This document shows, piece by piece, positions 1 through 63,051 of a DNA stretch of 63,051 nt (positions are counted from its first letter, which is position 1; each line of letters starts with the position of its first letter). The stretch comes from Azospirillaceae bacterium (GTDB lineage Bacteria; Pseudomonadota; Alphaproteobacteria; Azospirillales; Azospirillaceae). The position numbers were made by a program, and so were the translations under genes. Below the pieces are notes generated by a model, which searched no databases, was not told where the DNA came from, and worked only from the letters and a program-made list of their open reading frames with translations. The stretch lies in assembly GCA_035627915.1 (NCBI GenBank), contig DASPKT010000427.1, forward strand, positions 1 to 63,051, written 5' to 3'.

Positions 1-116
1 TGGTGCCGGCCGACGACGCGGAGCGCGTGCTGCACGGCCGCCTGCTGGACCGCACCGCCGCGCCGCCTGCGCCCGCCCTCAAGGCCGCGGCGCCGGCCGG
101 CTACATCGTGGATTGA
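1..116 (+). CDS. 3' end of an upstream CDS, possibly the CpaC-type secretin C-terminus (partial)
   Basis: Frame 3 is open from the window edge to TGA at 114-116 (...APAGYIVD*). It lies directly upstream of cpaD-cpaE-cpaF, where the secretin gene sits in Tad loci. Only 37 codons are visible, so the family call is contextual. Confidence 0.3.
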   Translation, partial: VPADDAERVLHGRLLDRTAAPPAPALKAAAPAGYIVD

Positions 117-204
117 GGGAGGGGACGATGCGCGGTTCGGCGGGGACGGGGTGGATGGTCCGGGTGCGCGTGGCGTGGCCGGGTGCGGCTGAGGCGCGGT
201 GCGT

Positions 205-486
205 GCTTCGACAGGCCCGGGATGAGGAGGGCTTGGCGGCCGGCGGTTCCGATGCCCTTCTCCGTCACCCCGGCGAAAGCCGGGGTCCAGGGGCCGCAGG
301 CGCCACGGCGAAGCAGCCCTGGATTCCGGCTTTCGCCGGAATGACGGAATGGAGGCGTGAGGAGAATGCCCCCCGCAAAGCGCTTCGGGAAGAGAGGCGG
401 TGGATGCCAAGCCAGGCGCAGCCAGCGGGAGCAGCAACCTCCCTGTGGAGCATCGACACGCCCCTCAGCCTGAGCCTGTCGAAGGC
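205..486. repeat. Composite nested-palindrome REP/MITE-like element
   Basis: The outer pair is GCTTCGACAGGCCCGGGATGAGG (205-227) and CCTCAGCCTGAGCCTGTCGAAGGC (463-486). The inner pair is GTCACCCCGGCGAAAGCCGGGGTCCAGG (264-291) and CCTGGATTCCGGCTTTCGCCGGAATGAC (318-345). The same module types occur at 8978, 30996 and 60203. Confidence 0.55.
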
Positions 487-1117
487 TGCACCCCGCTTCC
501 GCAGCACCCTGTCCTGCGCGCTCCCCGCCGCCCTCATGCTGCTGCTGGCCGCCTGCACGGCGCCCGACGGGCCGCCGCCGGCGCGCATGACGGAGGGCTT
601 GCCCGTCGCCGACCGGCAGGAGGCGGTGCACGCCGTCCGCTTCGCCCCCGGCTCGCCCGCGCCCGACGAGGCGGAGCGGCGGCGGCTCGGCGCCTTCCTG
701 GACGCGCTGCGGCTGCGGCCGGGCGACCGGGTGGCGGTGGAGTACCGGGAGGAGGAGGCCTCCGCCATCGCCGAGCGGCGCACGGCGTCGCTGCTGGACG
801 CGCTTCAGTCCCGGGGCCTGCGGGCGGTGCGCCGGGGCTGGGAGGCCGGGCTGGGACCGGACCTGCTGCGCGTCGCCGCCGACCGCACGACGCTCGCCGC
901 GCCGGGCTGCCCGGACTGGACGGAGGACATGGGCGCCAAGTGGCTGAACCGACCGGCGCCGAACCTGGGCTGCGCCACCGCGGCCAACCTTGCGGCGCAG
1001 GCCGCCCGGCCGGCCGACCTGGTGGAGGGCGAGGTGCCGGGCCCGGCCTACGCGCGTGCGGCACCCCGGGCCTCCGGCGCCGCCCCGGCCGCAGCCGGCG
1101 TCCCCGGGGCACGATGA
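404..1117 (+). CDS. cpaD: CpaD-family pilus assembly lipoprotein
   Basis: Lies in the frame of track ORF 113..1117. It has a lipoprotein-type signal (...ALMLLLAAC). The C-terminal part (CPDW...NLGCATAANLAA...ADL) resembles CpaD. The first ATG (404) was taken, but the 5' region overlaps a REP/MITE-like element (205..486), so the true start is uncertain. Confidence 0.55.
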   Translation: MPSQAQPAGAATSLWSIDTPLSLSLSKAAPRFRSTLSCALPAALMLLLAACTAPDGPPPARMTEGLPVADRQEAVHAVRFAPGSPAPDEAERRRLGAFLDALRLRPGDRVAVEYREEEASAIAERRTASLLDALQSRGLRAVRRGWEAGLGPDLLRVAADRTTLAAPGCPDWTEDMGAKWLNRPAPNLGCATAANLAAQAARPADLVEGEVPGPAYARAAPRASGAAPAAAGVPGAR

Positions 1118-1127
1118 GGAGGAAGAG

Positions 1128-2348
1128 ATGGGCGCCCTGCCGATGATGGACACGATGCCGGCCGGCCTGCACCCGGCCTTCCTGGGGGCCGGCGGCGACG
1201 ACGCCACGGTGCAGCTGCTGCGCCTGCTGGCGCGCGAGCAGGGCTGGCCCTCCACCGCGGTCATGCGCGGCGGTGCCGCGGCGGCGGAGGCGCTGCCGCT
1301 CGCCCCCGGCCAGCCCAGGCTGATGGTGGTCGACCTGGACGGGGAGGCGGAGCCGCTGGCCGCCGTCGCCCGGCTGGTCGGCCGCGTCGGTGCCGCGACC
1401 CGGCTGGTGGCGCTGGGCACCGCCAACGACGTGGCGCTCTACCGCGGGCTGCTGGCGGCGGGCGCCGCCGACTATTTGGTGAAGCCGGTCGCCGCCGACG
1501 CGCTGCGCCAGGCGATGACGGAGCCGTCGGCGCCGGCGGCGTCCCCGCGCCAAGCCGAGCCCGCCCAGGGCAAGGTCGTCGTCGTGGTCGGCGTGCGCGG
1601 CGGGGTGGGGGCCAGCACGGTCGCCACCAACGCCGCCTGGATGATGGCGCACGAGCTGAAACTGAACACGGCGCTCCTCGACCTCGACCTCCAGTTCGGG
1701 ACCAGCGCCCTGTCGCTGGACCTGGAGCCCGGCCGCGGCCTGCGCGAGGCGCTGGAGGCGCCGGACCGGCTCGACCCGCTGCTGCTGGCCAGCTCCATGG
1801 TGGCGGAGAGCGAGCGGCTGTCGGTCCTGGGGGCGGAGGAACCGCTGGAGGACACGGTGCAGTTCGACCAGCAGGCGCTGGCGACCCTGATGCGGGAGCT
1901 GAAGGGCCAGTTCGACTGCATCGTGGTCGACATGCCGCGCGCCCTGGTGCCCGTCCACCGCCGCCTGCTGGCGGGGGCGGAGAGCGTGACCCTGGTCTCC
2001 GACCTGTCGCTGGCGGGCATCCGCGACACGGTGCGCCTGACCCAGGCGATCCAGGCGGCGGCCGGCACGGTGCGGGTGCTGCCCGTGGCGGCCCGCGCCG
2101 GCAAGGAGCGCCGCCCCCAGGTCGACCGCGCCACCTTCGAGCGCGGCATCCACGGCACGCTGGCGGCCCTGGTGCCGGAGGACGCGAAGTCCGTCACGGC
2201 GGCCGCCAACCAGGGCAAGGCGCTGGGCGTGGTCGCCCGCTCCGCCCCCGTCACCGCGGCGCTGCGCACGCTCGCGGAGCGCATGTCGGGCGCCGTCCCG
2301 CCGCCCAAGCCCGGGCTGATGCAGCGCCTGCTGAAGAGGAAGCCATGA
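1128..2348 (+). CDS. cpaE: CpaE-family pilus assembly protein (receiver-like N-domain plus MinD/ParA-type ATPase)
   Basis: ATG at 1128 is preceded by GAGGAGGAAGAG. It has a deviant P-loop (VVVVGVRGGVGASTVATN) and an ATGA stop/start overlap with cpaF. The position fits a Tad locus. Confidence 0.8.
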   Translation: MGALPMMDTMPAGLHPAFLGAGGDDATVQLLRLLAREQGWPSTAVMRGGAAAAEALPLAPGQPRLMVVDLDGEAEPLAAVARLVGRVGAATRLVALGTANDVALYRGLLAAGAADYLVKPVAADALRQAMTEPSAPAASPRQAEPAQGKVVVVVGVRGGVGASTVATNAAWMMAHELKLNTALLDLDLQFGTSALSLDLEPGRGLREALEAPDRLDPLLLASSMVAESERLSVLGAEEPLEDTVQFDQQALATLMRELKGQFDCIVVDMPRALVPVHRRLLAGAESVTLVSDLSLAGIRDTVRLTQAIQAAAGTVRVLPVAARAGKERRPQVDRATFERGIHGTLAALVPEDAKSVTAAANQGKALGVVARSAPVTAALRTLAERMSGAVPPPKPGLMQRLLKRKP

Positions 2349-4063
2349 ACGACGGTCCCGGAAACGGCATCCCCGGAAACGGCATCCCCGGCAACGGCCT
2401 TCCCGGAGGTGGCCTCCCTGGAGGTGGCCTCCCTGGCACTGGACGGGGCCCCGGCGCCACCTCGCCCCGCATCGCGGAGCTGTCGGCGCGCCTGTTCGAC
2501 CGGGTGGCGGAGCGGCTGCCGCCCGCCCGCGCCGGCACCCTGCCGCGCGGCGAGGTGGCGCGCGAGGTAAAGCAGGCGCTCTCCGACCTGGCGCCGCCGG
2601 AATGCCGCGAGCTGAACCTGCTGGACCAGCGCGACCTGGTCACGGCCCTCATCAACGCGCTGCTGGCGGCGGCGCCGAAGCCGGCGGCGCCCGTGCAGCC
2701 GGTGCCCGAGGCCGAGGCGCCGCCCGAGCCGCCGCGCCCCGCGGCGGCACCGGTGCTGCGCCTGGTGGAGCCGGAGCCGGCGGCGGCCGGCCGCTCCCAG
2801 GTCAACGCGGCGGGGATCGAGCAGGCCAAGGCCCGCATCCAGGGCCCGCTGATGGAGCGCATAGACACCAGCGCCGCCGCCCGCCTGCCGCGCCAGCACT
2901 TGGCGGGCGAGGTCGGCGACCTCGTGGTGGAGCTGCTGGCCGAGCAGAAGATCCAGCTGAACGCGCCGGAGCGGGCGGAGCTGGTGGAGCGGCTGCTGGA
3001 CGACATGCTGGGGCTGGGCCCGCTGGAGCCGCTGCTGGCGGACGAGGCGGTCAACGACATACTGGTCAACGGCCCCAACCAGGTCTTCGTGGAGCGCCGC
3101 GGCAAGCTGGAGCTGACCGACGTGCGCTTCCGCGACAACGCCCACGTCATGTCGGTCGCCACCCGCATCGTCACTGCCATCGGGCGCCGGGTGGACGAGA
3201 GCTCGCCCCTGGTGGACGCGCGGCTGGCCGACGGCAGCCGCGTCAACATCATCATCCCGCCGCTGGCGATCGACGGGCCCAGCATCTCCATCCGCAAGTT
3301 CTCCAAGAAGAAGATCACGCTGGACGTGATGCAGCGGCAGGAGAACCTGTCGCCCGCGATGGCGACGGTGCTGCGCATCGCCTCGCGCTGCCGGCTCAAC
3401 ATCCTGATCTCCGGCGGCACCGGCTCGGGCAAGACGACGCTGCTGAACGCGCTGTCGCAGATGATCGACCACGGGGAGCGCATCGTCACCATCGAGGACG
3501 CGGCGGAGCTGCAGTTGCAGCAGCCGCACGTGGTCCGGCTGGAGACGCGCCCCGCCAACCTGGAGGGGCAAGGGGAGATCACCATGCGCGACCTGGTGAA
3601 GAACGCGCTCCGCATGCGCCCCGACCGCATCATCCTGGGCGAGATCCGGGGGGCCGAGGCGCTGGACATGCTGCAGGCCATGAACACGGGCCACGACGGC
3701 TCGCTCGGCACCATCCACGCCAACCGCCCGCGCGAGGCGCTGACCCGGCTGGAGAACATGGTCGGCATGTCCGGCATCAACCTGCCGGCCAAGGCGGTGC
3801 GCACGCAGATCGCCTCCGCGGTCGACCTGATCGTGCAGGTCAGCCGCATGCGCGACGGCGTGCGCCGCATCACCTACGTCAGCGAGGTCGTGGGCATGGA
3901 GGGCGACGTCATCACCATGCAGGACCTGTTCTGGTACGAGTATGCGGGCGAGGCGCCCGGCGGCCGGCTGATCGGGGAGTTCAAGACGGCCGGCATCCGG
4001 CCGCACTTCACCCAGCGCGCCGCCTATTTCGGCCTCGACCGCGCGCTCCTGGAAGCGGTCTGA
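2345..4063 (+). CDS. cpaF: CpaF/TadA-family type IV secretion/pilus ATPase
   Basis: 572 aa with Walker A GGTGSGKTT, and the remaining motifs resemble a secretion ATPase. It lies between cpaE and tadB. The N-terminus carries an unusual G/N/P repeat. Confidence 0.9.
   Translation: MNDGPGNGIPGNGIPGNGLPGGGLPGGGLPGTGRGPGATSPRIAELSARLFDRVAERLPPARAGTLPRGEVAREVKQALSDLAPPECRELNLLDQRDLVTALINALLAAAPKPAAPVQPVPEAEAPPEPPRPAAAPVLRLVEPEPAAAGRSQVNAAGIEQAKARIQGPLMERIDTSAAARLPRQHLAGEVGDLVVELLAEQKIQLNAPERAELVERLLDDMLGLGPLEPLLADEAVNDILVNGPNQVFVERRGKLELTDVRFRDNAHVMSVATRIVTAIGRRVDESSPLVDARLADGSRVNIIIPPLAIDGPSISIRKFSKKKITLDVMQRQENLSPAMATVLRIASRCRLNILISGGTGSGKTTLLNALSQMIDHGERIVTIEDAAELQLQQPHVVRLETRPANLEGQGEITMRDLVKNALRMRPDRIILGEIRGAEALDMLQAMNTGHDGSLGTIHANRPREALTRLENMVGMSGINLPAKAVRTQIASAVDLIVQVSRMRDGVRRITYVSEVVGMEGDVITMQDLFWYEYAGEAPGGRLIGEFKTAGIRPHFTQRAAYFGLDRALLEAV
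2360..2434 (+). repeat. Five in-frame 15-bp tandem units at the 5' end of cpaF (GNGIP GNGIP GNGLP GGGLP GGGLP)
   Basis: ggaaacggcatcccc occurs twice, ggcaacggccttccc once and ggaggtggcctccct twice. Confidence 0.8.
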
Positions 4064-4077
4064 GGGGAGGGGCGGCC

Positions 4078-5052
4078 ATGGTGCGCGATCCCCAGACCAT
4101 CATGATCATCGGCGCCGGCGCGGCGCTTGCCCTGCTGCTGCTCGCCATGGCGGGCGGGGAGGGCAACCCGCGGTTCGAGCGGCGCCTGGCCCGCGCCGGG
4201 CAGGAGGTGGTGCGCGCGCCGGCCGGCGGCGGCTCGGTGCGCCGCTCCACCCACTACAGCGCCATCCCCGGGCTGGACGCGCTGCTGAAGCGGGTGCTGC
4301 CCAACCGGGACAAGCTGCGCCGGCGGCTGGCGCGCACAGGCCGCTCCATCACGCTGGGCCAGTACGTGCTGGCGTCGGCGGTGCTGGCGGGGCTGGCGGC
4401 GCTGCTGTCGCGCCACGCCTTCGCCTTCCCGGCCGCCCTGGCGCTGCCGGTGGGCCTGGCGGTCGGCACCGGCGTGCCGCACATGGTCGTCGGCGTCATG
4501 GGCGCGCGGCGGGTGGCGCGCTTCATCGACGGCTTCCCCGACGCCATCGACCTGATCTGCCGCGGCCTGCGCTCCGGCCTGCCGGTCGTGGAATCCCTCA
4601 TGACGGTGGGTCGCGAGCTGCCCGATCCCATCGGCGTGGAGTTCCGGCGCATCGGCGACGCGGTGCGGCTCGGGCGCTCGCTGGACGAGGCGATGTGGGA
4701 GGTGGCGGGGCGGCTTGATGCGCCGGAGTTCAAGTTCCTCATCATCGCCATGTCGATCCAGCGCGAGACCGGCGGCAACCTGGCGGAGACGCTGGGCAAC
4801 CTGGCCGCCCTGCTGCGCAAGCGCCGCCAGTTGAAGCTGAAGATCAAGGCGCTGTCGTCGGAGGCGAAGGCCAGCGCCTGGATCATCGGCTCGCTGCCCT
4901 TCGCCATGTTCGGGATCATCATGCTGATGAGCCCGGACTACGCGACCGTGCTGCTGAACGACGCCCGCGGCCAGATGATGCTGGGCTTCGGCCTGTTCAT
5001 GATCGGGCTCGGCGCCGCCGTCATGGGCAAGATGGTGAGGTTCGAGATCTGA
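4078..5052 (+). CDS. tadB: TadB-like type II secretion system F-family inner membrane protein
   Basis: ATG at 4078 within the frame of track ORF 2602..5052. The upstream part of that ORF is a shadow frame over cpaF. The product is hydrophobic and polytopic, and its stop overlaps the tadC start (TGATG). Confidence 0.8.
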   Translation: MVRDPQTIMIIGAGAALALLLLAMAGGEGNPRFERRLARAGQEVVRAPAGGGSVRRSTHYSAIPGLDALLKRVLPNRDKLRRRLARTGRSITLGQYVLASAVLAGLAALLSRHAFAFPAALALPVGLAVGTGVPHMVVGVMGARRVARFIDGFPDAIDLICRGLRSGLPVVESLMTVGRELPDPIGVEFRRIGDAVRLGRSLDEAMWEVAGRLDAPEFKFLIIAMSIQRETGGNLAETLGNLAALLRKRRQLKLKIKALSSEAKASAWIIGSLPFAMFGIIMLMSPDYATVLLNDARGQMMLGFGLFMIGLGAAVMGKMVRFEI

Positions 5053-6026
5053 TGGACGCGCTGGACCTCCTCCCCTTCGACCTCGCGCGCGGCGGCGGCT
5101 TGGCAGCGTTGGCCGCGGCGGCGCTGGTCGTGGCGCTCGTCTGGCGGGCGCTGACCGAGCACGACCCGCTGCCGGCCCGCATCAAGGCGCTGGAGGCGCG
5201 GCGGGCGTCCTTGCGCTCCTCCTTCGCCGCGCGCTCGCGCCGGCGGGAGCGGCGGGCGGGGGCAAAGTCCGACTGGTTCGCCCTGCTGGCGCGCCGCCTG
5301 CAGCGGGCGAAGCCGGGCTCCCCCGGCACGGTGCAGCTGCGCCTGGCGCGGGCCGGCATCCGCTCGCGTGCGGCACTGGCGCAGTACCGGCTGGCGGCGA
5401 TGCTGGCCCCGCTGGCGCTGGGCGGCACGGTCGCGGCGCTGGTCTACGGCGCGGACGCCTGGAAGCTGGGGGCCTTGAAGCCGCTGGCGGTGCTGGGGGC
5501 CGCCCTGGCAGGGGCGCTGGCCCCCCGGCTCTACCTGCTGAACCGCACGCAGAAGCGGGTGGACGCCATCCGCAAGGCGCTGCCCGACGGCTTCGACCTG
5601 CTGGTCATCTGCGCCGAGGCCGGCCTCAGCCTGGACGCCGCACTCGACCGGGTGGCGCGGGAGACGGCGCAGAGCGCGCCGGAGCTGTCGGACGAGATCG
5701 CCCTGACGGCGCTGGAGCTGAGCTTCCTGCCCGACCGCGCCAAGGCGCTGGGGGGCCTCGCCGACCGGGTGCCGCTGGCCGGCGTCCGCGCGCTGGTCAA
5801 CACGTTCGCCCAGACCGAGCGCTACGGCACGCCGCTGGCCCAGGCGCTGCGCGTGCTGGCGGCGGAGCTGCGCGACGAGCGGATGATGAAGGCGGAGGAG
5901 AAGGCGGCGCGCCTGCCGGCCGTGCTGACCGTCCCCATGGTCGTCTTCATCCTGCCGCCGCTGTTCGTGGTGCTGATCGGCCCCGCCGTCTTCCGCTCCA
6001 TCGACGCGCTCTCCCACATGAAGTGA
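5052..6026 (+). CDS. tadC: TadC-like type II secretion system F-family inner membrane protein
   Basis: 324 aa, paralogous in architecture to tadB, translationally coupled, and in the canonical position. Confidence 0.8.
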   Translation: MDALDLLPFDLARGGGLAALAAAALVVALVWRALTEHDPLPARIKALEARRASLRSSFAARSRRRERRAGAKSDWFALLARRLQRAKPGSPGTVQLRLARAGIRSRAALAQYRLAAMLAPLALGGTVAALVYGADAWKLGALKPLAVLGAALAGALAPRLYLLNRTQKRVDAIRKALPDGFDLLVICAEAGLSLDAALDRVARETAQSAPELSDEIALTALELSFLPDRAKALGGLADRVPLAGVRALVNTFAQTERYGTPLAQALRVLAAELRDERMMKAEEKAARLPAVLTVPMVVFILPPLFVVLIGPAVFRSIDALSHMK

Positions 6027-6030
6027 GCGC

Positions 6031-6738
6031 CTAGCGCCGCGCCCGGTCGCGCAGCTGGCGGGCGGCGGCCAGGGTGGCGCGGTGGGCGTCGGTGGCGGCG
6101 GGATCGGCGGCCACCTCCTCCAGCAGGGCCGCCCCGCGCTCCTCCTCCCCGTGCAGGGCCAACGACCAGCCCAGGTTCGCCTTCAGCGTCAGGTCGCCGG
6201 GCGCCGCCTTCAGCCCCTGGTCGAAGGCCGCCAGCGCGCCGGCATGGTCGCCCGCCATGTCGAGCGCCACGGCGAGCCCGTTCAGCGACCGCGCATCTCC
6301 CGGCGCTGCGGCCAACGCCCGGCGGTAGGTGGCGGCGGCGTCGGCGGCGCGCTTCAGCGCCAGCTCCGCCCGCCCGGCGCCGCGCAGCGCCTCCAGGTTC
6401 GCGGGCTCCGCCGACAGCGCCGCCCGGTACGCCTCCAGCGCCGCCTCCGGCGCGCCGCCCTCCCAGGCGATGGCGGCGAGCGCCAGCGGCGCGGCGGCGA
6501 GGTCGGGGCGCAGCGCCGCCGCCCGGCGGTAGAGCGCCGCGGCGCTGGCGGCGTCGCCGCCCTGGCGGGTGGCGGCGGCGACCCGCATCAGCTCCTCGTA
6601 CCCCTCCGCCCGCGCGGCCGCCGGGGGCGCGCCGGCCCGGGTGGCGCAGCCCGCCGGCAGGAGCGCGCAGAGCGGCAGGGCCAGCAGCGCCAGCCGCAGG
6701 GCGGGGCCGCGGCGGGAGGGGAGGGAAGGACGGGCCAC
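6031..6738 (-). CDS. TPR-repeat lipoprotein (TadD/CpaI-like by context)
   Basis: Signal peptide with lipobox LLPAGC. It has Ala-rich TPR-like repeats (AALYRRAAALRPD..., EAYRAALSAEP..., ATYRRALAAAP...). It is convergent on tadC. Confidence 0.65.
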   Translation of the reverse strand: MARPSLPSRRGPALRLALLALPLCALLPAGCATRAGAPPAAARAEGYEELMRVAAATRQGGDAASAAALYRRAAALRPDLAAAPLALAAIAWEGGAPEAALEAYRAALSAEPANLEALRGAGRAELALKRAADAAATYRRALAAAPGDARSLNGLAVALDMAGDHAGALAAFDQGLKAAPGDLTLKANLGWSLALHGEEERGAALLEEVAADPAATDAHRATLAAARQLRDRARR

Positions 6739-6901
6739 CGGTCACTCCTGACGGGGTAGGGGGTAACTCATTCTAGCGCGCCGTCCCAAATAATGGTACA
6801 GTCCGGAAAGTAGACGAGCGCAGTAAATTAATAATCCGTAAAATTCTAACAAACTTCACGCGAGCCATGACCCTGCGAACCCTATCCCCGGCAGCGGCGC
6901 G

Positions 6902-7423
6902 ATGACGGCCTCGACGGCCGCCGAGCTGAAGCCGACGCGGGCCGAGCGTCAGCCGGCCGGTCGGCCCTATCACGACCTGGCGCGGCTGATCGAGCGGCTG
7001 CACCGGCGGTTCCTGGACGTGGTCCGGATCGAGCTGGCGCGGCTGGGGGTGGAGGACATCTCCCCGGTCCAGGCCCTGATGATGATGACCATCGGCGGCG
7101 GCGAGGAGCTGTCGGTCCGCGACCTGATCGAGCGCGGGTACTATCTGGGCTCCAACGCCTCCTACAACCTGAAGCACCTGGTGGAGGCCGGCTACGTCGA
7201 CCGCGCCCAATCGCAGCGCGACCGCCGCTCGGCCCGGCTGCGGCTGTCGCCGCGCGGGGCGGAGCTGGTGGCGGAACTGCGCCGGCTGGAGACCAGCCAC
7301 ATCGACAATCTGGTGCGCGGCGACGCCGAGGGGCAGGACCTCGAGGCGACCTACCGCACCCTGCGCCGCCTGGAGCGGACCTGGACAGATGTCATCCGGT
7401 ACGACGCGACGGACTTCGACTGA
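6902..7423 (+). CDS. MarR-family transcriptional regulator
   Basis: 173 aa with a winged-helix core (LSVRDLIERGYYLGSNASYNLKHLVEAGYVDRAQSQRDRRSARLRLSPRG) typical of MarR-like proteins. An AT-rich divergent promoter region lies upstream. Confidence 0.7.
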   Translation: MTASTAAELKPTRAERQPAGRPYHDLARLIERLHRRFLDVVRIELARLGVEDISPVQALMMMTIGGGEELSVRDLIERGYYLGSNASYNLKHLVEAGYVDRAQSQRDRRSARLRLSPRGAELVAELRRLETSHIDNLVRGDAEGQDLEATYRTLRRLERTWTDVIRYDATDFD

Positions 7424-7600
7424 CGCGCGCGGGCGCGGCCGTCCCTTGGGCGCCGCGCCGGATGACAGGAAATTTCCGAGAGTTTTACTTGAATCCCGGC
7501 GATGCGGCGGCCGCCCCGGCCGGGATGCGTATGGGCGGCACATGGGCGGGCTTTGCCCGGCCGCGGGGGGCGGCCGGGGGCTCCTGACCGGAGAAGGGCG

Positions 7601-8776
7601 ATGACCGGCAATTCCCTGAACGCCACCGACGTGGACCGTCTGCTGATCGACCGCTCCGCCGAGGCGCGGATCGAGACCATGACCAAGGTCGTGCGCGACC
7701 TGCAGGCGAACCGGCTGGAGGGACGCGAGGCGGAGCTCGCCCGCGACGTCATCTGCCGCTTCGCCCGCGACGCCGAGGCGGCGGTGCGCGAGGCGGTGGC
7801 CTGGCAGATCCACAACAGCCCGCTGCTGTCCGACGACCTCGCCCGGCGGCTCGCCAGCGACGTCGGCAAGGTGGCCTTCCCCGTGCTGCGCCACGCCCGC
7901 ACCTTCGCCGACGACTTCCTCCTGGAGGTCATCGGCCAGCGCGACGCGGAGAAGCAGGTCGCCATCGCCGGCCGCGACGGCGTCTCGCCCAAGGTGGCCG
8001 ACGCCATCGTGGAGAGCGCCAACCTGTCGGCCATCGGCACGCTGCTGCGCAACGAGACCGCCGACATCCAGGCGCCGACGCTGGAGAAGGTGGCCGACCG
8101 CTACGGCGACGTGCCCTTCGTCGCCGAGCCGCTGGCCGCCCGCCCGCAGCTGCCCATCACCGTGGTGGAGAAGCTGATCCACCAGGTTTCGGAGGAGCTG
8201 CGCCAGACGCTGGCGGAGCGCTACCGCCTGGCCCCCGCCGTGGTGGCGGAGCTGATCGGGCGGGGGCGCGAGGCCGCGACCATGCTGATGCTGCAGCCGC
8301 TGGCCAAGCGCTCCACCGACGTGGAGCTGCTGGCCCGCCACCTGCACCTGAACGGCCGCCTGACCGCGTCGCTGCTGTTCCGCGCGCTGTGCGCCGGCGA
8401 CGTCGGCCTGTTCGTGGCCGGCATCGCGGTGCGCGCCGGCATCGCCCCGGACAACGCCCGCACCCTGCTGTTCGACGACGGCGAGCGGGCGCTGAAGGCC
8501 GTCTTCGACAAGGCCCGCATCTCCACCCTGCTGCTGCCGCCCTTCCAGTCGGCCCTGGGGGTGGTGAAGGAGACCGGCTACGACGGCGACGAGGCGCGCC
8601 GCCGCGCCTTCCAGACCACCGTGCTCGCCCGCGTCTACGCCGAGTGCGGCCACATCGAGGAGCGCGCCGTCGACGACCTCCTGATGCAGCTCTTCGACCA
8701 GAAGAGCGAGGAGATGATCGACCAGGCCATGGACCTCGCCGGCATGCCCTTCCTGCCGATCCGCGGGAGGGCGTGA
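7601..8776 (+). CDS. DUF2336 domain-containing protein
   Basis: ATG at 7601 (MTGNSLNATDVDRLL...) within track ORF 7502..8776. The product is helical-repeat in character and resembles alphaproteobacterial DUF2336 proteins. The family assignment is from memory. Confidence 0.55.
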   Translation: MTGNSLNATDVDRLLIDRSAEARIETMTKVVRDLQANRLEGREAELARDVICRFARDAEAAVREAVAWQIHNSPLLSDDLARRLASDVGKVAFPVLRHARTFADDFLLEVIGQRDAEKQVAIAGRDGVSPKVADAIVESANLSAIGTLLRNETADIQAPTLEKVADRYGDVPFVAEPLAARPQLPITVVEKLIHQVSEELRQTLAERYRLAPAVVAELIGRGREAATMLMLQPLAKRSTDVELLARHLHLNGRLTASLLFRALCAGDVGLFVAGIAVRAGIAPDNARTLLFDDGERALKAVFDKARISTLLLPPFQSALGVVKETGYDGDEARRRAFQTTVLARVYAECGHIEERAVDDLLMQLFDQKSEEMIDQAMDLAGMPFLPIRGRA

Positions 8777-8780
8777 GGGG

Positions 8781-8836
8781 GGCTGCTAGTCCGGTATGTC
8801 GCATGGAGCGCCAGCGCAATGCGACGCGTAGCAGCC
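8781..8836. repeat. Nested hairpin of the GTCGCAT(T/G)G...CAATGCGAC repeat family
   Basis: GGCTGCTA...TAGCAGCC encloses GTCGCATGGAGCGCCAGCGCAATGCGAC (8798-8825). Related copies lie at 10154-10182 and 10205-10232. Confidence 0.55.
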
Positions 8837-8977
8837 CGGCCCATGGCCCGGGTCGCCGCATTGCGCCTGCGGCTCTCAGCGGCCTTGCCCGGCGGGAGTG
8901 AGGCAGAGCGGTGGTATCCAAGAGGGAAGCGGGCTACGCAGCTCTCCCCCCGCGCTGCCACGGCAACCCCGTCTGCC

Positions 8978-9117
8978 GTCATGCCCGCGGAGGCGGGCAT
9001 CCAGGTATCCAGCGTTCAATCCCGCTGTGACATGGGCGCCTACGGTGCCGCCGGTGGCCCTTTTTCCAGGCCGGCTAGCGGGCTGAATGCCTGGACCCCA
9101 GCCTCCGCGGGGGTGAC
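8978..9117. repeat. 140-bp REP/MITE-like element bounded by palindromic modules
   Basis: Left end GTCATGCCCGCGGAGGCGGGCATCCAGG. Right end CCTGGACCCCAGCCTCCGCGGGGGTGAC. It is a counterpart of 30996..31134. Confidence 0.65.
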
Positions 9118-9189
9118 GATCGAAGGTAGAGATTGGATCGCTTCAAGGCAGCACAGGGGCGTGGTGCCCCACGCGTCAACGAAGGCGGC

Positions 9190-9221
9190 TTGACACGGGG
9201 TGTTGTCTGACTAAAGTCAGA
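9190..9221 (+). promoter_or_regulatory. Putative sigma-70 promoter (TTGACA-N16-TAAAGT) overlapping a 16-bp palindrome TCTGACTAAAGTCAGA (candidate MarR operator)
   Basis: TTGACA at 9190-9195 and TAAAGT at 9212-9217. A perfect inverted repeat TCTGACT/AGTCAGA lies at 9206-9221. The ATG of the MarR-GNAT gene is at 9225. Confidence 0.45.
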
Positions 9222-9224
9222 GAA

Positions 9225-10124
9225 ATGACCCTCGACGCCGTCGCCCGCATCCGCCGCTTCAACCGCGCCGTCACCCTGGAGGTGGGGGCGCTCGACGAGT
9301 CCTTCCTCGGCCGGGGCCGTCCGCTGGGCGCGGCCCGGGTGCTGAACGCGGTCGGCCGGGGAAAGAACGACGTCGCCGCCCTGCGTGCCTGCCTGAAGCT
9401 CGATTCCGGCCTCGCGAGCAGGCTGCTGCGGAGCCTGGAGGAGGAAGGGCTGGTCGTCACCGAGCCCCATGCCGACGACGCACGGCGGCGGGTCGTGCGG
9501 CTGACCGCGGCGGGCGAGGCGGAGTTCCGGGTCTATGAGGAGCTGTCCGACGCGCGCGCGGCGGCGCTGCTGGGCCGGTGCAGGGACGCCGACGCGGTGC
9601 TGGCGGCCATGGACCTGATCGCCGCCGTCCTGGAATCCGACCGGATCGCCGTCACTGAGGTCGATCCCGCCGGCCCGGAGGCCCGGTTCTGCCTGGGACG
9701 CTATTACGCCGAGCTGGACGAGCGGTTCGAGGAGGGCTTCCAGGTGGGCCTCTCCCGCGATCCCGACCTGGACGACATGCGGCGCCCCCGCGGCACCTTT
9801 CTGGTGGCCCTGTCGGAAGGCATGCCCTTGGGCTGCGTGGGCCTGAAGCGGTCCGGTGAGCGGCTGGCGGAGATCAAGCGGCTCTGGGTCGACCGGACGG
9901 TCCGCGGCCTCGACCTGGGGCGCCGCCTCGCCCGGACGGCGGAGCAGGTGGCGCGGGAACTGGGCATCGCGACGCTGCGTCTCGACACCAACCGCGCCCT
10001 GACCGACGCCATCGCCATGTACCGGCGATGGGGTTGGACCGAGATCGACCGGTTCAACGACGATCCCTACGCCGACTATTTCTTCGAGAAGCACATCGCC
10101 GACGCGGACAGCGCCGGGCCTTGA
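9225..10124 (+). CDS. Bifunctional MarR-type HTH / GNAT N-acetyltransferase fusion protein
   Basis: N-terminal MarR-like winged helix (LRACLKLDSGLASRLLRSLEEEGLVV...RRRVVRLTAAG). C-terminal GNAT core (EIKRLWVDRTVRGLDLGRRLARTAEQVARELG...LRLDT). Confidence 0.75.
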   Translation: MTLDAVARIRRFNRAVTLEVGALDESFLGRGRPLGAARVLNAVGRGKNDVAALRACLKLDSGLASRLLRSLEEEGLVVTEPHADDARRRVVRLTAAGEAEFRVYEELSDARAAALLGRCRDADAVLAAMDLIAAVLESDRIAVTEVDPAGPEARFCLGRYYAELDERFEEGFQVGLSRDPDLDDMRRPRGTFLVALSEGMPLGCVGLKRSGERLAEIKRLWVDRTVRGLDLGRRLARTAEQVARELGIATLRLDTNRALTDAIAMYRRWGWTEIDRFNDDPYADYFFEKHIADADSAGP

Positions 10125-10153
10125 TCCGGCGCGGGCGGTTTGCGGCGTGGTCC

Positions 10154-10232
10154 GTCGCATTGCGGCTTCGCCTCCATGCGACCTGCGCATCCCCTCAACC
10201 GTAGGTCGCATTGAGCGTCAGCGCAATGCGAC
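10154..10232. repeat. Two hairpin copies of the GTCGCATTG...ATGCGAC repeat family
   Basis: GTCGCATTGCGGCTTCGCCTCCATGCGAC (10154-10182) and GTCGCATTGAGCGTCAGCGCAATGCGAC (10205-10232). Confidence 0.55.
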
Positions 10233-10508
10233 GTCCCGGGCTACCACCCGCCCGAAGGGGGCACCCCGCCCGCTTCGCGCCTGCACCACTTGGGCACCAT
10301 CTACATAGGAACAAGGCCGGCGGGGCGCCGTTTGTCCAGTGCATCCGGCCGTCGCCGACGGTCTGCCGCTGGTGAGGGCGGCTGGGCGTCGGAATTCCCC
10401 TCCGGCGGCCGGATGCGCGGCCGGCCTCGGTGGCGGCCGCCCCTCCACCTTCCGGTGCCGGGCTTCCGCGGGGGCCTGCCCGGGGTCTCGGGTCGGGAGC
10501 CTGGTGAA

Positions 10509-11594
10509 TTGGCTGAGCGGAAAGTCCGGGTCGCGCTGGTCGGTGTCGGCAACTGCGCCTCGTCCCTGGTGCAGGGGATCGAATACTACCGCAGGGCCGG
10601 CGACAACGACGCCGTCCCCGGCCTGATGAACGTCCGGCTGGGCGGCTACCATGTCGGCGACGTGGAGATTTCCTGCGCCTTCGACGTGAACCGCAACAAG
10701 GTCGGCCGCGACGTGGCCGAGGCGATCCTGGCGCCGCCCAACAACACCAAGCGCTTCGCCGAGGTGCCGCCGCTGGGCGTGACGGTCCGGCGCGGGCCGA
10801 CGCTGGACGGGCTGGGCAGCTACCTGCGCCAGTCGGTGCCGGAGTCCGAGCTGCCCGTCGCCGACGTGCCCAAGGTGCTGCGCGACACCGGCACCGACGT
10901 CGTCGTCTCCTACCTGCCGGTCGGCTCGCAGAAGGCGACCGAGTTCTATGTCGAGGCGGCGCTGAAGGCGCGCTGCGGATTCGTCAACTGCATCCCGGTC
11001 TTCATCGCGTCCCGCCCCGAATGGCGCCGCCGCTTCGAGGAGGCGGGGCTGCCCATCATCGGCGACGACATCAAGTCCCAGGTCGGCGCCACCATCGTGC
11101 ACCGGGTTCTGGCCAACCTGTTCCGCGAGCGGGGCGTGCGGCTGGACCACACCTACCAGCTGAACTTCGGCGGCAACAGCGACTTCCAGAACATGCTGGA
11201 GCGCGAGCGGCTGGAGTCCAAGAAGATCAGCAAGACCAACGCGGTGACCAGCCAGATGGACGTGCCGCTGTCGAACGAGGACGCGCATGTCGGGCCCAGC
11301 GACTACGTGCCCTGGCTGACCGACCGCAAATGGGCCTACATCCGCATGGAGGGGACCTCCTTCGGCGACGTGCCGCTGAACGTGGAGCTGAAGCTGGAGG
11401 TCTGGGACAGCCCGAACTCCGCCGGCGTGGTCATCGACGCGGTGCGCTGCGTGAAGCTGGCGCTGGACCGCGGCGTGTCGGGCGCGCTGGAGGGGCCCAG
11501 CAGCTACTTCATGAAGTCGCCGCCGCGCCAGTTCACCGACGCGGAGGCCCGCCAGCACGCCCGCGGGTTCATCGACGGCGACCACGGCCTATGA
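10509..11594 (+). CDS. ino1: Inositol-3-phosphate synthase (myo-inositol-1-phosphate synthase)
   Basis: Has the hallmark N-terminus [23 protein letters not shown] and conserved downstream blocks ([31 protein letters not shown]). The track ORF starts at 10290, but homologues begin just before the KVRV block. TTG at 10509 with GGGAG 9 nt upstream is the proposed start. Confidence 0.85.
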
Positions 11595-12187
11595 CCCTGT
11601 TCCTGCTGGTCCGCCACGGCAGCCACGACCTGCTGGGCGGAACCCTGGCGGGGCGCATGGAGGGCGTCTCCCTCAGTGCCGCCGGCCGGGCGGAGGCGGA
11701 GCGCCTCGCCGGCCGGCTCCTGCGTGAGCGCCCGTCGCGCCTGCTGACCAGCCCCGTCCAGCGCTGCCGGGAAACCGCCGCCATCCTCGGCCGCCGGCTT
11801 GACCTGCCTGTCGAGGCGGAGCCCGACCTGATCGAGATCGACTTCGGCGCCTGGACCGGGCGGCGGTTCGACGAGCTGTCGGGCGACCCCCTCTGGGCGC
11901 GCTGGAACTCCTTCCGGTCGGGGGCGCGTACCCCGGGCGGGGAGGGGATGGGACAGGTTCAGCTCAGGATGGTTGGGCTGCTGGACCGGCTGCGCCAGGA
12001 CGATCCCGACGGGACCGTCGCCCTGGTGGGACATGCCGATCCGCTGCGCGCCGCGCTCTGCTGGGCGCTCGGCATGCCGCTCGACCTGCTGCTCCGGCTG
12101 GAGGTCGCGCCCGCGTCGCTGAGCCGGCTGGAGCTGACGGAGTGGGGGCCGCGCGTGCTGTCGCTGAACGAGGTGGGGGCGGAATGA
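11591..12187 (+). CDS. Histidine phosphatase (phosphoglycerate-mutase-like) family protein
   Basis: Starts [10 protein letters not shown], which contains the RHG catalytic motif, and has a later ...GHADPLRA His motif. An ATGA overlap joins it to the synthase stop. Confidence 0.8.
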
Positions 12188-12236
12188 GAGCGAGCGTGGC
12201 GGCTGCGGGGCCGGCCTTCCCGGGGAGGGCGGCGGC

Positions 12237-13361
12237 ATGAAGATCGTCGTCTTCGGCCTGACGGTCTCCTCCTCCTGGGGCAACGGGCACGCCACGCTGT
12301 GGCGCGGCCTGATCGCGGCGCTGGCGCGGCGCGGCTGCCGGGTGGTGTTCCTGGAGAAGGACGTCCCCTGGTACGCGGGCGCCCGCGACCTCTGGGACCT
12401 GCCGGGCGGCGAGCTGGTGCTCTACCGGGACTGGGAGACGGTGCTGCCCGAGGCGCGCCGGCACCTGGCCGACGCCGACGTGGCGATGGTCACCTCCTAC
12501 TGCCCCGACGGGATCGAGGCGACCGAGCTGGTGCTGGAGGAGGGGCGCGGTCTGCGCACCTTCTACGACCTGGACACGCCGGTCACGCTGGCGACCCTGG
12601 CGGCGGGGGAGGGGCTGGCCTACATCGGCCCGCGCGGCTTGGGCGGCTTCGACTTGGTGCTGAGCTACACCGGCGGGGCGGCGCTGGAGGGGCTGCGCGA
12701 CCGGCTCGGCGCGCGGGCCGTCGTGCCGCTCTACGGCCACGTCGATCCCGCCGTGCACCGCCCGGTGCCGCCGGTGGAGCACTACCGGGCCGACCTCTCC
12801 TACCTCGGCACCTACGCCGCCGACCGGCAGGCCATGCTGGAGCGGCTGTTCGTGGAACCGGCCCGCGTGCTGACCGGCCGGCGCTTCCTGATCGGCGGGG
12901 CGCAGTACCCGGCCGACTTCCCCTGGACGCCCAACATCCATTTCGTGCGCCACCTGCCGCCGGCGGAGCACCCGGCCTTCTTCTCCTCCGGCCGGCTGAC
13001 GGTGAACGTGACACGGCGGGCGATGGCCGAGATGGGCTGGTGCCCCAGCGGCCGGCTGTTCGAGGCGGCGGCCTGCGGCTGCCCGGTCCTGTCGGACTGG
13101 TGGGAGGGGCTGGACCGGTTCTTCACGCCCGGCCGCGAGATCCTGGTCGCCCGCACCACGGCGGAGGCGGTCGCCGCCATCGACCATTCCGACGAGGGGC
13201 TGCGGCGCGTGGGTGAGGCCGCGCGCGAGCGGGTGCTGGCCGAGCACACGGCCGACCGGCGGGCGGACGAGCTGCTGGCCGCGCTCTCCGCCGCCCACCG
13301 GCCGGCGGCGGCGCGCCCCGGCGGGGATGCGGACCGCCGCGACGGCGTGCAGGGGGGCTGA
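12237..13361 (+). CDS. Glycosyltransferase, CgeB-like (GT-B fold)
   Basis: 374 aa. The N-terminus is MKIVVFGLTVSSSWGNGHATLWRGL. The C-terminal segment SGRLFEAAACGCPVLSDWWEGL is typical of the GT1/CgeB-like family. Confidence 0.7.
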   Translation: MKIVVFGLTVSSSWGNGHATLWRGLIAALARRGCRVVFLEKDVPWYAGARDLWDLPGGELVLYRDWETVLPEARRHLADADVAMVTSYCPDGIEATELVLEEGRGLRTFYDLDTPVTLATLAAGEGLAYIGPRGLGGFDLVLSYTGGAALEGLRDRLGARAVVPLYGHVDPAVHRPVPPVEHYRADLSYLGTYAADRQAMLERLFVEPARVLTGRRFLIGGAQYPADFPWTPNIHFVRHLPPAEHPAFFSSGRLTVNVTRRAMAEMGWCPSGRLFEAAACGCPVLSDWWEGLDRFFTPGREILVARTTAEAVAAIDHSDEGLRRVGEAARERVLAEHTADRRADELLAALSAAHRPAAARPGGDADRRDGVQGG

Positions 13362-13365
13362 TCCC

Positions 13366-14145
13366 ATGTGGGGCATCGTCCCGGCCGCGGGCAGCGGCAC
13401 CCGCATCCAGCCGCTCGCCTTCTCCAAGGAGCTGCTGCCCGTCGGCAGCCGCCTCGACGGCGACACAGAGCGCCCGCGCGCGGTCAGCGAGTACCTGATC
13501 GAGCGCATGGTGCAGGGCGGGGCGGACAAGGTCTGCTTCGTCATCTCCCCCGGCAAGTCGGACATCCTGGAATATTACGGCGGCAGCTACGGCACCGCCT
13601 CCATCGCCTATGTGGTGCAGCCGAACCCGGGCGGGCTGTGCGACGCCATCTTCCGCGCCCTGCCGCTGATCCCGCCGGACGAGCCGGTCATCGTCGGACT
13701 GCCCGACACCGTGTGGTTTCCCGACCACGCGCTGCGGGCGCTGCCCGACGACCGCCTGTCCTTCCTGCTGTTCCCGGTGGAACGGCCGGAGTTCTTCGAC
13801 GCGGTCGTGACGGACGGCGAGGGCACGGTGCGGGAGATCCAGGTGAAGCGGAAGGACGCCTCCACCCGCTGGATCTGGGGCGCCTTCAAGATGCCGGGCG
13901 CCGTCCTGCACGAGTTGCACGCGCTGTGGCGCGGGCGCGACCGGCAGGACGAGTACATAGGCACGCTGGTCAACGCCTGGATCGCGCGGGGCGGCCGCGC
14001 CGTCGGCATCCGCGCCGGCACGGCCTATGTCGACGTCGGCACCGTCCACGGCTACCGCGCCGCCATCGGGCTGCTGAGCGGCCAGTCGGGCAACCCCGGC
14101 CTGCCGTTCCCCGAGACCCACTCCCAGACCATGAGGACGCGCTGA
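13366..14145 (+). CDS. Sugar-phosphate (or inositol-phosphate) nucleotidyltransferase
   Basis: MWGIVPAAGSGTRIQPLAFSKELLPV is the NTP_transferase signature G-x-G-T-R. It starts 5 nt after the preceding stop, and its own stop overlaps the next start. Confidence 0.75.
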   Translation: MWGIVPAAGSGTRIQPLAFSKELLPVGSRLDGDTERPRAVSEYLIERMVQGGADKVCFVISPGKSDILEYYGGSYGTASIAYVVQPNPGGLCDAIFRALPLIPPDEPVIVGLPDTVWFPDHALRALPDDRLSFLLFPVERPEFFDAVVTDGEGTVREIQVKRKDASTRWIWGAFKMPGAVLHELHALWRGRDRQDEYIGTLVNAWIARGGRAVGIRAGTAYVDVGTVHGYRAAIGLLSGQSGNPGLPFPETHSQTMRTR

Positions 14146-14918
14146 TGGACACGCACAAGGCCGGCGGCGGCCTGCCGCCGGAGGAGATCCGCCGGCGTGC
14201 GGAGGCGCTGGGTCCCTGGTTCCACAACCTCGACCTCAAGGGCGTGCGCACGGCGCCGGACCATTTCCTGGGCGACTATCCCGCGGTGAAGTTCCGCAAC
14301 TTCGCCCACGCGCTGCCGGCCGACCTCACGGGCAGGTCGGTGCTCGATATCGGCTGCAACGCCGGCTTCTACTCCTTGGAGATGAAGCGGCGCGGGGCCG
14401 AGCGGGTGGTCGGCATCGACTTCGACGACCAGTACCTGGACCAGGCCCGCTTCGCCGCCGGGGTGCTGGGCTTCGACATCGAGTTCCGGAAGCTGTCCGT
14501 CTACGACGTGGGCGCGCTGGGCGAGCGGTTCGACGTCGTGATCTTCATGGGCGTGCTCTACCACCTGCGCCATCCCCTGCTGGCGCTCGACCTCATCCAC
14601 GAGCATGTCTGCGGCGACCTGCTGGTGTTCCAGAGCATGCAGCGGGGTAGCCCCGAGGTGGAGCCCCTGGAGAGTGACTATCCGTTCTGGACGACCGATG
14701 TCTTCGACCGTCCCGGATATCCCAGGCTGCATTTCGTCGAGCACGAATACGCCCACGACTGGACGAACTGGTGGGTTCCCAACAACGCCTGTGCCGAGGC
14801 CATGCTGCGCAGCGCCGGGTTCCGGATCGTCGACCATCCCGAGCAGGAGGTCTTCATCTGCCGGCGTGCCGAACCGCCCTACGGCGCCGGCGCCGTCTAT
14901 CCCGCCCGCCATCCCTGA
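14145..14918 (+). CDS. Class I SAM-dependent methyltransferase (TIGR04290-like by recollection)
   Basis: SAM motif I is VLDIGCNAGFYS, followed by post-I RVVGIDFD and FDVVIFMGVLYHLRHP. Confidence 0.8.
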   Translation: MDTHKAGGGLPPEEIRRRAEALGPWFHNLDLKGVRTAPDHFLGDYPAVKFRNFAHALPADLTGRSVLDIGCNAGFYSLEMKRRGAERVVGIDFDDQYLDQARFAAGVLGFDIEFRKLSVYDVGALGERFDVVIFMGVLYHLRHPLLALDLIHEHVCGDLLVFQSMQRGSPEVEPLESDYPFWTTDVFDRPGYPRLHFVEHEYAHDWTNWWVPNNACAEAMLRSAGFRIVDHPEQEVFICRRAEPPYGAGAVYPARHP

Positions 14919-14967
14919 AGTCCCAGCAACCCGACGCAAAGCCGAACGGCACGAAGAGGGGAGACCG

Positions 14968-15903
14968 ATGATCGAAGCGGTAATGTTGTGGAACGAGCCC
15001 AACAACAAGTCCCACTGGGACCTGGAGCTCGACCCCGACTGGGCGGCCTTCGCCGAGATGACCTCCATCACCGCAAAGGCGCTGAAGGAGGCGTGCCCGC
15101 AGGTGCCGCGCGTGCTGGGCGGCATCTCCCCCATCGACCCCAACTTCATCCGCAACCTGGACCGCAAGGGCGCGCTGGACGACATGGACGTGGTGGCGGT
15201 CCACGGCTTCCCGCTGGACTGGAACCACTGGCAGATCAACGAGTGGCCGGACAAGCTGGAGGAGATCCGCCAGGTCACCGGCAAGGAGCCGTGGGTGTCG
15301 GAGGTCGGCATCTCCACCTTCGGCGCCGAGGAGGTGCAGGAGTTCGGGCTGAAGCGCTCCGCCGAGCTGCTGGTCGGCCGGGTCCCGCGCATCCACTGGT
15401 ACAGCCTGTTCGACCTGCCCAAGGCCTGGCCCGCCACCACCCGCCACCGCGAGGCGGAGGGCTCCTCCTACTACCGGCACTTCTACATGGGGCTGGTGCG
15501 CGAGGACATGACGGAGAAGCTGGCTTACCGGCACTTCGCCGGCCTGACGCCGGAGGTCGGGCTCTGCCAGTGGTTCCACTACCAGGACCACCGGCTGGAC
15601 GAGGCGGTGCGGCGGATGAAGGAGCTGGGCGTCACCTACCTGCGCACCGGGCTCTCCTGGGCCGACTACTACCGCCCCGACGCGCTCGCCTGGTTCGACC
15701 GGCAGATGGAGGCGCTGAAGGACTTCCAGGTCACCGTCACCTACTGCTTCACGCCGGAGCACAAGGGGGTGCAGCCGCACTACACCAGCCCGCCCAAGGA
15801 CCCCGCGGAGTTCGCGGAGTTCTGCGTGGAGATGACCCGCCGCTACGCCGGCAGCGCCGCCCCCGCGGGCACGGCGCCGCTCGCGTCCACCGAGGCGGCG
15901 TGA
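14968..15903 (+). CDS. Glycoside-hydrolase-like TIM-barrel protein (clan GH-A-like)
   Basis: ATG at 14968 follows GAGGGGAG. A WNEPNN acid/base-type motif sits at residues 8-13, and WVSEVG is nucleophile-like. The C-terminal third resembles the beginning of a GH-A barrel (GVTYLRTGLSW). Confidence 0.5.
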   Translation: MIEAVMLWNEPNNKSHWDLELDPDWAAFAEMTSITAKALKEACPQVPRVLGGISPIDPNFIRNLDRKGALDDMDVVAVHGFPLDWNHWQINEWPDKLEEIRQVTGKEPWVSEVGISTFGAEEVQEFGLKRSAELLVGRVPRIHWYSLFDLPKAWPATTRHREAEGSSYYRHFYMGLVREDMTEKLAYRHFAGLTPEVGLCQWFHYQDHRLDEAVRRMKELGVTYLRTGLSWADYYRPDALAWFDRQMEALKDFQVTVTYCFTPEHKGVQPHYTSPPKDPAEFAEFCVEMTRRYAGSAAPAGTAPLASTEAA

Positions 15904-16787
15904 TCGCCGGGGGGACCTCCCGGCCCGGCGGACGGGCGGCCCGCAACCCGCCCGCCGCCGCCTTCCTGCGCGACCTGCTGCCGTCCGGCCCGCCGGTGCT
16001 GGACGCGCGGCGGGTCGCCATCGTCGTGGCGCATCCCGACGACGAGACGGTGGGGCTGGGGGCGCAGCTGCCGCGGCTGGCGGGCGTGCGGGTGGTGCAC
16101 GTCACCGACGGGGCGCCGGCCGACCTGGTGGACGCCCGCGCCCACGGGTTCCAGACGCGCGAGGACTATGCCGGCGCCCGCCGGGACGAGCTGGAGGCCG
16201 CCATGGCGGTGGCCGGCATCCCGCCCATGCGCGTCGTCGGCATAGGCATCGCCGACCAGGAGGCGAGCTTCGTCATGGCCGGGCTGGCGCGCCGGCTGGC
16301 CGAGCTGTTCGACCAGGCCGACGTTGGCGTGGTGCTGACGCATCCCTACGAGGGCGGCCACCCCGACCACGACGCCACCTGCTTCGCCGTGCACGCGGCC
16401 TCCGCCCTGATGCGGGAGGCCGGGCTGGCGGCGCCGGAGATCCTGGAGATGGCGAGCTACCATGCCGGGCCGGACGGCGGCCTCAGGACCGGCGCCTTCC
16501 TGCCGGCCGCCGGCGTCGTGGAGGAGGTGCTGCCCCTCGACCTCGACCAGCAGGCCCTGAAGCGCCGGCTTTTCGAGTGCCACGCGACCCAGGCCGGCAT
16601 GCTGGAGAACTTCCCGCTGGAGATGGAGCGGGTGCGCACGGCCCCGGACTACGACTTCCTCTCGCCCCCGCATACGGGCCGCCTCTACTACGAGAACTTC
16701 TCCTGGGGGGTGGACGGCGCCCGCTGGCGCGACGAGGCCGCCGCCGCCATCGCCCAGCTGCAGCTGGAGGCGCCGCCGTGGCGCTGA
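15900..16787 (+). CDS. PIG-L family deacetylase (LmbE/MshB/BshB-like)
   Basis: Has the motifs VAHPDDETVG and GGHPDHD. The GTG start at 15900 overlaps the preceding stop (GTGA). Confidence 0.8.
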   Translation: MIAGGTSRPGGRAARNPPAAAFLRDLLPSGPPVLDARRVAIVVAHPDDETVGLGAQLPRLAGVRVVHVTDGAPADLVDARAHGFQTREDYAGARRDELEAAMAVAGIPPMRVVGIGIADQEASFVMAGLARRLAELFDQADVGVVLTHPYEGGHPDHDATCFAVHAASALMREAGLAAPEILEMASYHAGPDGGLRTGAFLPAAGVVEEVLPLDLDQQALKRRLFECHATQAGMLENFPLEMERVRTAPDYDFLSPPHTGRLYYENFSWGVDGARWRDEAAAAIAQLQLEAPPWR

Positions 16788-17872
16788 CCGTCCTCGGCGT
16801 CGCCTACCCGCTGGCACCCGTCGGCCAGGGGGCTGTGGGTGGCGCCGAGCAGGTGCTGTCCCACATGGACCGGGCGCTGGTGGCGGCCGGCCACCGCTCC
16901 CTCGTCGTCGCCTGCGAGGGCTCGGAGGTGGCCGGGACCCTGCTGCCGGTGCCGCTGCCCCGGGGCGAGTTGGACGAGGCGGCGAAGCGGGCGGCCCAGG
17001 CCCGCCACGCCGCCGCCATCGCCGACGCGCTCGACCGCTTCCCCGTGGACGTCGTGCACCTGCACGGCATCGACTTCATGGCCTACCTGCCGCCGCCGGG
17101 CGTGCCGGTGCTGGCGACGCTGCACCTGCCGCCGGCCTGGTACCCGGAGGAGACCTGGCGCATCGCGCGGCCGGACACCTGGCTGAACCCGGTGTCGGAC
17201 AGCCAGCGCCGCCGCTGCCCGCCCGTGCCCAACCTGCTGGCGGCGGTCCCGAACGGGGTGCCGGTGGACCGGCTGGACTGGCGCGGGCGCAAGGCCGGCT
17301 TCGCCGCCGCACTCGGGCGGGTCTGCCCGGAGAAGGGGTTCGAGCATGCGGTGGAGGCGGCGGAGCGGGCGGAGGTGCCGCTGCTGCTGGCGGGCCGGGT
17401 CTATCCCTACCGCGCGCACCTCGACTATTTCGACCGGGTACTGCGGCCCCGCCTGTCGCGCCGGGTGCGCTTCCTGGGGCCGCTGGGCTTCACCCCGAAG
17501 CGCCGCCTGATGGGCATGGCGCGCGCCGTCCTGATCCCCAGCCTCTGCGAAGAGACGAGCTCGCTGACCGCCATGGAGGCGGCGGCCTGCGGCACCCCCG
17601 TCGTCGCCTTCCGCCACGGCGCCCTGCCCGAGGTGGTGGAGCACGGGCTGACCGGCTTCGTCGTGGACGACGCGGCCGCCATGGCCGACGCCATCCACGC
17701 CGCCGCGGCGCTCGACCCCGACGCCTGCCGCGCCCGGGCCCGGGCGCGCTTCTCCCTGGACTCCATGGCGGCGCGGTACCTGGAGCTGTACGGAACGCTG
17801 GCCGCCCGCCGGACGCCTTCTCTGCGTGCGGGAGAGGAAGCGGTCCCGCGGCTTCAGGCGCGGGGTGGGTGA
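16778..17872 (+). CDS. Glycosyltransferase family 4 (GT-B, retaining, MshA/BshA-like fold)
   Basis: The GTG start at 16778 overlaps the PIG-L gene end by 10 nt. The E-x7-E region is EETSSLTAMEAAACGTPVVAFRHGALPEVVEHG. Confidence 0.8.
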   Translation: MALTVLGVAYPLAPVGQGAVGGAEQVLSHMDRALVAAGHRSLVVACEGSEVAGTLLPVPLPRGELDEAAKRAAQARHAAAIADALDRFPVDVVHLHGIDFMAYLPPPGVPVLATLHLPPAWYPEETWRIARPDTWLNPVSDSQRRRCPPVPNLLAAVPNGVPVDRLDWRGRKAGFAAALGRVCPEKGFEHAVEAAERAEVPLLLAGRVYPYRAHLDYFDRVLRPRLSRRVRFLGPLGFTPKRRLMGMARAVLIPSLCEETSSLTAMEAAACGTPVVAFRHGALPEVVEHGLTGFVVDDAAAMADAIHAAAALDPDACRARARARFSLDSMAARYLELYGTLAARRTPSLRAGEEAVPRLQARGG

Positions 17873-17879
17873 GGGGGTA

Positions 17880-18839
17880 ATGAGGCTCCCCGCCGGCAAT
17901 GCGGCCACCGTCGGGGGCCTCCCAGCCCTGGCGGCGCTGGAGGCCACCTGGTGGGACCTCTGGCGGCGCGACCCCGGGGCGACGCCCTTCCACAGCCCGG
18001 CCTGGCTGCTGCCCTGGGCCCGGGTCTTCGCGCCGGAAGCGGTCTCGGCCGTCATCGTCGGCGGCCCGGACCGGCTGGACGCCCTGTTCCCGCTGTTCCG
18101 CCACGAGGGCCGACTGCTGCCGCTGGGGGCGGGGATCACCGACCATCTGGGCGGCCTCATCGATCCGACGCTCGGGCCCGGCGCCGCGACCGCCCTGCTT
18201 GCCGCGGCCGGCGCGGCGGGGCTGTCGCTCGACCTGCCGGACATCCGCGGCGCGCTCGCCGGCTGTCCCGCGCCCCCGGGCTGGCGGGAGGAGCGGTGGG
18301 AGGCGGAGCCCTGCCCGGTGCTGGCGCTGCCCGCGGCGCCGTCCCGCCGCCTCGCCCAGAACCTACGCACCGCCCGCAACCGCGCCGCCCGCCTGGGCAC
18401 GCTGGACGCCCGCCGGGTCCGCGGCGCGGAGGTCCTGCCGGCCCTGGACACGCTGGCCACCCTGCACGGCGCCCGCTGGCGGGAGCGCGGCGGGACGGGG
18501 GTGCTGGACGACGCGGCCGTCCGTACCTTCCACCGGCAGGCAGCCCCCTTGCTGGAGGCAGCCGGGCTGCTGCGCCTCTACCGCCTCGACCTCGACGGCC
18601 GTGCCGTCGCCATGCTGTACGGCCTCGCCGCCAAGGGGCGCTTCCACTACTACATCGGCGGCTTCGACCCGGCCTTCCGGGCGATCAGCCCCGGCGCCCT
18701 GCTGCTGTCCCACGCGGTGGAGGAGGCCGCCCGCGAGGGCTGCCGGGAATTCGACTTCCTGCGGGGGAGGGAGGACTACAAATACGCGTGGGGCGCCGCG
18801 GACCGGCCGGGCACGGGGCGGAGGCTTGTGCCGGCGTGA
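17880..18839 (+). CDS. GNAT-fold acyltransferase of the CelD/BcsL (FemAB-like, Acetyltransf_6) type
   Basis: N-terminus ...WWDLWRRDPGATPFHSPAWLLPW. C-terminus LYGLAAKGRFHYYIGGFDPAFRAISPGALLLSHAVEEAAREGCREFDFLRGREDYKYAWGA. Confidence 0.7.
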   Translation: MRLPAGNAATVGGLPALAALEATWWDLWRRDPGATPFHSPAWLLPWARVFAPEAVSAVIVGGPDRLDALFPLFRHEGRLLPLGAGITDHLGGLIDPTLGPGAATALLAAAGAAGLSLDLPDIRGALAGCPAPPGWREERWEAEPCPVLALPAAPSRRLAQNLRTARNRAARLGTLDARRVRGAEVLPALDTLATLHGARWRERGGTGVLDDAAVRTFHRQAAPLLEAAGLLRLYRLDLDGRAVAMLYGLAAKGRFHYYIGGFDPAFRAISPGALLLSHAVEEAAREGCREFDFLRGREDYKYAWGAADRPGTGRRLVPA

Positions 18840-18884
18840 GGCGGGATTTGCAACCGAGCATGGCAGGTGGCAGCATGCAAGGGC

Positions 18885-19094
18885 ATGCCGACCATTGGAC
18901 GCTTCGGGCCCTATGTGATCCGCTTCTTCAGCAACGAAGGGAGCGAACCCCCGCACGTGCATGTAGATCGCGGCGCCTGCACCGCCAAGATATGGCTGGA
19001 GGACCCGCCGAGGCTGGCGCTCAGCCGGGGCTTCGCGGCGCATGAGGCGAGGATCGTCCTCGCCCTGGTGGCGGAACATCGTGGCAGGTGTTAA
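18885..19094 (+). CDS. DUF4160 domain-containing protein
   Basis: MPTIGRFGPYVIRFFSNEGSEPPHVHV... matches the DUF4160 N-terminal signature (MPTI...F...E..PPH.HV). The stop TAA is at 19092-19094. Confidence 0.65.
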   Translation: MPTIGRFGPYVIRFFSNEGSEPPHVHVDRGACTAKIWLEDPPRLALSRGFAAHEARIVLALVAEHRGRC

Positions 19095-19380
19095 GAGCTC
19101 CTAACAGTACTGCGCGTCGCCGCGACGGCCGGAGTGCCGGTGCGTGGCAAGGAAGGCGGCGCGGCGCGATGCGGCGCATCGGGCAAGCCGCGTGACGCAG
19201 ACCACGGGCCGGCAATCCGGCCGCCCCCCAGAAATGCGTGTGGGCGGGGTGGTAAGGTTTGCTCGCCATCCGGTGCGTCGGACCGCCTCGCCGGGGCGCC
19301 GCCCCGCCCTCGGCGCTCCTCCTGCCGGACTGACGGCAAACCTTACCATCGCGGCTGGCGCGCAGTACTGTTAGGAGCTC
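19095..19380. mobile_element. 286-bp MITE-like element with 22-bp perfect terminal inverted repeats and a TAA target duplication
   Basis: IR-L is GAGCTCCTAACAGTACTGCGCG (19095-19116). IR-R is its exact reverse complement (19359-19380). The element is flanked by TAA at 19092-19094 and 19381-19383. It has an internal second inverted pair, GGTAAGGTTTGC / GCAAACCTTACC. It has no coding capacity. Confidence 0.7.
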
Positions 19381-19383
19381 TAA

Positions 19384-19674
19384 ATGCCTGGCAGACCCAT
19401 TTCGGGGGTGGCGATGACTGACCGGGCGATCGTGCATGTCGACGTGACGGACGACTTCGTGACCGTCCGGCTGGACGACGGACGTGTCGTCTCGACGCCG
19501 CTCGCCTGGTATCCCCGGCTCCTGGCGGCGCCGCCCGAGGCGCGGGCGCGGTGCGAGATCGTATCGGCCGGGCTGGGCGTCAGCTGGCCCGACCTCGACG
19601 AGGACCTGTCGCTGGCCGGGATGCTGCGGGGCGAGCCTGCGCGGCGGCGCCCGGGGCACCTCGCCGCGGAATAG
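19384..19674 (+). CDS. DUF2442 domain-containing protein
   Basis: ...VTDDFVTVRLDDGRVVSTPLAWYPRLLAAPPEARARCEIVSAGLGVSWPDLDEDLSLAGML is the DUF2442 pattern (W.P.L..A......N.E....G.G..WP.LDEDL). An alternative start is ATG 19414. Confidence 0.65.
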   Translation: MPGRPISGVAMTDRAIVHVDVTDDFVTVRLDDGRVVSTPLAWYPRLLAAPPEARARCEIVSAGLGVSWPDLDEDLSLAGMLRGEPARRRPGHLAAE

Positions 19675-19680
19675 CTCCCG

Positions 19681-21738
19681 TCACGCCGCCCCGCCCTCCG
19701 CCGTCCCCACCCAGCAGCGCAGCGCCTCCGCCACGCTCCAGGCCTGGGCGATGCAGCCGCGGGGCGTGTAGGGGGGCTCGGCGTCGAAGATCTCGCTGAG
19801 GGTGCCGATGCCAGCCTCGCCCAGGTGGGCGGCCAGGCCCTCCAGCAGGCGCCGCGCGCCGGCCCGGTCCTCCGGGTGCAGCTTCAGCCGGGCGTCCAGG
19901 TAGGGCCCGATCAGCCAGCCCCAGACGGTGCCCTGGTGGTAGGCGGCGTCGCGGGAGCGGAGGTCGCCGAAGTAGCGCCCGCGGTAGTCGGGATGGCCGG
20001 GCGCCAGCGAGCGCAGGCCGACCGGGGTCAGCAGCCGCTCCTCCACCGCCCGCAGGACGGGCTCCCACCGCTCCCGGTCCAGCACCGGATGGTCTAGCGA
20101 GATCGCCAGCACCTGGTTCGGCCGGCAGGCCGGGTCGTCGCCGCCGCCCTCGGCGTCCACCACGTCGTGGAGATGGCCGCCTTCGGCATACCAGAAGCGA
20201 TCGTTGAAGCTGGCGCGGGCGCGGTCGGCCATGGCGGCCCAGGGCTCCGCCTCCGCCCCGCGGCCCTCTTCCGCCAGCCAGCCGGCCAGCAGCCGCAGCG
20301 CGTTGTGCCACAGCGCGTTGATCTCCACCGCCTTGCCGCGGCGGGGCGTGACCACCCAGCCCTCCACCTTGGCGTCCATCCAGGTCAGCTGGTAGCCCTC
20401 CGCCCCCTGGCGCAGCAGCCCGTCGGCCGGGTCCATGCCGATGCCGAAGCGGGTTCCCCGCCGGTGGTGCCCGGCGATGTCCAGCAGGACGGGCAGCAGC
20501 CGGCGCAGCGTGGCGCGGTCGCCGGTGGCGGCGACGTAGCGGTGGACGGCGTGGAAGAACCAGAGGGTGGCGTCGGCAGTGTGGTAGAGCCCCTCGTTGC
20601 GCCCCTCCGGGAACAGGTTGGGGATCAGCCCGTCGCGGACGTGCCCGGCGAAGGCGCGCAGGATCCACCGGGCCTCCGCGGCGCGGCCGGTGCAGAGCGT
20701 CAGCCCCTCCAGCGCGATCATGGTGTCGCGGCCCCAGTCGGTGAACCAGTGGTAGCCGGCCACCACGCTGCGCACCTCGTCCCCGCGGGCCTGCGCGCGG
20801 GCTTGGTCGGCGCTGCGCCCCGCCGGGCTCATCAGGAAGGCGTCGGCGGCCAGCACCAGCTCCGCCGCCGGGCCGGCGCGCGCCGCCGGCGGGGCGAGGG
20901 AGAGGAGGTGGCGCCGCCGCTCCCGCTCCAGCGCCAGCGCTTCCGCCGGGGGCAGCGCATCCAGCACGGGCCAGGGCTCGGTGCCGGCCACCAGGGCCGC
21001 GGGGCGGTCCGGCGCCAGCGGCACCTCGAAGCCGGCGCCGCTCCACAGCATCCCCCGGCTGTCGTAGCCGCGCTCCGCCTCCTGCCGGTACAGCACGTCC
21101 ATCGCCCCGGTCCCCTCGACCACCAGTCGGGCGGCGGCCCCGTGGACCCGGAGGCGCAGGGGCGGCAGGGCCGGGTCGCCCGTGATCTCGCAGCGCCCGT
21201 CCTCCATGCCGACCCGGTAGGCGGCGGGGGCCGCGGCCACGGGTGCCTCCAGCGCGCGGAAGCCGACCGCCGGGCGCAGCAGCAGGGTCGCCGGCGCGCT
21301 GCCCGGCAGCAGGCGGTAATGGGCCTGCACCGCGTTCTGCCGGTAGGGCATGAACAGGCGCTTCTCCAGCAGCACCCCGCCGGCGGCGAAGCGCCAGACG
21401 GGGAGGCCCAGCTCCAGCGCGAAGGCATCCAGGCAGCCGGTCCCGGCGTCGTCCGGCTGCTCCAGCGGGACCAGCGGCAGCTCCCGCCCGTCCGCCAGCC
21501 GAACCGCCTCGCGCAGGTGGCTCAGCATCACCATGCGGCCCAGCGGCGCCGGCAGGGCCGCGACCAGCAGGCCGTGGTAGCGGCGGGTCAGCGCGCCCGC
21601 GGCCGTGGCGGAGGCGTAGCCGCCCAGCCCGTTGGCGACCAGCCACTCCGCCGCCGGCCCGGCAGCCGCCAGCGCCGCGCGGTCGAGCGACCGCACGATC
21701 CCGTCCTCCTCCTCCGGCCGCCTGCGCTGGTCGTCCAT
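19681..21738 (-). CDS. Amylo-alpha-1,6-glucosidase / glycogen-debranching-enzyme-like protein (GDE_N plus GDE_C)
   Basis: 685 aa with blocks GYHWFTDWGRDTMIAL, LTWMDAKVEGWVVTPRRGKAVEINALWHNAL, AYHQGTVWGWLIGPY and PRGCIAQAWSVAE. Confidence 0.85.
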   Translation of the reverse strand: MDDQRRRPEEEDGIVRSLDRAALAAAGPAAEWLVANGLGGYASATAAGALTRRYHGLLVAALPAPLGRMVMLSHLREAVRLADGRELPLVPLEQPDDAGTGCLDAFALELGLPVWRFAAGGVLLEKRLFMPYRQNAVQAHYRLLPGSAPATLLLRPAVGFRALEAPVAAAPAAYRVGMEDGRCEITGDPALPPLRLRVHGAAARLVVEGTGAMDVLYRQEAERGYDSRGMLWSGAGFEVPLAPDRPAALVAGTEPWPVLDALPPAEALALERERRRHLLSLAPPAARAGPAAELVLAADAFLMSPAGRSADQARAQARGDEVRSVVAGYHWFTDWGRDTMIALEGLTLCTGRAAEARWILRAFAGHVRDGLIPNLFPEGRNEGLYHTADATLWFFHAVHRYVAATGDRATLRRLLPVLLDIAGHHRRGTRFGIGMDPADGLLRQGAEGYQLTWMDAKVEGWVVTPRRGKAVEINALWHNALRLLAGWLAEEGRGAEAEPWAAMADRARASFNDRFWYAEGGHLHDVVDAEGGGDDPACRPNQVLAISLDHPVLDRERWEPVLRAVEERLLTPVGLRSLAPGHPDYRGRYFGDLRSRDAAYHQGTVWGWLIGPYLDARLKLHPEDRAGARRLLEGLAAHLGEAGIGTLSEIFDAEPPYTPRGCIAQAWSVAEALRCWVGTAEGGAA

Positions 21739-21919
21739 GGGTCCCGCCTTCCGCCCGCTCCGCCCCGGTCAAACAGGGCAGCCGCGGACATGTGCCGCGC
21801 GGCGGCGCCGCGGCCGCCTCCCGCGCCGCGATCCTGCGCGCGAGGCCCCCAAATCGCCGCCCGGCGGCAGCGGCCGGCGCATAGACTGGGGGCCAACGCG
21901 ACCCCTGGGGGAATGGGAC

Positions 21920-22831
21920 ATGGCCGACGCCGACTTCGAGATCCTGGACGAGAGCTTCCGCACCTGCGTCAAGACCAGCGCCCAGGTGGAGCGGCTGCAC
22001 CAGGGCTCCCGCTGGGCGGAGGGGCCGGCCTGGTTCCCGGCGCACCGCACGCTGGTGTGGAGCGACATCCCCAACGACCGCATGCTGCGCTGGGACGAGG
22101 CGACGGGCGCCGTCGGCGTCTTCCGCTCCCCCTCCGGCTACGCCAACGGCAGCACGGTGGACCGCCAGGGCCGGCTGGTCACCTGCGAGCACGGCGGACG
22201 GCGGGTGGTGCGCACCGAGCACGACGGCTCCCTGACCGTGATCGCGGAGCGGTGGCAGGGCCGGCGGCTGAACAGCCCCAACGACGTCGTCGTGGCGGCG
22301 GACGGCGCCGTCTGGTTCACCGATCCCGCCTACGGCATCGACAGCGACTACGAGGGGGTGCGGGCGGAGAGCGAGATCGGCGCCTGCCACCTCTACCGCG
22401 CCGACCCCTCAAGCGGGGAGGTGCGCATCGCCGCCGACGACTTCGTGCGCCCCAACGGCCTCGCCTTCGGGCCCGACGGGCGGCTCTACGTGGCCGACAC
22501 CGGCGGGACCCACGCGAAGGACGGGCCGCGCCACATCCGCGTGTTCGCGGTGGGGGAGGGCGGGCGCCTGTCCGGCGGGGAGGTGTTCGCCACCTGCACG
22601 TCCGGCTTCTTCGACGGGTTCCGCTTCGACGATGCCGGGCGGATCTGGACCAGTGCCGCGGACGGCGTGCACTGCCTGGACCGCGACGGGCGGCTGATCG
22701 GCAAGGTGCGCGTGCCGGAGCGGGTGGCGAACGTCTGCTTCGGCGGCGCCAAGCTGAACCGGCTGTTCATCTGCGCCACCACCTCGCTCTACGCCGTCTA
22801 CCTGCCGGTGCGGGGGCTCCGCACCTTCTGA
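21920..22831 (+). CDS. SMP-30/gluconolactonase/LRE-family protein
   Basis: ATG at 21920 (MADADFEILDE...). Contains AEGPAWFP...LVWSDIPNDRMLRWD, NGSTVDRQGRLVTCEHG, NSPNDVVV..DGAVWFTDP, PNGLAFGPD and NVCFGG. Confidence 0.8.
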   Translation: MADADFEILDESFRTCVKTSAQVERLHQGSRWAEGPAWFPAHRTLVWSDIPNDRMLRWDEATGAVGVFRSPSGYANGSTVDRQGRLVTCEHGGRRVVRTEHDGSLTVIAERWQGRRLNSPNDVVVAADGAVWFTDPAYGIDSDYEGVRAESEIGACHLYRADPSSGEVRIAADDFVRPNGLAFGPDGRLYVADTGGTHAKDGPRHIRVFAVGEGGRLSGGEVFATCTSGFFDGFRFDDAGRIWTSAADGVHCLDRDGRLIGKVRVPERVANVCFGGAKLNRLFICATTSLYAVYLPVRGLRTF

Positions 22832-22835
22832 GGGG

Positions 22836-23303
22836 TCAGGCGATGGGAACGCCCAGCCCGACCTTGACGGGATCGATGACCACGGTGGTGCGGAAGCGCG
22901 CCACCAACGGGTCCTCGAACAAGAGGCTGCGGGTCAGGCGGTCGTAGTCCGCCATGTCCTGCGCCGTCACGATCAGCACGAAGTCGTGGTCGCCGGCGAC
23001 GTAGTAGCATTGCTGCACCTCCGGCCGGGCGCGGACGCGGCGCTTGAAGCCGTCGACCAGGTCCTCGCGCGCGCCCTGGGCCAGCGCCACCTCCACGATG
23101 GCGGTCAGGCGGCGCCCGGCCGCCTGCGGCGCCACCACGGCCACCTCCGCCAGGATGGCGCCGCACTCGCGCAGGCGGCGGATGCGGCGCTGCACGGCGG
23201 TGGGGGAGAGGCCGACAGCCTCGCCTATGGCCTCCGACGTCTCCCGCACGGTGCGCTGGAGCCGGTCCAGGATGGCGCGGTCGAAGCTGTCGAGGTCGTC
23301 CAT
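22836..23303 (-). CDS. Lrp/AsnC-family transcriptional regulator
   Basis: MDDLDSFDRAILDRLQRTVRETSEAIGEAVGLSPTAVQRRIRRL... forms the HTH, followed by a RAM/AsnC_trans_reg domain. The internal ATG 23303 was chosen over the track start 23357. Confidence 0.8.
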   Translation of the reverse strand: MDDLDSFDRAILDRLQRTVRETSEAIGEAVGLSPTAVQRRIRRLRECGAILAEVAVVAPQAAGRRLTAIVEVALAQGAREDLVDGFKRRVRARPEVQQCYYVAGDHDFVLIVTAQDMADYDRLTRSLLFEDPLVARFRTTVVIDPVKVGLGVPIA

Positions 23304-23464
23304 GCCGCCCAGCCTAGCAGCGCCCCGCGGCCGGAGAAAGCGGGGAGGGGGCGGCACCCGGTGCGGGTAAGCCGCGAGGCGGACAAGACCCGGCCCCGCC
23401 CGCTCTGCTAGCCTCCGCGCATCCGGGGCGGCGGCGCCCCGCGGGATGGTGGAAGGCGGCGGGC

Positions 23465-24331
23465 ATGGATCGGCATTCGTTCGGCAGCGGCGGCATCGCG
23501 GCGACAGTGGCGGCCAGGGGGGCGGAACTGGTGTCGCTGCGCGGCGGCGACGGGACCGAGTTCCTCTGGCAGGCCGGCCCGGAATGGCCGCGCCACGCGC
23601 CGGTGCTGTTCCCCATCGTCGGGCGCCTGCGCGGCGACCGCTACCGGCACGGCGGGCGTGACTACGCCATGACCCAGCACGGCTTCGCCCGCGACCGGAC
23701 CTTCCGCTGGCTGGAGCGCGGCGCGGAGGGCTGCCGGCTGGTGCTGGAGGACGACGCGGAGACCCGCGCCGCCTATCCCTTCGCCTTCCGGCTGGAGATC
23801 GCCTACCGCTGCGACGGCACCGCCCTGTCGGTGGATTACCGCATCGCCAACACCGGGACCGGGGCGCTGCCGGCCTCGCTGGGCGCCCATCCCGGCTTCA
23901 ACTGGCCGCTGCGCCAGGGCGTGCCCAAGGAGGCCCACCGGCTGGAGTTCGAGCGGCCGGAACCGGGCCCGCTCGCCGGGGTGGAGGGCGGGCTGCTGGC
24001 GCCCGGCGCCGTGCCCTCGCCGGTGCGGGACCGGACGCTGGAGTTGACCGAGGAGCTGTTCCGCGGCGACGCCCTGGTCTTCGACCCCGTGAACAGCCGT
24101 TCCGTCCGCTACACCGCCCCCGGCTGCCCTGTCCTGGAGGTGTCCTGGCGCGGCTTCCCGCAACTGGGCGTCTGGTCCAAGCCATCCGGCGCCCCCTTCC
24201 TCTGCATCGAGCCCTGGCACGGCACCGCCGACCCCGTCGGCTTCGACGGCGACCTCGAGGACAAGCCCGGCATGATGCTGATCCCGCCGGGGGAGGCGCG
24301 GGAGATGGGGATGCGGGTGGCGCTGGGCTGA
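23465..24331 (+). CDS. Aldose 1-epimerase family protein
   Basis: Contains FLWQAGPEWPRHAPVLFPIVGRL, MTQHGFARD, LGAHPGFNWPL and CIEPW, the pattern of YphB/YeaD-like mutarotases. Confidence 0.8.
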   Translation: MDRHSFGSGGIAATVAARGAELVSLRGGDGTEFLWQAGPEWPRHAPVLFPIVGRLRGDRYRHGGRDYAMTQHGFARDRTFRWLERGAEGCRLVLEDDAETRAAYPFAFRLEIAYRCDGTALSVDYRIANTGTGALPASLGAHPGFNWPLRQGVPKEAHRLEFERPEPGPLAGVEGGLLAPGAVPSPVRDRTLELTEELFRGDALVFDPVNSRSVRYTAPGCPVLEVSWRGFPQLGVWSKPSGAPFLCIEPWHGTADPVGFDGDLEDKPGMMLIPPGEAREMGMRVALG

Positions 24332-24418
24332 CGCCGGGAGCCTTCTCAGCATCTCCGGAACGTCCCGTCCCAGGCCCCGGGGCGGATCGCGGGATGTGGC
24401 CGGTGGGGGCCGCGCCGC

Positions 24419-24739
24419 TCAGCCGTGCAGGTCGCCGAGCCCCGTCAGGCGGATCGTTCCCTTGCCGGGCAGCGTGACCTGCAACTCCAGCGTCCCGCCG
24501 GCGGCCTCCACGAACCGCCGCAGCGTGGAGAGGTAGAGGTCCGTCTGCCGCTCGATCTTGTGCACGGACGGCTGCTTGATGCCGAGCGCGTCGGCGATCT
24601 GCTCCTGGCTGCGCTCGGCCAGCAGCCGCAAGGCCTTCAGCCCCTCGATCTCGTCCAGCAGCTCCTGTGCCCTGGCCTCGACGGCTTCGCGCTCTTCCCC
24701 CGGCAGCGTATCCAGGAACTCCTCAAGCGTGCGTCCCAT
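24419..24739 (-). CDS. XRE-family HTH antitoxin (HigA-like)
   Basis: 106 aa. The HTH is SQEQIADALGIKQPSVHKIER. It overlaps the upstream toxin gene by 17 nt. Confidence 0.7.
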   Translation of the reverse strand: MGRTLEEFLDTLPGEEREAVEARAQELLDEIEGLKALRLLAERSQEQIADALGIKQPSVHKIERQTDLYLSTLRRFVEAAGGTLELQVTLPGKGTIRLTGLGDLHG

Positions 24740-25088
24740 GGCCCACTCCTTTCAGGTATTCGTCGAACCGCCGGTCGGCGACGGCGATCAGGGTGCGGTA
24801 GAACCGCCGTTGCGAGACGCCGCTCTTGTCTCCGGCAACGAGAAGGATCGCGGCGCGTTCCGGATCGAAGGCGAACGCCACGCGCCACGCGCCGTCGCCG
24901 GCGGCGAAGCGCAACTCCTTCATGTTGCGGTGACGCGAGCCCGCCAGGGTGTCGGCATAGGGACGCCCGAGGGTCGGTCCCTCGATGGCGAGCAGCCTTG
25001 CGTGGGCCAGCAGGGCGACACGCACTGCCGGCGGGAGGTTCCGGACCTCATCCTCGAACTCGTCGTGCAGCCGCACCGTCCACGCCAT
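24723..25088 (-). CDS. RelE/HigB-superfamily toxin (Gp49-like)
   Basis: 121 aa with ...MKELRFAAGDGAWRVAFAFDPERAAILLVAGDKSG... The toxin-first gene order matches HigBA modules. Confidence 0.7.
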   Translation of the reverse strand: MAWTVRLHDEFEDEVRNLPPAVRVALLAHARLLAIEGPTLGRPYADTLAGSRHRNMKELRFAAGDGAWRVAFAFDPERAAILLVAGDKSGVSQRRFYRTLIAVADRRFDEYLKGVGHGTHA

Positions 25089-25154
25089 GGCCGTATCATA
25101 GCCTGCGGGCTATGCGCCGATCAATAGCCTCTAGGCTATATGTGGCGGCGCCCC

Positions 25155-26513
25155 TCAGAACCGCAGCGTGAACACGGTCCCGCCGCCGTCGGCGTCCGAG
25201 ACGCCGATGGTGCCGCCGTGGGCCAGCATGATCTGGCGGCAGAGCGACAGGCCGACGCCGGAGCCCTCGCGCTTGGTGGTGAAGAAGGGGACGAAGATCT
25301 TGTCGGCGACCTCGGGCGGGATGCCGGGGCCGTTGTCGGCGACCGACAGGATGACGCGGCCGTACTCGTCCAGGTGGGCGGCGACGCGGATGGCGGCGCC
25401 CTCGCGCCCCGCCAGCGCCTCCGCGGCGTTCTTCACCAGGTTGATCAGCACCTGGTCCAGCATGTCGGCGTCGGCCAGCACCTCCAGGCTGGGCGGCAGG
25501 ACCAGCGTGTCCAGCGCCACCCCGCGCTCCGCCAGCGCCGGGCCCATCAGCTTCTCCAGCCGCTCCATCATGTCCTTCAGGCGGAACCGCTCCATCTGCG
25601 GGCGCGGCACCTGGGTGAACTGGCGGTAGCGCTCCACGAAGCGCAGCAGCCCGCCGGCGCGGCGGGTCACCGTGTCCATCGCCTCCGCCACGTCGTTGAG
25701 GTCTTCGGCCAGGTCCTGCCTGTCGGCCAGCCGCTCCCGCAGGTCGCCCAGCAGCGACTGGGCGGTGCGGGCCAGCGAGGAGACGGGGGTCAGCGAGTTC
25801 ATCATCTCGTGCGTCAGCACCCGCACCAGGTCGTGCCAGGCGCGCACCTCCGTCGCCTCCAGCTCGCCCCCGATGTTCTGGAGGGAGACCAGCATGCGCG
25901 ACTCGCCGCCGATGGTCATCTGGGTCGCCTGGACGGTCAGCTGCTGAAGCCCCGGGCCGCCCACCACCTTCACCAGCCGCCGCTCCCCCGGCTTCAGGGT
26001 GCGCAGCGCGTCGGCGACGGTGCCGCCCTCGTCCAGCCGGCGGATCAGGTCCTCGTGCCCCAGCAGCTTGCGCGCGGCGTTGTTCAGCAGCTCCACCCGG
26101 CCGTCGGGGAAGACGGCGGCCAGCGCCACCGGCACGTGCTCCACCAGCACGTTCAGGTAGTCGGCCTGCTGCTCCTTGTCGGCGCGGGTGGCGCGGAACT
26201 TCTCCAGCACGCCGGAGAAGGCGGTGCCCAGCTCGTCGAAGGCGGTGCCGAGGCCCCGCATGGAGAAGCTCTGCTGGAAGTCGGAATGGGCGATGGCGGT
26301 CAGGAAGCGCGACAGCTCCCGGTTCGTCGTCTGCACCACCCGCAAGAGCCCGCCGATCTGAAGCAGCAGCGCCACCGCGACCAGGAACGCCGTCGCCCGG
26401 TACTCGGTGGCGACCAGCAGGATGCCCAGCAGCATGGAGGTGAGCGCCAGCAGCGCCACCCGGATGGTGACGTTCAGCTCGAACCGGCGTGCGCCGACAC
26501 GCTCAAAGCCCAT
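25155..26513 (-). CDS. Sensor histidine kinase with two closely spaced TM helices, a PAS-like region, HisKA and HATPase_c
   Basis: H-box is LTHEMMNSLTPV, N-box is LINLVKNAAEA, and G-boxes are DNGPGI and GSGVGLSL. The N-terminus has TM1 (TIRVALLALTSMLLGILLVA), a loop of only TEYR(A), then TM2 (TAFLVAVALLLQIGGLLRVV). Its start overlaps the regulator stop by 11 nt. Confidence 0.85.
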   Translation of the reverse strand: MGFERVGARRFELNVTIRVALLALTSMLLGILLVATEYRATAFLVAVALLLQIGGLLRVVQTTNRELSRFLTAIAHSDFQQSFSMRGLGTAFDELGTAFSGVLEKFRATRADKEQQADYLNVLVEHVPVALAAVFPDGRVELLNNAARKLLGHEDLIRRLDEGGTVADALRTLKPGERRLVKVVGGPGLQQLTVQATQMTIGGESRMLVSLQNIGGELEATEVRAWHDLVRVLTHEMMNSLTPVSSLARTAQSLLGDLRERLADRQDLAEDLNDVAEAMDTVTRRAGGLLRFVERYRQFTQVPRPQMERFRLKDMMERLEKLMGPALAERGVALDTLVLPPSLEVLADADMLDQVLINLVKNAAEALAGREGAAIRVAAHLDEYGRVILSVADNGPGIPPEVADKIFVPFFTTKREGSGVGLSLCRQIMLAHGGTIGVSDADGGGTVFTLRF

Positions 26514-27921
26514 GCTTTTCCATCCGGCGGTAAAGGGAGGCGCGGGTGATGCCGAGCTCGTCCGCGGTGTGGCTGATGTTGCCGGCGTGCTTCTCCAGCG
26601 CGCGGCGGATCACCTCGCGCTCCACCGCCTCAAGGTCCAGCGTCTTCAGGCTGAGCTCGCCGTCCGCGGCCGGGGCCGCGGCGGGGGCGGCGGCCGGCGC
26701 CGGGGCCGGCTGGCCGCCGGTGGAGGGCAGGGAGAAGTCCTCCGCCTCCAGCACGTCGGCGCCGGACAGGATCATCGCGCGCTCCACCGCGTGGCGCAGC
26801 GCGCGCACGTTGCCGGGCCATCGGTAGCTCATCAGCCGTTGCAGCGCCTCCGCCGAGACGCGCTTGCGCGGCATGTTGTACTTGCGGGCGTAGATGCCGA
26901 TGAAATGCTCCAGCAGGGCCGGGATGTCGTCGGGGCGGTCGCGCAGGGGGGGCAGGTTCAGCTCCACCGTGTTGACGCGGTAGAGCAGGTCCTGGCGGAA
27001 CATGTCCTCGCGCTGCAGCTGCTCCACCGGCATGTTGGTGGCGCAGATCAGGCGCACGTCGATGGGGATCGGCTTGTTGCCGCCGACGGGGAGCACCACC
27101 CGCTGCTCCAGCACCGACAGCAGCTTGCTCTGGAGGTAGAGGGGCAGGTTGCCGATCTCGTCCAGGAACAGGGTGCCGCCCTGGGCGGCGACGAAGCGGC
27201 CGATGCGGTCGTCCTTGGCGTCGGTGAAGGCGCCGCGCTTGTGGCCGAACAGCTCGCTCTCGAACAGCGTCTCCGCCACCGCACCCAGGTCGACCGAGAC
27301 GAAGACCTGGTCGGCGCGGCGGGAGCGGCGGTGGATCTCCCGCGCGATGACCTCCTTGCCGGTGCCGTTCTCGCCCAGGATCAGGACGTTGGCGTCGGTG
27401 GGGGCGGCGCGGTCGACCAGGTCCAGCACCCGGCGCATGACCGGGGAGCTTCCCACCAGCGAGGTCGGCGGGCCGTCCAGCGCCGCCGTCAGCTCCTTGT
27501 TGCGGGCCCCCAGGTGCGCCGCCTCGCGCCGGGACGCCGTCAGCTTGATGGCGGACAGCAGCGTCGCCACCAGCCGCTCGTTCTGCCAGGGCTTCAGCAC
27601 GAAGTCGGTGGCGCCCTGCTTCATCGCGTCCACCGCCGTGCCGACGTCGCCGTAGGCGGTGATGAGGATGACCGACAGCGTGGCATCGATCTCCAGCACC
27701 TTCTTCAGCCACTGGAACCCCTCGCGCCCGGTGTTGGCGCCGATGGCGAAGTTCATGTCCAGCAGCACCGCGTCGAAGGCGTTCTCCTTCAGCAGCACCG
27801 GGATGCGGTCGGGGCGGGATTCCGTGTGGACGGCGATGCCCTCTCGCTTCAGCAGCAGGCGGGCGGCGATCAGGATGTCCTCGTCGTCGTCCACCATCAG
27901 GACGCGGCCGGCGGTGGCCAT
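26503..27921 (-). CDS. Sigma-54-dependent response regulator (NtrC-family enhancer-binding protein)
   Basis: Receiver domain (VLMVDDDEDIL...DAVLLDMNF...KP). AAA+ domain with Walker A GENGTGKE, a GAFT loop variant (GHKRGAFTDA) and ESELFGH. C-terminal Fis-type HTH (NISHTADELGITRASLYRRM). Confidence 0.9.
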   Translation of the reverse strand: MATAGRVLMVDDDEDILIAARLLLKREGIAVHTESRPDRIPVLLKENAFDAVLLDMNFAIGANTGREGFQWLKKVLEIDATLSVILITAYGDVGTAVDAMKQGATDFVLKPWQNERLVATLLSAIKLTASRREAAHLGARNKELTAALDGPPTSLVGSSPVMRRVLDLVDRAAPTDANVLILGENGTGKEVIAREIHRRSRRADQVFVSVDLGAVAETLFESELFGHKRGAFTDAKDDRIGRFVAAQGGTLFLDEIGNLPLYLQSKLLSVLEQRVVLPVGGNKPIPIDVRLICATNMPVEQLQREDMFRQDLLYRVNTVELNLPPLRDRPDDIPALLEHFIGIYARKYNMPRKRVSAEALQRLMSYRWPGNVRALRHAVERAMILSGADVLEAEDFSLPSTGGQPAPAPAAAPAAAPAADGELSLKTLDLEAVEREVIRRALEKHAGNISHTADELGITRASLYRRMEKHGL

Positions 27922-27976
27922 GGTCGGTCGTGCTCGTGTCGTGGAAGGGGCGTCGTGGAAAGGGCGTCGGGGGCGG

Positions 27977-28005
27977 TGTCCGGATGCGGACAGGGCAACT
28001 GTCCG
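27977..28005. promoter_or_regulatory. Candidate enhancer (UAS): TGTCCG-GATG-CGGACA palindrome plus an overlapping GGACAG-N5-CTGTCC
   Basis: A 16-bp palindrome lies at 27977-27992, and a third TGTCCG half-site at 28000-28005. It sits ~100 bp upstream of a sigma-54 -24/-12 element. The same 16-mer occurs as its reverse complement at 33428-33443. Confidence 0.55.
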
Positions 28006-28089
28006 ATATCGTACATCTGCACGGAAGCGAACGCATCCATTTTCGGCCGCATCCGGTCAGGAACCCAGGATTTCCGCGGCTTCCCGATC

Positions 28090-28104
28090 TGGCACGCCCC
28101 TTGC
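28090..28104 (+). promoter_or_regulatory. Sigma-54 (-24/-12) promoter TGGCAC-GCCCC-TTGC
   Basis: cTGGCACGccccTTGCc matches YTGGCACG-N4-TTGCW with correct spacing. It lies 48 nt upstream of the small-ORF ATG at 28152 and next to the divergent sigma-54 EBP gene. Confidence 0.7.
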
Positions 28105-28151
28105 CATCAGGGGAACAACGGACCGACACCTTCACTCAAGGGAAGCCAGCC

Positions 28152-28298
28152 ATGACCGACATCTCCATCCAGGCCACCGACACCTTCTCCTTCGGCAGCT
28201 TCCTGCGCGACGTGGTCGCCGAGCTGGCGAACCCGACGCTGGCCGTCGCCGCCGCCTTCGCCTGCGTGACGGTGAAGATGTTCGCCGGCTTCATGTGA
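28152..28298 (+). CDS. Small (48 aa) predicted membrane peptide, unknown family
   Basis: MTDISIQATDTFSFGSFLRDVVAELANPTLAVAAAFACVTVKMFAGFM. AAGGGA lies 9-14 nt upstream of the ATG. G/C third positions are strongly preferred (about 46 of 48 sense codons by eye). The C-terminus is a hydrophobic helix. The gene is the first in a sigma-54 transcript. It is a paralogue-like counterpart of 33561..33713. Confidence 0.5.
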   Translation: MTDISIQATDTFSFGSFLRDVVAELANPTLAVAAAFACVTVKMFAGFM

Positions 28299-28357
28299 TC
28301 GGGGTCGAGTAAAGCCGGCAAACCTCCGGGCGGGGGCCCAGGGCGGGGAGGGAAGAA

Positions 28358-30811
28358 ATGTTCCAGCACTACGCGACCATGGCCTGGCGCAACCTTGCGC
28401 GCCACCGGCTGCACGCCGCGATCAACCTGCTCGGCCTCAGCGTCGGGCTGGCGGCGGCGCTGCTGATCTTCATGTATGTGCGCCACGAACTCTCCTACGA
28501 GCGGCATTTCGCCAATTCCGACCGCATCTACCGCCTGGCGACGGAGCCGCTGGAGCCGGGGCAGGGCGACGACGGGCGCAAGCACGCCCTGTCGCCGCAG
28601 CCGATGGCCGAGCTGCTGATGCAGGCCGCCGACCAGATCGGCATCGAGGCGGCGACCCGGTACGAGTTCGGGACCTTCATCCTGGCGCGGGGCGAGGCGC
28701 GCTTCTTCGAGAAGACCACCTTCGTCCACGCGGACTTCTTCCGCATGTTCGACTTCCCCTTCCGCCACGGTGACCCGGCGACGGCCCTGGCGACGCCGGA
28801 CGGGATGGTGATGTCCCGCGAGCTGGCCCAGAAATACTTCGGCGACGCCGATCCCATCGGCCAGGCCATCCTGGTCAACAACAAGCACCTGTTCCGCGTC
28901 ACCGGCGTGCTGGACGAGCCGCGCGGCCCGTCGGAGCTGGAGGGGGAGCTGTTCGTCTCCACCGCCAACCCGGTCCTGTCGCCGCCGCTGTGGATGAACC
29001 AGAACGGCCCGTCCTTCGTGATGGCGCGGCCCGGCGTCAGCCAGGCGGAGCTGCAGCGCCGCATGGACGGGGCGCTGGAGGGGCTGCTGCCGCAGCAGGC
29101 GGTCGAGGACAACGGCCGCTTCCGCGTCCTGCTGGAGCGGCTGGCCGACACCCACCTGCATTCCGGGCGCTGGGTCTTCATCAACCAGGCCCCGGCCTCC
29201 GCCGACACGGTCTACGCCATGATCGGCATCGGGCTGGCGCTGCTGGCGATGGTCGCCATCAACTACACCAACCTCTCCACCGCGCGGGCCACCCTGCGCG
29301 CAAAGGAGATCGGCCTGCGCAAGGCGCTGGGCGCCGGCCGGGCGCAGCTGATCCGGCAGTTCATCGGCGAGTCGGTGGCGCTGTCGCTGGCCGGCCTGCT
29401 GCTGGCGCTGGTGCTGGTGGAGCTGTCGCAGACGGCCTTCGCCGACCATCTCGGCATCCGCTTCATGGGCTCCCTCGTGGGCGATCCCGTGGCGCTGCTG
29501 GCAGGCCTCGCCCTGGCGCTCGGCCTCGGCCTGCTGGGCGGCGCCTATCCGGCGCTGGTGCTGAGCGGCTTCCGCCCGGCCGCGGTGCTGCGCGCCGCCC
29601 GGGTGAACGTCGGCCCGGCCTCGCGGCTGCGCCAGGTGCTGGTCGTCACCCAGTTCGCCACCGCCGTGGTGCTCGCCATCTCCACCGTCGTCGTCTATGC
29701 CCAGGCCCGCTACGGCGCCACCGCCAACCTGGGCTTCCAGCCGGAGATGCGGGTGGTGCTGTCCGGCCTCGACCGCGAGCCCGTGGTGCAGCGGCGCGAG
29801 GTGCTGCGGGAGGAGATGCTGCGCATCCAAGGCGTCACCGGTGCCGCCACCTCCTGGATCGTGCCGGGCGCCTCGGGCTCCATGGGGCGCGGGCTCAGGC
29901 GGGCCGACCAGTCGCCGGAGGACGACACCAACGTCCAGCTCTTCCGCATCGGGCACGAGTACCTGGACGTGCTGGGCGTGCGCCTGCTGGCCGGCCGCAC
30001 CTTCTCCCGCGAGGTCCCCGCCGACGTGATGCCCCCGGCCAGCCGCGGCCCTGTCACCGGTGCCGTCAACGTGGTCATCAACCGCGAGGCGGTGCGCCGG
30101 CTGGGCTTCGCCTCGCCCGAGGCGGCGCTGGGCCAGCCGCTGGTCTTCGAGGACGACAACCGCGATCCCGTCACGGTCGTCGTGGTCGGGGTCAGCGACA
30201 ACGTCCGCCAGCACAGCGCCCGCAGCGAGATCCGCCCGGCCCTCTACATCGTGGAGCAGGAGGGGGTGTACCCGCAGTCCTTCATGACCCTGACCCTGGA
30301 CGGGCGCGAGCTGGACCGGACGCTTGCCGCCATCGACGCCACCTGGCGCCGCTTCGCCCCCGACCTCCCGGTGCGCCGGCGCTTCCTGGACGACCAGCTG
30401 GAGGCCATGTACCTCCAGGACCGGCGCCTTGCCGGCGTGCTGGCGGGCTTCTCCGGCCTGACCCTGGTCATCGCCTGCCTGGGCCTGTTCGCCCTGGCCG
30501 CCAGCGAGGCGGAGCGGCGGACCAAGGAGATCGGCGTGCGCAAGGTGCTGGGCGCCGGCGTGCCCGCCCTGGTGCGGCTCATGGTGTGGCAGTTCTCCCG
30601 CCCCGTCGCCATCGCCATCCTGATCGCCTGGCCGCTCGCCTGGTGGATGATGGGGAACTGGCTGCAGGGCTTCGTCCACCGCATCCCGCTGGACCCCACC
30701 CTGTTCCTCCTGACCGGGGTGGCTACCCTGTTGGTGGCATGGATGACCGTCGCCGGTCACGCGTTCAAGGTAGCGTCGGCCAGGCCCATCCAGGCCCTCC
30801 GATACGAGTAA
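28358..30811 (+). CDS. ABC transporter permease, duplicated FtsX/MacB-type (permease 1, 817 aa)
   Basis: The N-terminal TM is MFQHYATMAWRNLARHRLHAAINLLGLSVGLAAALLIF. It has two large extracytoplasmic domains, each followed by an FtsX-type 3-TM bundle (...KEIGLRKALGA... and ...KEIGVRKVLGA...). The C-terminus is ...IQALRYE. No ATPase gene lies in its operon. Confidence 0.85.
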   Translation: MFQHYATMAWRNLARHRLHAAINLLGLSVGLAAALLIFMYVRHELSYERHFANSDRIYRLATEPLEPGQGDDGRKHALSPQPMAELLMQAADQIGIEAATRYEFGTFILARGEARFFEKTTFVHADFFRMFDFPFRHGDPATALATPDGMVMSRELAQKYFGDADPIGQAILVNNKHLFRVTGVLDEPRGPSELEGELFVSTANPVLSPPLWMNQNGPSFVMARPGVSQAELQRRMDGALEGLLPQQAVEDNGRFRVLLERLADTHLHSGRWVFINQAPASADTVYAMIGIGLALLAMVAINYTNLSTARATLRAKEIGLRKALGAGRAQLIRQFIGESVALSLAGLLLALVLVELSQTAFADHLGIRFMGSLVGDPVALLAGLALALGLGLLGGAYPALVLSGFRPAAVLRAARVNVGPASRLRQVLVVTQFATAVVLAISTVVVYAQARYGATANLGFQPEMRVVLSGLDREPVVQRREVLREEMLRIQGVTGAATSWIVPGASGSMGRGLRRADQSPEDDTNVQLFRIGHEYLDVLGVRLLAGRTFSREVPADVMPPASRGPVTGAVNVVINREAVRRLGFASPEAALGQPLVFEDDNRDPVTVVVVGVSDNVRQHSARSEIRPALYIVEQEGVYPQSFMTLTLDGRELDRTLAAIDATWRRFAPDLPVRRRFLDDQLEAMYLQDRRLAGVLAGFSGLTLVIACLGLFALAASEAERRTKEIGVRKVLGAGVPALVRLMVWQFSRPVAIAILIAWPLAWWMMGNWLQGFVHRIPLDPTLFLLTGVATLLVAWMTVAGHAFKVASARPIQALRYE

Positions 30812-30842
30812 GGGCTTGCATCCGTTCCCTGCTCGTGACCTG

Positions 30843-30880
30843 GGGCCCGTCCGGACCGCTCTCCGGACGGGCCCGTTTTC
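30843..30880 (+). terminator. Rho-independent terminator
   Basis: GGGCCCGTCCGGA-ccgctc-TCCGGACGGGCCC forms a 13-bp perfect stem and is followed by GTTTTCCTTT. It lies 32 nt after the permease-1 stop. Confidence 0.75.
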
Positions 30881-30995
30881 CTTTGGGTTCTTTGCGGGGG
30901 CGTTCCGGCCATGCCCGCCTCAGCGGCAGTGGGGGGGCGGGGACAGTCCGGCGACAGCATGTGGCCTGAGCGCTCCCGGTCCCGACACTCACCCC

Positions 30996-31134
30996 GTCAT
31001 TCCCGCGGAGGCGGGAATCCAGGCATTCAGCGTGCTATGTCCCTGGGCGGAAAGGCGCCCACGTCACCGCCGGCGCCCTTTGCCCGGGTTGGACAGCAGG
31101 CCGAATACCTGGACCCCGCCTCCGCGGGGGTGAC
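30996..31134. repeat. 139-bp REP/MITE-like element bounded by palindromic modules
   Basis: Left end GTCATTCCCGCGGAGGCGGGAATCCAGG. Right end CCTGGACCCCGCCTCCGCGGGGGTGAC. It is homologous in ends, length and internal ends to 8978..9117. Confidence 0.65.
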
Positions 31135-31169
31135 GGCAAAAGGCGCGGAGGGCGCCCCCGTCCCCTATC

Positions 31170-33335
31170 TCACCCCGGCACGCTGCGCGGGGTGCGGTGG
31201 CGGCCGGAGCGGGTGAGCTCCTCCTCCAGGGCGGCGACCAGGTCGGCGACGGCGAAGGGCTTGGGCAGGAGGCGCGCCTCGTCCTTCGGCACCAGCTCCT
31301 CGCTGTAGCCGGTCATCAGCACGACCGGCAGCAGGGGCCAGCGCTGGCGCACGATGCGCAGCAGGCCGACGCCGCTGAGCTCCCCCGGCATGACGATGTC
31401 GCTCAGCACCAGGTCCGCCTCGTCGCCGGCCTCCAGCATCCGCAGCGCCTCGTCGCCCGAGGTGGCGCGGCGCAGGCTGTAGCCGAGGTCGCCCAGGATG
31501 GCGCTCAGCATGCTGCCGACGACCGGGTCGTCCTCGACCAGCAAAATGCGGCCGCCGACCGCGTTCAGGCTGCGCCGCAGGTCGCCGCGGCCGGCCGCCG
31601 GCACCTTGTCGGAGCGCGGCAGCAGGATGGTGACCGTCGTGCCGAGGCCCTGGCGGCTGTCGATCAGGATGGTGCCGTGCGACTGGCGGGCGAAGCCGTA
31701 GGCCTGGCTGAGGCCGAGGCCGGTGCCGCCGTTCGCCTGCTTGGTGGTGAAGAAGGGCTCGAACGCGCGGGCCACCGTGTCGGGCGACATGCCGGCGCCG
31801 GTGTCCTCCACCGACAGGGCGACGTAGGCGCCGGTCAGCTCGCCCGGGTCCACGCCGGCGCTGCGGTTGGTGTTGCGCGCGCGGATGGTCAGCACGCCCG
31901 GTTCCGGCATTGCGTCGCGGGCGTTCGCCAGGATGTTGAGGATCGTGACCTCGAACTGGGTCTGGTCCACCTCGACCGTCCAGAGGTCGGGGGCGATGTC
32001 CACCTCGAGCCTGATGTCGGGGCGCAGCGTGCGCGCCATCAGCTCCGACATGGCGAGCAGCTGGTCGCGGATGGCGATCGGCTTGGGCTCCAGCGGCTGG
32101 CGGCGCGCGAAGGCGAGAAGCTGCCGGGTCAGCTTGGCGCCGCGGTCGACGGCCTGGTGCCCGGCCTGGAGCACGGGCGCCAGGCCGGCGGCGGACGCCT
32201 TGCGCTCCACCAGGGTCAGGCAGGCCGCCATGGCCTGGAGCAGGTTGTTGAAGTCGTGCGCGACGCCGCGGGTCATCTGGCCCATGGCCTCCAGCCGCCG
32301 CGCCGCCTCGTAGGCGATGTCCTGGCGGCGGCGGATGCGCAGCTCGCGCACGAACAGCCAGGCGAACAGCCCGGCCAGGGCGACGCAGAGCAGCCCGCCG
32401 CCGGCCATCAGCAGGGCGGCCTGCCGCAGCGGCGCCGCGAAGATCTCCCGGGGCAGGCCGAAATGGATGGACCAGCCGACATCCGGCAGCTTGCGGTAGA
32501 CCGAGCGCAGCGGGAACCCGTCCAGCCCGACGCTGTCGTAGAAGCCCTCCGGCTCCTCCCGGCGGACCTGGAGCACGCGGGCGCTGGCCATGGTGCCGAC
32601 CAGCGCCTCGTCGCCGCGGGTGCGGGCGACGATGTGGCCGCTGCCGTCCACCACCACGCCGATCCAGTCGGAGGGCAGCCCGTTCGCCAGCAGGATCTCC
32701 TTGAGGTGGCGGGGATCGACCACGGCGGACAGCAGGTAGCGCAGCCTTCCGTCGCGCACGACGGGCACCCGCACCGCGAAGGCCGCCCGGTTGCGCGGGC
32801 CGCGCAGGACCGTGCCGACGACCGGCGCGCCCGTGGCGACGGCGCGGGCGTGGCTCTCCAGGTCGACGACCTTGCCGGGGGCGCCGGCCACCTGCTCGGG
32901 CGCGTCGGCCAGCCGGTTGCCCTCCGGGTCGCTCAGGACCAGCGTCTTCCACAGGGGCTGGTGCGCCCGCGCCCGCTCCGCCATGGCGAAGAAGGCGGCG
33001 CGGTCGAAGCCGCCGGCGTCAACCGGCAGCGCCGCCGCCAGCATCTGCAGGCTGGCGACCTGGGCCGCCAGGTCGCCCTCCAGCCGCTGGGTCAGGTGCG
33101 CCACGCGGTTGGCGGCATCCTGCTCCATCGCCGCCTGCCGCTGTTGCAGCCAGGCGGCGCCCAGCATGACCGACAGCCCGACGATGGGCAGCAGGGCCGC
33201 CAGCGCCAGCAGGCTGAGGTGCCGCTGGGAAGAGGGACTGCCCGCGCGGCCGGACGGGGAACCGGGACGGGATCGGAGCGGCCACAAGGCGTCTGGCGTC
33301 CCTTCGCTGGATGCCGGGGCGGCGGGGAGCGGCAT
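31170..33335 (-). CDS. Hybrid sensor histidine kinase/response regulator with a periplasmic Cache-like sensor domain
   Basis: 721 aa. TM1 is followed by ~270 aa of extracytoplasmic domain, then TM2. H-box MTRGVAHDFNNLLQAM. HATPase motifs NILANARDAM, DTGAGM and GTGLGLS. C-terminal receiver (ILLVEDDPVV...DLVLSDIVMP...KP). Confidence 0.85.
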   Translation of the reverse strand: MPLPAAPASSEGTPDALWPLRSRPGSPSGRAGSPSSQRHLSLLALAALLPIVGLSVMLGAAWLQQRQAAMEQDAANRVAHLTQRLEGDLAAQVASLQMLAAALPVDAGGFDRAAFFAMAERARAHQPLWKTLVLSDPEGNRLADAPEQVAGAPGKVVDLESHARAVATGAPVVGTVLRGPRNRAAFAVRVPVVRDGRLRYLLSAVVDPRHLKEILLANGLPSDWIGVVVDGSGHIVARTRGDEALVGTMASARVLQVRREEPEGFYDSVGLDGFPLRSVYRKLPDVGWSIHFGLPREIFAAPLRQAALLMAGGGLLCVALAGLFAWLFVRELRIRRRQDIAYEAARRLEAMGQMTRGVAHDFNNLLQAMAACLTLVERKASAAGLAPVLQAGHQAVDRGAKLTRQLLAFARRQPLEPKPIAIRDQLLAMSELMARTLRPDIRLEVDIAPDLWTVEVDQTQFEVTILNILANARDAMPEPGVLTIRARNTNRSAGVDPGELTGAYVALSVEDTGAGMSPDTVARAFEPFFTTKQANGGTGLGLSQAYGFARQSHGTILIDSRQGLGTTVTILLPRSDKVPAAGRGDLRRSLNAVGGRILLVEDDPVVGSMLSAILGDLGYSLRRATSGDEALRMLEAGDEADLVLSDIVMPGELSGVGLLRIVRQRWPLLPVVLMTGYSEELVPKDEARLLPKPFAVADLVAALEEELTRSGRHRTPRSVPG

Positions 33336-33394
33336 CCTAGCCGAAAGCGCCCGGCGGCTTCACCCGCCTTGTCGGCATGGGAGGGGCGGGCGGC

Positions 33395-33450
33395 TGTCCG
33401 GTTCGGCGGGACCCTGTCCGCCGGCGCTGTCCGCATCCGGACAGTGTCCG
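33395..33450. promoter_or_regulatory. Candidate enhancer (UAS) cluster: TGTCCG-CATC-CGGACA palindrome plus three further TGTCCG half-sites
   Basis: TGTCCG occurs at 33395, 33415, 33428 and 33445. The 16-bp palindrome at 33428-33443 is the exact reverse complement of 27977-27992. It lies ~70 bp upstream of the second sigma-54 promoter. Confidence 0.55.
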
Positions 33451-33475
33451 GAAACGAACGGGGTAGATCGAACGA

Positions 33476-33488
33476 TAAGTTATTGATT
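33476..33488 (-). promoter_or_regulatory. IHF-consensus site (AATCAATAACTTA on the minus strand)
   Basis: Matches WATCAA-N4-TTR exactly. It is located between the UAS cluster and the -24 element, in the only AT-rich patch of this intergenic region. Confidence 0.45.
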
Positions 33489-33505
33489 TTGCACGCGCCG
33501 GACGC

Positions 33506-33520
33506 TGGCACGCCGCTTGC
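33506..33520 (+). promoter_or_regulatory. Sigma-54 (-24/-12) promoter TGGCAC-GCCGC-TTGC
   Basis: cTGGCACGccgcTTGCt lies 41 nt upstream of ATG 33561. It matches the 28089-28105 promoter at 15 of 17 positions. Confidence 0.7.
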
Positions 33521-33560
33521 TGATAATGCGGCGGGTAGAACACAAGAGGGGACGCCCGTC

Positions 33561-33713
33561 ATGACCGAACCGATCACCCGCACGGACACGCCCGCCACGG
33601 AGCGCACCGTCACCGAGCGCATCGAGGATGCGGTCACGTCAGTCAACCCGGACGTCTGGCTCGCCAGCGCCCTCGTGGTGGTGGTGATCCGATGCCTGGG
33701 CGGCCTCGTCTGA
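33561..33713 (+). CDS. Small (50 aa) predicted membrane peptide, unknown family
   Basis: MTEPITRTDTPATERTVTERIEDAVTSVNPDVWLASALVVVVIRCLGGLV. AGAGGGG lies 9 nt upstream of the ATG. It is hidden inside the shadow ORF 31197..33713. Its layout matches the 28152 peptide: MT(D/E) start, acidic/Thr-rich N-half, an NP motif, and a hydrophobic helix containing one Cys. Confidence 0.45.
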   Translation: MTEPITRTDTPATERTVTERIEDAVTSVNPDVWLASALVVVVIRCLGGLV

Positions 33714-33745
33714 CCGTAGTCTCGTCGAGCGGGAACGACATCAAA

Positions 33746-35005
33746 ATGGGTATGGACCGAAAGATCGAGAAGCGCTCGCGCTTCAAGCGCCAGCACCTGA
33801 TCGGCGCCGCCGTCGGCGCGCTGGCCCTGGGGGCGGCGGGCTTCATGGCCGTCGGCGGCTCCGGCGGCAGCACCGTCCGGGTGGCCGAGGAGCGGCTGGT
33901 GACGGCCGAGGTGAAGCAGGGGCAGTTCGAGGACTTCATCCCCGTCCGGGGCGCCGTGGAGCCGCTGAACAGCGTGTTCCTGGACTCGGTCGAGGGCGGC
34001 CGGGTGGAGAAGCGCTTCGCCGAGGCCGGCCAGATGGTCAAGGCCGGCCAGCCCCTGGTGGAGCTGTCCAACACCGACCTGCAGCTGGAGGTCATCGCCC
34101 GCGAGGCGCAGGTGATCGAGCAGCTGAACCAGCTCCGCACGGTGGAGCTGGGCCTCCAGACCAACCGCCTCACCAACAAGCGCGAGCTGGTGGAGGTCGA
34201 GTACAAGCTGGTGCAGCTGAAGCGCGACCTCGACCGCCGCTCGCAGCTGGTGAAGACGAACGCCGTCAGCCAGGCCCAGTTCGAGGACAGCAAGGACGAG
34301 TACGACTACTACCAGCGCCGCCGCGAGGTCCTGCAGGAGAGCATCCGCGTCACCGACGGCATGCGCACCGAGCAGTACGAGCAGCTGAAGGCCGCCACCT
34401 CCAAGCTCCAGGAGAACCTGGAGTACGCGCGCCGCAACCTGGAGAACCTGGTGGTCAAGGCGCCTGTCGACGGCCAGTTGACCCAGCTGGAGGCGGAGAT
34501 CGGCCAGACCATGCAGCGCGGCCAGCGCCTGGGCCGGGTCGACCGCATCGACGGCTTCAAGGTCTCCGCCCAGGTCGACGAGTTCTACCTGCCGCGCCTG
34601 GACGTGGGCCAGACCGCCGAGGTGCAGATGGGCTCGGCCAACACGGTGCTGCGCGTCGCCAAGATCTACCCGCAGGTCCGCGACGGCCAGTTCCGGGTGG
34701 ACCTGGAGTTCGCCGCCGAGCCGCCCAAGGACATCCGCAGCGGCCAGACGCTCCAGATGCGCCTGAAGCTGGGCGCCACCACGTCGGCGCTGCTGATCCC
34801 CAACGGCGCCTTCTTCCAGGACACCGGCGGCGACTGGATCTTCGTCGTCGGCTCCGACGGCAAGTACGCCACCAAGCGCCGCGTCCAGCTCGGCCGCCGC
34901 AACGCCCAGGTCATCGAGGTCAAGGGCGGCCTGGAACCGGGCGAGCGCGTCATCACCTCCGCCTACGGCGACATGGTCCGCATGGACCGCATCCAGCTCA
35001 ACTGA
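33746..35005 (+). CDS. HlyD/MacA-type periplasmic adaptor (membrane fusion protein)
   Basis: N-terminal TM (LIGAAVGALALGAAGFMAV), a lipoyl-like hairpin, a long coiled coil (QLEVIAREAQVIEQLNQLRTVELGLQ...) and a beta-barrel C-domain. The alternative start at 33752 is equally possible. Confidence 0.8.
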   Translation: MGMDRKIEKRSRFKRQHLIGAAVGALALGAAGFMAVGGSGGSTVRVAEERLVTAEVKQGQFEDFIPVRGAVEPLNSVFLDSVEGGRVEKRFAEAGQMVKAGQPLVELSNTDLQLEVIAREAQVIEQLNQLRTVELGLQTNRLTNKRELVEVEYKLVQLKRDLDRRSQLVKTNAVSQAQFEDSKDEYDYYQRRREVLQESIRVTDGMRTEQYEQLKAATSKLQENLEYARRNLENLVVKAPVDGQLTQLEAEIGQTMQRGQRLGRVDRIDGFKVSAQVDEFYLPRLDVGQTAEVQMGSANTVLRVAKIYPQVRDGQFRVDLEFAAEPPKDIRSGQTLQMRLKLGATTSALLIPNGAFFQDTGGDWIFVVGSDGKYATKRRVQLGRRNAQVIEVKGGLEPGERVITSAYGDMVRMDRIQLN

Positions 35006-35034
35006 ACGACCGAACCGATAGAAGGGAGTAGTCC

Positions 35035-35715
35035 ATGCTGAAACTCGTGAACCTGACCAAGGTCTACCGCACCGAAGAGGTGGAGACGACCGCGCTGAAT
35101 TCCGTGAACATCCATGTCAAGCACGGCGAGTTCGTCGCCATCATGGGCCCGTCGGGCTGCGGCAAGTCCTCGCTGCTGAACATCATCGGCATGCTCGACA
35201 ATCCCAGCGGCGGCGAATACTGGTTCGACGGCGAGAACGTCGCCGGCTACGGCGAGCGCAAGCTGGCCGACATCCGCAAGAAGAACATCGGCTTCATCTT
35301 CCAGAGCTTCAACCTGATCGACGAACTCACCGTGTTCGAGAACGTCGAGCTGGCGCTGCTCTACCACGACATCCCGGCGCGCGAGCGCAAGGAGCGGGTC
35401 AAGGCGGCGCTGGAGAAGGTGAACATCGCCCACCGCGAGACCCACCTGCCGCAGCAGCTCTCCGGCGGCCAGCAGCAGCGCGTCGCCATCGCCCGCGCCG
35501 TCGTCTCCAAGCCCAAGATGCTGCTGGCGGACGAGCCGACCGGCAACCTCGACAGCGCCAACGGCGACGAGGTCATGAAGATGCTGACCGACCTGAACGC
35601 CGAGGGCACGACCATCGTCATGGTCACCCACTCCATGCCGCACGCCCAGTACGCGCGCCGCATCATCAACCTGTTCGACGGCCAGGTCGTGGCCGAGAAC
35701 CTGCGCGCCGCCTGA
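35035..35715 (+). CDS. ABC transporter ATP-binding protein (MacB/LolD-type NBD)
   Basis: Walker A GPSGCGKSS, Q-loop, signature LSGGQQQRVAIARA, Walker B MLLADEPT and H-loop VTHS. Confidence 0.9.
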   Translation: MLKLVNLTKVYRTEEVETTALNSVNIHVKHGEFVAIMGPSGCGKSSLLNIIGMLDNPSGGEYWFDGENVAGYGERKLADIRKKNIGFIFQSFNLIDELTVFENVELALLYHDIPARERKERVKAALEKVNIAHRETHLPQQLSGGQQQRVAIARAVVSKPKMLLADEPTGNLDSANGDEVMKMLTDLNAEGTTIVMVTHSMPHAQYARRIINLFDGQVVAENLRAA

Positions 35716-35762
35716 CCGGCGCCGGGTTCCTGGGGGGAAGTCCAAGGGGGGAGGGCGGCGGG

Positions 35763-38219
35763 ATGCTGCGCAACTACATCGTCACTGCGGTACGCAACCT
35801 GCTGAAGCACCGGCTCTACTCGGCGATCAACATCGCCGGGCTGGCGGTCGGGCTGGCGGCCTGCATCCTGATCGCGCTGTTCGTGCGCGACGAGTTCAGC
35901 TACGAGCGCTTCTGGCCGAAGCTGGACCGGATGCACCGGGTCGCCCTGACCTTCTACATCCCGGGCCGCGAGCCCATGATGGTCGGCGACAGCCAGTTCG
36001 TCATGGGCCCGCTGCTGAAGGAGGACTTCCCCGGGATCGAGGAGGTGGTCCGCTTCGCGCCCCAGCGCACCCTGGTGGACCGCGCCGACAACCCCGCGCT
36101 GGAGGTGCTGACCTACGCCGACCCCGGCGTCTTCCGGGTGTTCGGCTACGAGTTCCTGCGCGGCACGGCCGACGGCGCGCTGGACCGCCCCGGCACCGTC
36201 GTGCTCACCCAGCGCATGGCGCGCAAGTGGTTCGGCGACGAGGACCCGGTCGGCCAGTCCCTGAAGGTCGACGGCCAGCACCTGCTGGAGGTCACCGGCG
36301 TGGTGAAGGACCTCCCTCACAACACGCACCTGAAGTCGGTCGACTTCCTGGTCGCCATGGAGTCGAAGAGCAACCGCCTGAACAAGGAGGCGCGGGAGAG
36401 CTGGACCACCATGCAGGGGTCCACCTACGTGCTGCTGCGCGACGGCGCCTCCGCCGCCGAGGTGCAGGCCGGGCTGAAGGACTTCGTCGCCCGCCGCGCC
36501 GGCAACATCGCCCTGCCGGGCGGCGCCGTCGCCGCCACCTCCATCTTCAAGTACGACCTCCAGCCCGTCGCCGACATCCACCTGCACTCCGCCGGCTTCC
36601 AGGGCGAGGAGGACCCGGGCGACTTCGGCATGGTCATGGCCTTCGCCGGCATCGCCGTCCTGATCCTGGGCATCGCCTGCATCAACTTCATGAACCTGGC
36701 GACGGCCCGCGCCTCGGGCCGGGCGCGGGAGGTCAGCATCCGCAAGGTGGTGGGCGCCCAGCGCCGCCAGATCGTGGCGCAGTTCCTGGGCGAGTCCGTG
36801 GTCGTCACCCTGCTGGCGCTGGTCATCGCCGTCGCCCTGGTGGAGCTGGCGCTGCCCTGGTTCTCCGGCTTCGTGAACAAGCCGCTGGGCATCGATTATG
36901 CCGGCAGCCTGGGCGACGTGGCGATGCTGGTGGCCCTGACCGTCCTGGTCGGCGTCGCCGCCGGTTCCTACCCCGCCTTCGTCCTGTCCGCCTTCAAGCC
37001 GGCGGCGGTGCTGAAGGCCAACAAGTCCTCGGCCGGCGGCGGGCGGCTGCGCGCGGTGCTGGTCGTGGTGCAGTTCGCCATCTCCATCTCCCTGATGGTG
37101 GCGACCGCCGTGGTGTACGCCCAGATGGAGTACGCGAAGTCCATGCGCCTCGGCTACGACCGGGAGCACGTGCTGGCGATCTCCGGCACCCACCGCGGCG
37201 CCGCCCGCGCGGCGATCGACAGCCTGCGCGAGGAGATCGGCAAGCTGCCGGGCGTCGTCACCGTGGCCCGCGCCGGCGGCTATCCCACGGACGGGAACGA
37301 GAACAACAACATCGTCCAGATGCCGGACAGCGATCCCAGCAACCCGCTGGTGATCGGCAACCAGAGCGCCGACGCCAACTTCTTCAAGGCGCTGGGCATC
37401 CAGACCGTGGCCGGCCGCACCTTCGACGAGAGCTTCGCCACCGACGTGCTGCCCGAAGACCCGGCGGAGGCGGCCAAGCGCCCGTCCGCCCTGGTGCTGA
37501 ACCGCGCCGCCGTGAAGCGCCTGGGCTTCGCCTCGCCGGAGGCCGCCATCGGCCAGACCTTCAAGATCGGCGTCAGCGCCGACGGGCTGTCCCCGGTGAC
37601 GGTGGTCGGCGTGGTGGACGACGTCCTCCAGGGCTCCATCCGGGCCGCGGTGAAGCCGATGATGTACTACATGGCCGACCCGTACCCCTTCCTGGTCGTG
37701 CGCCTGTCCGGCCAGGAGCTGAACGCCACGGTCAACCGGATCGACGAGACCTGGAAGCGCCTGGTCCCCGGCACGCCGATCCGCCGCACCTTCCTGGAGG
37801 ACAGCTTCAACGCCCTCTACGCGGCGGAGGAGCGGCAGGGCCAGATGTTCGCCACCTTCTCCGGCCTCGCCATCGTCATCGCCTGCCTGGGCCTGTTCGG
37901 CCTGGCCTCCTTCACCGCGGAGAAGCGCACGAAGGAGATCGGCATCCGCAAGGTGCTGGGCGCCAGCGTGCCCGAGATCGTGCGGCTGCTGGTGTGGCAG
38001 TTCTCCCGCCCGGTGCTGGTGGCGAACCTGATCGCCTGGCCGCTCGCCTGGTACGCCATGCGCGACTGGCTGGACGGCTTCGCCTACCGCGTCGAGCTGA
38101 GCCCGCTCTACTTCGCGGTGGCCGGGATCGCGGCGCTGACCATCGCCTGGGCGACGGTCGCCAGCCACGCCACCCGGGTCGCCATGACCAAGCCCTCCAG
38201 CGCCCTGCGCTACGAATAA
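35763..38219 (+). CDS. ABC transporter permease, duplicated FtsX/MacB-type (permease 2, 818 aa)
   Basis: Starts MLRNYIVTAVRNLLKHRLYSAINIAGLAVGLAACILIALFVRDEFSYE... It has two FtsX modules and ends ...SSALRYE. Confidence 0.85.
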   Translation: MLRNYIVTAVRNLLKHRLYSAINIAGLAVGLAACILIALFVRDEFSYERFWPKLDRMHRVALTFYIPGREPMMVGDSQFVMGPLLKEDFPGIEEVVRFAPQRTLVDRADNPALEVLTYADPGVFRVFGYEFLRGTADGALDRPGTVVLTQRMARKWFGDEDPVGQSLKVDGQHLLEVTGVVKDLPHNTHLKSVDFLVAMESKSNRLNKEARESWTTMQGSTYVLLRDGASAAEVQAGLKDFVARRAGNIALPGGAVAATSIFKYDLQPVADIHLHSAGFQGEEDPGDFGMVMAFAGIAVLILGIACINFMNLATARASGRAREVSIRKVVGAQRRQIVAQFLGESVVVTLLALVIAVALVELALPWFSGFVNKPLGIDYAGSLGDVAMLVALTVLVGVAAGSYPAFVLSAFKPAAVLKANKSSAGGGRLRAVLVVVQFAISISLMVATAVVYAQMEYAKSMRLGYDREHVLAISGTHRGAARAAIDSLREEIGKLPGVVTVARAGGYPTDGNENNNIVQMPDSDPSNPLVIGNQSADANFFKALGIQTVAGRTFDESFATDVLPEDPAEAAKRPSALVLNRAAVKRLGFASPEAAIGQTFKIGVSADGLSPVTVVGVVDDVLQGSIRAAVKPMMYYMADPYPFLVVRLSGQELNATVNRIDETWKRLVPGTPIRRTFLEDSFNALYAAEERQGQMFATFSGLAIVIACLGLFGLASFTAEKRTKEIGIRKVLGASVPEIVRLLVWQFSRPVLVANLIAWPLAWYAMRDWLDGFAYRVELSPLYFAVAGIAALTIAWATVASHATRVAMTKPSSALRYE

Positions 38220-38242
38220 TCCCTGGAAATCGGGAAACACAG

Positions 38243-40717
38243 ATGCTCGGGAACTACCTGACCGTCGCCTTCCGGAACCTGGTCAAGCACCGGCTCTACT
38301 CGGCGATCAACATCTTCGGCCTCGCGGTCGGCCTGGCCGCCGCGATCCTGATCCTGCTCTTCGTCCGCAACGAGCTGAACTACGACGGCTTCCACCGGGA
38401 CGCCGACCGCCTCTACCAGGTGGCGGTGGACGCCGAGATCCCCGGCCGCCCCGCCAACAAGATCTCGCGCACCATGCCGCCGGTCGGGCCGGCCATGAAG
38501 GACTACTTCGCCGAGGTGGAGGACGTCCTGCAGCTGATCCAGCAGAGCTCCGTCGTGCGGCGCGGCGGCGACGTCCAGTTCTCCGAGCAGATGATCAGCA
38601 CGACGCCGAACTTCTTCGACTTCTTCACCTACCGCTTCGTGAAGGGCGACCCGGCGCGGGCGCTGGCGGAGCCCGACTCGGTCGTCCTGACCGAGAGCAC
38701 GGCGCGCAAGTACTTCGGCGACGCCGACGCGCTGGACCAGGTCCTCACCATCGACCAGACCGACGTGCGGGTGACCGCCGTCGTCGCCGACCTGCCGCCC
38801 AACACGCAGCTGGACTTCACCATGCTGCTGAACCGGCAGTCCAAGGCCAGCCGCGCGGCGCCGTCGCTGCTGGAGAGCTGGGGCGCGCTCTGCTGCTTCA
38901 CCTACGTGAAGCTGAAGGAGGGCGCCGACGCCGACCAGGTGCGCGCCAACCTGAAGGCGTTCATGGAGGCGAAGGCCCCGGTCCAGCGCACGCCGACCGG
39001 CACCTTCAGCCCGGCCGAATCCTTCAAGCTGATGCTGCGCAACGTCACCGACGTGCACACCGACCCGATGCTGGGCGACCTGCGGCCGGGCACCAGCCGG
39101 ACGGAGATCTACATCTTCTCCGCCGTGGCGGCCCTGGTCCTGGTCATCGCCAGCATCAACTTCATGAACCTGGCGACCGCCCGCGCCACCCAGCGGGCGC
39201 GCGAGGTCAGCGTCCGCAAGGTGGTGGGCGCCAGCCGCACCCAGATCATCGCCCAGTTCATCGGCGAGTCCGTGCTGCTGACCGTGATCGGGCTGGTGCT
39301 GTCCATCGCGCTTGTGGAGCTGGCGCTGCCCTACTACTCCGACTTCCTGGGCCTGAAGCTCAGCTTCAACTACCTGTCGGACCCGGTCCTGCTGCTGATG
39401 CTGCTGGGGCTGACCCTGGTGGTCGGCACCGCCGGCGGCGCCTATCCCGCCTTCTTCCTGTCCGCCTTCAAGCCGGCGGCGGTGCTGAAGGGGGCGTCCA
39501 GCGGCACCTCGGGCGGCTCCGGCCGGCTGCGCGCGGCGCTGGTGGTGGTGCAGTTCTCCATCTCCATCGCGCTGATGACGGCCACCGCCGTGGTCTACGG
39601 CCAGCTCCTGTTCGCCACCGGCAAGGACCTGGGCTTCGACCGGGAGAACGTGGTCGTGCTGGAAGGCGTGGGCCGCCGCGACGCCCGCGACCGCCGCGAG
39701 GCGCTGATGGAGGCGCTGCGCAAGGACCCGCGCGTCGTCTCGGTGGCGTCGGGCAGCGTCATGCCGGGCGACGGGGACGAGAGCAACACCGGCATCCGCC
39801 TGCCGGGCGGCGACCCCAACGACAACCTGACGCTGCGCAATGACAGCGTGAACTACGACTACTTCCGCACCATGGGCATGCGGCTGGTGGCCGGCCGCGA
39901 CTTCGACCGGGAGCGGGGCGGCGACGCGCTGGTCCGCCCGGCGACGCCGCCGACGGCCGAGAACCCGCAGGTGCTGAAGGGGGCCGCGGTGGTCAACCGC
40001 TCCGCCGTCGCCCGGATGGGCTTCGCCTCGCCGGAGGCGGCGCTGGGCCAGACCTTCCAGGCCGGCGACGCCCCCAACAGCTCGCTGGAGCTGACCATCG
40101 TCGGCGTGCTGGAGGACTTCCACTACCGCTCCGTCACCGACCCGATCGCCGCCGGCTTCTTCTACATCGACCCGGCCGACCAGACGCAGGTGGCGGTGCG
40201 GATCAAGGGCGGCGACGTGCCGGGCGCGCTCTCCTTCGTCGACCGCACCTGGAAGGAGGTCTATCCGGACCTGCCGCTGCGCCGCCAGTTCCTGGACGAG
40301 CGCCTGCAGCAGCTCTACGAGCGCGAGCGCACCACCTCGGAGATGTTCGCCGCCTTCTCCGGCCTCGCCATCGTGATCGCCTGCCTGGGCCTGTTCGGCC
40401 TGGCCTCCTTCACCGCGGAGCGGCGGACCAAGGAGATCGGCCTGCGCAAGGTGCTGGGCGCCAGCGTGTCCGACATCGTGCGGCTGCTGGTCTGGCAGTT
40501 CAGCAAGCCGGTGCTGGTGGCGAACCTGATCGCTTGGCCGATCGCCTGGTACGGCGCGTCGCGCTGGCTGGAGGGCTTCGCCTACCGCATCGACCTCAGC
40601 CCGCTGATCTTCCTGGGCGCAGGATTCGCCGCCCTGCTGATCGCCTGGGCCACGGTCGGCATGCACGCCACCCGGGTGGCGGCGGCGAAGCCGGTGACGG
40701 CCTTGCGCTACGAGTGA
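38243..40717 (+). CDS. ABC transporter permease, duplicated FtsX/MacB-type (permease 3, 824 aa)
   Basis: ATG at 38243 (MLGNYLTVAFRNLVKHRLYSAINIFGLAVG...) lies inside track ORF 36227..40717, whose first 2 kb is a shadow frame. The protein ends ...VTALRYE. Confidence 0.85.
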   Translation: MLGNYLTVAFRNLVKHRLYSAINIFGLAVGLAAAILILLFVRNELNYDGFHRDADRLYQVAVDAEIPGRPANKISRTMPPVGPAMKDYFAEVEDVLQLIQQSSVVRRGGDVQFSEQMISTTPNFFDFFTYRFVKGDPARALAEPDSVVLTESTARKYFGDADALDQVLTIDQTDVRVTAVVADLPPNTQLDFTMLLNRQSKASRAAPSLLESWGALCCFTYVKLKEGADADQVRANLKAFMEAKAPVQRTPTGTFSPAESFKLMLRNVTDVHTDPMLGDLRPGTSRTEIYIFSAVAALVLVIASINFMNLATARATQRAREVSVRKVVGASRTQIIAQFIGESVLLTVIGLVLSIALVELALPYYSDFLGLKLSFNYLSDPVLLLMLLGLTLVVGTAGGAYPAFFLSAFKPAAVLKGASSGTSGGSGRLRAALVVVQFSISIALMTATAVVYGQLLFATGKDLGFDRENVVVLEGVGRRDARDRREALMEALRKDPRVVSVASGSVMPGDGDESNTGIRLPGGDPNDNLTLRNDSVNYDYFRTMGMRLVAGRDFDRERGGDALVRPATPPTAENPQVLKGAAVVNRSAVARMGFASPEAALGQTFQAGDAPNSSLELTIVGVLEDFHYRSVTDPIAAGFFYIDPADQTQVAVRIKGGDVPGALSFVDRTWKEVYPDLPLRRQFLDERLQQLYERERTTSEMFAAFSGLAIVIACLGLFGLASFTAERRTKEIGLRKVLGASVSDIVRLLVWQFSKPVLVANLIAWPIAWYGASRWLEGFAYRIDLSPLIFLGAGFAALLIAWATVGMHATRVAAAKPVTALRYE

Positions 40718-40725
40718 TCCGCAGC

Positions 40726-40761
40726 GGGGCGCCCCTCCCCGGGCAGGGGGAGGGGCGCCCC
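40726..40761 (+). other. GC-rich 15-bp perfect stem-loop between permease genes 3 and 4
   Basis: GGGGCGCCCCTCCCC-gggcag-GGGGAGGGGCGCCCC. No U-tract follows, so it is not called a terminator. Confidence 0.5.
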
Positions 40762-40794
40762 CGATCTCAACCGGCGGCCCGGGGGGCTGGCGCC

Positions 40795-43242
40795 ATGTTC
40801 CTCAACTACCTGACGGTCGCACTCCGCTTTCTGGCCCGGCACAAGCTCTATGCCGCGCTGAACGTCGCCGGCCTCGCCGCCGGCCTGGCGGCCTGCGCCA
40901 TGATCGCCGTCTTCGTCCGCTACGAGCTGAGCTACGACGGCTTCCACGCGAAGGCGGACCGCATCTACCGGGTCAACCGGACCGAACACATCCCCGGCCG
41001 CGCACCCTCGACCTCCGGCGTCACCGCGCTGCCGACGGCGTCGGCCCTGAAGGACGGGCTGCCGGAGGTGGAGGCGGCGGTGCGGGTGCTGCGCTTCGGC
41101 GCCATCATCCGCCAGGGCGGGACCAGCTTCCAGGAACGGGTGGGCCGGGTCGATGCAGACTTCTTCCGCGTCTTCGACTACCGCGTCGTCTCCGGCTCGC
41201 TGGAGGGGGCGCTCGACCGGCCCGGCACCGTCGTCCTGACGGAATCCCGGGCGCGCAAGTATTTCGGCGACGCCGACGCGGTCGGCCGCAGCCTGGAACT
41301 GACCACCGGCCGGGTCTGGCAGGTCGCCGCGGTCGTCGCCGACCCGCCGACCAACTCCTTCCTGGAGAGCTACGGCATGTTCGTGCCGGTGGAGACCAGC
41401 TTCAGCGAGGGCTCCGACAAGCAGTTCCGCGACCGGCTGGAGGCCTGGGACAGCAACTGGGTGAACACCTTCCTGCTGCTGGCGCCCGGCGCCGACCCGG
41501 CCGCCGCGGAGGCGAACATCCCCGAGGTGCTGGCCCGGCGCGTGCCCGACTACCGGCCGCCGGCGGCCGGGCAGGGGCGCGTCACCTTCACCCTCTCCCT
41601 GCAGGCGCTGACCGCCATCCACACCGACCCGCAGGACGGGGAGCCCGGCACGCCGATGTCCGTCATCGTCGGCTTCGTCGGCGTGGGCGCGCTGATCCTG
41701 CTGATCGCCGGCATCAACTTCGTGAACCTCTCCACCGCCCGCGCCTCGCTGCGCGCCCGGGAGGTGGCGGTGCGCAAGACGCTGGGCGCCTCGCGCACGC
41801 GGCTGGTGGCGCAGTTCCTGGGCGAGTCGGTGCTGCTGGCGCTGCTCTCCGGCGTGGTGGCGCTGGCGCTCGTGGAGCTGCTGGCGCCCGCCTTCCTGGA
41901 GGTGCTGGACATGGCGCGGGTGAAGCAGGGCATGCGGCTGTGGGAGCTGGCGCTCTACGGGCTGCCGGTGCTGCTGGCGGTCGGGCTTCTGGCCGGCATC
42001 TACCCCGCCTTCGTCCTGTCCGCCTTCACCCCGGCGGAGGTGATGAAGGGCGGCAAGGCGGCGGGCGGGGCCGGGCGGCTGCGCGCGGCGCTGGTCGTCC
42101 TGCAGTTCGCCATCGCCATCGCGCTGGCGGTCAGCACCCTCGTCATGGTCTCGCAGACCCGCTTCGCCAGCTCCCAGCGCCTGGGCTTCGAGCACGAGAA
42201 CCTGCTGGTGGTCCGGGCCATGCTGCTGGACGAGGTGCGGCCGCGGCGCGACAGCTTCATCGAGGAGGTGCGCCGCCTGCCGGGCGTCGTCTCGGCGGCG
42301 CTGGCCTCCTGGGTCCCGTCCGACTCCTCGGAGCGCACCACCGACTTCCGCCTGCCGGCCGCCCCGCCGGAGGAGACGCTGACCCTGCGCACCGAGCCGG
42401 TGGATTTCGGCTACCTGGAGACGCTCGGCGCCCGGCTGCTGGCCGGCCGCACCTTCGACCGGGCACGCGAGGCCGACGCCATGCCGGAAGGGGCGGAGCG
42501 GAAGGAGGCGGCCGTCGTCGTCACCGCCTCCATGCTGCCCGTCCTGGGCGCCCGCACGCCCGAGGAGGCGGTGGGCCGGACGCTGTACTATCCCCGCGAC
42601 GAGGGCGACCTGACCCTGACGGTCGCGGGCGTGGTGGACGACATCCAGTTCTCCACCGCCCGCAACCCTGTCGTCCCGACCGTCTTCATGATCGACCGCT
42701 CGGCGCTGGGCTCGCTGGTGGTGCGGCTGGCGGCGGGGGCGGGGCCGAACACGCTGGCGGAGATCGACCGCACCTGGCGGACGATGTACCCCGACGTTCC
42801 GGTGCGCCGCACCTTCCTGGAAGACCAGATCCACCGCCTCTACGAAACCGAGGCGCGCCAGGGCGCGGTGCTGGCGGCCTTCGCCGGCCTCGCCATCGTG
42901 ATCGCCTGCCTGGGCCTGTTCGGCCTCGCCTCCTTCACGGCGGAGCGGCGGACCAAGGAGATCGGCCTGCGCAAGGTGCTGGGCGCGCGGGTCGGCGACA
43001 TCGTGCGGCTGCTGGTCTGGCAGTTCAGCAAGCCGGTGCTGCTGGCGAACCTGGTGGCCTGGCCGGCGGCCTGGTTCGCCATGCGGCGCTGGCTGGACGG
43101 CTTCGCCTACAGGATCGAGCTGGACCCGCTGGTCTTCCTGGCGGCCGGCGCCGCCGCCCTTGTGATCGCCTGGACGACCGTGGCCGCGCACGCCGCCCGC
43201 GTCGCCCGCGCCAAGCCCGTCAACGCCCTGCGCTACGAATAG
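40795..43242 (+). CDS. ABC transporter permease, duplicated FtsX/MacB-type (permease 4, 815 aa)
   Basis: ATG at 40795 (MFLNYLTVALRFLARHKLYAALNVAGLAAG...). The protein ends ...VNALRYE. Confidence 0.85.
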   Translation: MFLNYLTVALRFLARHKLYAALNVAGLAAGLAACAMIAVFVRYELSYDGFHAKADRIYRVNRTEHIPGRAPSTSGVTALPTASALKDGLPEVEAAVRVLRFGAIIRQGGTSFQERVGRVDADFFRVFDYRVVSGSLEGALDRPGTVVLTESRARKYFGDADAVGRSLELTTGRVWQVAAVVADPPTNSFLESYGMFVPVETSFSEGSDKQFRDRLEAWDSNWVNTFLLLAPGADPAAAEANIPEVLARRVPDYRPPAAGQGRVTFTLSLQALTAIHTDPQDGEPGTPMSVIVGFVGVGALILLIAGINFVNLSTARASLRAREVAVRKTLGASRTRLVAQFLGESVLLALLSGVVALALVELLAPAFLEVLDMARVKQGMRLWELALYGLPVLLAVGLLAGIYPAFVLSAFTPAEVMKGGKAAGGAGRLRAALVVLQFAIAIALAVSTLVMVSQTRFASSQRLGFEHENLLVVRAMLLDEVRPRRDSFIEEVRRLPGVVSAALASWVPSDSSERTTDFRLPAAPPEETLTLRTEPVDFGYLETLGARLLAGRTFDRAREADAMPEGAERKEAAVVVTASMLPVLGARTPEEAVGRTLYYPRDEGDLTLTVAGVVDDIQFSTARNPVVPTVFMIDRSALGSLVVRLAAGAGPNTLAEIDRTWRTMYPDVPVRRTFLEDQIHRLYETEARQGAVLAAFAGLAIVIACLGLFGLASFTAERRTKEIGLRKVLGARVGDIVRLLVWQFSKPVLLANLVAWPAAWFAMRRWLDGFAYRIELDPLVFLAAGAAALVIAWTTVAAHAARVARAKPVNALRYE

Positions 43243-43274
43243 ACGACGAACAGACGTCCTGGGGGATGCCCGCC

Positions 43275-45749
43275 ATGCTGATCGCGAACTACCTGACAGT
43301 CGCCCTGCGCCAGCTGGCGCGCAACCCGCTCTACTCCGCCATCACGGTGCTGGGGCTGGCCATCGGCCTGGCGAGCTGCCTGCTGATCCTGCTGCACGTC
43401 GAGGACGAGCTGTCCTACGACCGCTGGGCCCCCGACGCCGACCGCGTCTACCGGCTGCACACGACGACGGAGATCCCGGGCCGCTCGCCCTTCCGCACCG
43501 TGCGCTCCGCCGGCTACATGAAGCAGGCCTACCTCGACGATTACGGCGACGTGTTCGAGACGGGCGCCCGCCTCTTCGCCGACAGGGTCACCCTGATCCG
43601 CGACGACGAGCCCTTCTCCCAGACGATCGGGATGGTCGATCCCGCCTTCACCGACATCTTCCCCGTAGAGACGGTGGCGGGCGAGGGGACGGCGGCGCTG
43701 AAGGACCCGACCGCCCTGCTGCTGTCGGAGCGGGCCGCCCGCAAGTACTTCGGCGACGCCGACCCGGTCGGGCGCACGCTGACCCTCTGCTGCGTCGGGA
43801 CCGAGAAGTTCGACTACCGCGTCGCCGGCGTCTTCCGGGACTTCCCGCGCGCCAGCCACCTTGAGCTGGAGGTGCTGGCGCCGATCGACGAGGAGCGGTT
43901 CAAGGCGCTGCCGAACATCTTCCGCACCTGGACCTCGGTCAACGTCTACACCTACTTCAAGCTGCGCCCCGGCGCCGACATCGGGCGGGTCGAGGCCGAC
44001 GTCCCCGCCTTCATCGACCGCCACATCTCCATGAGCAACGCCGCGCAGAAGGCGTCCGACCGGATCCGCCAGCACTTCATGAAGCTGGAGGACATCCGCC
44101 TGCACAGCCGCGCGCAGGCGGGCGACCTCGGCGACATGAAGCCCAGCGGCGACGCCACCCAGGTCTACACGCTGGCGACGGTGGCGGCGCTGATCCTGGT
44201 CATCGGCTGCATCAACTTCACCAACATGGCGGTGGCCCGCTCGCTGCGCCGTGCGCGGGAGGTGGCGGTGCGCAAGGTGCTGGGCGCCGGCCGCCTGCAG
44301 GTGGCGGCGCAGTTCCTGGGCGAGGCGGTGCTGCTGGCCGGCATCTCCATCGTCGCGGCCCTGGTCCTGGCCGAGGTGGCGATGCCCTGGTTCAACGACC
44401 TGATCGGCAAGGAGCTGACGCTGGCCTACGGCGACCCCGGCCTGTGGCTGCGGCTGGCGGCCCTGGTGCTGCTGGTGGGCGTGCTGGGCGGCGCCTACCC
44501 GGCGCTCTACCTCTCCGGCTTCCGCCCGGCCCGCATCCTGAAGGGGGAGCGGCTGCGCGAGAGCGCCGCCGGCGGCGGCATCCGCACTGTCCTGGTCGTG
44601 GTGCAGTTCGCCATCTCCGTCGGGCTGATGACGGTGACGGCGGTGGTGTTCAGCCAGACCCTCTACGTCCGCGGGGCTGAGCTGGGCTTCGACCGCGGCA
44701 ACGTGCTGATCCTGCGCAACGTCGGCGGCAGCGTCCCAGCCGCGACCGCATCGGCCCTGACGGAGGAGGTGCGGCGGCTGCCGCAGGTGGAGGCGGCCGT
44801 GCGCTCCTCCGACGTGCCGACCGACAATGACGAGAACAACACACGCATCTCCGTCTCCGGCGGCGAGCCGGAGGGGCAGGTGATGAACTACATCGGCACC
44901 GACTACGGCTTCTTCGACCTCTACCGCATCCCGGTCCTGGCCGGACGCGGCTTCGATCCCGCGCGCAGCGCCGACCCGCTGGTCCGGCCGGAGAAGGCGG
45001 GCGACCCCTCCACCGGCAGCGTCATCCTGAACGAGTCCGGCGCCCGCCGCCTGGGCTTCCGCAACCCGGCCGACGCCGTGGGCCAGACCGCGACCTTCCA
45101 GCTGTTCCGCACCGGGCCGACGACCGCCACCGTCATCGGCATCGTCCCGGACGTGCGGTTCCGCTCGCTGAAATACGACGTCCAGCCGAGCTTCTACTTC
45201 CACGGCGAGCCCGCCTTCAACGACCTCTCCGTCCGCTTCCGGGGCGACCCGGCCGCGCTGATGGCGGAGATGGAGCGGGTCTGGCGCCGGATGGTCCCCG
45301 ACCGGCCGTTCACGGCCAGCTTCCTGGACGACATGATCGAGGCCCAGTACGCCGACGAGGCGCGCCAGGCCAAGGCCTTCGCCGCCTTCTCCGGCCTCGC
45401 CATCCTGGTGGCGTGCCTGGGCCTCTACGGCCTGTCCTCCTTCGCGGCGGAGCGGCGGACCAAGGAGATCGGCGTGCGCAAGGTGTTCGGCGCCACCGTC
45501 TGGTCCATCGTCCGGCTGCTGGTCTGGCAGTTCACCCGGCCGGTGCTGCTGGCGAACCTCATCGCCTGGCCGCTGGCCTGGATGTTCCTGGCCGACTGGC
45601 TGCAGGGCTTCGACCGGCGCATCGATTTGAGCCCGCTCTACTTCGCCGGGGCGACGCTGGCGGCCCTGTCGGTGGCCTGGGCCACGGTCGCCGGCCACGC
45701 CACCCGGGTGGCGCGGGCCAAGCCGGTGGACGCGCTGCGCTACGAGTGA
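43275..45749 (+). CDS. ABC transporter permease, duplicated FtsX/MacB-type (permease 5, 824 aa)
   Basis: MLIANYLTVALRQLARNPLYSAITVLGLAIG... An alternative ATG at 43266 adds MPA. The protein ends ...VDALRYE. Confidence 0.85.
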   Translation: MLIANYLTVALRQLARNPLYSAITVLGLAIGLASCLLILLHVEDELSYDRWAPDADRVYRLHTTTEIPGRSPFRTVRSAGYMKQAYLDDYGDVFETGARLFADRVTLIRDDEPFSQTIGMVDPAFTDIFPVETVAGEGTAALKDPTALLLSERAARKYFGDADPVGRTLTLCCVGTEKFDYRVAGVFRDFPRASHLELEVLAPIDEERFKALPNIFRTWTSVNVYTYFKLRPGADIGRVEADVPAFIDRHISMSNAAQKASDRIRQHFMKLEDIRLHSRAQAGDLGDMKPSGDATQVYTLATVAALILVIGCINFTNMAVARSLRRAREVAVRKVLGAGRLQVAAQFLGEAVLLAGISIVAALVLAEVAMPWFNDLIGKELTLAYGDPGLWLRLAALVLLVGVLGGAYPALYLSGFRPARILKGERLRESAAGGGIRTVLVVVQFAISVGLMTVTAVVFSQTLYVRGAELGFDRGNVLILRNVGGSVPAATASALTEEVRRLPQVEAAVRSSDVPTDNDENNTRISVSGGEPEGQVMNYIGTDYGFFDLYRIPVLAGRGFDPARSADPLVRPEKAGDPSTGSVILNESGARRLGFRNPADAVGQTATFQLFRTGPTTATVIGIVPDVRFRSLKYDVQPSFYFHGEPAFNDLSVRFRGDPAALMAEMERVWRRMVPDRPFTASFLDDMIEAQYADEARQAKAFAAFSGLAILVACLGLYGLSSFAAERRTKEIGVRKVFGATVWSIVRLLVWQFTRPVLLANLIAWPLAWMFLADWLQGFDRRIDLSPLYFAGATLAALSVAWATVAGHATRVARAKPVDALRYE

Positions 45750-45825
45750 GCCCTATCCCAACTGGCCCTTGCGCCCCGGTGGCCCGGTGATGCACCAAGG
45801 CCGTCGGCCGACAGGAGCGGGCGCG

Positions 45826-46818
45826 ATGGCGACAGACGGCACGATGGTTCTCCCCGGCCCCGGGGACGTGGAGGATGCGGGCCGCCGGCTCGCCGGGCAG
45901 GCGGTCCCGACCCCGCTGCTGCGCAGCGACGCGCTGGACGCGGCGGTGGGCGGCATGGTGCTGGTGAAGGCGGAGCCGCTGCAGGTCACCGGCTCCTTCA
46001 AGTTCCGCGGCGCCTACAACCGCCTCTCCCGCATCCCGGAGGCGGAGCGGGGCCGCGGCGTCGTCGCCTGGTCGTCGGGCAACCACGCCCAGGGCGTGGC
46101 GGAGGCGGCGCGGCGCCTCGGCATCCCGGCGGCCATCGTGATGCCGTCCGACGCTCCCCGCATCAAGGTGGACAACACCCGCCACCTCGGCGCCGAGGTG
46201 GTCTTCTACGACCGCACGACGGAGGACCGGGAAGTCATTGCCCGCCGCCTCTGCGCGGAGCGGGGGGCGGTCCTGGTGCCCTCCTACGACGACTTCCACA
46301 TCATCGCCGGGCAGGGCACGGTCGGGCTGGAGATCGGCCGGCAGGCGCGGGAGCTGGGGCTGACGGTGGACGCCTGCGTGGTCAACTGCTCCGGCGGCGG
46401 GCTCGCCACCGGGACCGCCATGGGGCTCAGGCTGAGCTTCCCCGAGGCATCCGTGCACACGGCGGAGCCCGCCGGCTTCGACGACATGGCGCGCTCGCTG
46501 GCGAAGGGGGAGCGGGTGCGCAACGCCGCCACCGGCGGTTCCGCCTGCGACGCGCTGCTGACAGTGACGCCGGGCGACATGACCTTCCCGCTGGCGCAAC
46601 GCCTGCTGGGGGAGGGCTTCGCCGTCACCGACGAGGAATGCTTCGCCGCCATGCGTTTCGCCTTCCGCCACCTGAAGCTGGTGGTGGAGCCGGGCGGTGC
46701 GGCGGCGCTGGCCGCGGTGCTGACCGGCCGGCTCGACTGCCGCGGCCGCACCGTCGCCGTGGTGGCCTCAGGCGGCAACGTGGACCCGGAGCTGTACGCC
46801 CGGGTGGTGGCGGGCTAG
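45826..46818 (+). CDS. PLP-dependent serine/threonine dehydratase family protein (threonine ammonia-lyase / serine-racemase-like)
   Basis: The PLP-lysine motif is TGSFKFRGA, with a SSGNHAQG and a GGGL loop. AGGAGCGG lies upstream of ATG 45826. Confidence 0.8.
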   Translation: MATDGTMVLPGPGDVEDAGRRLAGQAVPTPLLRSDALDAAVGGMVLVKAEPLQVTGSFKFRGAYNRLSRIPEAERGRGVVAWSSGNHAQGVAEAARRLGIPAAIVMPSDAPRIKVDNTRHLGAEVVFYDRTTEDREVIARRLCAERGAVLVPSYDDFHIIAGQGTVGLEIGRQARELGLTVDACVVNCSGGGLATGTAMGLRLSFPEASVHTAEPAGFDDMARSLAKGERVRNAATGGSACDALLTVTPGDMTFPLAQRLLGEGFAVTDEECFAAMRFAFRHLKLVVEPGGAAALAAVLTGRLDCRGRTVAVVASGGNVDPELYARVVAG

Positions 46819-47063
46819 GGACGCTCGTCGCCCGGCGCCGGCGGCGCGTCCCCGGCGCGGTCGAGGAACCAGAGCATGTCCTCGGGCTTCGCCTCGCCGG
46901 CGCGGCGCTTGAAGAAGGCGGCGGCCGTCTCGACGGCGCCGACCTTCTCCGCCACGGCGACGGCGATCCACTGGTTCAGGGAGACGCCGTCCTCCTTGGC
47001 CAGCCTCTGCGCCGCCTCCTTGATCGAGCGGGGGAGCTTGAGCGGGTAGGATGCCTTGTTCAT
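46815..47063 (-). CDS. Ribbon-helix-helix/HicB-like antitoxin
   Basis: 82 aa, MNKASYPLKLPRSIKEAAQRLAKEDGVSLNQWIAVAVAEKV... It lies directly downstream of the PIN gene. Confidence 0.6.
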   Translation of the reverse strand: MNKASYPLKLPRSIKEAAQRLAKEDGVSLNQWIAVAVAEKVGAVETAAAFFKRRAGEAKPEDMLWFLDRAGDAPPAPGDERP

Positions 47064-47075
47064 GGCTGCGTTCCT

Positions 47076-47498
47076 TCAGGCCGTCGGGCCAGGCAGTTCC
47101 GCGGGCTTCGCCACCCTGAGGCCGAACCGGGCGGCCGCCGCGGCGAAGTCACGGACGTTGTGGGTCACGAGCGCGTCGGCGCGGCCGTTCACCGCCGCCT
47201 CCAGCACCATCTCGTCGCTCGGGTCCGTCAACTGCGGCCTCCAGTGGAAATGAACCTCGATCGGTTCGACGGCACTCGCCAGCGCGGCGAGGAACCGGTC
47301 GATCCCGGATGCGTCCAGCCCGTGCGCCGCCTGCTGCTCCGACCGCTTCAGCACATCCTCGTATTCCAGGAACAGCGCCGGCGTCGCGATGACCACCAGC
47401 CTGCGCCGGGCGACCAGCCGCATCACGGCATTCGCGGCACCCGTCCTGCTGCGCAGGGCGGCAACGATGATCGACGTGTCCAGGACGACCCGATGCAT
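47076..47498 (-). CDS. PIN-domain toxin (TIGR00305-like)
   Basis: MHRVVLDTSIIVAAL...D...LEAAVNGRADALVTHNVRDF shows the acidic PIN residues and the typical C-terminal block. Confidence 0.75.
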   Translation of the reverse strand: MHRVVLDTSIIVAALRSRTGAANAVMRLVARRRLVVIATPALFLEYEDVLKRSEQQAAHGLDASGIDRFLAALASAVEPIEVHFHWRPQLTDPSDEMVLEAAVNGRADALVTHNVRDFAAAAARFGLRVAKPAELPGPTA

Positions 47499-47511
47499 AT
47501 CTCATGAGATA

Positions 47512-50500
47512 TCATGCCGGGGCAGGCTCCGTCACCGGGGCGATCGCGCGCAGCGCCGCCAGCACCCCCCTGACCGCGTCCAGCCGGCCCGCCGGGTCGT
47601 CCCAGGTGACGCGCAGCTTGCCGTCGTCGCGCCAGTCGGCGCCGGGGACGGCAGGGTGGGCGGAATGGGCGTCGGCGTGGGAGGTGAGGAGCGCACCCTT
47701 GGGCCCGAGGTCCAGCTGGGCGATGCCGGCCGCCAGGCACAGGCGCTTCAGCTCGGCCCGGTCCAGCAGCGCGTCGACCTCCGGCGGCGGGGCGCCGTGG
47801 CGGCGGGTCAGGGCCGCCTCCAGCTCCGCCCGGGGCGCCTCCGCCGTCTCCAGGCGCAGGTACAGCTCCAGCCGGCGGCCGGGATCGGCGACGTAGGTCT
47901 CGGGGACCAGGGCGGGGCGGTCGAGGTTGACCTGGGGGCTCCAGTCCGGCGGCTCCGGTTTTCCCTTTGCCGCCGCCACGGCGCGGCGCAGCAGGTCCTG
48001 GAACAGGGCCGGCCCGATGTCGCGCAGGTGCCCGCTCTGCGCCTCGCCCAGCAGCTCGCCGCCGCCGCGCAGGTCCATGTCGCGGCTGGCGACGGCGAAG
48101 CCGGCCCCGGCGCCGGTCAGCGCCGCCAGGCTCTCCAGCCGCTCCCGCGCGGTGTCGGCCGGCGGCTTCGCCGGGTCGTAGGTCAGGTAGGCGTAGGCCT
48201 GGATGCGGGACCGGCCCACCCGGCCGCGCAGCTGGTGCAGCTGGGCCAGCCCGAAGCGGTCGGCGTGGTGCAGCAGGATGGTGTTGGCGTTGGGGATGTC
48301 GAGGCCGGTCTCCACGATGTTGGTGGCCAGCAGCACGTCGCACCCGCCCTCCACGAAGCGCGACAGCCGGTCCTCCAGCGCCTCCGGCTTCAGCCGCCCG
48401 TGCGCCTCGACCACGCCCAGCTCCGGGCAGGCCTCCTCCAGCAGGGTGCGCAGGGCGGGGATGTCGTCGATGCGCGGGCAGACCAGGAAGCTCTGCCCGC
48501 CGCGCTCGCGCTCGCGCAGCAGGGCGGCGCGCAGCAGCTCCGCCGTCAGCGGCTTCACCTCCGTGCGCACCGGGCGGCGGTCGGAGGGCAGGGTGGCGAC
48601 CACGCTGATGTCGCGCAGCCCGCCCAGCGCCAGGCGCAGGGTGCGGGGGATGGGGGTGGCGCTCATCGCCAGCACGTGCACCCGGGCGGAGAGGGAGGCG
48701 AGGCGTTCCTTCTCCTTCACGCCGAACCGGTGCTCCTCGTCGATGACGACAAGGCCGAGGTCCCGGAAGCGGACGCCCTTTGCCAGCAGGGCGTGCGTGC
48801 CGACCGCCACCCGGATCGTCCCGTCGGCCAGCCCGGCCCTGACCCGCCGTTCCTCCTCCGCCGGCACCCCGCGGCCGAGATAGCCCGTCTCCAGGGGAAA
48901 GCCGGCAAGGCGGGCGGCGAAGGTCTCGGCGTGCTGGCGGGCCAGCGGCGTGGTCGGCGCCACGACCGCGACCTGCCGGCCGGCCATGGCGACGGCGAAG
49001 GCGGCGCGCAGCGCCACCTCGGTCTTGCCGACGCCGACGTCGCCGACCACCAGCCGGTCCATGGTGCGGCCGGAGGCGAGGTCGGCCAGCACCGCCTCGA
49101 TCGCGGTGCGCTGGTCCTCGGTCTCGCGGTAGGGGAAGCCGGCCAGGAAGGCGCGCCAGGGGCGGCGGGCGGGGACGACGGGCTCCTGCCGGCGCGCGGC
49201 CCGGGCGGCGGCGCGCTCGACCAGCTGCCGCGCCACCTCGTCCACCGCGGCCCGCGCGCGGGCGACGCGGCCCTCCCAGGCGCCGCCGCCCAGCCTGTCC
49301 AGCGTCACCCCCTCGCGCGGCAGGCCGTAGGGGCGTACCGCGTCCAGATGGTCCACCGGGACCAGCAGCGTGTCGCCGCCCTTGTAGACGAGGCGCAGGC
49401 AGTCCCGCACCGCGCCGGCCGCCTCCACCGTCTCCATCCCGTCGGCGAGGCCGATGCCGTGGTCGCGGTGGACCACCAGCGCGCCCAGGGCCAGGGCGGG
49501 CTCGCCGGCACCGGCCAGGGCGTCGGCGGTGGTGTCGGTGGTGCGCGGCGCCTGCCGCTCCCGCACCATCTCGCCGCGCCCCACCACGGCGAGGCCGGGG
49601 GCGGTGAAGCCCTCCTCCAGCTCCAGCGCCGCGACGGCGACGGCGTCGGCCGGCAGCGCCGCCGCTTCCCGCCAGTCCGCCGCGGCCGCCGCGGGGCCGA
49701 GGCCGCCGCGCTCGACCAGCCGCGCCAGGCCGGCCGCCTGGGCCGGCCGCTCCACCACCGCCAGGATGCGCCGCTTCTCCCCGCGCCAGGCGCTCAGCCG
49801 CTCCGCCACGGCGCCCGGGCTCTCCGCCACGGACAGGCCGGAGCCGCGCCGGCCGCCGGCGTCGCAGGCATCCGCCTCGCCGGGCGGCGGCGGGTCGTCG
49901 TCCAGCTCCACCACGGCGCGGGCGGACAGGGCCTCCTCCCACTCCTCCTCCGTGAGGAAGGCGAGGTCGGGCGGGACGGGATGGTAGGCGGGCAGGCCGG
50001 CCCTGGCGTCCACCGTCCGGCGCGCCTCGCGGGCGCGGAAGCCCTGCGCGATCTCGGCATGGCGGATGGCGCGCGCCTGCGCCGCCCGCTCGTCCAGCGA
50101 CAGCACGGCGTCGGGCAGCAGGCCGAACAGCGTGTCCGTGCGCTCGAAGAACAGGGGCAGCCAGTGCTCCATCGCCGGCGGGCGGCGCCCGGCCTCCACC
50201 GCCTCGCGCACCGGGTCGCGCGCGTCGGGCCGGCCGAACAGGCGGCCATAGGCGGTCGTGAAGCGCGCGGCCGCGGCGGCGTCCAGCGGCACCTCCGACA
50301 CCGGGGGCAGGGTTCCGCCCGCGGCGAGGTCGAGGGAGAGGGGCGTGCCGTCCGGCAGCACGGCGGTCAGGGCGCCCGCCTCCAGCCGGAAGTCGCCGGG
50401 CTCCCGCGGGTCGGGCGACTGGAGGTATCCCAGGCCCAGCAGCCCTTCCTTCACCGCAGCCTCCTCGGTGCCGGGCTCCAGCACCAGGCCGGCCAGCGCC

Positions 50501-50865
50501 GCCGCGGGCGGCAGGCGGCGCAGCACCGCGCCCGCGGTCGACAGCACCAGCCGCGGCCCCGCGGCCGGCGCCGCCAGGGCGCGCAGGGCCGCGATGCGGC
50601 GCGCCATGACGGGCACGCTGGGGCCGATGCGGTCGTAGGGGCGGCAGTCCCAGGCCGGCAGGTCCAGCACCTCCACGTCAGGGGCGAAGAAGCGCAGGGC
50701 CGCCGCCAGCACGTCGAGCCGCCGCCGGCTCTCCGCCAGGTGCAGCAGCGGGCGGGGGGAGAGGCGCCGCGCGGCCTCGGCCAGCAGCAGCGCGTCGTGC
50801 CCCTCCGGCGCGCCGTACAGGATGCGGCGCCAGGGCGGCGGAAGCGTCGGGTCGAAGGGGAGCAT
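47512..50865 (-). CDS. mfd: Transcription-repair coupling factor Mfd
   Basis: 1117 aa. It has a UvrB-homology N-terminus, the RNAP-interaction region (LVVHRDHGIG...YKGGDTLLVPVD), and superfamily-2 helicase motifs (GDVGVGKTEVA, DEEHRFGV, MSATPIPRTL, QLHQLRGRVGR). Confidence 0.92.
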   Translation of the reverse strand: MLPFDPTLPPPWRRILYGAPEGHDALLLAEAARRLSPRPLLHLAESRRRLDVLAAALRFFAPDVEVLDLPAWDCRPYDRIGPSVPVMARRIAALRALAAPAAGPRLVLSTAGAVLRRLPPAAALAGLVLEPGTEEAAVKEGLLGLGYLQSPDPREPGDFRLEAGALTAVLPDGTPLSLDLAAGGTLPPVSEVPLDAAAAARFTTAYGRLFGRPDARDPVREAVEAGRRPPAMEHWLPLFFERTDTLFGLLPDAVLSLDERAAQARAIRHAEIAQGFRAREARRTVDARAGLPAYHPVPPDLAFLTEEEWEEALSARAVVELDDDPPPPGEADACDAGGRRGSGLSVAESPGAVAERLSAWRGEKRRILAVVERPAQAAGLARLVERGGLGPAAAAADWREAAALPADAVAVAALELEEGFTAPGLAVVGRGEMVRERQAPRTTDTTADALAGAGEPALALGALVVHRDHGIGLADGMETVEAAGAVRDCLRLVYKGGDTLLVPVDHLDAVRPYGLPREGVTLDRLGGGAWEGRVARARAAVDEVARQLVERAAARAARRQEPVVPARRPWRAFLAGFPYRETEDQRTAIEAVLADLASGRTMDRLVVGDVGVGKTEVALRAAFAVAMAGRQVAVVAPTTPLARQHAETFAARLAGFPLETGYLGRGVPAEEERRVRAGLADGTIRVAVGTHALLAKGVRFRDLGLVVIDEEHRFGVKEKERLASLSARVHVLAMSATPIPRTLRLALGGLRDISVVATLPSDRRPVRTEVKPLTAELLRAALLRERERGGQSFLVCPRIDDIPALRTLLEEACPELGVVEAHGRLKPEALEDRLSRFVEGGCDVLLATNIVETGLDIPNANTILLHHADRFGLAQLHQLRGRVGRSRIQAYAYLTYDPAKPPADTARERLESLAALTGAGAGFAVASRDMDLRGGGELLGEAQSGHLRDIGPALFQDLLRRAVAAAKGKPEPPDWSPQVNLDRPALVPETYVADPGRRLELYLRLETAEAPRAELEAALTRRHGAPPPEVDALLDRAELKRLCLAAGIAQLDLGPKGALLTSHADAHSAHPAVPGADWRDDGKLRVTWDDPAGRLDAVRGVLAALRAIAPVTEPAPA

Positions 50866-51042
50866 GCGGGCCGCGGGATGCGGAAGGGGCGCGCCAGGTC
50901 AACCCCGGGCGCCCCGGCCGGTTCCGCGGCGCCCCGCCGCACCACCAAAGAGCGGTCCCTCCTTCGGGGATGGGCGCCCGTTCCGCGTGTTGTCACCGCG
51001 GGTTGATACCGACCGACGCCCGCGCGCCAGGGAGACAGCGGC

Positions 51043-53593
<2,551 letters not shown>

Positions 53594-53714
53594 CCGCGGC
53601 CGGCCGATGGGGCGGGGAAGGGGCCGTCCCCGGGGGGCGGCCCCTTGCCGCGTCTGGCGCGGGCGTGCGGATTGGGCTAAGGGTGGCGCCGGCATGACGG
53701 CGCGGGGTCGGGCG

Positions 53715-53897
53715 ATGAAGCTTGAGGACAGGCTGGCGGTGAAGCTGCTGGCGCAGGCGCAGGCGAGCCTGGGCAAGGCCGTGGCCGAGACGCTGTGCAC
53801 CGAGCCCGACCCCAGGGTGGTCAAGGCCCTGGTGCGCGAGGCGGCGGAGCTGATCGCGGAGTTCGAGGACGCCTGGTTCGAGACGGCGGGGCGCTAG
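53715..53897 (+). CDS. Hypothetical small protein (60 aa; could start at 53694)
   Basis: MKLEDRLAVKLLAQAQASLGKAVAETL...FEDAWFETAGR is predicted helical. There is no recognisable family, and it converges with the next small ORF. Confidence 0.25.
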   Translation: MKLEDRLAVKLLAQAQASLGKAVAETLCTEPDPRVVKALVREAAELIAEFEDAWFETAGR

Positions 53898-54115
53898 GCC
53901 GCGCGCGGCGCCCGGCCGCGCCCGGCGCGGGCCGGCGCCGCCTCGTCCTCCAGCCGCTGGCAGGCCCGGTGCACGGCCGCCAGCGAGCCGAAGCGGTGGC
54001 GGTCCAGCCGCAGGAACAGGGGATCGGCGCTGAAGAACAGGAACCCGTCGCCATCGGCGACGGCGACGCCGGCCGCATGGCCGACGGTCTCGATCACGTA
54101 GCTCTCGGACGACAT
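53894..54115 (-). CDS. Hypothetical small protein (73 aa)
   Basis: MSSESYVIETVGHAAGVAVADGDGFLFFSADPLFLRLDRHRFGSLAAVHRACQRL... A strong GGAGGA lies 7 nt upstream of ATG 54115, which is internal to track ORF 53894..54439. Confidence 0.4.
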   Translation of the reverse strand: MSSESYVIETVGHAAGVAVADGDGFLFFSADPLFLRLDRHRFGSLAAVHRACQRLEDEAAPARAGRGRAPRAA

Positions 54116-54420
54116 CCGTTTCCTCCGGGGACACGCCTGCGCAGTCCCGGCCGTCGCCGGCCGGCCTTCCATGCGGCAGGAACGCCCCGCTTCCGGCCGG
54201 GACCGGAGGCGGTGAGGGCGGGGAGCCCTGTCGAGGTATCGGGCGAAACAACAGGTCGCCCTTGTGGTTTGTTCCTTGGTCCTGCCCGGCATACCGCGGC
54301 GGCGATCCCGGCAACCCGGGCCGCGCCTGCCCGCCGCCGCGCCGCGCATTGCAGGTGTGAAATGGCGTCTATCTACATCGCGGTTGACACGGGTGCCCCG
54401 ATACCCAAGCTTCAGGAGGC

Positions 54421-55491
54421 GTGAAACGCATGGAAACACCGGAGCAGCCCCGCATGAGCATCCGCACCGCCGCGTCCCGGCCCGTCGCCCGCCTCGCCTC
54501 CGCCCTGCTGCTGGGCGCCGCGGTCCTGTCCGCCGGCGCCGCCCAGGCGGCCGAGGTGGTGGTCCGCGCCGGCTACATCCCCGTGCTGGGCGCCGCCCAG
54601 GCCTTCATCATCGACAAGCAGGGCTGGGACAAGGAGGCGGGCTTCGACCTGCAGCTGACCCAGTTCGACAGCGGCCCCAACATGATCCAGGCGCTGGCGT
54701 CCGGCACGCTTGAGGGCTACGTCGCCGGCGTCGGCCCCCTCATCGTCGCCCGCGCCCAGGGCATCGGCGTCCGCGTCGTCGCCTCCACCGCGGTGGAGGA
54801 GCTGGTGGTCGCCGCCGGGCCGGACCTGGCCGCCGCGGCCAAGGGCGGCAACGCCGCCAAGGCCATCGCCGACCTCTCCGCCAAGCTGGGCCGGCCGGTG
54901 AAGCTGGCGACGCAGCCCGCGGGCTCCATCCCCAACACGGTGCTGCAGTACTGGCTGTGGCGCGTCGCGGGCGTGGACAAGTCCAAGGTGGAGCTGGTGC
55001 CGATGGGCATCGACGCCACCCAGCAGGCGCTGCTGGCCGGGGCCGTCGACGGCGCCACCGTGCGCGAGCCGGCGCTGACCATCATCCGCGACCGGCTGCC
55101 GGCCGTCTCGGTGCTGGCCTACGGCAAGGACATGATCGAGAACCAGCCCGGCACCGTCGTCGGCGTGAGCGAGGAGCTGGCGACCAAGCACCCCGAGGTC
55201 GTGCAGAAGCTGGTCGACCTGACCGTGCGCGCCACCAAGCTCATCCAGCAGGACCCGGCCACGGCCGCCAAGGCGGTGGAGCAGGTGCTGGGCCGCGGCC
55301 TGATCGACGCCAAGACCATGCAGCGGGCCCTGACCTCGCCCGCCTCGCGCTTCTCGGTCGATCCCCGCTCCATCGTTGAGAAGACCAAGCTGATCCAGGA
55401 CTTCCAGGTGGAGATCGGCGTGCTGAAGAAGGCGGAGCCGGTGGACGGTCTGTTCGACGCCTCCTTCTTCGACAAGTCCCCGAAGGGCTGA
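54421..55491 (+). CDS. ABC transporter substrate-binding protein (NitT/TauT, NMT1-like family)
   Basis: Signal peptide ...LLLGAAVLSAGAAQA. Periplasmic binding fold with AGYIPVLGAAQAFI. Starts at GTG 54421 or ATG 54430. Confidence 0.75.
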   Translation: MKRMETPEQPRMSIRTAASRPVARLASALLLGAAVLSAGAAQAAEVVVRAGYIPVLGAAQAFIIDKQGWDKEAGFDLQLTQFDSGPNMIQALASGTLEGYVAGVGPLIVARAQGIGVRVVASTAVEELVVAAGPDLAAAAKGGNAAKAIADLSAKLGRPVKLATQPAGSIPNTVLQYWLWRVAGVDKSKVELVPMGIDATQQALLAGAVDGATVREPALTIIRDRLPAVSVLAYGKDMIENQPGTVVGVSEELATKHPEVVQKLVDLTVRATKLIQQDPATAAKAVEQVLGRGLIDAKTMQRALTSPASRFSVDPRSIVEKTKLIQDFQVEIGVLKKAEPVDGLFDASFFDKSPKG

Positions 55492-55498
55492 GGCGGCG

Positions 55499-56242
55499 GT
55501 GCGGCGCATCCTGCTGGCGGCGCTGGGCGTCGCCCTCTTCCTCGCCCTGTGGGAGGCGGTGCCGCGGCTGGGGCTGGTGCGGCCGGTGCTGCTGCCGGCC
55601 CCCAGCCAGATCCCGGGCACCTTCCTCAGCGAGATCCAGAGCGGCAGCTGGCTGTCGGCCGTGCTCGCCAGCCTCGGCCACTATCTCTGGGGATTGGCGC
55701 TGGGTTCGCTGCTGGGCGTCGGGCTGGGCGTCGCCGTCGGCATGTCGCGCACGCTGGAGGACCTGACCTCCTGGGTGGTGCGGCTGCTGCGGCCGATCCC
55801 CGGCCTCGCCTGGGTGCCCTTCGCCATCATCTGGTTCGGCGTCAGCCCGTCGGCGGCGACCTTCATCATCGTGGTCGGCGTCTTCTGGATCAATTTCTTC
55901 GCCGCCCTGGGCGCGGTGCAGGCGGTCGACCGCGACCTGCTGGAGCTGGCCGACGCGTTCGGCCACCGCGGCCCCCTGGCGAAGCTGACGAAGGTCGTGC
56001 TGCCCGCCGCCTCCGCCTCCATCCTGTCGGGCTTCCGCACCGGGCTGGGGCAGGCCTGGATGGCCGTGGTGGCGGCGGAGCTGTTCGGCGTGCCCGGCAT
56101 CGGCCAGCGCATGATGCAGGCCTCCTCGCTGCTGGCGACCGACATCGTCGTCGTCTACATGATCACCATGGCGCTGCTCTACGGCATCGTGGACACCGTC
56201 TTCGTCGCCGTGCGCGACCGGCTGCTGGGGTGGAAGGCATGA
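55499..56242 (+). CDS. ABC transporter permease (NitT/TauT family)
   Basis: 247 aa with six TM helices. The EAA-like loop is ...DRDLLELADAFG... Confidence 0.8.
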   Translation: MRRILLAALGVALFLALWEAVPRLGLVRPVLLPAPSQIPGTFLSEIQSGSWLSAVLASLGHYLWGLALGSLLGVGLGVAVGMSRTLEDLTSWVVRLLRPIPGLAWVPFAIIWFGVSPSAATFIIVVGVFWINFFAALGAVQAVDRDLLELADAFGHRGPLAKLTKVVLPAASASILSGFRTGLGQAWMAVVAAELFGVPGIGQRMMQASSLLATDIVVVYMITMALLYGIVDTVFVAVRDRLLGWKA

Positions 56243-56997
56243 TCACGGTCGAGCGCCTGTCCCTGGCCTTTCCCGGTGCCATGGGGGGCGAGACGGTGGT
56301 GCTGCGCGACTTCTCGCTCGCCATCGGCAAGGGGGAGTTCATCGCCATCGTCGGCGCGTCGGGCGTGGGCAAGTCCACCCTGCTGCGCGTCGTCGCCGGC
56401 CTGATCCGGCCCAAGGAAGGCACGGTCGCCCGCGACAGCGACCCGCGGCCGGGCACCCGGCCCTACGGGCTGGTGTTCCAGGACGCACGCCTGCTGCCCT
56501 GGCGGCGGGTGCGGGCCAACGTGGAGTTCGGGCTGGAGGGGCTGGGCCTGCCGCGGGCGGAGCGGCGCCGCCGCGCGGACGAGGCGCTGGCCCTGGTCGG
56601 CCTCACCGACAAGGCCGACCGCTGGCCGCACCAGCTCTCCGGCGGGCAGCGCCAGCGCGTCGCCATCGCCCGCGCGCTGGCCGTGGACCCGGAGCTGCTG
56701 CTGATGGACGAGCCGTTCGGCGCGCTCGACGCCATCACCCGCCAGACCCTGCAGGACGAGTTGCTGGACCTCTGGCGGCGCACCGGCAAGACCATCCTGT
56801 TCGTGACCCACGACATCGAGGAGGCGGTCTACCTGGCCGACCGCGTGGTGCTGCTGGCCGGCTCCCCCGCCACCGTGCGCTCGGAGGACCGCCCGCGCGC
56901 GGCACGCCCGCGCCGCCGCGACGACGCCGACGCCCGCGACCTCGCCGACCGCATCCGCGACCGGCTCTCCGTGCTGATCGACGGGGAGGGGATCTAG
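56239..56997 (+). CDS. ABC transporter ATP-binding protein (NitT/TauT family)
   Basis: An ATGA overlap joins it to the permease gene. Walker A GASGVGKST, signature LSGGQRQRVAIARA and Walker B LLLMDEP. Confidence 0.85.
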   Translation: MITVERLSLAFPGAMGGETVVLRDFSLAIGKGEFIAIVGASGVGKSTLLRVVAGLIRPKEGTVARDSDPRPGTRPYGLVFQDARLLPWRRVRANVEFGLEGLGLPRAERRRRADEALALVGLTDKADRWPHQLSGGQRQRVAIARALAVDPELLLMDEPFGALDAITRQTLQDELLDLWRRTGKTILFVTHDIEEAVYLADRVVLLAGSPATVRSEDRPRAARPRRRDDADARDLADRIRDRLSVLIDGEGI

Positions 56998-58280
56998 TCC
57001 GCCTTCAGCGCCCGGCGCAGGCGGCGCAGCCCCACCCAGGCCGCCCCCAGCACCAGCGGCACCGCACCCGCAGCCAGCAGGTGGTGGTCCAGGTGCAGCC
57101 CCAGGGCCGGCAGCCCCTCCGCCACGACCTTCAGCAGTCCGATCAGGTAGTAGGTGATGGCGACCACCGACAGCCCCTCCACCGCCTCCTGGATGCGGAG
57201 CTGGGCGCGGGCGCGTGCCTCCATCGACCGCAGCAGCTCGGCGTTCTGCTCGGCCAGCTGCACGTCGACGCGGGTGCGCAGCATGGCGCCGGCGCGGCCC
57301 ACACCCTCGGCCAGCTCCGCCAGCCGCCGCCGCGCCGCCTCGCAGGTGCGCACGGCGGGGCCGAAGCGCCGCTCCAGGAACACGCCGATGCGGGGCAGGC
57401 CGGGGATGCGCTCCTCCCTCAGCTCCTGCAGCCGCCGCTCCACCAGGGCGGCGTAGGCAGCGGTGGCGCCGAAGCGGAAGCGGGTGCGCCCGGCGGCCGC
57501 CTCCACCTCCGCCGCCAGCAGGGTCAGCCGGTCCAGCAGCGCATGCTCCTCCGCGGTGGAACCGGCGGCGGCGGTGCGCTCCACGATGGCGGCCAGCCGC
57601 GCCTCCATCTCCGACAAGGCGGGGGTCAGCGCGCGGGCGTCGGGCAGGCCCAGCAGCGCCATCATGCGGTAGGTCTCGATCTCCAGCAGCCGCTGGACCA
57701 GCCGCCCGGTGCGGGCCGGCGTCAGGGCCACGTCGCGCACCAGCATGCGGCTGCAGCCGTCCTCGCCCACGTGGAAGTCGGTCCAGGCCAGCGCGTCGCC
57801 GCCGTTCACGACGGAGCCCGCCAGCTGCCCGCCGGGGAACAGCGCCGCCAGGCTCTCCGGCCCGTGGCGGGGCTCGGTGTCCGCCTCCACCCGCAGGTGC
57901 AGCGCCGCCAGCCGCCCCCCGGCGATGCCGGCGGTCCATTCCTCCAGCTCCGGCGTCAGGGCCGACCAGCCGCCGTCGCCCGGACCCGGCGCCAGGACGG
58001 TCACGGTCACGAACTCGGCATGCCGCTCCCAGCGCAGCAGCCGGTCGCCGACCGGCATCTGGCCGTGCCGGTCCTCCGGGCCCGGCGCCGCGGTCCCATG
58101 GCGGGCGCAGAGGCCCGCCAGCCGGTCGAGGTCGGCGGCCGCCTCCGCCGGGTCCGCCAGCCAGGCGACGTGCGTCAGGCGGGACGGCGTCTCCACCCGC
58201 AAATGCGGGCGCGCGTGCAGCTCGTCGTTGAGGGCGGCGCGCAGCGGGTGGTCGGCGGGGTGGGCGGCGCTGTCCGGCAT
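56994..58280 (-). CDS. DUF3422-family membrane-anchored protein
   Basis: 428 aa. The N-terminus is ...HPLRAALNDELHARP and there are two C-terminal TM helices. The family assignment is from memory. Confidence 0.5.
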   Translation of the reverse strand: MPDSAAHPADHPLRAALNDELHARPHLRVETPSRLTHVAWLADPAEAAADLDRLAGLCARHGTAAPGPEDRHGQMPVGDRLLRWERHAEFVTVTVLAPGPGDGGWSALTPELEEWTAGIAGGRLAALHLRVEADTEPRHGPESLAALFPGGQLAGSVVNGGDALAWTDFHVGEDGCSRMLVRDVALTPARTGRLVQRLLEIETYRMMALLGLPDARALTPALSEMEARLAAIVERTAAAGSTAEEHALLDRLTLLAAEVEAAAGRTRFRFGATAAYAALVERRLQELREERIPGLPRIGVFLERRFGPAVRTCEAARRRLAELAEGVGRAGAMLRTRVDVQLAEQNAELLRSMEARARAQLRIQEAVEGLSVVAITYYLIGLLKVVAEGLPALGLHLDHHLLAAGAVPLVLGAAWVGLRRLRRALKAD

Positions 58281-58407
58281 GTGGGCCCCCGGCGGGTTTC
58301 GGGAGCCAGCCTAGGCGCGGCGGGGGTACTCCGCAACCGTCGCATCCCCCAGCTCCCCCCTTGGGTGCTATGGTCGGCCACAAGGGTTCGCTGGGCGCGG
58401 GGATCGC

Positions 58408-58911
58408 ATGCGGGTTTTCGGATTGGCGGGATGGAGCGGCAGCGGCAAGACCACGCTGGTCACGCGGCTGCTACCGGAGCTGCGCGCCCGCGGCGTCCGC
58501 GTCTCCACGGTCAAGCACGCCCACCATGCCTTCGACGTGGACCAGCCCGGCAAGGACAGCTACCGGCACCGCGAGGCCGGGGCGGAGGAGGTGCTGGTCA
58601 GCTCCGCCAGCCGCTGGGTGCTGATGCACGAGCACCGCGGCGCGCCGGAGCCGCCGCTGGCGGACCTGCTGGCCCGCCTGTCGCCGGTCGACCTGGTGCT
58701 GGTGGAGGGGTTCAAGCGCGACCCGCACCCGAAGCTGGAGGTCTGGCGCCGGGCGACCGGCAAGCCGCTGCTGCACCCCGACGACCCGCACATCGTCGGC
58801 CTCGCCACCGACGCCCCGCCGGAGGGCTGCCCGCTGCCCTGCCTGGACCTCGACGACATCCCCGCCATCGCCGCCTTCGTGCTGCGGGCGGCCGGGCTGG
58901 AGGGGCGCTGA
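58408..58911 (+). CDS. mobB: Molybdopterin-guanine dinucleotide biosynthesis adaptor protein MobB
   Basis: Starts MRVFGLAGWSGSGKTTLV (P-loop). It also has ...VSTVKHAHH.FDVD.PGKDS and LVLVEGFK. Confidence 0.85.
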   Translation: MRVFGLAGWSGSGKTTLVTRLLPELRARGVRVSTVKHAHHAFDVDQPGKDSYRHREAGAEEVLVSSASRWVLMHEHRGAPEPPLADLLARLSPVDLVLVEGFKRDPHPKLEVWRRATGKPLLHPDDPHIVGLATDAPPEGCPLPCLDLDDIPAIAAFVLRAAGLEGR

Positions 58912-58914
58912 GGC

Positions 58915-60168
58915 ATGGCGCAGCTCTCCGACGACTGCTTCGCCTTCGGCGGCCCGCTGATGCGGCTGGAGCAGGCGGTCGCCCTGCTGCGCGACCGGCT
59001 GGCCCCCGCGGCGGGGACGGAGGAGGTGCCGCTGCGCGCCGCGGCCGGCCGGGTGCTGGCCGCCGACCTGGTCGCCCCCATCGACGTGCCGGCGCACGAC
59101 AACTCCGCCGTGGACGGCTACGCGGTGCGCCACGCCGACCTGGCGGCGGACGCCGACACGGTGCTGCCGCTGGCCGGCCGCGTCGCCGCCGGCGACGACC
59201 CCGGGGCACCGCCGGACAGTCCCTGCGCCGTCCGCATCTTCACCGGCGCCCCGATGCCGGTCGGCTTCGACACGGTCATGATGCAGGAGGACGCGGTGGA
59301 AGAGGGGGGCCGGGTCCGCCTGCGCCCCGGGCTGAAGCGCGGCGCCAACCGCCGCCGGGCGGGGGAGGACGTGGGCAGGGGCTCCATCGCCCTGCCGGGG
59401 GGCCGGCGGCTGCGGCCGCAGGACGTCGGCCTGGCCGCGGCCCTCGGCGTCACGCGGCTGCCGGTGCGGGCGCCCCTGCGGGTGGCGCTGCTCTCCACCG
59501 GGAGCGAGCTGCACGAGCCCGGCACGGTGCCGGGCCCCGGCGGCATCCACGACAGCAACCGCTACATGCTGGCGGCCCTGCTGGAGGGGCTGGGCTGCGC
59601 GGTCACCGATCTCGGCATCCTGCGCGACGACCCGGACGCCATCGGCAGCGCGCTCTCCGCCGCCGCGGCGGGGCACGACCTGATCCTCAGCTCCGGCGGC
59701 ATGTCCACGGGGGAGGAGGACCACGTCAAGGCGGCGGTGGAGCGGCTGGGGCGGCTGCATTTCTGGCGTCTCGCCATCAAGCCGGGGCGGCCGGTCGCCA
59801 TGGGCCAGGTGGGCCGCGTGCCCTTCGTCGGCCTGCCCGGCAACCCGGTCGCCGGCATGGTGACCTTCCTGCTGCTGGCCCGGCCGCTGGTGCAGCACCT
59901 CCAGGGCGAGGCGCCCTCCGACCCGCCGCGCTTCCCGGTCCGCGCCGCCTTCGACTACCGCAAGAAGCGCGACCGGCGCGAATATGTCCGTGTCTGGCTG
60001 GAGCGCGCCGCCGACGGTGCGCTGGAGGCCCGCAAGTTCCCCCGCGACGGCGCCGGCATCCTCTCCTCCCTCGTCGCCGCCGACGGGCTGGCGGAGCTGG
60101 GGGAGGAGGTCACCTCCGTCGCGCCGGGCGACATGGTGGCGTACCTGCCGCTGTCGTCGGTGATTTGA
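58915..60168 (+). CDS. moeA: Molybdopterin molybdotransferase MoeA
   Basis: 417 aa with SAVDGYAV, RIFTGAPMP, ILSSGGMSTGEEDHVK and GLPGNPVA motifs. Confidence 0.9.
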   Translation: MAQLSDDCFAFGGPLMRLEQAVALLRDRLAPAAGTEEVPLRAAAGRVLAADLVAPIDVPAHDNSAVDGYAVRHADLAADADTVLPLAGRVAAGDDPGAPPDSPCAVRIFTGAPMPVGFDTVMMQEDAVEEGGRVRLRPGLKRGANRRRAGEDVGRGSIALPGGRRLRPQDVGLAAALGVTRLPVRAPLRVALLSTGSELHEPGTVPGPGGIHDSNRYMLAALLEGLGCAVTDLGILRDDPDAIGSALSAAAAGHDLILSSGGMSTGEEDHVKAAVERLGRLHFWRLAIKPGRPVAMGQVGRVPFVGLPGNPVAGMVTFLLLARPLVQHLQGEAPSDPPRFPVRAAFDYRKKRDRREYVRVWLERAADGALEARKFPRDGAGILSSLVAADGLAELGEEVTSVAPGDMVAYLPLSSVI

Positions 60169-60202
60169 GGGGGGTGCGGGCTGGGTGCGGCGGGCAGGTG
60201 CT

Positions 60203-60450
60203 GCGGGCTTCGACAGGCTCAGCCTGAGGAACGGGGGATGCCAGGCCCGGCGTGGACGGGGCGCGCCTGGGGGCTGGGGGCAGGGCGGGGTCCGGCGGCA
60301 AGGCGCCACGCCGCCCCCCACTCGACCGTCATGCCCGCCTCCGCGGGGGTGACGATCAAGGGGTGGGACGGGGCGCGGCTGCACATCACACAGTTAGGCC
60401 CCCCGGGGGAGCAGCACATCCTCCCTCAGGCTGAGCCTGTCGAAGCCCGC
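60203..60450. repeat. 248-bp MITE/REP-like element with perfect 27-bp terminal inverted repeats
   Basis: GCGGGCTTCGACAGGCTCAGCCTGAGG lies at 60203-60229, and its exact reverse complement at 60424-60450. A central hairpin module GTCATGCCCGCCTCCGCGGGGGTGAC lies at 60328-60353. Confidence 0.65.
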
Positions 60451-60486
60451 ACCCCACCGCCGCTGCCGACGGACGGCGCCCGCCCC

Positions 60487-61122
60487 CTACAGCCCCGGAT
60501 GCGCCGCCAGCAGCCGTTCCGCCTCGTCCAAATCCTCCGGCGTGTTGGCGTTGAAGAAGGGGTCGGCGGGGTCGGTGGCGAAGTCGGCGTGGGCGATGCC
60601 GTGCCGGGCGGTCCAGCGGTCGATCCGGCGGAGATCCTCGACGACCAGGGCGTGGCGCAGATCCTCGCGCAGCGCCACCGGCCACAGCCCCACCACGGGA
60701 TGCGCCTGCCCGGCGGAGCGGGCGCAGGCGAGCGGGGTGCCGGCGGCCCGCCGCGCCGCCTCCAGCCGCGCCAGCAGGTCGGGGGGCAGGAACGGGCAGT
60801 CAGTGGGGACGCTCAGCACGTCGGCCGCGCCGGGCGCATGCTCCGCCGCCCAGTCCAGCGCCGCCAGCACGCCGGCCAGGGGCCCCGCGAACCCCTCCAC
60901 CGTGTCGGCGACGACGGGCAGGCCCCAGGGGGCGAAGCGCGCCGGGTCGCCGTTGGCGTTCAGCACCAGCGTGCCCACCTGCGGCAGCACCCGGGCGATG
61001 ACCCGGTCCAGCACGGCCGCACCGCCGACGGTCCGCAGCGCCTTGTCGCCGCCGCCCATGCGCCGCGCCAGCCCGCCGGCCAGCAGCACGCCCAGCACGC
61101 CGGGGACGGCCGCCTCACTCAT
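60487..61122 (-). CDS. mobA: Molybdenum cofactor guanylyltransferase MobA
   Basis: 211 aa with [16 protein letters not shown] and ...PTDCPFLP motifs. Confidence 0.85.
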
Positions 61123-61990
61123 CCCCCTCGGCCCCCTTGCGGCGGTGGCGGCGGTCCTCGTCTGGGTCGTGGCGCCAGTCGGCGTCGAAGACGATGCGCT
61201 CCGTCCCCGCGAGCGCCAGGAACCGCCGGCCGCGGGCGCGGCCGATCAGGGTCAGCCCGGCCTGCCGCGCCAGGTCCACGCCCCAGGCGGTGAAGCCGGA
61301 GCGCGAGACCAGGATCGGGATGCCCATCTGCACCGTCTTGATGACCATCTCCGAGGTCAGGCGGCCGGTGGTGTAGAAGATCTTGTCCTCCGCCCCGACC
61401 CCGTGCCGGAACATCCAGCCGGCGATCTTGTCCACCGCGTTGTGGCGACCAACGTCCTCCATGTAGACGACCGGCCGGTCCTCCACCGCCAGCGCGCAGC
61501 CGTGGATGGCGCCGGCCGTCAGGTACAGCGACGGGGCCGTGTTGATCTTGTGCAGCAGGGCGTAGAGCCAGCTGGTGCGGATGGTGGCGGTGCGCGACAG
61601 GGTGACGGAGGCGAACCGCTCCATGATGTCGCCGAAGGCGGTGCCCTGGGCGCAGCCCGAGGTCAGCGTCTTCCGGCGCAGCTTCTCCTGGAAGTCGGTG
61701 GCGCGCTCGGTGCGCACGGCCACGACCTCCACCTCCGGGTCGTAGACCACGTCGGTGACCCGGTCGTCGGCGCGCAGCATGTTCTGGTTCAGCAGGTAGC
61801 CGAGCGCCAGCTCCTCCGGATAGTCCAGGATCGTCATCATGGTGACGATCTCCTGGCCGTTCAGGTAGAGGGTCAGCGGCCGCTCCACCGGCACGGCGGA
61901 GGCCACGGGCTGGCCCGTCTGGTCGATGCCCTCGACGGGCCGCGACAGGCGCGGGTCGTCCGGGTCCGGCGTGATCAGGAATTCGTTCAT
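61115..61990 (-). CDS. fdhD: Formate dehydrogenase accessory sulfurtransferase FdhD
   Basis: 291 aa with ...TSGCAQGT (active-site Cys loop), [11 protein letters not shown] and SRSGFT. It overlaps the mobA start by 8 nt. Confidence 0.85.
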
Positions 61991-62075
61991 GCCCCCGACG
62001 ATACGGGGCCGGGAGCCCCCACCGCAAGGCGCGTCCGGGCGACCCCCCTCCGGGTAGCCCGGGCGGAGAGGGCGC

Positions 62076-62306
62076 TCAGCGGTCGTCCCACTCCGGCTCC
62101 TCGGCCTTCAGCAGCTCCACCAGCCGCGCGACGCGGCCGGTGACGTTGCGGCCCAGCGCCACCGCCAAGTAGTCGTCGGAGCCGAGCCAGGTCCGCGCCT
62201 CCATCAGCTCGGCCGGGCTGGCGCCGGTGCCGATGATGCTGGCGATGCGGAAATCGTCCAGGCGCCCGCAGATCTCGATCACCTGGTCGCGCGTCAGGGA
62301 CTGCAT
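62076..62306 (-). CDS. Hypothetical small protein (76 aa)
   Basis: MQSLTRDQVIEICGRLDDFRIASIIGTGASPAELMEARTWLG... GGGGAGG lies 7 nt upstream of ATG 62306, which is internal to track ORF 62076..62429. Confidence 0.4.
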   Translation of the reverse strand: MQSLTRDQVIEICGRLDDFRIASIIGTGASPAELMEARTWLGSDDYLAVALGRNVTGRVARLVELLKAEEPEWDDR

Positions 62307-62490
62307 GTCGGAACCTCCCCGCAGAGGGCCATGTCTCCGGGATAGGCCCGCCCCCGGCCGGATGCAACGGCGCATCCGGGGCGCATCCGGGGTGCCGGCC
62401 GCCACCCCCTCCGGGCAGGACTCGCCCACGTTGACATCGCCCGCCCGGAGGCCCTAACTGCCGCGCGGACAATGGCGGGGGGGGAAGAGG

Positions 62491-63051
62491 ATGACGGGCG
62501 CGGTGCCCCGGACGGGTGGGCGCATCCTGGTGGACGCGCTGGTGGCGCAGGGTGCCGAGCTTGCCTTCTGCGTGGCGGGGGAGAGCTACCTGGACGTGCT
62601 GGACGCGGCGCTGGACCGGCCGCAGCTGCGCCTCGTCACCTGCCGGCAGGAGGGCGGGGCCGCCTTCATGGCGGAGGCCTACGGGAAGCTCACCGGCCGG
62701 CCCGGCATCGTCATGGTCACCCGCGGCCCCGGCGCCTGCAACGCCGCCATCGGCGTGCACACCGCCATGCAGGACAGCACGCCCATGATCCTGCTGGTCG
62801 GCCAGATCGAGCGCGGCCAGGCCGAGCGCGAGGCCTTCCAGGAGATCGACTACCGCCGGATGTACGGCCAGATGGCGAAGTGGGTCGCGCAGATCGACCG
62901 CGTGGAGCGCATCCCGGAGTACGTGAGCCGCGCGTTCCACACCGCGACTGCCGGGCGACCGGGCCCGGTCGTGCTCGCGCTGCCGGAGGACACGCTCTTC
63001 TCGGAGGCGGCGGTCGCGGATGCGCCGAAGCATCACGTCGTGCGCGGCGCG
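62491..63051 (+). CDS. Thiamine-diphosphate-dependent enzyme, acetolactate-synthase-large-subunit-like (5' partial)
   Basis: MTGAVPRTGGRILVDALVAQGAELAFCVAGESYLDVLDAL...CRQEGGAAFMAEAYGKLTGRPGIVMVTRGPGACNA... is the ThDP N-terminal Pyr domain. The frame is open to the window edge. It is not in the ORF track because it has no stop. Confidence 0.75.
   Translation, partial: MTGAVPRTGGRILVDALVAQGAELAFCVAGESYLDVLDAALDRPQLRLVTCRQEGGAAFMAEAYGKLTGRPGIVMVTRGPGACNAAIGVHTAMQDSTPMILLVGQIERGQAEREAFQEIDYRRMYGQMAKWVAQIDRVERIPEYVSRAFHTATAGRPGPVVLALPEDTLFSEAAVADAPKHHVVRGA

Follow-up and report, generated by a model that had tools for sequence, protein, structure and literature searches.

A candidate sigma-54-dependent control region with a helix-phased enhancer upstream of a MacB/FtsX-type efflux operon in an Azospirillaceae bacterium

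Promoters under the control of NtrC-family activators, such as glnAp2/NtrC, dctA/DctD, zraP/ZraR and atoDAEB/AtoC, combine an activator built of REC, AAA+ and Fis-type HTH domains and its partner kinase with tandem dyads upstream of a TGGCAC-N5-TTGC element. Transcription from promoters of the sigma-54 class needs rpoN and begins ~12 nt downstream of the GC. Here we analyse a promoter of this kind, P2 (33415-33520, plus strand), in a contig of an Azospirillaceae bacterium; the whole stretch of 63,051 nt is referred to as the window. P2 shares the features listed above, including an activator that is encoded divergently in the ancestral layout, but differs from the NtrC-family promoters in its operator, TGTCCG-N4-CGGACA, in its MacB/FtsX efflux target, in the GAFTDA loop that replaces GAFTGA in the activator, and in an enhancer that is unusually close and strictly phased, the dyad starting 60-90 bp from the -24 element. 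The NCBIfam scores of the activator to AtoC, NtrC, ZraR and PrsR are all below cutoff.

Two other activators have to be considered as relatives. The nifH-type promoters of NifA resemble P2 in the TGT-N10-ACA spacing, which the palindrome TGTCCGCATCCGGACA matches formally, and in an IHF consensus between UAS and promoter, but here the activator is REC-controlled instead of a GAF-domain NifA, the IHF site is not conserved, and the specificity-determining half-site is TGTCCG. OrpR (DVU2106) regulates the orp operons of Desulfovibrio vulgaris, and experiments have shown that it depends on sigma-54 and IHF (PMC4641369, PMC3897727). Its loop has GAFTDA as a natural variant, as does that of the activator described here; OrpR is, however, a single-component redox sensor for cell-division-related operons and shows no relationship in operator or sensing domain.

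On the side of the target genes, the antimicrobial-peptide modules of the BceRS-BceAB type in Firmicutes also place an FtsX-family ABC transporter under a two-component system, the kinase being anchored by two transmembrane helices and lacking an extracellular sensor domain. We treat this combination of an FtsX pump and a sensor-less kinase as an analogy only, as BceR is an OmpR-type activator of sigma-70 promoters, whereas the present system has a sigma-54 enhancer-binding protein, a periplasmic adaptor (tripartite, Gram-negative) and duplicated 800-aa permeases. MacAB-TolC, the darobactin exporter DarBCD and ADOP share with our locus the HlyD-type adaptor, the separate MacB-class ATPase and the permeases with MacB_PCD and FtsX domains. 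Unlike them, it has five paralogous permeases per ATPase, its NCBIfam scores stay below the curated cutoffs, and the window contains no radical-SAM or precursor cluster. The ADOP family is essentially unstudied in the literature searched.

A link between sigma-54 and FtsX pumps was found, within the literature searched, only in a 2025 in-silico study (PLoS One 2025 e0327805, PMC12316311), whose passages on this subject describe predicted -24/-12 sites as enriched in front of COG0577 FtsX-type ABC permeases in Gammaproteobacteria, Opitutia and Bacteroidia, termed a previously unrecognised axis; an activator family, operator, phasing, kinase layout or microprotein is not described in those passages. 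Neither Francke et al. 2011 nor the D. vulgaris regulome paper mentions FtsX-type pumps. The architecture at P2 is the classical one of NtrC, DctD and NifA systems, and its regulon is widespread, but we found no experimental description of activator, operator or regulon in the full-text literature searched.

The -24/-12 element and the enhancer of P2

The -24/-12 element of P2, TGGCACGCCGCTTGC, is located at 33506-33520 on the plus strand, with GG at 33507-8 and GC at 33519-20, exactly where the original prediction had placed it with GCCGC as spacer. Exact TGGCAC-N5-TTGC matches occur twice in the window, at 28090 and 33506, versus 0.13 expected, and both copies are intergenic and oriented toward downstream genes. 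Extended to CTGGCACGCCGCTTGCT (33505-33521), the element shows GG and GC 10 bp apart within YTGGCACG-N4-TTGCW, as is typical of the sigma-54 class, and its flanking Y and W positions also agree with the consensus. From its end it is 40 nt to the start codon of sp2, the first gene it faces. P2 had also been said to match the first promoter of the window (P1, at 28090) at 15 of 17 core positions. This holds in the register CTGGCACGCCGCTTGCT versus CTGGCACGCCCCTTGCC, but counted from the T only 14 of 17 positions are identical. The transcription start of P2 is predicted to lie near 33531-33533. No sigma-70-like promoter was detected in 27800-34000, and the G+C content of the window is 73%. As an Rfam scan of the whole window gave no match, the 5' region of P2 is not explained by a riboswitch or leader RNA.

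Upstream of this element TGTCCG begins at 33395, 33415, 33428 and 33445, and CGGACA occupies 33438-33443, so that all predicted half-sites were recovered together with the palindrome that two of them form. This exact palindrome, TGTCCGCATCCGGACA (site I, 33428-33443), starts 78 bp upstream of the start of TGGCACG, and the 16-bp pattern TGTCCG-N4-CGGACA is found twice in the window, at 27977 and 33428, versus 0.00 expected. The TGTCCG hexamer itself is at chance level (46 occurrences in the window versus 44.6 expected), and single half-sites therefore mean little. Site II, TGTCCGGAAACGAACG (33445-33460), is degenerate with two mismatches and has its centre 17 bp from that of site I, and the half-site at 33415-33420 on the plus strand is a possible auxiliary contact for the activator.

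The chance frequency of TGTCCG would also suit the view that the motifs are merely juxtaposed and have no regulatory role. This view has almost no credibility left, as the composite elements greatly exceed chance expectation and, as detailed below, are conserved, phased and linked to particular genes; the comparative data effectively refute it.

Conservation, helical phasing and the IHF site

Using the adaptor protein encoded downstream of P2 we retrieved four related loci (L001-L004) from an Azospirillaceae MAG, Oleisolibacter, Niveispirillum and a Rhodospirillaceae MAG, whose adaptors are 64-89% identical to that of the window. TGTCCG-N4-CGGACA is kept in all four, in L003 with one mismatch at the upstream site, TGGCACG-N4-TTGC is invariant, and the two are separated by 77-79 bp from start to start, the DNA between them being divergent. 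At the position of site II a full or 1-mismatch palindrome is present in L002, L003 and L004, where two palindromes thus abut at a centre-to-centre distance of 17 bp; this second palindrome has decayed in the window and L001, with two mismatches in each. The upstream half-site at 33415, as CTGTCCG, is kept in three of the five sequences (window, L001 and L002, not L003 and L004), and the one at 33395 is conserved in no orthologue. Of the multi-site UAS in the original prediction, site I is thus found throughout, site II is degenerate in the window but intact in L002-L004, the 33415 half-site is partly conserved, and the 33395 half-site falls away. The central reading, sigma-54 control from an upstream palindromic UAS, withstood the refutation test set at that time, footprinting at syntenic loci, and is strongly supported, as dyad and -24/-12 element are kept in 4/4 orthologues; the IHF site is kept in none.

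We then have the wider family in metagenomes, which was scanned for the pattern TGTCCG-N4-CGGACA, 44-74 bp, TGGCACG-N4-TTGC and yielded at least 119 contigs with a G+C content of 37-73%. The pattern itself fixes the motifs, so that independent evidence from these motif-selected loci, many of which may be phylogenetically related, is limited to spacing, flanking bases and gene content. Among the listed promoters the dyad starts only at -60 to -62, -66 to -70, -76 to -81 (plus a single -83) and -85 to -90, with peaks near -61, -67, -78 and -89, corresponding to a Rayleigh R of ~0.6 at a period of 9.5-10 (p ~1e-17; about 103-105 dereplicated promoters from partly related contigs). The -78 offset of the window is the modal value among the listed metagenome loci. 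The unselected flanks fit sigma-54 as well, with Y before TGG in 76/103 and W after TTGC in 83/103 listed promoters, the palindrome centre is W-W in 85-89 of these 103, and the first gene starts 3-80 nt after the -12 element in most listed family loci. The dyad sites thus lie upstream of -24, are conserved and keep to one helix face with ~10-bp periodicity, as is characteristic of a UAS, and we consider it very probable that P2 is a genuine sigma-54 promoter equipped with an activator-binding enhancer.

The intervening DNA of the window holds, in an AT-rich patch between UAS and -24, an exact WATCAA-N4-TTR consensus for IHF, AATCAATAACTTA (33476-33488, minus strand), whose centre precedes the predicted transcription start by ~50 bp. 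The site is as originally described and its placement is ideal, but its conservation failed: both the site and the AT-rich patch are confined to the window, and even the nearest orthologue, with 89% adaptor identity, is GC-rich at this place. In the 60 bp upstream of -24, IHF sites with at most one mismatch occur in 15% of the listed family promoters versus 2.3% of control windows drawn at random from the same metagenome contigs; these family sites mostly have a fixed offset of -19, are on the plus strand and belong to low-GC contigs.

These data bear on the original prediction in its full form, an IHF-dependent promoter where a bend at 33476-33488 lets an enhancer of five half-sites reach the polymerase. 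The exact consensus is the sole match in 63 kb versus 0.02 expected and sits in an AT-rich patch of a 73% GC genome, a loop as short as about 77 bp favours a bending protein, and IHF-like sites are ~7-fold enriched in the spacer among the listed family promoters. However, the loss of the site in 4/4 orthologues, the different offset and orientation of most enriched family sites and the lack of conservation of the 33395 half-site count against IHF dependence, and we lean slightly away from it. We read IHF as an optional aid, particular to one lineage, to a loop that is short and locked in phase; such a function is plausible here, if somewhat short of probable.

Activator, kinases and the downstream pump

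The window encodes an enhancer-binding protein of the NtrC family (26503-27921, minus strand) that consists of REC, AAA+ and a C-terminal Fis-type HTH (Pfam Response_reg, Sigma54_activat with 4.5e-63, AAA_lid_14, HTH_8). Its sigma-54 contact loop reads GAFTDA, a variant of GAFTGA in which F and T are retained. As OrpR/DVU2106 of D. vulgaris, a proven sigma-54 activator, carries the GAFTDA loop (PMC4641369), this variant is compatible with sigma-54 remodelling; for VfmH one paper leaves the effect of the GAFTDA variant open. The adjoining histidine kinase (25155-26513, minus strand) has a pair of neighbouring transmembrane helices at its N-terminus and lacks a periplasmic domain; it also contains PAS and HATPase domains. 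The transmembrane assignments are based on crude hydropathy scans, and most cis-linked kinases of the family show this two-helix layout without a periplasmic domain.

The activator gene is located at the twin promoter P1 (27977-28104, plus strand), which comprises an exact palindrome at 27977-27992, a second one with one mismatch at 28000-28015 and TGGCACGCCCCTTGC at 28090-28104, and which is conserved in L001. As the distance between the activator gene and P2 is 5.5 kb, its assignment to P2 rests on P1, the orthologous layouts and motif identity. The HK-EBP operon of L002 and L004 lies immediately beside the orthologous promoter in divergent orientation, and this promoter drives a small ORF, the adaptor, the ATPase and two or three permeases there. 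In the window and in L001 the same system is split between P1 and P2, with P1 adjoining the activator and conserved between both; L003 has the promoter and no activator gene within 10 kb. We regard as ancestral the layout in which the REC-AAA+-HTH activator is encoded divergently beside the enhancer. Judged by these sequence relationships, the HK-EBP pair 25155-27921 appears to be the cognate kinase and activator of P2.

Among the metagenome contigs, at least 25 have an activator in cis, 14 of them divergent upstream and 11 at the end of the operon, and this linkage, together with that in L002 and L004, suggests that the dyad is bound by the cognate activator. G(A/S)FTDA is present in 35/35 cis-linked activators listed and the HTH pattern GNIS..A..LG.[ST]RA.LYR in all 28 activators with an alignable C-terminal end, which thus have a recognition helix in common. 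In one human-gut contig the activator shares 88% identity with a protein of Phocaeicola vulgatus, which extends the module across at least the Alphaproteobacteria and the Bacteroidota.

The dyad might instead serve another regulator, either NifA with its TGT-N10-ACA UAS or a repressor, and not the local response-regulator activator. TGTCCG-N4-CGGACA formally fits that pattern, and TGT/ACA half-sites are common to several activator motif groups (PMC4641369). On the other hand, the linked activator is REC-type and not a GAF-domain NifA, the downstream genes are efflux genes with no nif or fix genes among them, the invariant TGTCCG occurs in cis with one family of REC-type GAFTDA activators from Alphaproteobacteria to Bacteroidota, and the strict helical phasing to -24 suits an activator, not a repressor. 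We thus consider control by another regulator very improbable and continue with the local activator.

Next to P2 a hybrid histidine kinase is encoded on the minus strand (31170-33335; Pfam HisKA, HATPase and REC; periplasmic domain of ~245 aa). It had been proposed that the enhancer, being only 60-115 bp away from the start codon at 33335, connects this kinase to the same control region. The distance is correct, but the control link does not find support, as the kinase is absent from this position in L001-L004, where small single-domain receiver ORFs (L001), a POT-type transporter (L003) or the activator (L002, L004) are found. Divergent, autoregulated pairs of a two-component system and its target are common, and the proximity of the half-sites would suit such an arrangement; the true cognate pair, too, lies at P1, divergent from its target. 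Nevertheless, neither a -24/-12 element facing the kinase nor a sigma-70-like site (27800-34000) could be detected. That the enhancer also controls the divergent kinase as part of the same circuit is therefore improbable, and the hybrid kinase is probably a neighbour of P2 outside the module.

The first cistron downstream of P2, sp2 (33561-33713, plus strand), is preceded by the Shine-Dalgarno-like AGAGGGGA and encodes a microprotein of 50 aa with a C-terminal transmembrane helix. L001-L004 all retain the NPD(V/L)WL motif, the tail of hydrophobic residues and the stop codon, with synonymous changes, and the third-position GC of sp2 is 0.90 (0.98 in sp1, its counterpart at P1). A homologue search returned three proteins including sp2, the sole named one being 'hypothetical', and no Pfam domain; the motif was not found at the other metagenome promoter loci, which number at least 119. 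We also considered an attenuation leader peptide for this 5' ORF and rejected it, the amino acids being conserved with synonymous changes at a third-position GC of 0.90 and no terminator following.

The microprotein gene is followed, all on the plus strand, by a periplasmic adaptor of the HlyD/MacA type (33746-35005; Pfam HlyD_3, HlyD_D23), for which the conserved MDR start makes 33752 (MDRKIEK) the likely true start, an ABC ATPase of the MacB/LolD/FtsE class (35035-35715; Pfam ABC_tran) and four tandem duplicated FtsX/MacB permeases (35763-38219, 38243-40717, 40795-43242 and 43278-45749; Pfam MacB_PCD and FtsX twice). P1 drives a second unit (28152-30874, plus strand) with sp1 (28152-28298, 48 aa), a diverged paralogue of sp2 that is conserved in L001, a fifth duplicated FtsX/MacB permease (28358-30811) and an intrinsic terminator at the end (30843-30874). 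The permease paralogues are 43-49% identical to the first copy (tblastn). HlyD adaptor, MacB-class ATPase and MacB_PCD/FtsX permeases together are the components of a MacAB-type system, and no outer-membrane factor (TolC/OEP) was found among the scanned genes flanking the cluster, which downstream comprise a PLP-dependent enzyme, a PIN toxin, mfd and cox genes. The best NCBIfam matches, among them DarC for the adaptor, DarD for the ATPase and ADOP for the permeases, were all below cutoff (DarC 221 vs 450, DarD 281-282 vs 375, DarB 137 vs 700, ADOP 300-314 vs 622). A search of a plasmid collection gave only short matches of at most 77% identity, and a known plasmid locus was discarded.

Genes of the same kind follow the promoter in the wider family. 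HlyD, ABC or FtsX genes are downstream in 66 of the 85 listed contigs that have at least 1 kb of downstream sequence, and several of the remaining listed contigs have TolC, HlyD or a recurrent PCMT-like gene at this place; TolC stands behind a P2-type promoter in two of the contigs (L023 and L046).

Proposed mechanism and its meaning

Taken together, the region 33428-33520 is highly likely to control a sigma-54-dependent efflux operon under the activator encoded at 26503-27921 and to form a regulon with the twin promoter. The sequence data show the elements themselves, how they are conserved and phased, and the genes they are linked to; from the established knowledge of bEBP/sigma-54 systems we infer how activator binding, the need for sigma-54, the transcription start and an inducing signal would fit together. 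Sigma-54 RNA polymerase would sit on TGGCACGCCGCTTGC (33506-33520) as a closed complex until the membrane-embedded kinase (25155-26513) phosphorylates the REC domain of the activator. The activator would then occupy the dyad at 33428-33443 and the weaker flanking sites at 33445-33460 and 33415, oligomerise, and contact the polymerase from a fixed helix face ~78 bp upstream, using ATP to remodel the holoenzyme and open the promoter. IHF at 33476-33488 may bend the short intervening DNA, acting as a lineage-specific accessory outside the conserved design. The transcript from ~33532 is expected to encode the tail-anchored microprotein of 50 aa, the periplasmic adaptor, the ABC ATPase and the four duplicated FtsX/MacB permeases, which together would form an envelope efflux or export pump, and the twin promoter at 28090 would bring the second microprotein and the fifth permease into the regulon, so that the output may be a pump with five alternative permeases.

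A broader reading, which we regard as tentative and rather doubtful, takes P2 as one case of a cross-phylum 'sigma-54 Bce-like' module in which the pump itself may sense and sp1 and sp2 could be subunits of pump or sensor. Its parts would be the intramembrane-type kinase, the GAFTDA activator, the helix-phased TGTCCG-N4-CGGACA enhancer and MacB/ADOP multi-permease pumps. TolC and PCMT genes would be further targets in some genomes, and sp1 and sp2 would represent a new family of tail-anchored microproteins that form the first cistron in Azospirillaceae.

For ABC pumps of the MacB/FtsX type the analysis provides an operator, TGTCCG-(N-W-W-N)-CGGACA, together with a rule for its spacing and the family of cognate regulators. 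The module extends from Azospirillaceae of the soil to gut Bacteroidota resembling Phocaeicola. Owing to this wide reach, work on one case could annotate hundreds of operons. The tight phasing at 60-90 bp offers a clean natural system for studying the contact between enhancer and sigma-54 with and without IHF, and with regard to the duplicated-permease arrays, study of the module might reveal the exported substrates.

Regulators linked to the promoters

The sigma-54 promoters P1 and P2 belong to a type that combines a TGTCCG-N4-CGGACA dyad with TGGCACG-N4-TTGC. In all 35 of 35 cis-linked activators (L001-L117, among the matches listed), the canonical GAFTGA is replaced by G(A/S)FTDA; in the activator gene of the window (26503-27921) this sigma-54 contact loop comprises residues 228-233. 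The G(A/S)FTDA loop is a hallmark of the activator family linked to this promoter type, and OrpR of D. vulgaris carries it too, as GAFTDA. Most cognate kinases compared (window 25155-26513; L006, L017, L033, L047, L065, L075 and others) lack a periplasmic domain and have a pair of neighbouring transmembrane helices at the N-terminus, a layout resembling that of the intramembrane-sensing kinase BceS, which senses via its FtsX-type transporter.

Elements upstream of the -24 region

In many members of the promoter family a WATCAA-N4-TTR-like element is located on the plus strand at a fixed position, -19 from TGGCACG (6 nt upstream), as found in the metagenome contigs L010, L028, L035, L053, L063, L064, L095, L103, L104, L110, L119 and L120. 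Most of the members carrying it have a low GC content. The element may represent a binding site of the IHF or HU type, or some different conserved feature. A GGAWTTCCG-like motif also recurs close upstream of -24, both in P1 (window 28066-28078) and in several orthologous P2 promoters, being located 15-30 bp upstream of TGGCACG in L002, L003 and L004; the orthologous P2 promoters bearing this motif have no IHF patch.

Microproteins, permeases and surrounding genes

Each of these sigma-54 promoters is followed by a short opening cistron, in the window (28152-28298 and 33561-33713) as well as in the orthologous loci L001 (4618-4776 and 9792-9938), L002 (9840-9974), L003 (9832-9972) and L004 (1997-2164). 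It encodes a microprotein of 44-55 aa with a C-terminal transmembrane helix, featuring an NPD(V/L)WL motif followed by a hydrophobic tail. Relatives were found only in Azospirillaceae and other Rhodospirillales, with a single named database entry, labelled 'hypothetical'; these microproteins represent a new family. The window further encodes five paralogous duplicated FtsX/MacB permeases (28358-30811 and 35763-45749; 817-824 aa each, 37-49% pairwise identity), which have one ATPase and one adaptor in common; related loci contain 2-4 tandem copies. The P1 unit ends at a predicted terminator, a strong GC-rich 13-bp hairpin with a T-tract (30843-30874), located between the converging permease and hybrid-kinase genes. 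Two probable toxin-antitoxin pairs, both on the minus strand, flank the efflux cluster (24422-25109 and 46818-47498), one consisting of a Gp49/HigB-like gene and an HTH antitoxin, the other of a PIN-domain toxin and a small ORF upstream.

Other genes behind the promoter type

The dyad and -24/-12 elements also precede genes for protein-isoaspartate-methyltransferase-like (PCMT-like) proteins in L011, L089, L091, L101 and L113. In L023 and L046 they are followed by a TolC/OEP gene and then an activator gene; as TolC genes follow the same promoter type in some contigs, the regulon may extend to TolC, the outer-membrane channel.

Follow-up and report, generated by a model that had tools for sequence, protein, structure and literature searches.

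The small open reading frame (ORF) pep2, found in the window (here, the whole 63,051-nucleotide stretch of Azospirillaceae DNA that was analysed), is very probably a real and functional small-protein gene of a pump operon. Taken as a whole, the observations are best explained by a sigma-54-controlled, first-cistron small membrane protein of a MacAB-like (type VII ABC) pump, which occurs in a clade of Azospirillaceae and may serve as an accessory subunit. We hold this complete account tentatively and give it a chance that is close to even, and slightly below it. The pep2 family is new and narrowly distributed, and it belongs to a general kind that is known, the small membrane proteins encoded with transport machines.

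The pep2 gene and the pump operon

The ORF has 50 codons (translation MTEPITRTDTPATERTVTERIEDAVTSVNPDVWLASALVVVVIRCLGGLV) and lies among genes for kinases, a transcriptional activator and the components of a transporter:

25155-26513, minus strand: histidine kinase with two adjacent transmembrane helices and without a periplasmic loop
26503-27921, minus strand: NtrC-type sigma-54 activator with a Sigma54_activat domain
28090-28104, plus strand: first sigma-54 promoter
28152-28298, plus strand: peptide 1 (48 aa), which precedes a solo permease gene (28358-30811)
31170..33335, minus strand: hybrid histidine kinase/receiver, divergent from pep2
33428..33443, no strand: palindrome TGTCCGCATCCGGACA (TGTCCG-N4-CGGACA), candidate upstream activator site, at which the sigma-54 enhancer-binding protein may bind
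33506..33520, plus strand: second sigma-54 promoter (-24 TGGCAC / -12 TTGC), TGGCACGCCGCTTGC, exact match
33545..33551, plus strand: Shine-Dalgarno-like AGAGGGG, 9 nt before the pep2 ATG
33561..33713, plus strand: pep2 (50 aa), with a variable acidic N-terminus, a predicted amphipathic helix (about 12-27), an N-P-D-x-W-L kink and a predicted C-terminal hydrophobic helix (30-48)
33746..35005, plus strand: periplasmic adaptor, HlyD/MFP type, start ATG GGT ATG GAC; best NCBIfam model DarC, below cutoff
35035..35715, plus strand: ABC ATPase (226 aa); best NCBIfam model DarD, below cutoff
35763..45749, plus strand: four tandem duplicated MacB_PCD+FtsX permeases of about 820 aa each (35763-38219, 38243-40717, 40795-43242 and 43275-45749)

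The original prediction had given the coordinates of the ORF, its promoter, its distance to the next gene and the longer frame in which it is hidden, and all of these agree with our positions to within 1 nt. AGAGGGG is found at the spacing that had been described, and so are the 32 nt between the pep2 stop codon and the HlyD-type adaptor gene. The promoter had been placed correctly, and the distance from the GC of its -12 element to the pep2 ATG is 40 nt by our count rather than 41 nt. The frame and the stop codon of pep2 are shared with a mechanical 838-aa ORF (31197..33713), an antisense shadow cast by the hybrid kinase gene. The ORF had been called invisible for this reason; this is true of the longest-ORF list and not of gene callers, which annotate members of the family as hypothetical proteins. 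Since gene callers already call pep2 in public assemblies, it is hidden from longest-ORF lists only.

The coding signature of pep2 resembles that of the genes around it. The window has 73% G+C, and the GC3 of its genes is about 0.96-1.00 (0.96-0.97 in the genes neighbouring pep2). In pep2, G+C by codon position is 0.65/0.51/0.90, a pattern like that of the neighbouring genes, and the other two frames put the G+C-rich position elsewhere. The GC3 of the pep2-family ORF is 0.81-0.96 in all 24 loci of the family, compared with a locus GC of 0.61-0.73. Relative to the closest relative, an Azospirillaceae metagenome-assembled genome (MAG), 15 of the last 34 codons differ, 10 of them synonymously and 5 non-synonymously; the N-terminal third differs, with a 6-nt indel there, and the leader 5' of the ATG has diverged. 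Nei-Gojobori omega for pep2 is 0.05 in comparison with this MAG and 0.23 in comparison with Nitrospirillum, values drawn from close pairs only, because in distant pairs (dN/dS 0.3-1.0) the saturation of synonymous sites and the constraint of GC3 on them make the ratio uninformative.

Gene calls on 5 public metagenome contigs include the exact pep2 protein, and one 42-kb public contig with pep2 also has the 48-aa peptide 1 called. Members of the family are listed in RefSeq/GenBank as 'hypothetical protein' (e.g. WP_330495018, WP_169654813 and WP_165772180). The coding signature and the public gene calls, together with the family HMM and the conservation described below, bear out the prediction that a gene for a small protein with a hydrophobic tail is present here.

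pep2 heads an operon of adaptor, ATPase and four permease genes, as had been proposed, and is by sequence the first cistron behind the second sigma-54 promoter. Each of the operon permeases is composed of two MacB_PCD+FtsX modules. The NCBIfam models that fit the transporter proteins best are DarB, DarC, DarD and the ADOP model, and all scores stay well under the curated cutoffs. Bit scores relative to these cutoffs were 136/700 for DarB (permease 35763-38219), 221/450 for DarC and 282/375 for DarD. ADOP duplicated permeases are typically orphans, without an adjacent ATPase. The operon permeases are ADOP-like in architecture only: an ATPase gene adjoins them, and the TIGR03434 (ADOP) scores of the two permeases scanned (28358-30811 and 35763-38219) were 300 and 314 bits, compared with a cutoff of 622. 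No gene for an outer-membrane factor, a radical-SAM enzyme or a peptidase was found between 19.7 and 53.6 kb of the window.

An alignment of adaptor homologues was used to search one genome per species; 80 loci were kept, and a 6 kb downstream flank was taken for each of them. The core order in these loci, which come from Alpha-, Gammaproteobacteria and beyond, is a kinase and an activator, a divergent sigma-54 promoter, and then adaptor, ATPase and permeases. Between one and three permeases per orthologous locus were counted within the fetched 6 kb flank, and the histidine kinase/NtrC-type activator pair adjoins the operon in most orthologous loci.

TGGCAC-N5-TTGC is matched at exactly two sites in the window (0.13 expected in 63 kb), one ahead of each small ORF. 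The sigma-54 promoter is kept in 24/24 pep2-family loci, 40-94 nt upstream of the peptide ATG. The palindrome TGTCCG-N4-CGGACA occurs three times in the window (0.22 expected), each copy preceding one of the two sigma-54 promoters by about 80-110 nt; it is conserved in a related MAG, and 22/24 family loci carry it about 78 nt ahead of the promoter. The promoter match, the NtrC-type activator with its Sigma54_activat domain and the palindrome upstream of both promoters are the sequence features of a sigma-54-dependent unit. Because the pep2 operon and the unit of peptide 1 and the solo permease both carry a sigma-54 promoter and an upstream palindrome, they appear to form one regulon.

Spread, sequence and predicted shape of the pep2 family

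Word-indexed homology searches returned two relatives for pep2 and none for peptide 1, and the pep2 family was therefore recovered through the genomic neighbours of the adaptor gene. In all 23 genomic loci in which the adaptor is at least 61% identical (23/23), a homologous ORF of 43-66 aa follows the sigma-54 promoter. These loci belong to Niveispirillum, Nitrospirillum, Aerophototrophica, Oleisolibacter and Azospirillaceae/Rhodospirillaceae MAGs. The ATG stands 22-44 codons (28 in 10/24 loci) ahead of an invariant P-D-x-W-L, purine-rich Shine-Dalgarno equivalents precede the ATG in the other loci of the family, and the distance from the stop codon to the adaptor start is 26-104 nt across family loci. 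A pep2-family HMM, run on six-frame translations of the window and 88 loci, matched one ORF each in the window and in 31/88 loci (E 1e-14 to 1e-24), and no other match was better than E~0.7. Of the 31 positive loci, 23 are the close genomic loci, and 8 are contigs on which pep2 itself or the homologue nearest to it is found.

In the 57 loci whose adaptor is at most 55% identical, the sigma-54 promoter is present but no pep2 homologue; the loci without pep2 include those of Kordiimonas, Emcibacter, Iodidimonas, Thalassotalea, Woeseiaceae and others. The original prediction had held that a lack of comparable ORFs upstream of orthologous operons would speak against it, and such an ORF proved to be present in all 23 close loci and absent from the 57 distant ones. 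The 57 distant orthologous operons without pep2 point to a lineage-specific add-on. Judged by this distribution, pep2 is a clade-specific addition within Azospirillaceae and no core part of the pump system.

Twenty of the loci without pep2 were read base by base. The sequence from the promoter to a conserved G-M-D-R-[RK]-[IV]-E-K runs in the adaptor frame in these loci, and the stretch encodes a polar, basic, Gly/Pro-rich N-terminal extension of the adaptor of 30-45 aa, in agreement with the 434-463-aa gene models of distant adaptors. The adaptor in the pep2-bearing clade begins directly at M-G-M-D-R-K. We considered that pep2 could be a split-off adaptor N-terminus and set this aside, as the distant extension is basic and Gly/Pro-rich, lacks a hydrophobic helix and has no similarity to pep2.

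A profile search of 1.84 billion representative proteins gave 11 matches at E<=1e-3, of which 8 are pep2-family proteins of 44-60 aa. Matches of the library profile in long proteins (508-1741 aa, 5-8 stretches each) covered profile positions 10-33 only and were set aside as presumably spurious. pep2 has no match to any Pfam family at E<=0.01 or NCBIfam family at E<=1, no PDB relative and no homology to a small protein that has been characterised; peptide 1 was likewise negative in the Pfam, NCBIfam and PDB searches. It has the traits by which the family is defined, namely a length of 43-66 aa, the motif, a hydrophobic C-terminus of 16-19 residues and a position between promoter and adaptor.

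The conserved block of the family consists of the C-terminal ~34 residues, L-x-[DE]-R-[IVL]-[ED]-D-x-[VLI]-x-x-[VI]-[NH]-P-D-[LVI]-W-L followed by 16-19 mostly hydrophobic residues. M1, P30, D31, W33, L34 and L46 are invariant, and R20 and D23 are nearly so. Variability is seen over the first 10-40 residues, which are polar and carry a net acidic charge. Near position +14, R, S, N, H or P frequently interrupts the tail, and [WCFI]-L comes next; residues within the tail vary yet remain hydrophobic, as in a membrane anchor. The Cys and the terminal Gly pair, which had been stressed in the original prediction, are details of particular lineages that are not conserved across the family: the Cys is limited to the window lineage and Nitrospirillum and becomes W, F, I or L elsewhere, and Gly-Gly is confined to the window lineage and a part of the Nitrospirillum copies, being GR, GA, NI or missing in other members.

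An AF2 model of pep2, built on 3 sequences and with a mean pLDDT of 69, has helices at residues 12-27 and 30-48 with a break at N-P and a tail pLDDT of 83-88. The first helix is amphipathic (hydrophobic moment ~0.55). pep2 is thus predicted to be a small helix-kink-helix membrane protein that is anchored at its C-terminus. True spanning of the membrane is less than certain: the hydrophobic stretch has a length of just 16-19 residues, and P, R, S, N or H frequently breaks it. The net charge before the hydrophobic helix is -3 to -6 in almost all members and that of the tail is 0 or +1; by the established positive-inside rule, this contrast between an acidic N-terminal part and a neutral or weakly basic tail favours an N-out/C-in topology like that of the Pf3 coat protein. 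Proteins of the Pf3 coat type are N-out single-span proteins inserted by YidC. Like pep2, they are short and have no signal peptide, and in both an acidic N-terminal tail is combined with a hydrophobic helix and a C-terminal end that is basic or neutral, but the likeness is one of predicted topology only, and the N-terminal tail of pep2, at ~30 aa, is longer.

Comparison of pep2 with peptide 1

The main argument of the original prediction for including pep2 in the pump system was its paralogy with peptide 1. The two have in common their leader position, a sigma-54 promoter with an upstream palindrome, a length of 48-50 aa, a polar variable N-terminus and an amphipathic helix. In both, exactly 20 residues come after N-P, the one at +14 being basic and the one at +18 Gly. 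The alignment that had been drawn by eye can therefore be reproduced as an end-anchored match, while the Cys and the Gly pair that it highlighted vary within the pep2 family. A Smith-Waterman shuffle test on this single pair gave p~0.003 with global or by-segment shuffling. The ungapped, C-terminus-anchored score over the last 22 residues was 34, which 0/20000 shuffles reached in a register that was chosen after inspection.

The nominally positive result of these single-pair tests, which had been proposed as a check on the similarity, finds no support at the profile level. BLASTP of peptide 1 and pep2 produced no alignment at E<=100. Profile-profile alignment, also proposed as a check for one shared family, gave a probability of 1% and an E of 0.054 when a 19-sequence pep2 profile was compared with the peptide-1 pair by hhalign. 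The pep2 HMM misses peptide 1 at E<=10 in a six-frame search with filters off, and the profile search of 1.84 billion representative proteins gave no peptide-1-like protein. At the positions of the pep2 invariants D31, W33, L34 and L46, peptide 1 has T, A, V and F. With BLASTP, hhalign, HMM and library searches all failing, the argument from paralogy falls.

Peptide 1 is limited to the window lineage and one related MAG. A metagenome scan for relatives found the same two lineages only, which left no further sequences with which to improve the peptide-1 profile. In Aerophototrophica, the sigma-54 promoter of the solo permease gene lies ~45 nt from the start codon, too close for a leader ORF to fit between them. 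From these sequence comparisons, peptide 1 and pep2 would be at most very diverged paralogues or convergent analogues, and their common ancestry is unsupported. The membership of pep2 in the pump system rests on its own conservation, not on paralogy.

Possible roles of pep2

Our hypothesis is that the MacB-type pump has in pep2 a small membrane subunit with an accessory or modulatory role. This role is suggested by analogy with known systems, and it is a plausible reading that we nonetheless place somewhat below an even chance. The pair of histidine kinase and NtrC-type activator would induce the sigma-54 promoter, and pep2 would be made together with the pump. It could then be inserted into the inner membrane in an N-out/C-in orientation by a YidC-type route, as the Pf3 coat protein is, and its hydrophobic helix may pack against a transmembrane partner in the pump, most likely one of the duplicated permeases. 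The acidic amphipathic helix and the NPDxWL motif, a possible interface, would sit at the membrane surface. A permease is suggested as the common partner because peptide 1, which has the same architecture, precedes a permease alone. pep2 is always linked to pump genes and is dispensable in other lineages, both of which support an accessory role; the 57 orthologous pumps that lack it count against one.

The closest parallel to such a subunit is AcrZ (YbhT), a 49-aa accessory subunit of the AcrB RND pump of E. coli (reviewed in PMC8277102 and PMC5404916). Like pep2, AcrZ has ~50 aa and one hydrophobic helix, is co-regulated with an efflux pump and is dispensable for the core machine, and dispensability of this kind fits the absence of pep2 from most orthologous pumps. 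The two differ in that pep2 has no sequence similarity to AcrZ and no membership in the AcrZ Pfam family, and in that the membrane anchor of AcrZ is N-terminal and its gene lies apart from acrAB. The partner of AcrZ is an RND transporter, whereas the pump of pep2 is a MacB-type ABC system, to which pep2 is only presumed to bind.

A more specific version of the hypothesis is that pep2 founds a family of subunits specific to MacB-type pumps. Such a subunit would be inserted N-out without a signal peptide, with its amphipathic helix in the periplasm beside the permease domains or the adaptor. It might tune the choice among interchangeable permeases, of which five share one ATPase and one adaptor here, or signal the activity of the pump to the kinase that lacks a sensor domain. 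Peptide 1 would then play the matching part for the solo permease, having either evolved independently or diverged strongly. We regard this fuller proposal as speculative and, taken as a whole, rather unlikely.

Potentially, pep2 could instead act on the regulatory system. MgrB and SafA are small membrane modulators of histidine kinases, and pep2 resembles them in being a small single-helix protein induced by a two-component system whose regulon holds it. As a feedback modulator of this type, it would bind the transmembrane part of an intramembrane-sensing or hybrid kinase and tune the sigma-54 response. The kinase beside the activator has only its two adjacent transmembrane helices and no periplasmic sensor domain, so its input would have to come through a partner in the membrane; the two promoters of the regulon have peptide 1 and pep2 as their respective first products, and the hybrid kinase directly adjoins pep2 in the window. 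However, the hybrid kinase is not found at that position in the closest relative, which retains pep2, and Niveispirillum and Nitrospirillum lack a kinase or activator homologue of the system within 6 kb of pep2, whereas pump genes, rather than a kinase gene, always accompany pep2 and follow it. There is also no homology to MgrB or SafA. We therefore rate a kinase modulator as the foremost of the alternatives to a pump subunit, albeit a rather improbable one.

Less probable again, with perhaps a slight chance, is that pep2 is a cis-acting leader ORF, the translation of which, or the stalling of its nascent chain, controls the adaptor gene, and that the released peptide has no role. The leader position, the stop codon a short way (26-104 nt) ahead of the adaptor and the extent of the conserved block, whose ~34 residues approximate the length of the ribosomal exit tunnel, are what such a leader would be expected to have. 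The spacer to the adaptor gene varies widely in length, however, and a terminator scan, an Rfam search and folding of the leader revealed no terminator or attenuator, no Rfam match and no stable or unusual RNA structure between pep2 and the adaptor gene. The tail is variable but hydrophobic and anchor-like, unlike a fixed arrest motif, and distant orthologous operons have no such ORF.

It is very improbable that pep2 is itself the product exported by the pump, such as a bacteriocin, a RiPP precursor or a signal peptide. The resemblance here is to DarA-DarBCD, the darobactin precursor and its exporter: DarC and DarD are the exporter models that the adaptor and the ATPase fit best, in both systems the genes for adaptor, ATPase and duplicated permease directly follow a small ORF, and the window copy ends in ...CLGGLV. 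But the DarB, DarC and DarD scores fall far below the curated cutoffs, pep2 has no NCBIfam match, and neither a DarE radical-SAM gene nor one for a protease or other modifying enzyme is present between 19.7 and 53.6 kb or in the conserved neighbourhood. pep2 has no core like W-N-W-S-K-S-F, its tail is hydrophobic, and its pattern of conservation is the reverse of that of a RiPP, in which the leader is conserved and the core variable. A double-glycine leader or bacteriocin is opposed by the lack of conservation of GG and Cys, by permeases of the MacB_PCD + FtsX type and by an ATPase that is a bare 226-aa nucleotide-binding domain without a C39 peptidase domain. The same pump also occurs in 57 loci without the peptide.

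That pep2 is a chance ORF with no product, as long spurious ORFs are common at 73% GC and pep2 sits within one of 838 aa, has a negligible probability, being contradicted by the coding signature and already refuted by protein-level conservation across genomes.

To our knowledge, no MacB-type ABC pump has been reported to have a small membrane protein as a partner, and literature searches returned nothing relevant on the pep2 family, on the sigma-54/MacB-like system or on small proteins that partner MacAB. Annotation of small membrane proteins is incomplete, and pep2 is a well-supported candidate, conserved, located in a pump operon and bearing a clear motif; the family occurs in culturable plant-associated bacteria (Nitrospirillum and Niveispirillum). 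If pep2 is merely a lineage-specific accessory, it would be a modest addition to the catalogue of small proteins. The wider system may hold more general interest than the peptide: it combines a sensor-less kinase, an NtrC-type activator and a sigma-54 promoter with one adaptor, one ATPase and between two and five duplicated permeases, and it occurs widely among Proteobacteria.

Duplicated permeases sharing one ATPase and one adaptor

The window encodes five duplicated MacB_PCD+FtsX permeases (28358-30811 and 35763-45749) that are ~30-50% identical to each other. One ATPase gene and one adaptor gene are common to all five, and one of the permeases belongs to a separate transcription unit. Operons with several such permeases are found again in 80 loci, from Alpha- and Gammaproteobacteria, Myxococcota and Bdellovibrionales metagenome-assembled genomes (MAGs). 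We found no description in the literature of multi-permease operons that share a single ATPase and adaptor.

The small leader proteins and the adaptor N-terminus

Two small ORFs stand behind sigma-54 promoters, peptide 1 before the separately transcribed permease and pep2 (50 aa) before the adaptor. Peptide 1 is coding-like, with a GC3 of 0.98, and is confined to two lineages, that of the window and that of a related MAG, in which its C-terminal 27 residues are nearly identical to those of the window copy:

28152-28298 (+), peptide 1 in the window
L005:4827-4985, peptide 1 in the related MAG

The solo permease of Aerophototrophica (L014:1361-3806) has the sigma-54 promoter and lacks a leader ORF.

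Orthologous operons without pep2 (L031-L088) have an adaptor gene with an in-frame N-terminal extension of 30-45 aa, which is polar, basic and Gly/Pro-rich and stands before the conserved GMDRR[IV]EKKK, for example:

L033:5764-6060, adaptor N-terminal extension
L069:5785-6060, adaptor N-terminal extension

In the pep2 clade the adaptor begins MGMDRK, without this extension; among the orthologous operons compared, loss of the extension coincides with the presence of pep2.

The pep2 of Nitrospirillum iridis (L023:5558-5746) is lengthened to 62 aa by an in-frame tandem duplication, RPLIGRPLIGRPWIE, within its variable N-terminal part, which agrees with this part being weakly constrained. Niveispirillum-type operons also occur on two MAG contigs labelled Hydrogenophaga intermedia (L049) and Rhizobium sp. 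(L011); their adaptors are 72-74% identical, they carry the same pep2 subtype, and the contigs are probably mis-binned.

Regulators and their candidate binding sites

The sigma-54 activator is paired with a histidine kinase of the intramembrane-sensing type. Residues 13-62 of the kinase form two directly adjoining transmembrane helices without a periplasmic loop, followed by a PAS-like segment and then the kinase core. It is reminiscent of BceS-like kinases, which depend on their own ABC transporter for sensing. At the locus edge, a toxin-antitoxin pair directly adjoins the kinase gene.

25155-26513 (-), histidine kinase
24419-24751 (-) and adjacent upstream ORF (L001:859-1528), Gp49-like toxin (HigB/RelE-type) and HTH antitoxin

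Both sigma-54 promoters are preceded, ~80-110 nt upstream, by the palindrome TGTCCG-N4-CGGACA, which occurs three times in the window (0.22 expected) and is kept in 22 of 24 related loci:

27977-27992, palindrome
28000-28015, palindrome
33428-33443, palindrome

The NtrC-type activator likely binds this palindrome, and the sites would mark out a small regulon.
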